Shown piece by piece: positions 1-64,000 of a DNA stretch of 64,000 nucleotides. Every line of letters starts with the position of its first letter. Position 1 is the stretch's first letter. The translations under genes were made by a program, and so were the position numbers. The notes under the pieces are model-generated. The model ran no database searches. It saw only the letters and a list, made by a program, of their open reading frames with translations, and was not told where the DNA came from. Where the stretch lies: NCBI GenBank assembly GCA_002269645.1, contig NIVC01002289.1, forward strand, positions 1 through 64,000, given 5' to 3'. Origin of the DNA: Macrostomum lignano. Its lineage: Eukaryota.

Positions 1-1574
1 TTCCTAAAGTCATGAGCTCTGCAAATATCCGCTCGAAGGCCACATGACAGGCAAGTACAGCTTTCGGCACACTGGAAAAGGTACTTCGTAACTTTTCCAT
101 TAACCTCTCCGTAACTTGTAACTGACTGTGGCACCGCGAGCCGGCCACGGCGAGAGCAAGATTAATCCAAACAGGTCGCCCGCTGTCAGGCTGAGTGAAG
201 GTATAGTAAATTTTCTCAAAGGATTTCGACCGGCACGTCTTCGCGCTGAACGAAATTTGCATGCCGCCCAGAGCCCGCCAGCCTGAAAATCAATGGAGGA
301 ACGCGCAGTCTGTGAATGCCGAACTGCTCATCTGGAAGCTTCTCGTCTGCCCTGCGCCGCTGAAGTGCCGCCTCGGGAAGTTCGGCAGACGCGAAAATCC
401 ATTTCATTTAGGACCTCTGGTTGGCGCTCTTGCTTTGCAAGACAAAAATTTACTAAGACATGCCAGCTAGAAAAGAGTAAAGTGACAACCTAAATTTTGA
501 AAAAATGAGGTCTAAAATTATGTTTCACCACCAGGTTTTCGATCAAAAATTATTACTTCTGTTTTACTACCACTCAAGTCAAGTACGCAAAGTAGTAAAA
601 CGACAAAACTATTGACACTTTTGAAGATCTATTCTTGCTTAAAAACATTAGCAAAGTTATTTTGTTCAGTAAACATTACTCAGTAGGGCTTTGATACACT
701 AATTATTTCGCCTCTGCAGCTCGTAGTTTGTACAGAGAGGACGTCTTCTACTGTCAGTAAGTCGTTTTTGACGAGCAGCAAACAATCATAGAATAAAATC
801 GCATGCTTATTGTTTCATAAACATTTATGAGCAGTTGTGAACTGCATTCCTTTCTCTGTAGTTTCATACTTTCAATTCATGGTTGGCATGGCACACGGGC
901 TTTTGCTGAAGTGTTCGCAAGTGCAGCTGTTCTCTGCAAAACTCTCTATCTCTCGCTGTGTGTCTCATAGTCAAACACTGTCCAATTTCCTTGACACAGC
1001 TAAATCGACAGCAGCCGGTGGCCTGGACAGCGCAGGAAAGAATGTTCAATGGCGGCTCTCCTAGCAAATCTCCCTTGCAGTCCTGTCGCAGGGGCACCAG
1101 CAAACGGCTCGCGGACTCCCAGAGCAGGAGCTTCTGCGGGTGCGGAACGGTCCAGCCAGAGTGTGGGGAGGGGGGGGCAACTAGTCTCAGGAAAGAAAAT
1201 TCAGTGCTGTCACGGTGTAGCTTCTCAATCCTTGTGCCGTCTATGAAATATAACAAAAAATTTATAATACCGCCTGCATGCGAGAACTTGAGAGACACTG
1301 CAAAATAGCTGCAGAGACAGGGAGAGAGAGAGAGGGGGCAGTCACTGCTTCAAAAAGGATTGGATCGCGCCACACGAGGGGGGGGTAGGCTACGAAAATC
1401 GATCACTAGAATGGCCAGATTGCAAAGAGTCCTGCTGCCCACTGCCCCCATACCCTGCTGGCTTGGCGACTAATAAAATTCAGTTTCGAGTGTAACACTT
1501 TCCGACAATAATCCGCTCCCTGCACTGCTCACCAAGATTTTCAAATAGAATTATTAATCTACAGAGAAATCGGA

Positions 1575-2483
1575 ATGTCCGAACGAGAATTTCTTGCAGA
1601 AATTTCGCGACAAGGACACTCGATCGTTTAAGAATTTCACGGCAGCGCAATTCCTTGAGGTGTGGAATCACTACGACAAGGATGGCAGCGGCTACATCGA
1701 GGACGAGGAGCTGGACGGCTTCCTGAAGGAGTTCGTGACTTCAATCATTCGGACCAAATCGGCCAGGAGGTATCTCGGACAGCGCGCCAAGGACTCAAAG
1801 AGGAGTTCATGCTGGCCTACGACGAGAACGAGGACAATCGAATCGAGATTGGCGAGCTGGCCCAGATGCTGCCGACTGACCAGAGCTTCCTGCTGCTGTT
1901 CCGGCGGGACAATCCGCTCGAATCCAGCGTGGAATTCATGCGCATCTGGAAGCAATTCGACAAGGACAATTCTGGCCAGATTGACAAAGAGGAACTCAAG
2001 GAGTTTCTGCGCTAGCCTGCTGCAGGAGCGGAACCAGGAGGCCTCGGTGAGCGAGGAGAAGCTGGCCGAGTACGCCGACGCCATCTTGAAGCTCTTCGAC
2101 ACAAACGGCGAACGGTCAGCTGCAGCTGAGCGAGATGGCGAAGCTGCTGCCGTCAAGGACAACTACCTGAGCCGGCCGCTGCTGAAGAACGCCGCCTCGG
2201 CTGTCCTCGTACGAGATTGACAAAATCTTTCGCAAGTACGACACGGACAAGACGGCAAAATCGAGGGCGACGAGCTGGAGGGCTTCCTCAGGACCTGCTG
2301 GAGCTCACTGGCGAGCAGTTTGACGATCAGAAGATGAAGTTCTTCAAGGAGGTGAATCATGGAGCAGTGGGACACTGACAAGGACGGTGGATCGGCAAGG
2401 ATGAGCTGAAGATGATCCTCATGCAGCACAAGCGGATGGCGCAGGAGCAGGAGGCCTATGACAGGGGCCTGTGCGATGAGTGA
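1575..2483 (+). CDS. Calbindin-32/calretinin-family hexa-EF-hand Ca-binding protein, intronless, broken by about 8-10 single-base indels (assembly error or pseudogene)
   Basis: Stitching frames gives ENFLQKFRDKDTRSFKNFTAAQFLEVWNHYDKDGSGYIEDEELDGFLKEF...FMLAYDENEDNRIEIGELAQMLP...FLLLFRRDNPLESSVEFMRIWKQFDKDNSGQIDKEELKEFL...EEKLAEYADAILKLFD...KYDTDKDGKIEGDELEGFL...WDTDKDG.IGKDELKMILMQ. This is collinear with Drosophila calbindin-32 (Cbp53E) as recalled. ATG 1575, TGA 2481-2483, AATAAA 2533-2538. Confidence 0.9.
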
Positions 2484-3688
2484 GGCGATTTCTGAGAGTT
2501 TGGACCTCAGTGCTGTCAGTCTCTTCTCTGTCAATAAAAGTTCCATTTCTAGAGGAGAGTCATGTCTGATATCTAAACAAATGTCAGCCTGCTTTTTCAT
2601 CGCACCAGATGCTCCACAGCTGCTCTACATGTAGGTTCTAGACAGTTAATTATTAATTAGCTACTCAATCCAGATTCAAAAGCACATTATATTGACCATA
2701 GTTTGTTGTTAAACTTCTGTTAATTTTATTAATAGCCTAAATAGAATCTATAACTGTCTAAAATATATATAATCTTTTCTTAACCGCGCTGAATATACTT
2801 TTCCGCACCGCAATTTTAATTAATCACGCATTGACAAGTTAATTAGTTTGAAAGCGCTTAACCTTTTAAAGTATTAAACCTGCGTTGCGTAGGCAGCCTC
2901 TCTCTGCGCCAGCTTTATAACTATTCTGTTCATTATGCATTAAATTTGCAAATGTCATTATCATATTCACATCGTAGTAAGACTTAATAATTTCTTTTTA
3001 ATACGGACGGAGGGTTGGTGCTGCAGGGTGGAGCTGTGCCTGCTCTAATAGCTATGCTAGCTGACTGCCGAACACCTGGCACCGTCTCAGAGCCCCCTGG
3101 CGCTCGCGATTATTGCGCAGACATTGAGAGTCTCGCTCGGCAGTCTGTGGAAGCGTCTGCAGTTTTAGATCGATATTTTGCTGCCAAATTTATACAGCCA
3201 GAGGGCAACTCTCGGAAATCTGCTGCCACCGCACACAGACCCTCGCAGTCCATGAGGCGGTTCAGCTGTCCCTGAGTCTACACGCCGCCTGCTCACGACT
3301 CTCCCACATGCTCTACCAGTGGGACAAACACAGAGAAACAGAGAGACAAAACGTGCCTATGGCAACCACCGACGATCAATTGGGTGATTTTTTATTTGAG
3401 AATTCGAGGCCAACAATTTGGTGAATAGCGGGAAGGACCGACAGGCCGCTGGAAAGTCAAGTCTGCTCGCGAGTGCGGCGTCGATTTCGGCTAAAATTGT
3501 ACCAATAGGAGACAAAATTTGTCCTAAATCGTGTCATAAACTTTTTTCCTGTTTAAAATAAGCATAGCACTTCGATTGTCAAAAGCATGTGTTCTCTTTC
3601 TCGTTTAGTGAAGGCTAGGATAGATAGACCTTTTTGCGTTCTATTTGGTTTTTTTTTCACTCAAAATCAACCAATCAATCATAGATTT

Positions 3689-4026
<338 letters not shown>

Positions 4027-4523
4027 GCCTCTAAGCTTTTAAAATTCATCTACGAACTCTTATGATCTTGCTTTATACGTTTGCATTTACATCACTTTGA
4101 AGGTCACACGAACAAGGGAGGTTGTCTATTTTATCTGAGCAACATGACTCACGGGTTCATGGATTTTTAAACTGAAAATTAATTGAATTAAAATGACAGT
4201 CTCTCCAAAAGTAGTCAGCCGTGTTTCAAGCAAAAATTTCAATTATACAGAGTTCAAGAAACCTTGAGGCCAAGCCTATTGATTCACAGAATACCTGCGT
4301 GGATTTTAACAAAGACACAGCCGGCAATGAACATAAATAAATAAGAATAATATTTTTGAAAGACAAACCGACAGAGCAAGCAAAATAATGCGCTTTTAAC
4401 AGTATAAAGTGTAATGAGACGCACAAAATATAGTTATATCAAATGGGCGAAACTTGCGAAGCAATTTCACTTCATCTGGGCTCCCTTAACTGACTGGAAC
4501 CTAACGCCAGACATTTAACTGTC

Positions 4524-4783
4524 AGACATCCCACTCCCGACACCCCACTCCCAGACACCCCACTCCCAGACACCCCACTCCCAGACACCCCACTCCCAGA
4601 CACCCCACTCCCAGACACCCCACTCCCAGACACCCCTCCCAGACACCCCACTCCCAGACACCCACTCCCAGACACCCCACTCCCAGACACCCCACTCCCA
4701 GACACCCCTCTCCCAGACACCCCACTCCAGACACCCCACTCTCCCAGACACCCCACTCCCAGACACCCCACTCCCAGACACCC
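4524..4783. repeat. 15-bp minisatellite (CACTCCCAGACACCC)n just 3' of the MFS gene stop
   Basis: About 17 near-perfect copies; G-rich on the minus strand. Confidence 0.95.
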
Positions 4784-4796
4784 GACCCAACCCAAA

Positions 4797-7700
4797 CTAG
4801 GAGCTCCGCACGGACACTCTGTCCGCAGCTGAGCAACAGCTGCACCGCTGCTGCAGTCGCCCACAGACCCGTCGCCAACACCGGCCGAAGTCGCTGGCCA
4901 TTGTCAGCATGCCCAAGAAGGTGGCGGAAGCAACGGCAAAGGAGCCCAACGCCAGGTGCATCACAGAGGCCGGGCCAGCCGCAGGCGACACCAGCAGATA
5001 GCCGGCCAGAGGCGGCAGGGCGGACATGCCCAGTTGGCCGCCGATCAGCCAGCTGCAGGCGACGGGGCCGGCCACCGGCAGCCGCTGCTCCAGCCAGGTG
5101 ACGCCTGTGGCGTACAGAACGGAGACGGCCAGGCCGAAGGCGGCCGTGCCGGCGAAGGCCAGCCAGGTGGACTCGGACAGGCTCAGAGTGGCCAGGGCTG
5201 CCAGGCAGGCGACCAGGTGCGCCAGCAGGATGCCGGTCGGCCGGGCCCAGCGGGAGACGACAACGCCGAGGCCGCGGCCGACTAGAAAGCCGGCAAAGAA
5301 GGCGGCCTGCAGGGCGGCGGCGCCGCGCGCGCTGAGCTGGAGGCCCGGGGCGCAGCTGGCGTAGGCGCCACCGAACGACCAGAAGATGTTCTCGCCGCCG
5401 ACAGACGCGAAGTAGAAGGCCGCGGTAAGAACCACCAGGCAGCGGCGTCGCCAGGCGGCAGTGGCGGCGGGCGGAGCGGCGCCTCGGCTTCCAGAGGAAT
5501 CGGTGGCGGACTCGGCGGCACCGGGGCCGGCAGGACAGCGGGCTGGCGGGGAGGAGCGCCAGCAGCAGCAGCCCGACGGACGCGGCAGCCTGAAGTGCCG
5601 CCAACACCGAGTACGGAGTGACCAGCAGCAGAGGAGCGGCTGTCGCTCCGCCGCCAACTGTCGACGCCGGGCTGGTCGAAGTGGCGAGCGCTGGTGTCTT
5701 CAAGTTGTGCCACCGAGTAGCGGATTGGTTCGAGGCGCCGCTTCCGACTCGACCGCAGGCGCTTTCGCTACTTTCCCACGCCTGCTGCTCTTCGTCTATG
5801 GGTGGCTCTGTGGCATCGTTGGCGGCGAGGAACGGGTGCAGCATCAGCGGCGCGATGAGGCCGCCGAGTGCGGTGCAGAAGTGCAGCGAGTGCAGGATCG
5901 GGCGCGACTGCAGCGAACCGAGCAGGCGGATCACCAAGATGCCATTGGCTGACAGAGAAGTTGAGGGGGTTTCTGTGCATTGAGTTTGTGTTTCTAATCT
6001 CTAAACTTAGCTTGAATCTCTAAGGGCCAGTGGGTTTTACAAGCTGCAGCTACCCAGGGATCGGCAGTTTTGCTAATCTAGCTCATAATTCTGTGCCAGG
6101 TGAGAAAAGAAAGAAATGGAATCGAGGAGAGAGAAGAGAGGAAGGGTGAGAGGAGAGAGGAGAGAAGAGGAGAGGCCACAGAGACGAGTGAGGGGATGAG
6201 ATGAAAGATGGGATGATGAAAAGATGGGAGAGAGGAGATAAGAGGAGATAATGGAGGAGAGAGACCAGAGAAGAGGGGAGTGAAGGAAGAGGAGAGAAGA
6301 GAGAGGAGGAAGAAATGAGAGAAGAGAAGGGAGAAAGAGAAGAGAAGAGAAGAGAAGAGAAGAGAAGAGAAGAGAAGAGAAGAGAAAGAAGAGAAGAGAA
6401 GAGAAGAGAAGAGAAGAGAAGAGAAGAGAAGAGAAGAGAAGATAAGAGAAGAGAAGAGAAGAGAAGAGAAGAGAAGAAAGAGAGAGAAGAGAAGAAAGAG
6501 AAGAGAAGAGAAGAGAAGAGAAGAGAAGAGAAGGGAGGAGAGAAGAGGAAGGGAGGTAGAGAGAGAAGAGAAGAGATAGGAGAGAAGAGAGAGAAGAGGA
6601 GAGAAGAGAGAAGAGAGAAGAGAGAAGAGAAGAGGGAGGAGAGAAGAGAGAAGAGAGAAGAGAGAATAGAGGAGAGAAGAGAGAAGAGAGAAGAGAGAAG
6701 AGAGAAGAGAGAAGAGAAGAGAGAAGAGAGAAAAGAGAAGATAGAAGAGAGAAGAGAAGAGAGAGGAGAGAAGAGAGAAGAGAAGAGAGAGGAGAGAAGA
6801 GAGAAGAGAGAAGAGAGAGGAGAAGAGAGAAGAGAGAAGAGAGAAGAGAGAAGAGAGAAGAGAGAAGAGAAGAGAGAAGAGAGAAGAGAAGAGAGGGGAG
6901 AGAAGAGAGAAGAGAGCTGAGAAGAGAGAAGAGAGCTGAGAAGAGACACAGACCTTGAGCGGGCCGAATTTCTGTTGTAAAATTTCAAAGGACCCGATGG
7001 CCGGGGCGTAGTTTGGGAAGGTACGGGGGTAACGCTCCTCAAAAAATGGCTCTTGTTGACGGCTACCTGCGCCCCTGATGCCAGGACGAGTGACGGCAAT
7101 TTTGCAAGCTCTTTGTTTATTCACTCGTTTTTGAATCGCCAATGACATCGCTTCCAGTTCTGAATCTACCTGGTACTTGAACTACTCCATACGATACCAA
7201 AATACGCCACAAACACAAATCAATCAGCCAGCCAGTTCACTGCACCGGTCTCGAGGGCTCCGTGTCCGGCGCCAAGCAGTCCGGCCAGGCTGAGCGCCAG
7301 AGCGCAGCTGCGCGCCAACGACGCGCCGAGCATGGCGCCGGCGCTAACCAGATTTCCAGCGGCCAGAAAAGCCGGCCGGGCCAGGCGGCTGCTGTCCGGC
7401 AGCCGGTTGAACACGAAGCCGGTCAGCAGTGCCAGCAGGCAGGCCGCGGCAGACTTGGCCGTGAACCAGAATCCCATGTCGCTGAGGCCGACGCCCACCT
7501 GCCTGGCCAGGTGCATCAGGCTGCTGCCCGAGAGCGTTGGCCATGCCGATGCAGATGTGACTGAGGCACAGCAGGGCCAGCAGCGGCCAGTGCAGCCGCA
7601 GCACTACTGCGAACTGAGTGAGGGGCGTTAGCGGTTTTGCAGCTGCAGCTGGGCTGCACTTTTTAACTTTGGAAGTGAAGGGTAGAAAGGGAAGGGAAGC

Positions 7701-8088
7701 GAAGGGAATTGAAGGGAAGGGAAGGGAAGGAAGAAGAAAGGGAAGAGAAGGGAAGAGAAAGGAAGGGAAGGGAAGGGAAGGGAAGGGAAAGGAAGAAAGT
7801 AGAAGTGGGGTTCCACCTCAAACTTAAAAGCCTTCAATGGTTTTCCAGCAGGCGAATGAATGAAAATGCTGTACAGTTTGTCAGTACAGTTGAGTTCTTG
7901 GCAGCGGCGCAGCATCTCACCTTGACTGCCACCGAGTCGATAGAGGCGACCGGACTCGGAAGCTGCTGTGCGCCATCAGTTGGGATCCCGTTGCCAAGCA
8001 ACTCTTCTTTGCCAACGCCCGCCTCTTTGTTACTGCAGGTTTCGTCTGTCGGCTGTCGTTCCGGCGGCTTCTCTTCGATTGGCAGCAT
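4797..8088 (-). CDS. MFSD4: Major facilitator superfamily transporter, MFSD4/NaGLT1 (FucP-like) type; 3 exons, 2 apparent frameshifts
   Basis: Exon 1 8088-7921 (MLPIEEK...VAVK, donor AAG|GTGAGA). Exon 2 7658-7246 (LLALLCLSHICIGMANALG, frameshift near 7528, then LMHLARQVGVGLSDMGFWF...GHGALET). Exon 3 5948-4797 (ANGILVIRLLG...PILHSLHFCTALGGLIAPL, frameshift near 5500-5600, then FYFASVGGENIFWSF...AFFAGFLVGRGLGV...FGLAVSVLYATGVTW...IGGQLGMSALPPLAGYL). Splice phases are compatible. The LHF..ALG..IAP and VG.E..F motifs are typical of MFSD4. Confidence 0.85.
6125..6945. repeat. Polypurine (AGAAG/AGAG)n tract in MFS intron 2
   Basis: About 820 bp almost purely A/G on the + strand. Confidence 0.95.
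7685..7800. repeat. (GGAAG)n-type purine tract in MFS intron 1
   Basis: Directly visible; it forms the polypyrimidine tract before the exon 2 acceptor on the minus strand. Confidence 0.9.
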
Positions 8089-8413
8089 TGCTCTGCAAGC
8101 AATGCGCCTTACATACTACTGTTGCACTCCGGTTCGACAGTAGATTGGCTGCGCAACGGAAACCATCCTAAAGTTATTTAAAAAATTTGATCTTATATCC
8201 AACTTTGATAAGATTTCAATTAATATTTTACATTCTTTTTAAGCAGTTTTTGCAGTAATGTTAGCCCCAGACAGAGGCTCTATCGAGTTGAGGAAGTTAA
8301 AGTAGCCTACGAGCGTACATATGTATACTCGTGCGCATATTCTTCATCTGCGAAATATGTCTGTGGTCGCTATTCCCCAAAATCTGAAGAACATGTTTCC
8401 TTAATGAATTATA

Positions 8414-8950
8414 TACCTTTTTGCGATCTAGTTTGCCAAAACTAGAGTCATGACCAGAGTTTCAGCCACAGACAACTCTTTGAAAACTGCAATCAGTTTT
8501 GCCCAAACTGCGATCTAGTTTGCCCATAGCAAAGAAAACACCACAGACATACATAGCAAGATCAAAGAATGGCCCAGCGTGAACCTTACAACAGGATTTC
8601 AGCAAAGGACCGGCAGCGATTGATTCAAGCATATCAGGGTGGAGAGGACTGGCAAGATTTCGGTAGGCTGTTGGGCATCTCACGAAGAAACGTGACTTAC
8701 ATAGTTGGACAATTCAACGCAACCGGTCGTATAGAGCCTCTGCCTCGCGGAGGTGCCAAGCGGAGGTCCCTTAACAATGCTATGATTGAGAGCATTTGTG
8801 CCTACGTCTACCATTATAAACTCGCTGTTTATTGTTCACTGTTACAGTTTATTTCGTCACACTTCCGAATTGATTCTCAATAAAAATCCTTCTTGGCTTG
8901 CTATGGGCAAACTAGGTCGCAGTTTTGGCAAACTAGATCGCAAAAAGGTA
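8414..8950 (+). mobile_element. Internally deleted Tc1/mariner (IS630-like) DNA transposon retaining only the N-terminal HTH region
   Basis: TIR TACCTTTTTGCGATCTAGTTTGCCAAAACT at both ends, flanked by TA on each side (8412-8413 and 8951-8952). ORF 8569-8883 (MAQREPYNRISAKDRQRLIQAYQGGEDWQDFGRLLGISRRNVTYIVGQFNATGRIEPLPRGG) resembles the paired-like HTH of Tc1/IS630 transposases. No DDE domain is present. Confidence 0.85.
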
Positions 8951-9280
8951 TATTAGCTAATGAAGTTTATAAGTATACGAACGAGGGTTGTGTCGTGATT
9001 TCGGTGAACAAAAATAGACTGCACTGCATAGTTTGCCTTTCAGCTGCACACACCTAATAGTGCCGTCTCTCTGGCAGCTTGCTGATCCCGTCATGCCAAG
9101 AAACTCTGTGGGGCAGGTCTAGCTAATAGGGTAGGTACGGCACCAGCTTGTATCCCAAGTGTCCGACAGGTGTACATCTAGCGTCTGCACGCAAGGACCA
9201 ACTAGAAGTTACCGTTGCATCTGCATGTACTTAAATATTGCAAAAAAGGTTGCAAGTTGCAAGGTTGCATGAAACTCATG

Positions 9281-9893
9281 TAGGAACTGATGGATCAAGC
9301 TAAAGGATTGATGGATCAAGCTAAAGGATTGATGGATCAAGCTAAAGGATTGATGGATCAAGCTAAAGGATTGATGGATCAAGCTAAAGGATTGATGGAT
9401 CAAGCTAAAGGATTGATGGATCAAGCTAAAGGATTGATGGATCAAGCTAAAGGATTGATGGATCAAGCTAAAGGATTGATGGATCAAGCTAAAGGATTGA
9501 TGGATCAAGCTAAAGGATTGATGGATCAAGCTAAAGGATTGATGGATCAAGCTAAAGGATTGATGGATCAAGCTAAAGGATTGATGGATCAAGCTAAAGG
9601 ATTGATGGATCAAGCTAAAGGATTGATGGATCAAGCTAAAGGATTGATGGATCAAGCTAAAGGATTGATGGATCAAGCTAAAGGATTGATGGATCAAGCT
9701 TCAGGAACTGATGAATCAAGCTTTAGGAATTGATGGATCAAGCTTTATGAACTGATGAATCAAGCTGCAGGAACTGATGAATCAAGCTTCAGGAACTGAT
9801 GAATCAAGCTTCAGGAACTGATGAATCAAGCTTCAGGAACTGATTAATCAAGCTTCAGGAACTGATGAATCAAGCTTCAGGAACTGATGGATC
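9281..9893 (+). repeat. 21-bp tandem array (TGATGGATCAAGCTAAAGGAT / AGGAACTGATGAATCAAGCTTC variants), about 29 units
   Basis: Directly visible; reverse-complement homolog of the array at 13539-14328. Confidence 0.97.
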
Positions 9894-10075
9894 TCTGCAA
9901 ATATTGCCATATTACGAGTGATGCATCCTGACACAACGGTAGCTTCTAGTTGTCTTTGTCTGCACATCTGTCAGCAGCTTTGGCACCGGCAAAACAGAGA
10001 AAAGCATTATTTTTCCCTAGTGAGCTGCCCGCATTTGTCAGCGAGCCTATGAAACAACTCTCGTAATTACCCCAA

Positions 10076-11250
10076 TTAGGAATTCTAAATCTAGCAACTG
10101 GAATGGCAACTGAAATATCAGCTATACAAGATGAGGCCAAGATTAGAGATCGCAAGCGTGCGACGTAAACACAGAGTATTTAAAAAGAAGGATCGTATTC
10201 GTATATCATTTCAACTCGTTTGGCTAGGTAAATCTCGTCGATCAATAACACCACTGTCGTCTCATAGGCATGTAGTCGGTTGTAGCACAATTTGAGATAG
10301 TCGGAGTTGTCCAGACCTGTAGACCCCATCCTCCTTGTTAATTTTCGAAGGACATTAACTGATGGCAGTATTAGCGATTTGGTCTCCAGAAGCCGCTGAT
10401 AAGCTGCCGGACTCACAGAAAACAGAATATAAGAGAAAACGATCAACTCAACGATTTTTTGTGAAACATGATGGCATGCTGGTCGTGCTGTATTGTGGGA
10501 ACTGCATCTTCTATTAATCTTCTTTTTACAAGATTGGCACCTTCTTCGTGCTGTTTCTTTTTCCGATATGCATTGCTGTCCTGATTCTCAGTAATAAAAT
10601 CTGATTCCGTGAAGTGAAGAGAGCAAATTCGAGTGTGCTTCGATGGCTTGAAATTTGCTTCTCAGGAAATGCTCTTCAACCATTTTTCCAGCAGGTCGTC
10701 TCGATTCGGAAACGTGTGGAATGAAATCCTCGCTGACCGTGCCGTTGCCGACTCGCTGCCGGACTTGCAGCCAAAAACGGCGCATTTATTTGGCATGCAG
10801 AGGACTCAAAACTTCTGCAGAGGACGCAGAGACTTGGCTTCAGGAAAGTCACTCTGGCAAATTAGTGCTTACAGGCTAAAACAAAATAAGGCGAGCGAAG
10901 CTGATTCTTCATAGTGGCAATCTAAGTTGATGCGGCAAGCAAAATCCTATGTCTGTGGCAATCGCAGTAAGCATTGTTTAGCAATTTGACGATCATTATT
11001 CACATTTTTAATGCAGAACAATCCATTACTACAAACAATGCATTGTCTGTAGGATCGTCAAACAGAAAAACAATGCAAAGAATCAGCGGTCGCAGCACGT
11101 GACAACGATTTGTCTATGGCTCGCGCCTACCGCGCTCGCCAGACCATCGTTGTCACGCACTGGGACCGCTGATTATTTATCCATTATCTTGTATAAAGAA
11201 GTCCTCACCGCTATTTCAGTTGTCATTCCAGTAGGATATAGAATTCCTTG
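10076..11250 (-). mobile_element. Defective P-superfamily (THAP9-like) transposon: THAP zinc finger plus N-terminal transposase fragment, internally deleted
   Basis: From ATG 10796 on the minus strand: MPNKCAVFGC...FHTFP...EKWLKSIS*EANFKPSKHTRICSLHF (C2CH THAP signature, TGA at 10664-10662). A frameshifted LIEDAVPTI follows, then ILFSVSPAAYQRLLETKSLILPSVNVLRK...VLLIDEIYL (SPAAY/LPS and first catalytic DE motifs of P transposases). Imperfect TIRs of about 40 bp (AGGAATTCTA.ATC...ACTGGAATG.CAACTGAAATA) lie at about 10078-10117 and 11212-11249. No clean TSD. Confidence 0.85.
11081..11173. repeat. 93-bp hairpin (29-bp imperfect inverted repeat)
   Basis: AATCAGCGGTCGCAGCACGTGACAACGAT pairs with ATCGTTGTCACGCACTGGGACCGCTGATT with 3 mismatches. 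Confidence 0.85.
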
Positions 11251-11483
11251 ACTTTGTGGTCGAAAATTGAATACAGGGAAATCAAGTTGAATTCCTTCAG
11301 TGTCTATGGCAGAAAGACCTCTAGTTCTCACTTAAGTTGCTTGAATTTCCTTCCTATAATCTTTTTCTGTTCCTTTGAACTTTTGGTATCTATGTCAAAG
11401 GAGGCTTCATGCTTCACTTTACACCGCTATGAAAGTGTACACCAGTCCTGAAAATTGATGCATTGCAATACTGCTAATAGCAC

Positions 11484-13040
11484 CACAGAACATACACAGA
11501 ATGGCGAATCGGCAGTTCTCTATGAAAGCGAAAATAAATGCGATTGCACTACTAACGTTGTGAAGCTGATAAGTAGCTGCGATTTTTTAAACGCAAAGTT
11601 GAATGTAAAAGTTGAGCTCAAGACAGCCTTTGAAAGCTCTGAATCATCGTTTTGACGCTGCAGATGAATGCTGCGCCATCATTGTAATTAATTTGTTCAA
11701 ACGGTGCGTGCGCAAAGTCATGAGCAGTAGTAAGAACTGTTATAACCTCATTGCCATGTACATGTAAGCTAAAAAACAAAAGTAACAAACATATAACAGC
11801 AGGTTAAGTTTTAGCGCTGCACGCAAGGCAGGAAATGCCAGACTCAACAGAAATAGCAAATCTCATGCAATCACACTCATCCTCTTGAACTTCCTCGATT
11901 GCTCATTGCAAAATGCTCGCCCGCGCTTTCTCTCCTGAGCCGCAATCCTGCGCCCATTGCACCAATGGTGCAAGCGCAGCCTCGAGAACAGCCTCACAAT
12001 GCCCATCACGCATCTCTCTGAGTGCTCAGCGCAATGAGTCGCAATAATTGGCCTGATGCAATCGGCCAATAATTTGCTGATTCTGTGTGACACAACAGCA
12101 TGCATGAACTCTGTCACTTCCAGCAATTTGAATTGGCGTTCCATCTCAGTGACAGCTCTGATAACTGCTCTGCTTGGGGTGGCTAAGCTGTCATCCCGCT
12201 TGCACTTCAGTCGCAGGAAGAGTGTCCGAATTGCTTTCCCTTCAGTTCCTGCTGGAACACCTTACACTTGCACTCAGTTTTAAAGAAGCGGAACAGCAAC
12301 CAACCGCCGACATTTGCGCACTTCTCGTGATCTAAGTCATCCGATGTAGCAAAGAGCTCATCACCTGCTTCCGTGAGATCTGAGTCACAAGTGTTGCCCC
12401 GCAGGTGGACTGGATCTGGAGCTTCTTGCCTCACTGCAGCCTTGGATGCTCTCTGGCTGCTGAAAACCGGTGAAATCTAGTGCCCGGCGGCCACTTGCCG
12501 GCGTAGTTGGGGCATCCGTACGCAGCGCACTGAAGCCTCGAAGCAGACGCAGTCATGCGAAAACAGTATCACAATAAGCTGCGTATTAAAACTCTAGCAG
12601 ATATGCCTTCGGTATTACATGTAGCACTTTTGAAGCCAGACCTAGCTTCAGCAGCACCAGCCTGGGCCATAGAGAATGCAATATAGCAAAGACAGGCTAG
12701 CGCGATCAATAATGCATTTGACCTGCATGCTTTCACGCCACGAGCTCGTGCTTGAACGCCCAAGGCATGCTGTCTATGGCAATAACTTAAAGCGCAGCAG
12801 AAGGCAGGGCCAGCCTTAAGGTAGTTTCTAAAAATAGCACAGTTTAGAAGGGGGTGGGTTGGTTCATCAAGCCTTCCTATATTCTGTGGGACAAACCCGC
12901 AATAAATGGCAAAGAATTGGTAAAGTGCCATTCAGCCTACTTAGTTTCTCTTCACAACAAGAGTAGCCAGTATAGAATATCATTCTTGTGCAAGAAATTT
13001 TCTCAAAATGCGGGATTCGCCATTCTGTGTATATTCTGTG
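11484..13040 (-). mobile_element. Non-autonomous P-superfamily-like DNA transposon with 27-bp TIRs, a perfect 8-bp TSD and a C-terminal transposase remnant
   Basis: TIR CACAGAA(C/T)ATACACAGAATGGCGAATC at 11484-11510 and inverted at 13014-13040. TSD AATAGCAC at 11476-11483 and 13041-13048. The minus-strand remnant at about 12430-11863 (ANVGGWLLFRFFKTECKCKV...SLATPSRAVIRAVTEMERQF...CAEHSERCVMGIVRLFSRLRLHH...RKFKRM) resembles C-termini of THAP9/P-like transposases (recalled motif, not searched). Confidence 0.8.
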
Positions 13041-13538
13041 AATAGCACCGCGGGTTTAAGATTGCTCAAATCAATATACAGTTGGACCCATTTAAAAATA
13101 GATTCGAAACATAGTTGTCCCGCGGAGCGACTAGCGGAATGTGAATCGGCCTTAACCAGTATTTGATGACGGAGTGAACAAGCCTGTACTTGTACTGCAT
13201 TGCAAACTCATCAATAAACTCATTTATTTAAAAGCATTTGAATTATAGAAAGTGCTGTATGCCAATATTATTTACCTGCTTAGGAAAGATGGTGTCAGAC
13301 TCTGGAAAGCAGTGGCAAAAGTGCTTCTTGTCCGCTCTGTTTATAATTTTGCCCCAAGCTGCACGCACTTCAAGCCTAACAGAAATAGTCAAGTGTGCTT
13401 TAAAAGTTCTTTACAGCTGAGAACTTGTTTTTTGAGCTCGACGAGTCCACCTGGAGAGGGTGGGTATGAGGCAGAATCGTCAAGCTCTAATTGGGGACCT
13501 CGAGGGAGGGTACTCACACATCTGCAGCTCAATACGAA

Positions 13539-14328
13539 TTGATCCATCAATTCCAGATGCTTGATTCATCAGTTCTGAAGCTTGATTTATAAGTTCCTTA
13601 AGCTTGATCCACCGGTTCCTTAAGCTTGATCCACCGGTTCCTTAAGCTTGATCCACCGGTTCCTTAAGCTTGATCCACCGGTTCCTTAAGCTTGATCCAT
13701 CAGTTCATTAAGCTTGATCCATCAGTTCATTAAGCTTGATCCATCAGTTCATTAAGATTGGTCCATCAGTTCCTTAAGCTTGATCCATCAGTTCATTAAG
13801 CTTGATCCATCAGTTCATTAAGCTTGATCCATCAGTTCATTAAGATTGGTCCATCAGTTCCTTAAGCTTGATCCATCAGTTCATTAAGCTTGATCCATCA
13901 GTTCATTAAGCTTGATCCATCAGTTCATTAAGCTTGATCCATCAGTTCATTAAGCTTGATCCATCAGTTCATTAAGCTTGATCCATCAGTTCCTTAAGCT
14001 TGATCCATCAGTTCATTAAGCTTGATCCATCAGTTCATTAAGCTTGATCGATCAGTTCATTAAGCTTGATCCATCAGTTCATTAAGCTTGATCCATCAGT
14101 TCCTTAAGCTTGATCCATCAGTTCCTTAAGCTTGATTTATAAGTTCCTTAAGCTTGATCCTAGGATGACTTAAGCTCGATCCATCAGTCCTTTACCTAAG
14201 CTTGATCCATCAGTTCCTGAGCTTGATCCATCAGTTCCTAAAGCTTGATCCATCAGTTCCTGAGCTTGATCCATCAGTTCCTGAGCTTGATCCATCAGTT
14301 CCTAAAGCTTGATCCATCGGTTCCTTAA
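13539..14328 (-). repeat. 21-bp tandem array (AAGCTTGATCCATCAGTTCCT variants), about 37 units, inverted relative to 9281-9893
   Basis: Directly visible; the unit is the reverse complement of the left-array unit. Confidence 0.97.
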
Positions 14329-15075
14329 TATTGATTAGTCGGTTTTTTAACAGCAGAAACAATTGTCTTTTTCTTCAGTACCAAACATTTCAAACCAACC
14401 GGACTGTCGGTTGTGCACTCTCGGTCCAGTGGAGTAGACTTTAGTCTACGATACCATTAAATTAGTTTGGGGGATGCAGTGCGCGGGTACAATGCGCCGA
14501 TTTCCTCGCGTTATGCTAATTGCTAATAAGCAGCAAAACTCCAAATCAAATTAATACAAGATTTCGCATTGCTCGCATGGGACAATTCTTTAGTAATAGT
14601 GCAAACTGCACTTGTATATAACAGTTAAAACTTTTCCGAGAAAGCATTACACTCAATTCAAAAGCACTTAAGAATTCAGAAGTTTGTCTACTGAAATTTC
14701 CGGACACTGTCCGAAAGTAAAACACTCCTCTTGCTCGTATGTTTGGTGATTTGCGGTCAAAAGAAACTGGAAGTTAAAAAAGAAACCTTCAAACTTCATC
14801 TGATCAAATCGCTTCGAGAGAATATTTATTTATGCCTTCTACTGACGAAAAAAAATGTTGCAACTCATCAATGCAGAATATTTTCTCTTTTGCAGGAGCA
14901 ACTCGAGCAAAATTAGGCTAAAAATATTACTATTCGAGCAGTTTAAAAACAGTTCGCAGAATTTCCTTATTAGCAAAGTCTGATTTATCAGAGGAAAATT
15001 AAAAAACGGCTTTGTGAACAATGAATAAATGCAGCAGTTGGGAATTTATTAGCCAGAGTCTTCGTCATCACGGCT

Positions 15076-15309
15076 TTACAGGCCAGTGCAGTCGACTCCC
15101 TTGGGCGGCTTGACCTGCCTCTTTTGGCTGTCGGCGCACACAGTGGCCAGCAGTACCTGGAATTCGGCGCCTCGTCTTACCATCCGGCGAGACTCGGGCA
15201 GGGCCATCGCCTCCGCGCCGAATGTCGCCGGCGGTGTCAGGGTGGTCAGCAGCAGGACGACGGTCGTCAGCACGAGAAGCGTCAGGTTCTTTCGGCTGGA
15301 GGTGGCCAT
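15076..15309 (-). CDS. Single-exon 77-aa secreted prepropeptide (signal peptide, RR processing site, 2-Cys mature peptide); family not recognised
   Basis: MATSSRKNLTLLVLTTVVLLLTTLTPPATFGAEAMALPESRRMVRRGAEFQVLLATVCADSQKRQVKPPKGVDCTGL*. ATG in GCCATGG context, GC-rich codon use like neighbouring real exons, AATAAA on the minus strand at 15050-15045 (26 nt after the stop), and CCAAT boxes upstream. Confidence 0.7.
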   Translation of the reverse strand: MATSSRKNLTLLVLTTVVLLLTTLTPPATFGAEAMALPESRRMVRRGAEFQVLLATVCADSQKRQVKPPKGVDCTGL

Positions 15310-15510
15310 GGCTGACTGAGACAATTCTTATAGGTAACACGACAGCGACGCAAAAACCTCGAGTATATTGAGTAATATTTAATAGGGAACCGACAACAAA
15401 ATGACTTTTTATTGCAGCGGAGGAGGGTGCTGGAGACTTTTGTTGATAAGAACAACAGTCAATTAATTAATAAACAGCCTATGCGACGAAACTTCCAACA
15501 CACAGGGGGC

Positions 15511-15713
15511 TCTGATTGGCTGGCCTTAGCAAGCTCACTTTGTCCGATTCCACCCACCCCACGCTGGCCGCCCCTTTACACTCACTTATTCAATTCTCTG
15601 CCCCAAGTTTCCTACCCCCACCCCCTAGAATGAACGCTGTGAAAGCTCAGTGTACAGGCTCAGTGTGCGCATTGACGCAGGCGGGCGAGGCTTCACAAAA
15701 TCTGATTGGCTGG
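15511..15713 (-). promoter_or_regulatory. Two identical NF-Y/CCAAT boxes (CCAGCCAATCAGA on the minus strand) upstream of the peptide gene
   Basis: TCTGATTGGCTGG at 15511-15523 and 15701-15713 matches the extended CCAAT consensus. Assignment to the peptide gene is an inference. Confidence 0.5.
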
Positions 15714-15921
15714 TGGGGAGATAAGTGACGAAAAGAATGATTTCACTGACTGAGTCACTGATAAAAGAGTTAGAGTGTTTGCGTGAATTGAGCATCTGGA
15801 GGGGTCAATAAAAGTACGCAATAAAAATATGTGAATATTCCATAAACATTAAATGTGTAACTGCATCGTAGCTGTTTCCTAGTCCTAGTTTCTCCATTTA
15901 TTAACCAAATTGTTATAAATA

Positions 15922-16211
15922 TACTCAGCAACATTGAAAAGTCGCCACCCATTGCCCCAATGAGCAGTGTCTTTCGACCAGCGTCTATCACCTGGGCAAT
16001 CATTTTGATGTGAAAAAAATGCTTGAAAAAACAATGAAAACCGGTCGGAAGCTTCAATCCACCCAATCTTCACCCTCTGCTCTTCCCAATACCTTCTCAC
16101 CCAGTTACACTCTGCGTCACGTAACGCAACTTGTGTCACTCAAAAGTCAATACTTGAGCTAGAATTTACGGCGCACTCTCAAAGGTGGCGACTATTTAAT
16201 GTTGTTGAGTA
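15922..16211. mobile_element. Tc1/mariner-type MITE, about 290 bp
   Basis: TIR TACTCAGCAACATTGAAAAGTCGCCACC vs inverted TACTCAACAACATTAAATAGTCGCCACC (3 mismatches); TA on both flanks. Confidence 0.8.
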
Positions 16212-17862
16212 TACTTTCACCCATTATGGCTATTATTCCAGTTCCACAGTTACTACCCAATTTAAATTGGCGTGAGACAGCGTAAGAGGTGGGTTACCTG
16301 TTGCTTAACATAGTAACTGCGTCATTATTACGAAAGTTCCTTGCTATTGTGATTCGGATCGAACCATCGGGTTTTATAGTGTTTCTATTGTTTCTATTGT
16401 TGTTTCTATTGCTATTGTTTGTTTCTAAATAGACACTTTCTATTGTTTATTTGTTTCTATTTCTACAATAGCACGAAACGCACGTGGCAGTAAAAACTCA
16501 TGCCTGACGTGAACTCATGCGGTTTCATTATCCATATCCCTATCAATAATTTCCTGTCTCTGCTGCTCGAGTTCCTCGGAGCTCAAATCAAATCATTTTT
16601 GCTCAAATAAGGCGGCGGACGGGATCCGGGATGTGAGTAAGCAGCAGCCGCAGACTTGGGACCTCGCTCTCGCGTGCGACCGGAGGGATAAATGCCCCCC
16701 CCTGCCTAGTGGTTTTTTTCCCACCGCAAAGGATAGCAGTGACGCGCGGCCTTAGTCTGGGAGTAGGGCCGACTCTGCTTCCTTCATCTCGATATGAGAA
16801 GACTCAGTCAAGGAGATCTTGAGCTAGAAGCTGGATGCCAGGAAAAACTCTCATTTCCACAAACCATAGAGCTGCCTAAATTTTCAGTCAGCCTATGGCC
16901 TATGTGTGTTAAAAACGCACGGCAACCCGCTCGCTGTGAATGTCTATGGCCAAAAGCCTTTGATTCAGTGCAAAGCCATCAGACTGCTGCAGGCATATCA
17001 AAACAGTCAGATGAAAGAGTAATCTTTGATGCTCTAGATAAACTTTGAATAGATTTTCTGCGTTTTATGAGCTGACTGCTGAAACCATTGATCGTTCTGC
17101 CCATGGACCCTTCGCGCAAGGGTGGACACTTTTCAATATTGCTGAGTGTATAAAAGTTCTATATTCCCCTGCACAAGGGGACAACTAAAGCAACGTATAT
17201 ACAGGACGCGACACTCGCGTTTCATAGAAAAAGTTTTGAAGGCCTCTTTTTCGCCGAAAAATGCACTACAGAGATAGGAGTTTTCAAATGTTCACAAAAC
17301 ATTTTCCATAGATTTCGAGTGTTGCGTCCTTCTACTTTAGTAGTCCTTGATTCTGCATCGATTTGGGACATAACTAAAACTTGATCAGCCTAGTGGAACA
17401 ATCTTTAGGCTATCTGGTATGTGCAAACTACATGTTGAGAAACCGATGACTCCAAATTCTAGCTCTAGATCTCCTTGGCTCGAGTCCGTGTCTCCGCCTC
17501 CGCATCCGGTATTTTGCTTCGAGTCGTGAGTGCTGCAGCCACTGATTGGGGAGTTGGCAGCCAATGACTTTGATTCGAGGACAGTGTCGGCGTGTGTAGG
17601 ATGACGGCGCTGATATAATATCTATATAGCCTCAAGAGTTTCCTTTGCTTTACGTTCGAGTAGACTTTTCTCGTCTCTTCTAACTAGTTCTGTCTCATCC
17701 TCTCTTTAGTCCTCCCTTAGTCCTCTCTTTTCTTAAGCTTTGACTGCCTATAGCCAAGTTCTTTAAGTCCTACTTAGACCTGGGCTCCTCCACTGTCTGT
17801 CCATACAGCCTTCGCCTCAACCTAAGCAAAGGGCCTGGCAACGGACGGGACTTCAGCGGTTC

Positions 17863-20800
17863 ATGCAGTCTGACTCTTCGCCCAGGCAGGCGAGGCCGAG
17901 GTTTCCGCACTACCTGTTCAGACGGCACCAGAGCCTTGAGCAGATCAAAGGTGAGTTAATGAGACAGATAGAGTTTAGTTCGACTTTGAATATGCGGTGA
18001 CGCTAATATTTGATTATTATTTCACACTGATGGATTTTGGGATCAGTGATCGGGTTTTGGGATCAGTGATCGGGTTTTGGGATCAGTGATCGGATTTTGG
18101 GATCAGTGATCGGTTTTGGTATCAGCGATCGGGTTTTGGAATCAGTGATCGGGTTTTGGGATCAGTGATCGGATTTTGGGATCAGTGATCGGATTTTGGG
18201 ATCAGTGATCGGGTTTTGGGATCAGTGATCGGGTTTTGGGATCAGTGATCGGATTTTGGGATCAGTGATCGGATTTTGGGATCAGTGATCGGGTTTTGGG
18301 ACCAGTGATTAGATTTTGGGATCAGTGATCGGATTTTGGGATCAGTGATCAGATTTTGGGATTAGTGATTGGGTTTTGGGATCAGTGATTAGATTTTGGG
18401 ATCAGTGATCGGCTTTTGGGATTAGTGATTGGGTTTTGGGATCAGTGATTAGATTTTGGGATCAGTGATCGGCTTTTGGGAGCGGGTCGACTTGAGACCA
18501 CTTTGAAATGAAAACTTTGTCTCTCAAAAGCAGAGCAGCTCCTTGAACTATGCCCAGACGAGAGTTGCTGGGGTCCTGACCAAATTCGAATTGGGCTGAG
18601 AGAGGATATCGAAGTTGGAGCCCGAATTTCCCTCCTCTCCCTACTGACTCTTCCTCTACTGGCTACACTGCTGGTAATCGAGATAACCTGGGATTCCTGA
18701 GGCCTCCGCCCCCACCCCACCCTCGAGTTCCTTGCTTACCCATAGCTATGTGCTAGGCGTACGAAAGCAGAAAAGAGTTGCACGATCGTAATATCCTTTG
18801 CATACTACTGACTGATGGAAAGTACAGATTTGAATTGACGCTTGCTTAGAATTGAGAGTTTGAAAAAGATGGAGAGGAGAGGAAATCTGATATATGCCTA
18901 GAGGAATCAAGGCCGAATCAAGGACGGGAAACTTCATTTCCTAGAAATTTCTGATAGAAATCGCTGATAAAAAAGCGTAATGTAAAAAATAAAAGAAGCT
19001 TCATGTCGAAGTTAAGACATTCATTTGGGAATCCCTACGATGTCGAGGCTTGCAGGGAATCGCTATAATGCTGTAGTAGTGCCATAATGACTCTTAGAGA
19101 GAATTACTGAAATTTCAATGCTTTAGGGTTAGGTTAGGGTTAGGGTTAGGGTTAGGGTTAGGCTAGGGTTAGGCTAGGGTTAGGGTTAGAAGGTCGACAG
19201 ATATTTTTAGATTTCCAAGGCTTATTGGACGCATTGCTGAGATGTCAAGGGGGGAAGTTGATATGTTAAAGCTTGTGGGGGGAATTACTGACATGTCAAG
19301 GCTTACAAGGTTTGACAGGAGATTTTTTAAGATTTCAAGGATACATGTAGCTTATTAAAAAAACGTGTATTGCATTTCTTTGGCTCCCCAACGGGGGGCG
19401 TAGATTGCTAGTCATGAAAATCTATGAAAATGAAAATCATGAAAATCATGAAAAAACATGAAAATCCGGCCAAACAGCGATTCGACACTGCACGCAGCTT
19501 GATGAAGAACTTCCCTAACTTTAAGCTGAGCACGCTATTCTCACCACGGATTCTATATTACGATTAACCAATGAGCCGAGTTATGTATCGAAGTTTAGCT
19601 GGGTAAAAATTATAATCTTTTGAGGAAGAAATATCACTCATCCGTTTTTTAATCCACCGAGGGGAGGAGAATGCATGGGATCGGGCAGCTAAGGGTGGGA
19701 GCTGAGCTCATAGAGGGGAATGGGATCGGACAGCTCAGGGTGAGAGCTGAGCTCATAGAGGGGAATGGGATCGGACAGCTCAGGGTGGGAGCTGAGCTCA
19801 TAGAGGGGAATGGGATCGGACAGCTCAGGGTGGGAGCTGAGCTCATAGAGGGGAATGGGATCGGACAGCTCAGGGTGGGAGCTGAGCTCATAGAGGGGAA
19901 TGGGATCGGACAGCTCAGGGTGGGAGCTGAGCTCATAGAGGGGAATGGGATTGGAAAGCTCAGGGTGGGAGCTGAGCTCATAGAGGGGAATGGGATCGGA
20001 CAGCTCAGGGAGGGAGCTGAGCTCATAGAGGGGAATGGGATTGGAAAGCTCAGGGTGGGAGCTGAGCTCATAGAGGGGAATGGGATCGGACAGCTCAGGG
20101 TGGGAGCTGAGCTCATAGAGGGGAATGGGATCGGACAGCTCAGGATGAACCTGAAAGAGGATCTTCCGGGAGCATGAGATCAGAAAACTTAGGGATCAAT
20201 TTCTCCATAGGAGAGAATAGGATTTCATTAGAAGCTCTAAGGTACTCCCTAGCAAGATTACTTATGTATCCCAACCCAATAGCTCAGCAGCTCGTGACGG
20301 CCTTTTTTAATGTCCCAATTTTTATATTCCGCCATCTGCATCTGTCGCCGCCGCTCCGGGCTACATTGGATTTGCATATCTGGCTTGAGCAGTTTATCAG
20401 AGGCTGCCGGGACTCGGTGCTCTCTGACCCACCCCACCCCAAACCCTCTCACTGCTCGGGGTGGCCCCGGGTCGAGGGTCCCAGCGGCCTCCTGGGAGAT
20501 TGCGGATGCGATGGCTACTTCCCTCCCCTCAGTCCAGCCCATCATCCTTTTTCACGCCGATGTCATGTTCCGTCTCCGTCTCCCTCTCTCTCCAACTGTC
20601 TCATTTGGAGTCCCATCCGTGCCCCGGGCCTGCCTGACGTCTCCAGCCAATCCGAGATCGCTGCTGAAAGTTTTTTGCCTGCCTGCCGCCCCACTCAGCC
20701 CCTCCTCCTCCTCCCAGACTCTCCGCTCCTTCATCGGCTGGCTAGTAGAATTATAGTTTTATATATAAGACTATCGTCAGCAAGGCGGATCAGTATTAAC

Positions 20801-23800
20801 CGTATCGCCTGTCTCTGCCTGAGCATCAAAGTTTTTTTAAACAGCAGACTCGGCCAGGATGCAGCAGCAGCAGCAGCAGCAACAGGCTTCTCAGACTCCA
20901 CAGGCGGCTCGGCCAAGGCAGCAGCTGGCCTCGGCCGGCGCCTGTCCGGAGGAGCTGCTCGGACAGCCAGCACCGCTGGGCCGAGCACCCAGTGTCCGGA
21001 AACGGCACAGCTACGCCACGAAATCCTGCCACTCCACCGACGAGGTGCTGCTAGACGAAGGAAGCCAGGGCTGGTGAGTCGGCACTCGAGCCTGGCCTCC
21101 GAGATCGCGGCTGTTTTTCACACTTTTACATGTGTTAATTAATCTCAGGTGTCAATCAATTTGGCTGAGCACAAACAAACCTACCGGGTAACCTTCATAG
21201 AGCATTGGGTCACAATTAATTACAATCACAACAGCATTCACCAGGTCCCCCTCAGTCTTTAATAAAGGGGAATTCGCCTTCCGCAGCCTGGGCCGCTATC
21301 GGGAGAAGGGCCTGCCGTTTTGATTGCCTTTTTGCCTTCATTTTCCCAATAGAAGGGGAAGTGAGCGAATGAAAATAATTGACCTGAGAATCCTGAGAAT
21401 CCGGGCGATAGCGGAGGAGAACATTCAAAACAAGCATGCGGGAGGGTGGAACAGCGGCACAGGAATTATTTCACAAACAACAGTTACGAGAGTACTAATG
21501 CGCAGTGTTTTTTTATTTCTATTTTAGCCAAGGGCCTGCGGAAATCCTTCTGAGCAGCGAGAGCCCGTCTGGAGAGTGCACGGTTCGTGGCGGCACTCTC
21601 AGAGGCCTCATTGAGTTTGCGATTGGCTGCTTCGGTGAGCGGCGCTGGAGAATGTATTGAGAGGATTTAGAGAATGTACTGAGGGGCATAGGAGAATGTA
21701 TTGAGAGGATTTGGAGAATGTACTGAGGGGCGTAGGAGAATGTATTGAGAGGATTTGGAGAATGTACTGAGGGGCATAGGATAATGTATTGAGAGGATTT
21801 GGAGAATGTACTGAGGGGCGTAGGAGAATGTATTGAGAGGATTTGGAGAATGTACTGAGGGGCATAGGATAATGTATTGAGAGGATTTGGAGAATGTACT
21901 GAGGGGCGTAGGAGAATGTATTGAGAGGATTTGGAGAATGTACTGAGGGGCATAGGATAATGTATTGAGAGGATTTGGAGAATGTACTGAGGGGCATAGG
22001 AGAATGTATTGAGAGGATTTGGAGAATGTACTGAGGGGCGTAGGAGAATGTATTGAGAGGATTTGGAGAATGTACTGAGGGGCATAGGAGAATGTATTGA
22101 GAGGATTTGGAGAATGTACTGAGGGGCATAGGAGAATGTATTGAGAGGATTTGGAGATTGTACCGAGAAGCATAGGAGAATGTACCGAGAGGAGTTGGAG
22201 AACATACCGAGAAACATAGGAGACGAGAGGTGTATGAGAATGTACTGTAGAGAAGTAATACTATAAGCTATAATATTACTATTTGTTTTAAAAACTCGCA
22301 GAAGTGTCCAACAAGGAGGTGCACATCGCCAACCAGAGTTTTTTGGACGTGTTCTTCCTGATGCACGAGTGGATTTCGGACTCAGTGACGGTGGTATCGA
22401 CTGTCATCGAGCTGTGCGAGAGGAACAGTCAAATACTTCGGCGTGGCCTGCTCATGATCAGGTGAGTGCGAGCTCTTCTGGGTGTACTTTCTAGAATTGA
22501 AGCCGGCGCTCTTTTAAACTACGAGGCACTGCTACGAGGCCTTTGTTGAATTGGGAAATCGTGAAGGTTCGTATCGAGAGAGAGAGGGGGAGAGAGAGGG
22601 AGGGAGAGAGGGAGAGGGAGAGAGAGGGAGGGAGAGAGGGAGAGAGAGAGGGAGAGAGATAGAGGGAGAGAGAGGGAGGGAGAGAGGGAGAGAGAGAGGG
22701 AGAGAGATAGAGGGAAAGAGAGAGGGAGAGAGAGAGGGAGAGAGAGAGGGAGAGAGATAGAGGGAAAGAGAGAGGGAGAGAGAGAAGAGAGAAAGAAAGA
22801 GACAGAGGGTTACTGGCTGAGCTCCACACCTCTCCAAACCTTTAGCCGGGAGCAGAAAGCCCTGACCGTACAAGTACTGTTGCAGTGCGTGACCAGTTCG
22901 GACAAATGCTGAAGTGTGTTGCAAAACAGGGGCCAATTTCCGGCCGTCTCATCCTCCCAGCTTCCCTGTCCGCCTTCTCGACTTCATCAGCCGCCGCCTT
23001 GCTGACGCGCTCTTCTTCCTTCTTCGGCGCCACGCTTTGCCTCATTTCTCCCCGCTGCCAGTGGCAGCGTTTAATCTAAAAAAGTCACTTCCAGCTGCTC
23101 AGGATTCACAGAAAATTTCCACGCTCTAAGGAGAAATCGGTGAGGTAGGGGGTGGGGGAGGGGCAGATGCCGCGCCGATGACGGGCTTAAGGTCGAAATC
23201 TCCCAATGCGGCCCTGGCTAGCTGATCCCAAATCCGTTCGCGGCTCAAGGTGGTCACGCGAAACCGCGTCGAAGCGTTTTGAAACCGGATCAGCCGCGAA
23301 TCGGCGGGGTGCGGCTTAAGCTAATCCCGCGATCCCGACCCCAGCTGCGTGTTAATTCCCATAGCCGATCGGGAGCAGGAATTCTCTGTGCGCAAAGATT
23401 TATCTGTTTATTTGAATGTGGAAATTGCTCCTTACTGTTGATCCTGTCACTGTTGATCCTGTCACTGTTGATCCTGTCACTGTTGATCCTGTCACTGTTG
23501 ATCCTGTCACTGTTGATCCTGTCACTGTTGATCCTGTCACTGTTGATCCTGTCACTGTTGATCCTGTCACTGTTGATCCTGTCACTGTTGATCCTGTCAC
23601 TGTTGATCCTGTCACTGTTGATCCTGTCACTGTTGATCCTGTCACTGTTGATCCTGTCACTGTTGATCCTGTCACTGTTGATCCTGTCACTGTTGATCCT
23701 GTCACTGTTGATCCTGTCACTGTTGATCCTGTCACTGTTGATCCTGTCACTGTTGATCCTGTCACTGTTGATCCTGTCACTGTTGATCCTGTCACTGTTG

Positions 23801-26800
23801 ATCCTGTCACTGTTGATCCTGTCACTGTTGATCCTGTCACTGTTGATCCTGTCACTGTTGATCCTGTCACTGTTGATCCTGTCACTGTTGATCCTGTCAC
23901 TGTTGATCCTGTCACTGTTGATCCTGTCACTGTTGATCCTGTCACTGTTGATCCTGTCACTGTTGATCCTGTCACTGTTGATCCTGTCACTGTTGATCCT
24001 GTCACTGTTGATCCTGTCACTGTTGATCCTGTCACTGTTGATCCTGTCACTGTTGATCCTGTCACTGTTGATCCTGTCACTGTTGATCCTGTCACTGTTG
24101 ATCCTGTCACTGTTGATCCTGTCACTGTTGATCCTGTCACTGTTGATCCTGTCACTGTTGATCCTGTCACTGTTGATCCTGTCACTGTTGATCCTGTCAC
24201 TGTTGATCCTGTCACTGTTGATCCTGTCACTGTTGATCCTGCCAGTTAGAGTTAGTTAGAAGCAGGGGTTGCATCCTGGCACTTCAGGCGATACTGTCAC
24301 ACAACCTAGACTATTCAGACTTAAAGTTCAGTAGCCCACATTCCGCTCTCAGACAGGCCTGAAATGTTTCCACCTGCCCGCTCTCGAGTGGGCCAATATG
24401 GCACACCCCATGCGCCTATCCGCTCTCCGCTACGGCTGCTAGCAGTCTTCTTTAACTGCTTGCTTCTGAAATATACGCTCGTAAGGCATCCTTTTGAAGA
24501 AGACGGGGAAGAACCGAGCTCTTGAAATCACCTTAGGGGAGTGACTGAAATCCGGTCCCAGCTCTCTGACAGTGAATTCAGGTGAGCATGAGAGTGACTG
24601 AAATCCGGTCCCAGCTCTCTGACAGTGAATTCAGGTGAGCATGAGAGTGACTGAAATCCGGTCCCAGCTCTCTGACAGTGAATTCAGGTGAGCATGAGAG
24701 TGACTGAAATCTAGTCCCAGCTAAATGTATCCTAAACCTATAAAAAGATTAAGAAAACTTCCTAATAAAGCCTTCATTTTGACGTCGCTGCAGTTATGAG
24801 TAGTTTCGGGCTTTGCCCACTCATAGCTGCATTTTGTTAAATCACCACCGCCACCAGATTCTGGATCAACAAGTATCCGAGCGCCTTTGAAGCGAACAAA
24901 TCGTTGGCCACACTGGTTGAGGCTTTCTTCGAGCGCGTGAACGCCAGAGACCTGGACGATATCGTGTCCACTATGAACATCCGGGATATGTAGGTGCACT
25001 CTAGCTTTGACCGCCTCTATTGCATTTTAACTTGAAAACTGAAACATCCTTGACCTCTCCTTGCCCCATGGCAGAACCAAGCACGAATGGCTGAGACTGG
25101 ACTCCATGAAGAAGGACCGGGTCAGCAGCAGCAGAGTTAACTCTCTGGTCTTTAACCAGCTGGAAGCGGAGCAGCTGGCTGAGCAGCTCACCGTGCTGGA
25201 GTTCAAGGCCTTCAGGCGCATCCGGGTGAGGGGATTGTGAACCGGACTGAATTCGGATAAAAACAAACTAGTAAATGGTGGTGACTGGGAACTGGGACTG
25301 CGCGGAGACTGGGAACTGGAACTGCTCGGGGACTGGGAGCTGGAACTTCTCAGGAACTGGGAGCTGGAACTGCTCAGCAACTGGGAGCTGGAACTGCTCG
25401 GGGACCGGGAGCTGGAACTGCTCAGGAACTGGGAGCTGGAACTGCTCGAGGACTGGGAGCTGGAACTTCTCAGGAACTGGGAGCTGGAACTGCTCGAGGA
25501 CTGGGAGCTGGAACTGCTCAGGAACTGGGAGCTGGAACTGCTCGGGGACCGGGAGCTGGAACTGCTCAGGAACTGGGAGCTGGAACTGCTCAGGAACTGG
25601 GAGCTGGAACTGCTCGGGGACTGGGAGCTGGAACTGATCAGGGACTGGGAGCTGGAACTGCTCGGGACTGGGAGCTGGAACTGCTCAGGAACTGGGAGCT
25701 GGAACTGCTCGAGGACTGGGAGCTGGAACTGCTCAGGAACTGGGAGCTGGAACTGCTCGAGGACTGGGAGCTGGAACTGCTCAGGAACTGGGAGCTGGAA
25801 CTGCTCGGGGACTGGGAGCTGGAACTGCTCGAGGACTGGGAGCTGGAACTGCTCAGGAACTGGGAGCTGGAACTGCTCGAGGACTGGGAGCTGGAACTGC
25901 TCAGGAACTGGGAGCTGGAACTGCTCGGGGACTGGGAGCTGGAACTGCTCGGGGACTGGGAGCTGGAACTGCTCAGGGACTGGGAGCTGGAACTGCTCAG
26001 GGACTGGGAGCTGGAACTGCTCAGGAACTGGGAGCTGCAGAATTTTTTATGCCAGTGCGCGCTTTTGAAGCTTACCAGGGACCGTAGCTAGGAATGGTGA
26101 GCTAGCTAACGAGACAATGCAATAAAAATCCACGCGTACGAGTAGATCCCGGACCTCAAGGCGTACACTTCTGGCGAGAGCCTTCGCGGCAGTCCAACTC
26201 TGGAGCGCTGCGTTCTGCTATTTAACGGTCTGTGCCAGTGGGTGCAATGCATGGTGCTGAGCAAGTCTACTCCAGCCGAGAGGGCCCGCGTCGTTGCCAA
26301 GTTTCTGGAGGTTTCCGAGGTGAGGCACCGTGCAGTCAAATGTTTTTCCTAAGCTTGCCAAATCGCTAGCGCTACATGCTTTCTGAGTAGGTTGAGTTTT
26401 TGGTAGCGTTTCACAAGTTTGAAATGCCGCATCCTCGGAAACAAAAGAAGCAAAAACGTATAGCTAATTACAATTTGTATTTTCGAAATTTCGAGCTTGT
26501 GAAAGCGACCCGACCTTTGGATGGTCATCAACGAACGGAACTCAGATGAGGAGGGTCATCCACAAATAATCTTTGGATGACAGACCAATAAATCTTCGGT
26601 GATGCGTCAGCCTCCATCTTCACCACAGAGTACAGCAATGGTATCTGTATCAAGCCCGATTAAAATTATCCCTTCAAGGAGCTGCTCAAGCTGAACAACT
26701 TCAACACCCTCATGTCGGTGGTCGGCGGCCTGAGCCACAGCGCCATCGCTCGGCTGAGCAAGACGCACGCTTGTCTGTCGCAGAGGTCGCAGAAGGTCAG

Positions 26801-29800
26801 TTGCTGTGACATTTTATTCTATACTAAATTTTTGAATCAGGAAACACTTCCAAAGGAATACTTCTGTATCTACGTTTCAACAGCTCCTGGTGGACCTCAC
26901 AGAGTTTCTGTCGTCATCTAGCAACTTTTCCAACTATCGCAAGGAATACGCTGAAGCGAAAGATTTCAAAATACCCATTCTGTGAGTTGGGTGAATCCGC
27001 TTAACGTCACATTATGCAGCATTTGAAATTTTCCATACGGTTTAGTAGCTGATCCAGCTGTTCACCTAGTAGCTTATCCAGCAGTTCACCCAGTAGCTGA
27101 TCCAGCAGTTCACCCAGTAGCTGATCCAGCAGTTCACCCAGTAGCTGATCCAGCAGTTCACCCAGTAGCTCATCCAGCAGTTCACCTAGTAGCTTATCCA
27201 GCAGTTCAACTAGTATCTTATCCAGTAGTTCACCCAGTAGCTTATCCAGCAGTTCACCTAGTATCTTATCCAGCAGTTCACCCAGTAGCTTATCCAGCAG
27301 TTCAACTAGTATCTTATCCAGCAGTTCACCCAGTAGCTTATCCAGCAGTTCAACTAGTATCTTATCCAGCAGTTCACCCAGTATCTTATCCAGCAGTTCA
27401 CCCAGTAGCTGATCCAGCAGTTCACCCAGTAGCTGATCCAGCAGTTCACCCAGTAGCTCATCCAGCAGTTCACCCAGTAGCTGATCCAGCAGTTCACCCA
27501 GTAGCTTATCCAGCAGTTCAACTAGTAGCTCATCCAGCACTTCACCCAGTAGCTTATCCAGCAGTTCACCCAGTAGCTGATCCAGCAGTTCACCCAGTAG
27601 CTGATCCAGCAGTTCACCCAGTACCCAGTAGCTCACGCCGCCTTCCCGTCCCCGAGCAGTGCCGTGCACCTGAAAGACCTCATCCAGCTGAACGTGGCCG
27701 TACCGGACAAGCTGAGCGGGACTGCCCGATTCATCAACTGGCGCAAGGTGGTGCAGCTCTCGCAGACTCTCGGCCTGCTGCACGCGGCTCAGCGGGCGCC
27801 GCTCCCGGTTGAGGAGAACGTCACCCTGTGCAACACCCTGCGGGTGGGTGCTGCTGTCAGTGCCAGCATGAAAGACTGCCTGTTAGGCTATGCACGCAAT
27901 TCCTAATGAAAAAATGGGATAGAGAGGATAGACATTTGAGACTAGATATGAGAGGAGAGAGTAGACAGGAGGGAAGCAAGGATAAGAGACCTGATGATGC
28001 AAGAGTCTACCTAGAAACCCAAACTTATTGCAGCTGTCGCTGGACTGCCACCACACTGAGGACGACATCTACGAGGTGTCGCTGCTCCGCGAGCCACGAA
28101 GCCTCTTCTCTGTGAGCTGCTGATTCAATTCTTTAAAAATATACAAGCCAGCCCTATGGCGGGCCAGCTCATCGCGTCTGTAATGCCCCAATTCCAGCCG
28201 TCGACCCCCACTAAGCCGGTGGTGTTCGCGCAGTGGGTGTCCGGTTCCAAGCCGCCGCATCCGGAAACGTTGAAGCGGCACATCTTTGATATGGTCGAGG
28301 CGAGTGCCGACTTCATTTTTTAGCCAGCCTACTTTAATAACCTCCTGTCCCTAGAGCGAAATTATCCCCCTTTTCACCTGCACTACACCTGCCCTCTGTC
28401 TCGGCTCCACCTCTCTGCCCTCTGGAGGGATCGCCCTGATTTTTTGGGTCGATCGCTCACCAGCTTAATACTATAGGTATTCCCCGCGGAATCCCCAGGC
28501 AGCTAATTGCAAATTGACGCTGAAACCCGAGTGCTCAGGACTGGTCAAAGCTCCAGCGAATATTTTTTAATTCTGCCACTCCCCCGACGCAACCCAACCC
28601 TCGCAGGCTGTGTTCAGAGTCTACGATCACGACAAGGACGAGATGATCTCTGAGACGGAGTTCGCCCAGATTGCTGAGAACTTTCCCTTCATCGATTCAT
28701 TCGCTGTACTCGACGCCGACAAGTGAGCAGCAGGGAGTCCTCGCCGCACAGCGCTTCTTTCTCCTCTCCTCTCCTGTCTTCCCCGCCTCGGCTACCCGGC
28801 AGTTTACCCTGGAGACGCCGCTGTTGCGCTGTTGCAGAAAAAAAGCTCTTTATTCCCCATGCCAGCCGGCCTGGGGCCCTTAATTTAATCACAGAGAAAT
28901 GGGTTCTGCGCTCTGCTCTGTACTCATTTTTTCCCTTTGGCTTTTCCCTTGCCGCCGTCTCCTGCCTTCCCAATTCCTTCTTTTTTCCCGTTTCGGCAAA
29001 AATTACTGCTTTTGCAGTCTGAGGCACCCCTCGTCTCCAGCGCCCCTCCTTGTGCGGGTCTGGGAAGCCTCATTAACAGGGGGAGGGGGGTTCAGGAGAC
29101 GTGGAGGAAACCCGGCGCCTTCGCAGTCTGCTCTCAAACTGCCCTCTTAAGCTGTTCCCGCTTTTGCCTGCCTCCGAATCCCTAAAAATCAAGCTGGCAG
29201 ACTTTCTCCCGCGAGTGCTCGAGCCGTCGCGGTCAACTCCAATCCCTGGCTTGATTTGTTTGAGCTGTTCCTGCCGGGCTCTGCCTGGGCAATAGGGCTG
29301 CAACATCATGGCGAAATTTAATTAACTGTATGCAGCCGGAGGGATGAGACGGGAAATAGAAACACTAGAAAAATGGGTTGTCTTCGGAGAAGTACTAGGG
29401 GACTCAAAGACCGAATAAGGTGGACGCGGGGCTGGAGGCTGAGCTGCTTTCTCAATGCCAGCTCCTATCTATTTGGCGCTAACCAACATTTATCTGTCTA
29501 TTCACGCATTGCCTACTGTAAGTAGTCTCACGAGGGCTCTAAAAATCTATAATCATTTTTAAGCGACGGCATGATTTCGAAGAACGAACTGAAGAACTAC
29601 TTTATCCGGGCCAATTCGCACGCCTTAAAGAGCAGTTTTAAGCACGACTTCCACGAGACTTCGTACTTTAAGCCGACCTTCTGCGACCGCTGTAACGGCC
29701 TGCTGTGGGGCCTCATCAAGCAGGGCTGGAAGTGCCGGGACTGCGGCATCAACGTGCACAAGCACTGCAAGGACACCGTTGTGATGGAGTGCCGCGTCAG

Positions 29801-30462
29801 GGCTCAGGGGCAGCAGCGGGGAGCGGCGGCGGCTTCTGACTCGGCAGCAGGTGATCGGCTGGGCTCTGTTTGTTCTGTTGGTGTTGAATCTGAAATGAAT
29901 GTGAATATTTGATTTCAATCAGTTCACCTATTTTATTGCAGCCATGATTTCAGGCTCGAATTCGACCGTGTCAACCATAGCCGGCGCCACTGTGACACCA
30001 GGTGTTGGCTGCAACGGCGCCTCAGTGGCGCCAACAGCTGCCTGCTGCGCTGGGTCGGCAACCGGCTGCTCCAAGGCAATCAGAGACAGCGGCAGCAGCA
30101 GCTGCGGCTCACCGCAAGCCACATCGGATGGCTGGGCTCAGACCGATGAAGATGCCATCTGTATTGATGAGGCTCGGAAGCTGGCTCAGGCGAGTGTCGA
30201 TCGAGTTGTGCTTTGCTTTTTTTCTAGCCGTCACGCTCTGCTTTTGAACTCAAATTTTTTTCACGCTCTGCAAAACTACATGTAACTGCAGGAAAATGCC
30301 GAGCTTCGCAAAGAGGCAGAGTCGCTTCGCCTGCAGGTGCAAAGTCAGGCGCAAGTAATAACCAGATTGCACAACCAGGTGACCGGTATGCGGCAGCAAA
30401 CAATCAGTTTCATTCTTCATCAGATGGATACTCTGGAGATTCAACGAAATTCCGAAGTTTAA
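17863..30462 (+). CDS. RASGRP: Ras guanyl-releasing protein (RasGRP/CalDAG-GEF): REM, CDC25 RasGEF, 2 EF-hands, C1 domain and coiled coil; 16 exons, 813 aa
   Basis: Exons: 17863-17950, 20845-21073, 21528-21634, 22302-22461, 24858-24989, 25075-25225, 26146-26319, 26679-26795, 26884-26981, 27660-27843, 28034-28111, 28198-28299, 28607-28722, 29564-29850, 29942-30189, 30292-30462. Total 2442 nt, all phases compatible, no frameshift. Motifs: [109 protein letters not shown] 30560-30565. Exons 1-2 are less certain than the domain exons. Confidence 0.95.
18033..18481. repeat. 20-bp minisatellite (GGGATCAGTGATCGGGTTTT)n in RasGRP intron 1
   Basis: About 22 copies visible. Confidence 0.95.
18960..19411 (+). 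mobile_element. 3' fragment of the same Helitron family as 51133-55334, with a (TTAGGG)n tract, 3' hairpin and CTAG|T end
   Basis: Near-identical to about 54890-55334. TTAGGG/CTAGGG tract at 19123-19189. Ends GCTCCCCAACGGGGGGCGTAGATTGCTAG|T. Confidence 0.85.
19675..20144. repeat. 45-bp minisatellite in RasGRP intron 1
   Basis: Unit ATGGGATCGGACAGCTCAGGGTGGGAGCTGAGCTCATAGAGGGGA, about 10 copies. Confidence 0.95.
21647..22200. repeat. 44-bp minisatellite (two diverged halves of about 22 bp) in RasGRP intron 3
   Basis: Unit GGAGAATGTATTGAGAGGATTTGGAGAATGTACTGAGGGGCATA, about 12 copies. Confidence 0.95.
22576..22803. repeat. (GA)/(GGGA)-rich purine tract in RasGRP intron 4
   Basis: Directly visible. 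Confidence 0.93.
23434..24241. repeat. Perfect 15-bp tandem array (ACTGTTGATCCTGTC)n, about 54 copies, in RasGRP intron 4
   Basis: No variant units seen; source of the TVDPV/LLILS/TGSTV pseudo-ORFs. Confidence 0.98.
24541..24722. repeat. 53-bp tandem repeat, 3.4 copies, in RasGRP intron 4
   Basis: Units start at 24541, 24594, 24647 and 24700. Confidence 0.95.
25285..26038. repeat. 24-bp minisatellite (GGGAGCTGGAACTGCTCAGGAACT)n in RasGRP intron 6
   Basis: About 31 copies with few variants. Confidence 0.96.
27040..27630. repeat. 24-bp minisatellite (CCCAGTAGCTGATCCAGCAGTTCA)n in RasGRP intron 9
   Basis: About 24 copies; source of the LLGELLDQ pseudo-ORF. Confidence 0.96.
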
Positions 30463-32045
30463 ATCTAGCTGTGTGCATTTAAACATAATTCCATCTTTTT
30501 ATTTTTGTTTTATTTTAACTTAACGACCCTAGCTATAACTGATAAGTGCGGAATTCAACAATAAATATATTTTGCGTCATCAGTCAGTCAAGAAAATTAA
30601 AAATTTGATTTTGTTAAGTCGAAAACGTACGATAGTTATAATTGCTATATAAAGCCATAAATGTCTACATGTAACATGTTGCAGTAATGCATATGTAGCT
30701 ACGTGTGTGCTCCTAATTTGAAAATTCTTAAAGACTACATATAGCTATAGTGTTAAAATTCGTACATGGACGCGAAAACTCATATCGTGAAAATTTTCTG
30801 GCATCGTTCTTGCAAGTTGCTAGTTTGTGTTGCATGCTAGGGTGTAATTCGAAATTTATTAGTTTTCGTGCGCCATTCCCAGCGCCACTTTAAAATGACT
30901 TTACATTTAACTACATCAACTTTTTGCTTTGATCTTGTACTAGTCTTGCAAGATTTTTATGCTTAATTCAAACAGATAATACTGGATCATGCAGTTGACA
31001 CGAGTTTTCTCAAATTCCTTTTTTCCTCGTGTGAAAAGAAAAAGTTAATCAAAGAACAAGTCTGCGACTGCGACACTTCAATTCGATTCGAAACGTGAAT
31101 TGCACAATAAATAAGATTAACAAATCGTTGGCATTTATTGTTGTTTATGTCAATAAAGGAGGATATCTTAGCGTCGCTTTATTTTGCTTATTGTTTTCGT
31201 TTAATTTTTGCACATTTGAAACCGATCATGTAGCGGTTGTTTTTATAGACAACCGAAAATTTAACATCCAACAACTTGCTTCTTTTGGTTCTGTGCAAGT
31301 TGCCACTGCAAACGAAATCTGTTAATAAATAGAATAGCAGCATCTATGCGCGAAAAATATCTTAAAAATATTTTAAGAATAAGAGATAATATTAAAAAAC
31401 ATCTAAAGTATTTTTTCTTTAACATTTTAAGAAAGTATTATACTTTGTAACATTGTGTTGCATTGCGCTAGGTTCAAATTCCATCCTTTGATACTGTTTT
31501 ATTATCTCTGTTTATTTTACATCACTTGCGTTTTTTGTTCAGAGTTTTGCCTCATTTTCTCAATAATTCTAAATCTAAAACAACTTTTCGTAAAAAGTTG
31601 TTTTGTATAAAAAACTTCATGCTTTTTATTCTACATGTTATGTTCTACTTTTCTTATGGAGCGAGCTAAAACCAGTTTTAAAATTCAAATTGAATTAATA
31701 ATTAATAGTTAATGAGTTAATTAACTAATTAACTAAATTAAATAATTATTAGTTAACAAATAGTTTAAAATAATTTATTGCTTCATGTCTTGAGTTAGTT
31801 ATTAATAATTTTCATAGCTTAGCTAAGACTTTTTTCTTACTTTTAGTTCGACGAATAAGCGTGGGTTTTTGTCGATAGTCAGAATTAACTCTACATAACT
31901 TAAAAATAACAAGTTTATATACATAGCGGAAACATAAAACTCTTAGCACTAGTTCATCCACAGTTAGAATTTGTATGCTGTATCTCTAGGACCTAGGTTT
32001 AATTTAGGTTAATGAATTCCCGACTTCAGGAGGCCAGGAGGCTGC

Positions 32046-46631
<14,586 letters not shown>

Positions 46632-47312
46632 TTTGTGATGTATAAACAATTAGGATGTCGTAACTAAAGACATTTTTTGCTTTGCTTTTGTGCTGCTGCG
46701 CTCGTATCTCAACTATTAATTTTTTGTGATTAAATTGCTAATTTCCATGGCATTTTTTCTGATTATCTGGATAAATTGTGGTATTTTTGTCCCAAATTTT
46801 ATCGCTCAATTTTTTACATCTCTTTTCGCACAAATATATAACACATTTATACAGTAGATCGGCGATTAAAATGTTTCTTTAGAATAGAGTACAGATACTC
46901 GAATATTGTTCTTACGACGGTAGTATCTGTGGAATAGATGAGCAAATCTACTTGTTTGTTAGATTAAAAATTCCATGGCTATATAATATATTAAATAAAT
47001 TGAACTGCGAATAGATGTTCAAAAAAGTCAGTAAAACTGTAAAAGTTTAAAGCGACGAAAAATTCACTAATCAATAAAATAATTAGTCTTTCTTATTGCA
47101 CTTGTAGTATGGGATACAGTTTAATTTTGAATATCGTGCGCGCATGCACAATATTGCGCATGCACATGCACAGTTTGTGGGAAAAAGCATGGTAGACAAA
47201 GTGAGTCGGCTAACTGAAAAGTACGAGGCTGAATTGCAAAACAGAAAGTACAAATATTTGGAGGATGGAAATCTGACACATATACTGTACATGTACATGC
47301 ACTGCACAGAGA

Positions 47313-47504
47313 TGCCACCCGTGTCACAACGATAAAGCGGTAAACTACGTGCGCATCGTGGCTTACTAAAGCTACAGCCTACGCGTATAGTCGTAGCTTT
47401 ACGGGTAGTTTGCCGCTTTCAATACGACTATACGCGTAGGCTGTAGCTTTGTAAGCCACGATGCGCACGTAGTTTACCGCTTTATCGTTGTGACACGGGT
47501 GGCA
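47313..47504. repeat. Near-perfect 192-bp foldback palindrome (arms of about 83 bp, 27-nt loop)
   Basis: TGCCACCCGTGTCACAACG...GCGTATAGTCGTA vs its reverse complement, differing by one 1-nt indel. Confidence 0.93.
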
Positions 47505-50500
47505 CCATGATGCATTTGTTGTATAAAACATGGAATTATTGGAAAATTAAATAAATGTGTATTTAACTTTTGTCGAGAAAAATGAAATTATTGTTTTTAA
47601 GCCATGTGAGTGTATTATATGTAATTATCGCAGTGCCAGTATAACCTCAGCAGTGAGAATTCCACTTAACGTAACATATATCTAGTAGCTGCTCACAGTT
47701 ATAAAACTGCAACTATAAAGATTTATTGCATGCTTTAGTACCCGTCTATGTAAGTTAAATCCTTACAGTTTATAAACTGTCCTTTGTTAAGTACATTCAG
47801 AGCAACAGGTCGCGTTTACTAAACTGAAGGCTTATTCGTTTTGAGCGCGTACAGGGCCAATTATTGCGAAATTGGTCCCGCGTCACGCCTATTTTTAAAA
47901 GCCAAAATACTAAATTGGCATATGAAAGAAGCTGCAATTCAGAATTTTATTAAATTAGCATTTTTTATCACAGCGAAAAAAGTTACATTTAGAGCATCCT
48001 AAAATTCAATTGTAGTCTATAATTGTTTTAACCGTAATAGTTTAAAATTGTTCGGTATTGTATTGATCAATATACAAACAATGTTTAAAAATCCACGCTC
48101 TGGCGTTTTCTGGACCAGCCTTCGTATCGTATTTCCACCTCTTTGGTCATATTTTATATCGCAAAGTAAGGCGCCGCCAGCGTATTTATTTATTGTTAGT
48201 TTATAGGCCTATCGCTCACAATGATTTCACTTTAAAAAGCTCCCTATAAAATTTCATTCTCATAGCTATTATTCATTTATTAAAAACGTGGGTTTCTATG
48301 TTTTTAGTTTGACGTTTGACATTTGCCTTATAATTTGGAAGTCCGAGTAGGCCTATTTACTTTACCTATGTTACATCTGATTAAAATGAAATCTTAATAA
48401 TCCGCCTTATGTTATTCTAGGTAAGAAGCAGAAATTTGCAATAAGGGCCTTAGTTAAATACAGTAGGCAAGGCATAGAAACTAGGGCCTAGGCCTAATAT
48501 CAACTAGGCCAAGCCAAGCCCCAATGTTTCTACCAGCCAGCCATCATTAGCATCAGTATATCTTTTCAAACAAATAAGTAAATAGTAAATATGTGTACTA
48601 TGTATTTTAGTATTGATAAGCATTATATGTTAAGACAATTGATGATTAAGGGCCTATAATAGACAAGTAGCTGGGTCGTTCTCAAAGCTAGGTCACAACT
48701 TTTTGTTATTGCAAAAAAAGTTTATACATCAACCAATAATCGTACAAAAAAAATTCTTTTGACAATTTCTGTAAGAAGCTGCTACTAAAACCACAAGAAA
48801 ACTTGAAATTGAGAAGAAATCAAGGCTATTTGTTATTCTTTGTTGCGGAAAATAAACGACAAAAATATTAAAGAGAAAATAAAATTTTCTTCAATTTTTA
48901 TTTTAAATATGCAGTTAAATTTCTTTTGCAAAAATAAAAGAACAAGAAATTGACAAAGGAAATGTTTTTGAGCACAGCATTTTGTTACTCTGCTCTAAAT
49001 CCCAGACATTTAAAATTATCGTGTGCAAAAAAGTGCGAAATTATTATAACATGCACTCGAAAGAACTTCGATCAATTTAACTAATCACTGAATTGAGAAG
49101 TCTAAATAAGTCTTGAAAGGTTGAATTAAAAATCAAGTTTTCACTATGTTTCTTTTCAAAGGCAAGATGATTCAACAAATAAAGAATGTTCATTTTTACC
49201 TTGAATAGAATTGTTCATTTTTACATTAAATATAATAAAATCTAACTAATAATAGAAAAAGTCAGGGAACTATCCTTGAGCACCAAAAAGCACATTGTGG
49301 ATTTAATATCGACTGCATGTTCCTTAATAAAGGAATTCGGATACTAGTATATATTTGATTATTTGTAGCATAATTTCTGAAAACTATAACTTGCTTGATT
49401 TTACTTTAAGTACTCATTACATTAATACTTATACCAAAGCTACATGTACTTAAAATAAAAAATTATAGTTACTTGTCAGACATTTTACTCCAATTAACTT
49501 AAAATAATTCAAATTTATTTTAGTTAATTCATTTTTTGAAACTTTTTGGAAAATAGACAAAATTGAATTATTTAATTACCAAAAACCTACTAGCTTAACT
49601 AAAATAGCAATTAGTCTTTAAGAAAAGATTTCACTTGTTAATTGAGAAAAATGAGGATGTGCGAGGTGTAAAAATGCGAAAGAGCATGCAGGAAACAGAG
49701 ACAAACAAAAATGTAGGTAAAAGACACTGCACATGCACATAATATGATAACCAGACATAATGCGCACACCGAAACACCAGTAGCAATGACGCCCAAGCTT
49801 TTGATGATCACAAGCGAAAAGGCAAAACCCAGCCATCAATCAAAGAAGTAGACTATAGCATGCATCTTGAGTGCATCACACATTTTTTGCAGAGAAGCTC
49901 GAAAATTAACATTGTATTCTGTGCACAACCACCAACTGCGACAGGGTCTGCCGGGGATTTGTGGGCACGCGGTCCCGGATACAAATCGGAGGAGTCGCTG
50001 ACCATTCTGAAATTACAAGCTAGTACATGTAATTTTGTGTATTAATATATTTAGCCCGCTTTATTTCTATGCTCTCGTCCGCCTCTCGTTAATGCATCCC
50101 CAGACTCATGCAATAATCAAACTTATGATCGAACTATGCATGGCTTCCGTCCCTCGCTTTGAATCTCTCACCTCCCCATAGTTCCATCAACCTTACCGTA
50201 GTGGCTTCCTATGCAAAAATCATCCCTCCGCATCTTACACAGGCTACTTCAGGCTGTAGACTGTACTACACTATTAATTAGTTGCGCTAGGGAATCTACA
50301 TGTATTTGCTCGCAGCGCAGCGCGCTGCTCAAAGAAGTTTAGATCTGTCTAGATATTCTAGTAATTTCAGGTTTGTCCATAGACTAGAGCTCATGAGATG
50401 AGAATTCCATTAACTAGTACGTTTAATGTGAATGAACTGCGTGTGTGTGTGCTGTGCATACATATGTATAATATACGAGTAGTTTATAGGCCAAATTATT

Positions 50501-51161
50501 GTGTGTCACAATTCTTGGCATCACTCAGCAGGCACAAGATGCAGTTAAGCAGCGCACAAAAATTCTACAAAAGAAATTGAGCCTGGTTGAGGTGATGCGA
50601 GGAGGCAGATCCACACAATCTCAGTGAATACACCAGACTGCACCAGATACGAGTCCAGTCGAATGTGCGCACTGGTCTAAGCAGCACACGCTTGTCTTCC
50701 TGACAATGACGGCACCTAGCTTCGTCCAAGCCTTTGCCAGCGTCACTGACAGCGTCAATACTACCATGCAGTGCCACCTGCAGCACCGACAACGGCAATT
50801 CCTCCAGTTAGCCCACAACAGTGGCTAAACTGAGGGACAGGGAACCTACCCGCAGAAGACACACACATACACACACAGCACCAGCAGCAGCACTCTGACA
50901 GCATAACCTAAAGCTCCATGAGCTCAGTTTTCAAGCATTGAAGAAGCAGAAGCAGTCATCTTGAATCCAGGGATCAGGAAGAGTGTTGCATGTCCGACAT
51001 GTGCTGTTTCCGTGGCAAAAGGTGATGGAGCAAATTAATCAACACTTACTATCTAGCTCGTATTAAGACTAAAAAACTGAGGCAAGCTGGGATTAAACCA
51101 AAGAAAATTTTTTACTATACTTTTTTACCATATCCTATATACTAAAAATGGTCTGTCTGTG

Positions 51162-51194
<33 letters not shown>

Positions 51195-51777
51195 GTGATC
51201 GATTAGAGAAAAAATGGCTGGACCGATTTTGTTCAAACTTGCACTGTTCGATCAGAAATTTTCTCGTGACTGTACATGCATCGCGGCTAAGAAATTGCTC
51301 GATGCTAAAGGCATTAAATATTCGAAAAACATGCTTTTTTGCAACGGTCAAGCAAACTTTTCGACTTGAAATGCATTGTAAGAATGCTAGAGAAAAAACT
51401 GACTGGTTGAATTCTGGTTCTGAAATAGATTGCATCATCACTGAATTGTAACTCCGACTTGAATTGAAAATGCAGTGTGGAAGCGTAGCACCAGACTTGA
51501 TTTAAATTGCGTAACCATATTGCTAACTGATACTGACTGACTGAGAAACTGATTATGTCATAACTGCTTCGTGTGATTTACTCTATGCTTGGATTTTAAA
51601 CTGTTGAATTATATATATATATATAAGTGCAAAATTTGATGTTATCAAAAAGATGAGAACTAGCCTAGAGGTGAACAGACTGAACTGCTAAATGCAGCGA
51701 CGATGGTTCGAATTTTCATAGAGTATAATTTTTTTAATTAAAGCTTTTCAACGTCAGGAAAACTAAAAGACTTTTTA

Positions 51778-54210
51778 AAAAGAAGCGTCATGTAAAAATC
51801 ATAGTAGCGTCATGTAAAAAATCGTAGAAGCGTCATATAAAAAATTATAGAAGCGTCATATAAAAATCATAGATGCGTCATTTAAAAAATCATAGAAGCA
51901 TCATATAAAAATCATAGATGCGTCATTTAAAAAACCATAGAAGCATCATGTAAACAATCATAGAAGCGTCATTTAAAAAATCATAGAAGCATCATATAAA
52001 AATCATAGATGCGTCATTTAAAAAATCATAGAAGCATCATGTAAACAATCATAGAAGCGTCATTTAAAAAAATCATAGAAGCGTCATATAAAAATCATAG
52101 ATGCGTCATTTAAAAAATCATGGAAGCGTCATGTAAACAATCATAGAAGCGTCATGTGAAAATCATAGAAGCGTCACGTAAAGAATCATAGAAGCGTCAT
52201 GTAAACAATCATAGAAGCGTCATGTAAACAATCATAGAAGCGTCATGTAAACAATCATAGAAGCGTCATGTAAACAATCATAGAAGCGTCATGTAAAAAA
52301 TCGTAGAAGCGTCATTTAAAAAATCATAGAAGCGTCATGCAAAAATCATAGATGCGTCATTTAAAAAATCATGGAAGCGTCATGTAAACAATCATAGAAG
52401 CGTCATGTAAAAAATCATAGAAGCGTCATATAAAAATCATAGATGCATCATAGATGCCTAGAGGTGAACAGACTGAACTGCTAAATGCAGCGACGATGGT
52501 TCGAATTTTCATAGAGTATAATTTTTTTAATTAAAGCTTTTCAACGTCAGGAAAACTAAAAGACTTTTTAAAAAGAAGCGTCATGTAAAAATCATAGTAG
52601 CGTCATGTAAAAAATCGTAGAAGCGTCCTATAAAAAATTATAGAAGCGTCATATAAAAATCATAGATGCGTCATTTAAAAAATCATAGAAGCATCATATA
52701 AAAATCATAGATGCGTCATTTAAAAAACCATAGAAGCATCATGTAAACAATCATAGAAGCGTCATTTAAAAAATCATAGAAGCATCATATAAAAATCATA
52801 GATGCGTCATTTAAAAAATCATAGAAGCATCATGTAAACAATCATAGAAGCGTCATTTAAAAAAATCATAGAAGCGTCATATAAAAATCATAGATGCGTC
52901 ATTTAAAAAATCATGGAAGCGTCATGTAAACAATCATAGAAGCGTCATGTGAAAATCATAGAAGCGTCACGTAAAGAATCATAGAAGCGTCATGTAAACA
53001 ATCATAGAAGCGTCATGTAAACAATCATAGAAGCGTCATGTAAAAAATCATAGAAGCGTCATGTAAACAATTATAGAAGCGTCATGTAAAAAAATCATAG
53101 AAGCGTCATGTAAACAATCATAGAAGCGTCATGTAAACAATCATAGAAGCGTCATGTAAACAATCATAGAAGCGTCATGTAAAAAATCCTAGAAGCGTCA
53201 TTTAAAAAATCATAGAAGCGTCATGCAAAAATCATAGATGCGTCATTTAAAAAATCATGGAAGCGTCATGTAAACAATCATAGAAGCATCATGTAAAAAA
53301 TCATAGAAGCGTCATATAAAAATCATAGATGCATCATTTAAAAAAATCATAGAAGCGTCATATAAAAAATCATAGAAGCGTCATGTAAAAATCATAGAAG
53401 CGTCATGTAAACAACCATAGAAGCGTCATGTAAAAAATCATAGAAGAGTCATGTAAACAATCATAGAAGTGTCATGTAAGCAATCATAGAAGCGTCATGT
53501 AAACAATCATAGAAGCGTCATGTAAACAATCATAGAAGCGTCATGTAAGCAATCATAAAAGCATCATGTAAACAATCATAGAAGCGTCATGTAAACAATC
53601 ACAGAAGCGTCATGAAAAAATCATAGAAGCGTCATGTAAACAATCATAGAAGCGTCATGTAAACAATCATAGAAGCATCATGTAAAAAAATCATAGTAGC
53701 GTCATGTAAACAATCATAGAAGCGTCATGTAAAGAATCATAGAAGCGTCATGTAAAAAATCATAGATGCGTCATTTAAAAAATCATAGAAGCATTATGTA
53801 AACAATCATAGAAGCGTCATGTAAAAAATCATAGAAACGTCATATAAAAATCATAGATGCGTCATTTAAAAAATCATAGAAGCATCATGTGAAAATCATA
53901 AAAGCGTCACGTAAAGAATCATAGAAGCGTCATGTAAACAATCATAGAAGCGTCATGTAAACAATCATAGAAGCGTCATGTAAAAAATCATAGAAGCGTC
54001 ATGTAAACAATCATAGAAGCGTCATGTAAACAATCATAGAAGCGTCATTTAAAAAATCATAGAAGCGTCATGTAAACAATCATAGAAGCGTCATGTAAAA
54101 AATCATAGAAGCGTCATGTAAAAAATCATAGAAGCGTCATGTAAAAAATCATAGAAGCGTCATGTAAAAATCGTAGAAGCGTCATTTAAAAATCATAGAA
54201 AATCATAAAA
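51778..54210. repeat. 23-25-bp tandem array (AATCATAGAAGCGTCATGTAAAC) inside the Helitron, including a 793-bp segmental duplication (starts 51663 and 52456)
   Basis: Directly visible; the unique spacer GCCTAGAGGTGAACAGACTG... occurs twice, 793 bp apart. Confidence 0.95.
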
Positions 54211-55049
54211 ATCAAAAATTAAATGCAGCTATAATGCTGTGCTGGGGAGAAAAACTGAGATGTAAAGGCTCTCAGAGAATAACTGCTAAGATTACGGGGG
54301 GGGGGGTTTCTGAGATGTCAAAGCAAAAGTCAGAAGCTACTTCAAAGTTCATGTACTTTACTCAATTTTTTTATTGCATTCTTTGTTGGCTCGCCACGGG
54401 AGGCGCTTATAGAAGAAGAGTCATGTAAAAAATAAAAGTAGCACTACGAGCGTATGTACGAGCTATACATAAAAGAAAAGTCATGTTCAAGTTAAAAGAT
54501 TTTATTTGGGAATTGCTACGATGTCAAAGCTTGGTGGAAATCGTTATAGTGCTGTGATTCTTAAAGAAGGAATCACTAAAATGTCAAGGCTTAGGGGAGA
54601 AGAATTGCTGAGATTTCAAGGCTTTAGGTTGGGTTAAAGTTAGGTTTAGGTCAGGTGTGGGTTGAGGGTTATATTTTATCGGGTTTCAAGGTTAACAGAA
54701 TAACAGGGGATTTTTTAGATTTCAAGGTTTATAGAGGCCATCGCTGACATGTTAAGGCTTACGGGGGGAATAGCTGAGATGTCAAGGCTCACGGGGTATA
54801 AATGAGATTTCAAGGCTAAAGTCAGAAGCTACATGTAGTTTATTGAAAACTTTTTATTACATTATTTGATGCCTCCTCAGGGGAGGGATCGCTGATAAAA
54901 AAAGCGTAATGTAAAAAATAAAAGAAGCTTCATGTCGAAGTTAAGAGATTCATTTGGGAATCCCTACGATGTCGAGGCTTGCAGGAAATCGCTATAATGC
55001 TGTAGTAGTGCTATAGTGACTCTTAGAGAGAATTACTGAAATTTCAATG

Positions 55050-55111
55050 TTAGGTTAGGGTTAGGGTTAGGGTTAGGGCTAGGGTTAGGGTTAGGGTTAG
55101 GCTAGGGTTAG
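55050..55111 (+). repeat. Interstitial (TTAGGG)n tract inside the Helitron
   Basis: About 10 TTAGGG/CTAGGG units; a degenerate tract also lies at about 54625-54670. Confidence 0.93.
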
Positions 55112-57464
55112 AAGGTTGACAGATATTTTTAGATTTCCAAGGCTTATTGGGGGCATTGCTGAGATGTCAAGGGGGAAGTTGATATGTCAAAGCTTGTGGG
55201 GGGGGAATTACTGACATGTCAAGGCTTACAAGGTTTGACAGGAGATTTTTTAAGATTTCAAGGATACATGTAGCTTATTAAAAAAACGTGTATTGCATTT
55301 ATTTGGCTCCCCAACGGGGGGCGTAGATTGCTAGTACTTTTACTATACTTTTATAGTATAGTAGAGAGGTACTCTATTTAAATGCAGTATTAAGAAGTGA
55401 AACAAATTTATATATTTAATTATTAAATTAAATTAATTCAAGGTAAATAACTAATTGAACCAATTTATTAGGAGTATTTAATATTATAATAAATTGATTT
55501 TTATACCTTACACGAAATAAGCTCTACATTCATTTCTTAGCTTGGGGCCCATCTGTATAAGGTCAGTTTCTTCAAAATGCTGATTAATTAATTAAGGCCT
55601 GTTGTCTTTACTTTAATTTATAAGGGCATCTTAGAAGTTAATATTACTATATAATACATGTATAATATTATTACTATATTATAATAATATAGTTGCAATT
55701 TTAATGACTATTGAATAAGTCTAAATGCTTCCCCTATTGACTTTAAATATATGGTATCTTTCCCTTCAGAAAAAATTAGCATAGAATGACTTGATGAAAA
55801 CAAAAAAAAAATCATTTCGAGATACACATTTGCTGATCATTCAGGTCAAATTTCAAGGTCCAGTTTTGCACATGTTTCTCTGTAGCTTGGTTACAAGGAT
55901 TCTAATAAAAATATAATAAATATGTCCAATGAACTAACTGATACATAGCCAAATTGAAGTATTTTCAAAAACAAAAAAAATCATTTGCTCAGTTTACTTT
56001 ACTCGATATCTGTGTAAAATTTCAGCTCAAAAGGTGCTCCATGGAGAATGCTAGTGTGGTTACAGGATATTTATTTTGTGCTTCAAAGTAGGAGTTTATT
56101 GCGATGCATGGTTGCTTTTAATTATTTTTATCAACAATAGTACTCTATTTCATAACAATTTTTACAAAAAGATAATAAGACATGTTTTTCTAATTATCTG
56201 CATCAAAATGTATCATTTTAAGCGCACATTCTAGACGTCAGCTGAAAAATACATTTTGTGAAATGAGAAGAGGCTATCCCACCGGAAATGCTAGGTGTAC
56301 AGTTAAGTGTCTATAAAATCATTTATGAAAGCTTTAAAAAAAATCTTAAATTAAATTTATATAAGCTTTCATTTTAAATGTAATATAGCAAGTTTTCAAC
56401 ACAACAACAACTTTTTTTAGCTACAGACATCATAGTGTCAAAAATTAGGACATCGGTGAAGTGATTGAATTTGAATTTTTTCATCACCTAATATCGCCTA
56501 ATACCGCAAGACAACTTAAAACACTTTTGCAACATAAATTTCAACCTAAAAATTATCTTTATTCACAGATGAAAGTGTCCTATTATTTTCAATACGGCAG
56601 TAACAATAGTAAATGTTCCGAAAATTGTTAAAATTTTTGCTCCTCCCAGAATTTGAGAATGACCCAGCTCTAGCAAATATTCTAAATCTAAGGTTACTTG
56701 ATTTATTTTGAAAATTGTTCCAGATATAGGTCATAGTCAGGAAGGTGTGCCCTACACTAGAATAAGTTTTATGTGCCATTTGCTAAAGCTCTTTCAGTTT
56801 TTATATCTTGAAAACAAATTTTAAAAGATGTTTATAAATTTAATATTATTTCTAGATTCAATTAGTGATAGACAAAATGTGGATTTTTGCACCTGTAAAA
56901 CTTTTGCCAATACTTTCAAATAGATCTTTTGATAATTAAAATGTTATAAAAAGTGTCGGAAAAAGTGTCAGAAGATATGTCTAAAAATGTGTCAGCAAAA
57001 GTTAACTGTTACAACACTTTTTGTGACATTTAAAGTGTTGTAAAAAAGTGTCAAAAGATCTATCTGAAAATGTGTCGGCAAAAGTTATATAGGTAATTTT
57101 TGTAAGTTTCCAAAACCAAATCCAAATATAAAATGTTCTAAACCTAGATCCAATTATCTGAATAGGTTTCCAAATACAAGCAAAAAGTAAATGGTAAATG
57201 GTTAAAATAACTATGACACTTTTAAGTAACAAAAATGCTTTGTTATCTAAATAATGATTTAAGTGAACAACTAGTCCTTAAATGAAATTCAGGTGAAATT
57301 GTAAGATTAAAAACTTGTTTTTTTTAATTTGCTATTTACAATATGAGCAAACTTTTCTTTTAATAAAAAATAGTTTTTGTGCATAGCACAGTCAAACTTT
57401 TGATAGGATTTATTCTAGTGCATTGTGCAATCAAACTTTTTTGATAGGATTTGTTTTGGTGCAA

Positions 57465-60170
57465 GTGTACTATGCCACACTCCAGATCATATAGTATATA
57501 CCCAAAAATTTGGGCCTGCATTGGCCTTGTACACCAAAATTAGGCATGCACAGTTGGCGTGCATCACTCCTAAAAAAATAGTATGTGTGCACACTTGGCA
57601 TGCACTTTATAAAATCACGCGTAAGAGTTGTTGTGAAATTAAAAAAAGATAAAAAAAGTTCATTTTTAAGTGCAAATTTCAAGTTTTCCAATTTATTCAA
57701 GCTCGTAATAAAGCATTTAAACAAATCTTTGCATGTATAAATTTTTCTCTGTAAATATTATCACCAAAAAAGCATAAAAAGCAACCAAATTATCTGGTAA
57801 TAAAGTCTGTTACACAATTTAAAAAAGGTATTCTATTGTCACAATATAAAAAAAGTTATTTATTGTGGAAACACCACTGGCATATTTTTGAGAATGGGCA
57901 TGCACTATATTTTTTGGTGTGCATTTGTAATTATTCAATTTTTGTTCAAGTGTGCACCTAGCATGATCCAGACTTTGGGTGCTATGATCCTGACTATGGG
58001 CAAATTCTAAATACTAATACTCATATTGACTGGCGTTATATTTATACAAGTTGAAAACTTTACCATAAGTCCATGCATTTGCATTTTTATAAAACCAAAC
58101 TAATGATTACACTTAAACAATGATTGCCAAAAATGTTTTTGCAACTTTAGGTTCAATGCCTCAAAGGTCTTAAAATAATAACTTTAATTGATACAACTTT
58201 CTTTTAAATATAAGCCTATATTTATTACAAAAATGAAAAATATGATGTAAAATGTTTGTATTTATATATTTTATTATACTCTCTTATATCAAAAGTTTTA
58301 TTTCTTTTATGGTTAAATATGTTTAGAGTTTTTAATTTTTTTATTCAGAAGCACATTTGGAAATATTAAAAAAATAATATTTCTGAATCCAAAACATTTA
58401 TATTTCTATAAAAAGTAAGACATTTTTGGCTTCAAATCCAAATATTCAGATCTATCACTAGACTAAATCACTTGTAATAGCTTTATTTTTATCCAAATTG
58501 AATTGAATTTGAACTTTTGAGCAGTCTGTTAGTAATGTAAATAGAAATTTGTTAAAAGGGATAATGAATTTTAGAAGATAAAGACCTAAAAAAGGACTAT
58601 ACTCTGGATCATATAGTATAACATAGCCCTATTGGAAAAAGTTTCAAAAACCTGTGGATGTGCAACACGGGTGCCAAAATTGTACCTTCAAAAGTGCAAC
58701 GCAACACTAAATTTTGTTGACTAGGGGGCAAAGATGCGCGACACAATACCAATGTCTGTTAACCAAATGACCAGGGAAGCGAGAGACAAGAGTATTCCTT
58801 TCAATTTTGTGGAAAAAAAAAAAAAATTTAAAAACAATAAAAAGTAGAACAACAAAGGTATAGCAGTTAGAAAAACAGTGCATGCATTGTAACTTACAAG
58901 TAACATTTCTAAAAATTATATTTGAAGTATTAGTTACTTTACCATAAAAAAAACAATTCAAGAACTAGTTATTATCAAACATGTTTGAAACATTTAAACA
59001 CCAAGAAACAACAGTGAACAGATTATAATGAAATGCCATTTGCAAGGTTTTGGCTGCAGATCTAGGCTGCAACGCAACACATGACAACACCAGCTGCCAA
59101 GTTGCCACAGTGTCGCGCAATGTGACACACCACTTGACACCATTGTCGCGTGACGCAACACCAGGAGAATCTGAAAATGCAACAGATGGTTGTCCGCATT
59201 TTGTCAACTTATTCCAATAGGGTGGCATAGGTCTATATTATATGCCTTGCATGCCTAAAATTAACTGTGCAGTTGGTGTGCATGATTCCTTAAAATTGTA
59301 TGCATGTACACTTAGTATGCACTTCATAGATTCACATATAATAGTTAGTGTTAAGTAGAAAAAATATAAAAATATTTATATTTTGGATAGTTAAATATAT
59401 ATTTCAAGATTTTTGACTTTTAAGCTCATTAATAAAGTATTTAAACAAATGTTTGTGCATACAGATTTATTGCTATAAATGGTATATACAAAGAAGATAA
59501 ATAATCAACCAAATTATTTGCCAAAAAAGGTATTTTCTACTATGTAAAAAGGTCATTTACAGTTGCAATCCAAAAAGGTCATTTATTGTTACAACACTAG
59601 CCTAGATTTAAGAGTGTAGGCATATATTCTAAAAATTTTTGTATGCATATTTGTAACGATTTAATTCTTGTTTGGGTGTCCACCTAGCATGATCCGGATT
59701 AAAGAGAAAGAACAAAAGAGTGGCTTTGTATTTTAGTAAAAATTCTGTTATTTCTCTCTTTTATTTTTTCTAGACTTTGCATAAGGGAAAAAGGCAACTA
59801 CCACACTCTAGATCATGTAGTATAAGGCATATCCCTAAAAATTTAGGTGTGCATTGGCCTTGTATACCAAAAGCTAGGCATGTATAGTTGGCATGCATTT
59901 ACTTCTTAGAAAATAATGTATGCACACCTGATGTGCACTTTATAGAATCACATAAAAGAGTATTGTGTTAACTGTAAAAAATAGTTAAAAGTTTATTTTT
60001 AAGCATAAAAATCAAGCTTTCTGGTTTTTAAGGTTATAATGAAGCATTTAAACAAATTTTTGTGTGTATTGACTTTTAGCTATAAATAGTATATAGGCAA
60101 AAAATAATAAACCAAATAAGCCAAAAAGGGTCCTTTATGCAACATAAAAAGGTCATTAATTGCTGCAACA
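57465..60170. repeat. Old diverged repeat of about 400-500 bp present three times (about 57470-57975, 59235-59700, 59805-60170)
   Basis: Shared segments such as CCACACTC.AGATCAT.TAGTATA, TGCATTGGCCTTGTA.ACCAAAA, CAACCAAATTAT.TG and CACCTAGCATGATCC; boundaries approximate. Confidence 0.65.
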
Positions 60171-60184
60171 CTCATGCTCGAGTG

Positions 60185-60332
60185 CAACCTAGGGATTCAC
60201 CTGGCCATTTCTATTGGCAACACACATGTAAGTCACTATTGGATAGAATAGTAGTCATGTGACTGCTGTTGGCCAATAGCAACTCACATGTGTGTGTTGC
60301 CAATAGAAATGGCCAAGTGATTCCTAAGGTTG
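60185..60332. repeat. Imperfect hairpin/MITE-like palindrome of about 148 bp
   Basis: CAACCTAGGGATTCACCTGGCCATTTCTATTGGCAACACACATGT pairs with ACATGTGTGTGTTGCCAATAGAAATGGCCAAGTGATTCCTAAGGTTG. Confidence 0.85.
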
Positions 60333-60987
60333 TGCATGTATGGCAACACTAGACTTTTGGGAGCACAAAAAATGTCTATAGAAAAATTGTCTACCAAGAT
60401 TTGCCTGTACAAGAGATTTGCCTGCAGTGAATTTTGCCTATGAGTGAATTACCTATAGAGATTTGCCTGTCAAGATTTGCTAGCAAGCAAATTGGCTGCT
60501 GAGTTTTTTCTTGCTGACGTTTGCCTGCAAAGCTTTTTTCCTATAGCATATTTAGCCACATGGAAGAGTTTAGTAAGCTTTAATAAAAACATTTATCCAA
60601 TCAAAATGTTTTCATTGTAACTGCATATTAAATGCATATTTGGGGGGATTTACTTGTAGGCAAATTTCACTTTAAGCAAATTGCATTTTGGGCAAATCTC
60701 CATGGGCAGAAGTGTAGGTATGCATTCAAATTTTTTTATCCAAATTCTTTGCTAAATAAATAAATAACATTAGCCGCTATTGCATATAGTATAGATAATA
60801 TAAAATATGTTTATACTTTACCAAACTAAATCCATATACTAAAAATGGTTTGTTGTAAATTACTAAATTAGAAAGTTTTCACTTTTTTTTTGTTCTCCCA
60901 TTTGCTTTGGCTTTGCATTTTTACTTTTTTGCTTTAAAAAATCATGGGTTCTTTATAATTTTTTTAATTTATAATATAGCTATTAAA

Positions 60988-61349
60988 CAGGGGTGTTGCC
61001 ATGGATTCTTTGGTAGGGGGGGGACAAAATCAAGAATCCAACATGTACATGAGTAATTCTTACATTTCCATTTTTTGAAAAATGTGTTGTCAGTGCTCAT
61101 TTTGGCATTGCAAATACTCACTTTAGTGTTATAAGCATTCCTTTTGGTGCCTCAAGCATTCCTTTTAGTGCCAAAGGTACTCATTTTGGTGCCAAAGGGC
61201 AAAGGCGCTATATTTTGGCACCTTAAAAATAATTGATTACCACAATGGGTGACAAGATGGGTTGGGAGAGGGCAAAGCATTGGCATGTCCCCCCATAGCT
61301 TTTACTAGGGGGGGGAGGGAGGACATGCCCCCCAGTGGAAATGCACCTG
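60988..61349. mobile_element. Degenerate hAT-type MITE candidate
   Basis: Begins CAGGGGTGTTGCCA...GGGGGGG and ends GCCCCCCAGTGGAAATGCACCTG; internal TTTTGGTGCC repeats; no clean TSD. Confidence 0.4.
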
Positions 61350-62639
61350 ACTATAAGAAAAATTAGAATAAAGAGATTTGATCATTGCAGCTTGTAGCTA
61401 TAGAGATGGCATGGTAAAATTTTGTATGGCTATGACTATACAGATATAGTGGTAGAATACTAGTAATTATCCCCTTTCCTCTTTCTTCTAGTTATACCAC
61501 TGCAGTCTTTTATGTTCATGATAAAATTAACAATTGTCATAAACTTATAAAAAAACTTTCAAAAATGCTAAGAATTATATCAAATATTAGCAAAATGCTT
61601 CTATTAATTACTGGATCAAGGGCCCTATTGGAATAAGTTTAAAAAACCCATAGATGTGCTTCACTGATGCAAAAAAGTAGCTCAAATGCCAATATACAAG
61701 ACAAGAGTATTAAAATGTGCAATGCACTGCAAAAAATTACAATTTGAAAATTATGTAGCATGGTGGAAAACAAAAGATAACAACCAATATAAAACCAGGA
61801 AAATAAAGTAAATGTGTAAAGTAAACTCTATACTCAAAGTCTTATACTATAACTGTGTTATTCCTGTAATTTTGCACACACCAAGCTTAGAAGTGCTGCT
61901 ACCAATCAACCGCAACATGCAATACTGCCCTTCAATGTGACATGACACTGTCTTTCTTTACTCCAATGTGACCCTGAAAATATTGAAAATGCAATTGACA
62001 GCCATCTGCAATAAGGATCAAGCCATGAATTCCAGCATTAGCATGAATTTTAAGAATTAATTGCATTTTGTTGTAAAATATGTTATTACTTATTACTTGT
62101 TAATCAGACTTGTTTTTCCACATTTCAATAAAACATTTTTATGTAAGTCACATTAAAAAATAGTTCATGTATGGTATGCAGACTATCATTCCTCAAAAAA
62201 ATTCTGATGCACACTGCCACCTTAACTACAGAAAGTAGGATAAGATCTTAATCCTGATACCATTCTTTATTCTATCTTTAAATATTGTTATAAATTAGAT
62301 AATGATTTTTAGGATATAGTAGGATATCCTAGATATCAGTGAATCTTAAATTATACTCCTGATTGCATGATAAACTTTTAAATTTTATCTTCTACTAATG
62401 AGATTTTCATAGTGTATCCAAATATCCTTGATTACTAGATTTTGATGTATGCTTTTTGGTATCTTACTAAGTTAGTTTTAGTATGTAGTTTCACAAGATC
62501 AAACCATTTTTATAGTTAAACTCTTTAATCTGTTTCTTACTATTTAAGTGGTAGGAGCATGCTTAGTACAATTTTAATTTGATGATTTGGCAATTTTTTA
62601 ATTCTACATTTGTTTCAGACTTGCAAATTTACCATCGCC

Positions 62640-63919
62640 ATGTCTTTGTCAAAAACAATGGCTTGCAACATTTCTCGTCGTATGTACTCAGCAGTGCAGA
62701 GCACAACTCAAGTGCCTCAGCAGGCTGCAACTGAAAGAACTGCAGATCCGCTGACTGACAGGTTCAAGCGACGACACACATACTTACGCATCTCGCTTGC
62801 CGAAAAGTGTAACTTGCGATGTAAGTGATTCTCTTTGCTTCTTGCTTCTTTTTTCCTTTTGCCCACAATGCATTTTAACGAAATTCATGCGTATCTATAA
62901 AATTGCAGGCCAGTACTGCATGCCGGCCGAAGGTGTCTCGCTAACACCATCTAAGTCACTACTGACTAGCACTGAGATTTCCCGTCTAGCGCGCGCATTC
63001 GTTAGCTGGGGTGTGCGCAAGGTGCGCCTCACTGGCGGCGAGCCGCTCCTGCGCGCCGACCTATTGGACATTGTTGCCGGATTGAATGAGCTAAGGTCGC
63101 AGGGCCTGCAGTCAATCGGCATAACAACTAATGGCATTTTGCTCCAGCGCCAGGCCCGGGCGCTCCGACAGGCCGGCTTAGATGCCTTGAACGTCAGCTG
63201 CGACACCTTGGTCCCCGGCAAGTTCGAGTTGGTCACTAGGCGGCGCGGCTGGGACCGCGTCTGGTCAGGCGTGCGGCACGCTCTCGACAGCGGCTTTCCC
63301 ATTGTGAAGATCAACTGCGTTGCTATGCGCGGCTTTAACGATGATGAATTAGTTGATTTTGTCCGTCTCACTCTGGACCATGCCTACGATGTACGCTTCA
63401 TTGAGTACATGCCATTCGATGGCAACCGGTGGAGCACCAGGAAGATGCTGCCCTACGCTGAAATGCTGGACAGAATTCGTGTTGAATTTCCTAACATCGA
63501 GCGCCTGCCAGACGAGCCCAACCACGTGTCCAAAGCGTGGAAAGTGCCCGGCGCTAGGGGCCGTGTCGGCTTCATCTCTAGCATGACGCAGCATTTTTGC
63601 GCAGTGTGCAACAGGGTTCGAGTCACGGCCGATGGCAATTTTAAAGTGTGCCTCCACGGCGGCAGCGAAGTCAGTCTGCGCGACGCGATACGGTCCGGCG
63701 CCACTGACGATGAGCTGAAGCAGATCGTGTCCGATTCTCTGCAGCGTAAGAAAGCTCAGCATGCCGGTAAGTAAATCTGTTCTTTATGTCGCTTTCAATT
63801 TAGCACTACTCTAAGTAGTTCGTGCTGCACCATATTAGTCGACTATCTTAAAACAAATTTTAGGAATGGAGACTCTGTCCAAACTCAAGAACCGACCGAT
63901 GATTCTTATTGGTGGCTGA
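62640..63919 (+). CDS. MOCS1: Molybdenum cofactor biosynthesis protein MOCS1A (MoaA-type radical-SAM GTP 3',8-cyclase), 3 exons, 364 aa
   Basis: Exons 62640-62820, 62909-63766 and 63864-63919. Motifs: LTDRFKRRHTYLRISL.EKCNLRCQYCMP (CxxxCxxC split by intron 1), VRLTGGEPL, VRFIEYMPF, FCAVCNRVRVTADG.FKVCL (second Fe-S site) and C-terminal NRPMILIGG*. N-terminal mitochondrial-targeting-like leader. AATAAA 63955-63960. Confidence 0.97.
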
Positions 63920-64000
63920 TATCCATCTTCTTTGAACTTATTGAAAGATTTTTAAATAAATCGTGCTACTACCCAGATTACACCGTCCATTCCAATTTTG

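What the first reader, a model, noticed from the sequence alone, without database searches (positions are those of the whole stretch)
15045..15713. Orphan secreted prepropeptide with a 17-residue disulfide ring: candidate new neuropeptide or defence peptide
Seen: a compact single-exon gene with a hydrophobic signal peptide, a short acidic-then-basic pro-region ending RRMVRR, and a 31-aa C-terminal peptide GAEFQVLLATVCADSQKRQVKPPKGVDCTGL with exactly two Cys (C-x15-C). It has a good ATG context, AATAAA 26 nt after the stop and two identical CCAAT boxes upstream. Established: signal + dibasic/RxxR site + small C-terminal peptide is the standard layout of neuropeptide, toxin and antimicrobial precursors. 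Natriuretic peptides also have a 17-residue ring, but the CFG/DRI motif is absent here, so no homology is claimed. Inference: an undescribed peptide family. The KR inside the ring could yield a two-chain disulfide-linked product.
Basis: partly seen in the sequence, partly recalled or inferred. Interest (0 to 1): 0.7.

Follow-up and report, generated by a model that had tools for sequence, protein, structure and literature searches.

The report
Orphan small secreted-peptide gene in a flatworm
This is a real-looking, already annotated but uncharacterised 77-residue gene of the flatworm Macrostomum lignano that probably makes a small secreted peptide with one disulfide loop, has no detectable relative anywhere, and shows nothing yet to mark it as a neuropeptide or a defence peptide.

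Summary
On the minus strand, 15309-15076 is an ATG-to-TAA ORF of 77 aa. It has a hydrophobic N-terminus, an RRMVRR cluster, a 31-aa C-terminal peptide with two Cys (C-x15-C), a GCCATGG start, AATAAA 26 nt after the stop, and two identical CCAGCCAATCAG boxes upstream.

The window is Macrostomum lignano contig NIVC01002289.1. The 77-aa protein is already a GenBank gene model on four near-identical contigs, and that annotation was built from RNA-seq transcripts.

Codon statistics favour the annotated frame: +21.5 bits against +4 or less in the other five frames, with 0 of 2000 shuffles reaching it. GC1/2/3 is 0.63/0.50/0.81, and a GC-rich island coincides with the ORF.

No homologue was found in 5.8 billion clustered proteins, 1.84 billion representatives, Pfam or PDB. 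An older UniProt model fuses the ORF to a downstream MFS transporter, but the bridging exons look non-coding.

The four copies are too alike (8 variable columns in 1.4 kb) to test selection, and no close-relative data could be searched.

Best reading: a lineage-restricted secretory prepropeptide. The neuropeptide and defence labels are untested. The mature peptide has net charge +1, low amphipathicity and no amidation signal. Interest is modest.

The parts
15076..15309 (-). Complete CDS (77 codons plus TAA stop) of the orphan gene. It is identical to the GenBank 77-aa protein P0001.
   Evidence: Codon-bias and GC3 tests.
15217..15309 (-). Residues 1-31, predicted cleavable signal peptide. The n-region is MATSSRKN (+2), the h-region L9-T25 (17 uncharged residues), and the c-region PPATFG, with T at -3 and G at -1. 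An alternative cleavage site lies after A34.
   Evidence: Hydropathy, shuffle test, AF2 helix 6-24. The cleavage site comes from the (-3,-1) rule; SignalP was not available.
15172..15216 (-). Residues 32-46, the pro-region AEAMALPESRRMVRR. An acidic 9-mer (net -2) is followed by two adjacent dibasic sites. RMVR also fits the minimal R-x-x-R furin motif.
   Evidence: Sequence, charges. Cleavage is inferred from the general (K/R)-Xn-(K/R) convertase motif.
15079..15171 (-). Residues 47-77, the putative mature peptide GAEFQVLLATVCADSQKRQVKPPKGVDCTGL. Cys codons are at 15138-15136 (C58) and 15090-15088 (C74). An internal KR sits at residues 63-64.
   Evidence: Sequence. Net charge +1 and muH 0.28 or less. 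The AF2 helix 41-64 runs into this segment. The disulfide is inferred.
15306..15312 (-). Start context GCCATGG. An in-frame TAA lies at 15330-15328, and there is no upstream ATG for 363 nt.
15045..15050 (-). AATAAA poly(A) signal starting 26 nt after the stop, which implies a 3' UTR of roughly 50 nt.
   Evidence: Actual poly(A) site use was not tested.
15512..15523 (-). Proximal CCAGCCAATCAG (NF-Y-type CCAAT box), about 205-215 nt upstream of the ATG.
   Evidence: Invariant in all four copies, but nearly everything else is too.
15702..15713 (-). Distal identical CCAGCCAATCAG box, about 395-405 nt upstream of the ATG.
15500..15700 (-). GC-rich (54-60%) putative promoter patch between the two CCAAT boxes. 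It includes GGGGCGG at 15574-15568 and G-runs.
   Evidence: Function is inferred only.

Best explanation
This is a genuine, transcript-annotated, lineage-restricted (orphan) protein-coding gene of Macrostomum lignano that encodes a 77-residue secretory pre-pro-peptide.

Proposed mechanism:
1. The N-terminal 31 residues act as a cleavable ER signal peptide, with cleavage after TFG31 or possibly after A34. This is inferred.
2. The remaining peptide of about 46 residues travels the secretory pathway, where C58 and C74 form one disulfide closing a 17-residue loop. This is inferred.
3. A furin- or PC-type convertase cuts at the RRMVRR cluster. Carboxypeptidase trimming then leaves a C-terminal peptide of about 31 residues, GAEF...CTGL, which is not amidated. 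This is inferred.
4. The product is released outside the cell as a signalling or gland-secretion peptide.

What is shown: the ORF, its coding-type codon usage, its separate GenBank gene model, and the absence of any detectable homologue.

What is not shown: secretion, processing, the disulfide, and the cell type.

My sub-estimates:
- Real translated gene: about 0.8.
- Enters the secretory pathway: about 0.65.
- Cut at the RR cluster: about 0.35.
- Neuropeptide or hormone specifically: about 0.15.
- Exocrine or gland product, seminal fluid included: about 0.2-0.25.
For: - The ORF and all its signals are present.
- The window is M. lignano contig NIVC01002289.1. The exact 77-aa protein is a called gene on four contigs of GCA_002269645.1, with a gene range equal to the 234-nt CDS.
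- That GenBank annotation derives from RNA-seq-supported transcripts plus TransDecoder ORFs (PMC5730564).
- Codon usage matches neighbouring real genes only in this frame. It scores +21.5 bits against +4 or less elsewhere, with 0 of 2000 shuffles reaching it, and GC3 is 0.81.
- It is the best ORF outside the training set among 50 candidates.
- The GC island coincides with the ORF, and there is no uATG for 363 nt.
- The N-terminal hydrophobic block is non-random (101 of 20000 shuffles) and is predicted helical.
- The c-region obeys the (-3,-1) rule, as read from the sequence.
- The basic cluster fits the general convertase motif, again as read from the sequence.
- The fusion to the downstream MFS gene in the older model uses bridging exons with negative codon scores and no GC3 excess.
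Against: - I could inspect no RNA, ribosome-profiling or peptide data directly.
- No homologue exists in any searched database, so there is no conservation evidence for the Cys residues or the RR site.
- The four genomic copies are too similar to show purifying selection. There are 8 variable columns in the flanks, 1.6 would be expected in the CDS, and P(0) is 0.2.
- The 17-residue h-region is on the long side and could be a signal anchor.
- AF2 in single-sequence mode draws one continuous helix (41-64) across the proposed cleavage site.
- An internal KR lies inside the loop, and there is no amidation signal.
- SignalP and NeuroPred were not available.
Confidence: 0.5

Rival explanations
1. 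The ORF is transcribed, but it is not a functional secreted peptide. It would be a very young de novo or noise ORF whose product is untranslated, unstable or without function.
For: - There is no homologue at all.
- It is only 77 aa, below TransDecoder's usual 100-aa default (my own knowledge).
- There is no selection signal among the copies.
- GC-rich DNA leaves several frames open: three other ORFs of 49-90 aa overlap it.
Against: - The codon bias is frame-specific and matches real neighbouring genes, at about 5 sd above shuffles.
- The GC island ends exactly at the ORF boundaries.
- The gene has a strong start context, a uATG-free leader, and its own AATAAA.
- The N-terminus is organised like a signal peptide.
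Confidence: 0.2
2. The N-terminal hydrophobic segment is an uncleaved signal anchor. The product would then be a single-pass membrane micro-protein with a 46-50-residue luminal or extracellular tail stapled by one disulfide, not a released peptide.
For: - The uncharged stretch runs for 25 residues (N8 to A32), with a 17-residue hydrophobic core, which is long for a signal peptide.
- The positive charges (R6, K7) sit on the N-terminal side.
- AF2 gives helix 6-24.
Against: - The core is Thr-rich and moderately hydrophobic (best 15-residue KD mean 2.38).
- It is followed by PP and a T-F-G|A site that satisfies the (-3,-1) rule, as is typical of cleaved signals.
- The basic cluster lies 10 residues further on.
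Confidence: 0.12
3. A classical neuropeptide or peptide-hormone precursor. It would be made in neurons, processed by PC2 and CPE, and act on a GPCR or guanylyl-cyclase-type receptor.
For: - The generic prohormone layout is present: signal, acidic spacer, RR sites, small C-terminal disulfide peptide.
- After KR cleavage, Q65 could cyclise to pyroGlu (inference).
Against: - There is no C-terminal Gly-basic amidation signal.
- There is a single peptide copy.
- A dibasic site lies inside the proposed active ring.
- No homologue exists in any flatworm or spiralian protein set in the databases.
- No Pfam neuropeptide family is hit.
- No expression data are available.
Confidence: 0.15
4. The ORF is the first coding exon of the downstream MFS-type transporter gene, as in UniProt A0A1I8I312 (725 aa). 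Its hydrophobic segment would then be a transmembrane helix.
For: - P0002 clusters with the 77-aa protein and contains it in full.
- P0002 maps to minus-strand exons from 15315 down to 4869.
- A CT|GTAAAG donor overlaps the stop codon.
Against: - The bridging exons (13374-13252, 12590-12492, 9106-9047) have negative codon scores and no GC3 excess.
- The later RNA-seq-based GenBank annotation keeps the two genes separate on all contigs.
- The ORF has its own stop and an AATAAA.
- A plausible MFS start (MLPIEEK, 8088) lies 7 kb downstream.
Confidence: 0.04
5. A cationic, amphipathic, membrane-active antimicrobial (defence) peptide.
For: It has a signal, an acidic propiece and a basic cleavage site, then a C-terminal peptide with a C-terminal disulfide loop. 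That resembles the layout of amphibian Rana-box peptides (my own knowledge).
Against: - The 31-mer has net charge only +1.
- Its Eisenberg hydrophobic moment is 0.10-0.28.
- The loop is Pro- and Lys-rich, not amphipathic.
- There are no paralogue expansions of the kind typical of defence peptide families.
Confidence: 0.04

Closest known systems
Generic metazoan prohormone or neuropeptide precursors, including the flatworm npp/spp prohormones (my own knowledge; no specific paper was readable here)
   Same: An N-terminal signal peptide, a short spacer, di- or tetrabasic convertase sites, and a small peptide at the C-terminal end of a short precursor.
   Different: There is no amidation signal and only a single peptide copy. 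No sequence relative was found in any flatworm. There is no evidence of neural expression.
Natriuretic peptides (ANP/BNP/CNP, Pfam PF00212)
   Same: A 17-residue disulfide ring (C-x15-C) near the C-terminus of the precursor, released at an R-x-x-R-type site.
   Different: None of the conserved ring residues (CFG...DRI...S-G-L-G-C) is present. The ring here reads C-ADSQKRQVKPPKGVD-C. There is no Pfam hit even at E up to 10, and no PDB sequence or fold hit. This is a coincidence of ring size, not homology.
Orphan secreted prostate-limited (putative seminal-fluid) transcripts of M. lignano, Mlig-pro1-76 (PMC5977470)
   Same: Same species, and the same class of short proteins with signal peptides and no BLAST hits. 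Of the 76 transcripts, 31 had no hit, and 38 of 65 ORFs had a SignalP signal.
   Different: No expression data link this gene to the prostate. Its sequence is absent from the three held supplementary files.
Amphibian Rana-box antimicrobial peptide precursors (my own knowledge)
   Same: A signal, an acidic propiece and a basic site, then a mature peptide with a C-terminal disulfide loop.
   Different: The Rana box is a 7-residue loop on a strongly cationic amphipathic helix. Here the loop is 17 residues, the net charge is +1, and amphipathicity is low.

Membership tests
Natriuretic peptide family (PF00212) | 17-residue disulfide ring | tested here: met
   C58 and C74 are separated by 15 residues. 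The disulfide itself is inferred.
Natriuretic peptide family (PF00212) | Conserved ring motif CFGxxxDRIxxxSGLGC, detectable by the family HMM | tested here: not met
   The ring sequence is CADSQKRQVKPPKGVDC. There are 0 Pfam families at E up to 10, and no PDB sequence hit at E up to 10.
Neuropeptide / peptide-hormone precursor (functional class) | Cleavable N-terminal signal peptide | tested here: inconclusive
   Heuristics are positive: n/h/c regions, the (-3,-1) rule, and the shuffle test at 101 of 20000. No dedicated predictor was available, and a signal anchor is not excluded.
Neuropeptide / peptide-hormone precursor (functional class) | Peptide flanked by mono- or dibasic convertase sites | tested here: met
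   RR41-42 and RR45-46 lie immediately before G47, and the peptide ends at the stop codon. Actual cleavage was not tested.
Neuropeptide / peptide-hormone precursor (functional class) | C-terminal Gly amidation signal. This is common in flatworm neuropeptides but is not obligatory. | tested here: not met
   The protein ends ...CTGL-stop.
Neuropeptide / peptide-hormone precursor (functional class) | Conservation of the peptide, Cys residues and cleavage sites in related species | not testable with these tools
   No relative was returned. The control shows that the nearest represented relative has only 83% identity in MOCS1, comes from one Logan run, and that M. lignano RNA-seq is not represented. 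Macrostomum genomes and transcriptomes could not be searched.
Neuropeptide / peptide-hormone precursor (functional class) | Expression in neurons or endocrine cells, and detection of the processed peptide | not testable with these tools
   No expression or peptidomic data were accessible. The sequence is not printed in the main text of any held paper.
Cationic amphipathic antimicrobial peptides | Net positive charge (typically +2 or more) and a high helical hydrophobic moment | tested here: not met
   The 31-mer has net charge +1 and muH of 0.10-0.28.
MFS transporter (as exon 1 of UniProt A0A1I8I312) | The ORF is joined by coding exons to the MFS core | tested here: not met
   The bridging exons have codon LLR of -0.26, -0.33 and -0.24 per codon and flat GC3. 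GenBank has separate genes. Splicing itself was not tested with reads.
M. lignano prostate-limited putative seminal fluid proteins (Mlig-pro) | Listed among the 76 prostate-limited transcripts | tested here: inconclusive
   Peptide fragments are absent from the 3 held supplementary files. Those files may not contain sequences.

The most novel reading that the evidence does not exclude
The gene encodes a Macrostomum-specific bioactive peptide of a family not yet described. It would be a 31-residue peptide, or a two-chain peptide after cleavage at the internal KR, held by one 17-residue disulfide loop. It would act as a hormone, a neuropeptide, or a transferred seminal-fluid 'allohormone' that manipulates the mating partner.
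Probability: 0.2. Interest if true: 0.5.

Novelty: new member of a known kind. Interest (0 to 1): 0.25.

Why it matters
If the peptide is real and bioactive, it would add a lineage-specific ligand to a flatworm model used for regeneration and sexual-conflict research. RNAi and transgenesis in that model make a functional test straightforward. It would also be one more example of a young secreted-peptide gene.

As it stands, it is one of many uncharacterised small secreted-protein candidates in a redundant, repeat-rich genome, and it does not bear on a long-standing question. One practical point is that the UniProt/WormBase ParaSite model A0A1I8I312 probably fuses two separate genes.

Tried and rejected
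1. Homology. The searches were word-indexed HMMER against 5.8 billion clusters, exhaustive phmmer against 1.84 billion representatives, Pfam at E up to 10, PDB sequences at E up to 10, and Foldseek of the AF2 model against PDB (best E = 9.5). None returned anything but the protein itself.

2. Paralogues. tblastn of the peptide against the window found nothing better than E = 0.88.

3. Selection test on the four genomic copies. They are near-identical in the flanks as well, so the test has no power. The ML2-derived model also carries the ORF 79/79 identical, but that is not significant either.

4. Absence of Logan transcript contigs as evidence against expression. I rejected this because the MOCS1 control shows that M. 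lignano RNA-seq is not represented in that collection.

5. Literature. No held paper prints the peptide. The seminal-fluid screen supplements lack it. The flatworm neuropeptide-discovery paper (Koziol et al. 2016) is not held.

6. Rfam. No RNA family was found in the window.

7. Other readings. I considered and rejected natriuretic-peptide homology, a cationic AMP, an MFS exon 1, and an antisense or alternative-frame ORF. The other frames score +4 bits or less, and the three ORFs listed there lack either an ATG start or matching signals.

Full report
**What is there.**
- An ATG at 15309 in the context GCCATGG opens a 77-codon frame that ends at TAA 15078-15076.
- An in-frame TAA lies 21 nt upstream. 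The next upstream ATG on that strand is at 15672, so the leader is free of uATGs for 363 nt.
- The product is MATSSRKNLTLLVLTTVVLLLTTLTPPATFGAEAMALPESRRMVRRGAEFQVLLATVCADSQKRQVKPPKGVDCTGL.
- It has exactly two cysteines, C58 and C74, with 15 residues between them.
- AATAAA lies at 15050-15045, starting 26 nt after the stop.
- Two exact copies of CCAGCCAATCAG lie at 15523-15512 and 15713-15702, 190 nt apart. They sit at the two ends of a 54-60% GC patch that also contains GGGGCGG.

**Where it comes from.**
- The exact 77-aa protein is a called gene on four contigs of GCA_002269645.1. The window is the first 64 kb of NIVC01002289.1. Locus L003 is the reverse complement of window 5076-25309.
- The only other cluster member is a UniProt entry from Macrostomum lignano.
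- The GenBank annotation of that assembly was built from RNA-seq-supported transcripts. These were cut at experimentally mapped trans-splice and poly(A) sites, and CDSs were called by TransDecoder (PMC5730564).
- A 77-aa GenBank protein whose gene range is exactly the 234-nt CDS therefore implies transcript support and no intron in the CDS. This is an inference from the pipeline description. I could not look at reads.

**Is it coding?** I built a codon table from 827 codons of neighbouring real exons (MOCS1 and the MFS-type gene).
- The annotated frame scores +21.5 bits, against +4.0 or less for the other five frames. None of 2000 mononucleotide shuffles reach it (mean -32.9, sd 10.4).
- GC at codon positions 1/2/3 is 0.63/0.50/0.81 (chi-square p = 2.4e-4). 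This is the pattern seen in the neighbouring genes.
- Among 50 ATG-ORFs of at least 70 aa outside tandem arrays, it is the best-scoring one not in the training set.
- A GC-rich island (56-72%) spans about 15050-15310, within flanks of 28-42% GC, so it matches the ORF boundaries.
- The ORF therefore looks like real coding sequence, not a chance open frame in GC-rich DNA. Three other ORFs of 49-90 aa overlap it in other frames.

**Protein anatomy.**
- The N-terminus has two positive charges (R6, K7), a 17-residue uncharged hydrophobic core (L9-T25), then PPATFG with T at -3 and G at -1. This is the standard n/h/c layout.
- Only 101 of 20000 residue shuffles concentrate hydrophobicity at the N-terminus as strongly.
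- The basic cluster RRMVRR fits the general (K/R)-Xn-(K/R) convertase motif several times over, and RMVR fits the minimal furin motif. As a cluster, though, it is not statistically unusual (1754 of 20000 shuffles).
- The 31-residue C-terminal peptide has net charge +1 and a hydrophobic moment of 0.10-0.28. It does not look like a cationic amphipathic defence peptide.
- It ends in CTGL, with no amidation signal.
- AlphaFold2 without an alignment gave mean pLDDT 71, with helices at 6-24 and 41-64. The second helix runs across the proposed cleavage site. Foldseek found nothing in PDB.

**Relatives.** There are none.
- The word-indexed search of 5.8 billion clusters found only the protein itself.
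- The exhaustive phmmer scan of 1.84 billion representatives also found only itself.
- Pfam at E up to 10 found no family, and PDB sequences found nothing.
- There are no paralogues in the window.
- As a control, the MOCS1 exon of the same window finds its own GenBank protein, then one Logan transcript at 83% identity (run SRR30276804), and then animals at about 60%.
- So the collection holds one moderately distant relative and no M. lignano RNA-seq assemblies. A 77-aa fast-evolving peptide from such a relative would fall below detection. Absence of hits therefore shows the gene is an orphan at database level. It does not show that sister species lack it.

**Selection.** The four genomic copies differ at 8 internal columns in a 1405-column alignment, all of them outside the CDS. 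About 1.6 would be expected in the CDS, giving P(0) = 0.2. The ML2-derived UniProt model also carries the ORF unchanged. Neither comparison has any power.

**The fused model.** UniProt A0A1I8I312 (725 aa, 'MFS domain-containing') contains the whole ORF.
- It reads past the stop through a CT|GTAAAG donor.
- It then passes through small exons at 13374-13252, 12590-12436 and 9106-9047 before reaching the transporter exons at 8094-4869.
- Those bridging exons have negative codon scores and no GC3 excess. The transporter exons and the 77-aa ORF score positively.
- The later RNA-based annotation keeps the genes separate on every contig.
- I therefore treat the fusion as a prediction artefact, with about 0.04 left for it.

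**Interpretation.** The best-supported reading is a real, lineage-restricted gene for a small secretory pre-pro-peptide. The signal would be cleaved at G31|A32, one C58-C74 disulfide would form, and convertase cleavage at RRMVRR would release GAEF...CTGL.
- Shown: the gene-level statements.
- Inferred from sequence rules: every post-translational step.
- Not indicated by any evidence: which biological role the peptide has.
- The neuropeptide reading rests only on a generic layout. Working against it are the missing amidation signal, the single peptide copy and the internal KR.
- The defence reading fits the physicochemistry poorly.
- In M. lignano, orphan signal-peptide proteins are well documented as gland products. 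In the prostate screen, 31 of 76 transcripts had no BLAST hit and 38 of 65 ORFs had a SignalP signal (PMC5977470). An exocrine role is therefore at least as likely as a neural one. The peptide is not in that paper's held supplements or in the text of any held paper.

**Comparison with known families.**
- It works like a prohormone or secretory propeptide.
- It is not a natriuretic peptide. The ring size matches, but the motif and the HMM do not.
- It is not AMP-like.
- It is not part of the MFS gene.
- It belongs to no described family.

**Verdict.** This is a new, uncharacterised member of a very broad known kind, of modest interest, and everything decisive needs transcript, orthologue or peptide data that these tools do not reach.

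Noticed in passing
window 1-64000; L001-L004: The window is Macrostomum lignano contig NIVC01002289.1. The locus is present on four contigs of the same assembly. L002 is 99.6% identical to the window over 13.4 kb, and all four are more than 99% identical around the gene. This fits the assembly redundancy and recent genome duplication described for the DV1 line.
   Followed up: partly
window 4869-8094 (-): The MFS-type transporter gene lies downstream on the same strand. Its 5' end is modelled differently on each contig (products of 563, 480 and 489 aa, all running off the locus end) and differently again in UniProt (725 aa, fused). A plausible start, MLPIEEK, is at 8088. Pfam gave no hit to the 725-aa model at E up to 0.01.
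   Followed up: partly
window 9288-9893 and 13539-14335: Two minisatellite arrays (21-nt x 28 copies and 22-nt x 36 copies) have units that are near reverse complements of each other (TGATGGATCAAGC... against TTGATCCATCAG...). The same repeat family therefore appears in inverted orientation, lying between the peptide gene and the MFS gene.
   Followed up: no
window 3688-54200 (many sites): The density of long tandem arrays is exceptional: TRF listed 21 rows at score 300 or more, a few of them overlapping. Examples are 32519-35423 (25-nt x 118), 42947-45140 (14-nt x 157), 51781-54200 (23-nt x 106) and 23434-24241 (15-nt x 54, 100% identical). These create long spurious ORFs of up to 1149 aa.
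   Followed up: no
window 8569-8883 (+): A 104-aa ORF matches HTH_28 (E = 2e-6) and weakly matches the paired-box and homeodomain-like families. It is probably the N-terminal DNA-binding part of a transposase remnant upstream of the MFS gene.
   Followed up: no
window 29571-29912 (+): An ORF with a clear C1 (phorbol-ester/diacylglycerol-binding) domain (PF00130, E = 3.7e-17), probably an exon of a kinase or chimaerin-type gene. The adjacent ORF at 29944-30285 also has coding-like codon usage but no Pfam hit.
   Followed up: no
window 62619-62825 and 62911-63771 (+): These are exons of the molybdenum cofactor biosynthesis protein 1 (MOCS1/MoaA) gene, GenBank BOX15_Mlig002786g1. The nearest non-lignano relative in the protein collection is a Logan transcript at 83% identity (SRR30276804).
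   Followed up: partly
window 1594-1760 (+): An EF-hand motif (PF00036, E = 1.3e-6) lies at the start of a 208-aa ORF, probably an exon of a calbindin- or secretagogin-like calcium-binding gene.
   Followed up: no
window 15908-15949 and 16184-16225: A 42-nt inverted repeat (81% complementary, arms 234 nt apart) lies about 600-900 nt upstream of the peptide gene's ATG. It may be a small foldback or MITE-like element.
   Followed up: no
window 15160-15195 (-) and 15575-15590 (-): Splice-like sites occur inside and upstream of the gene. CGGATG|GTAAGA and ttccag|GT lie within the CDS, and a near-consensus donor AATAA|GTGAGT at about 15585 could pair with the acceptor cctataag|AA at 15329. A 5'-UTR intron or an alternative isoform cannot be excluded without reads.
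   Followed up: no
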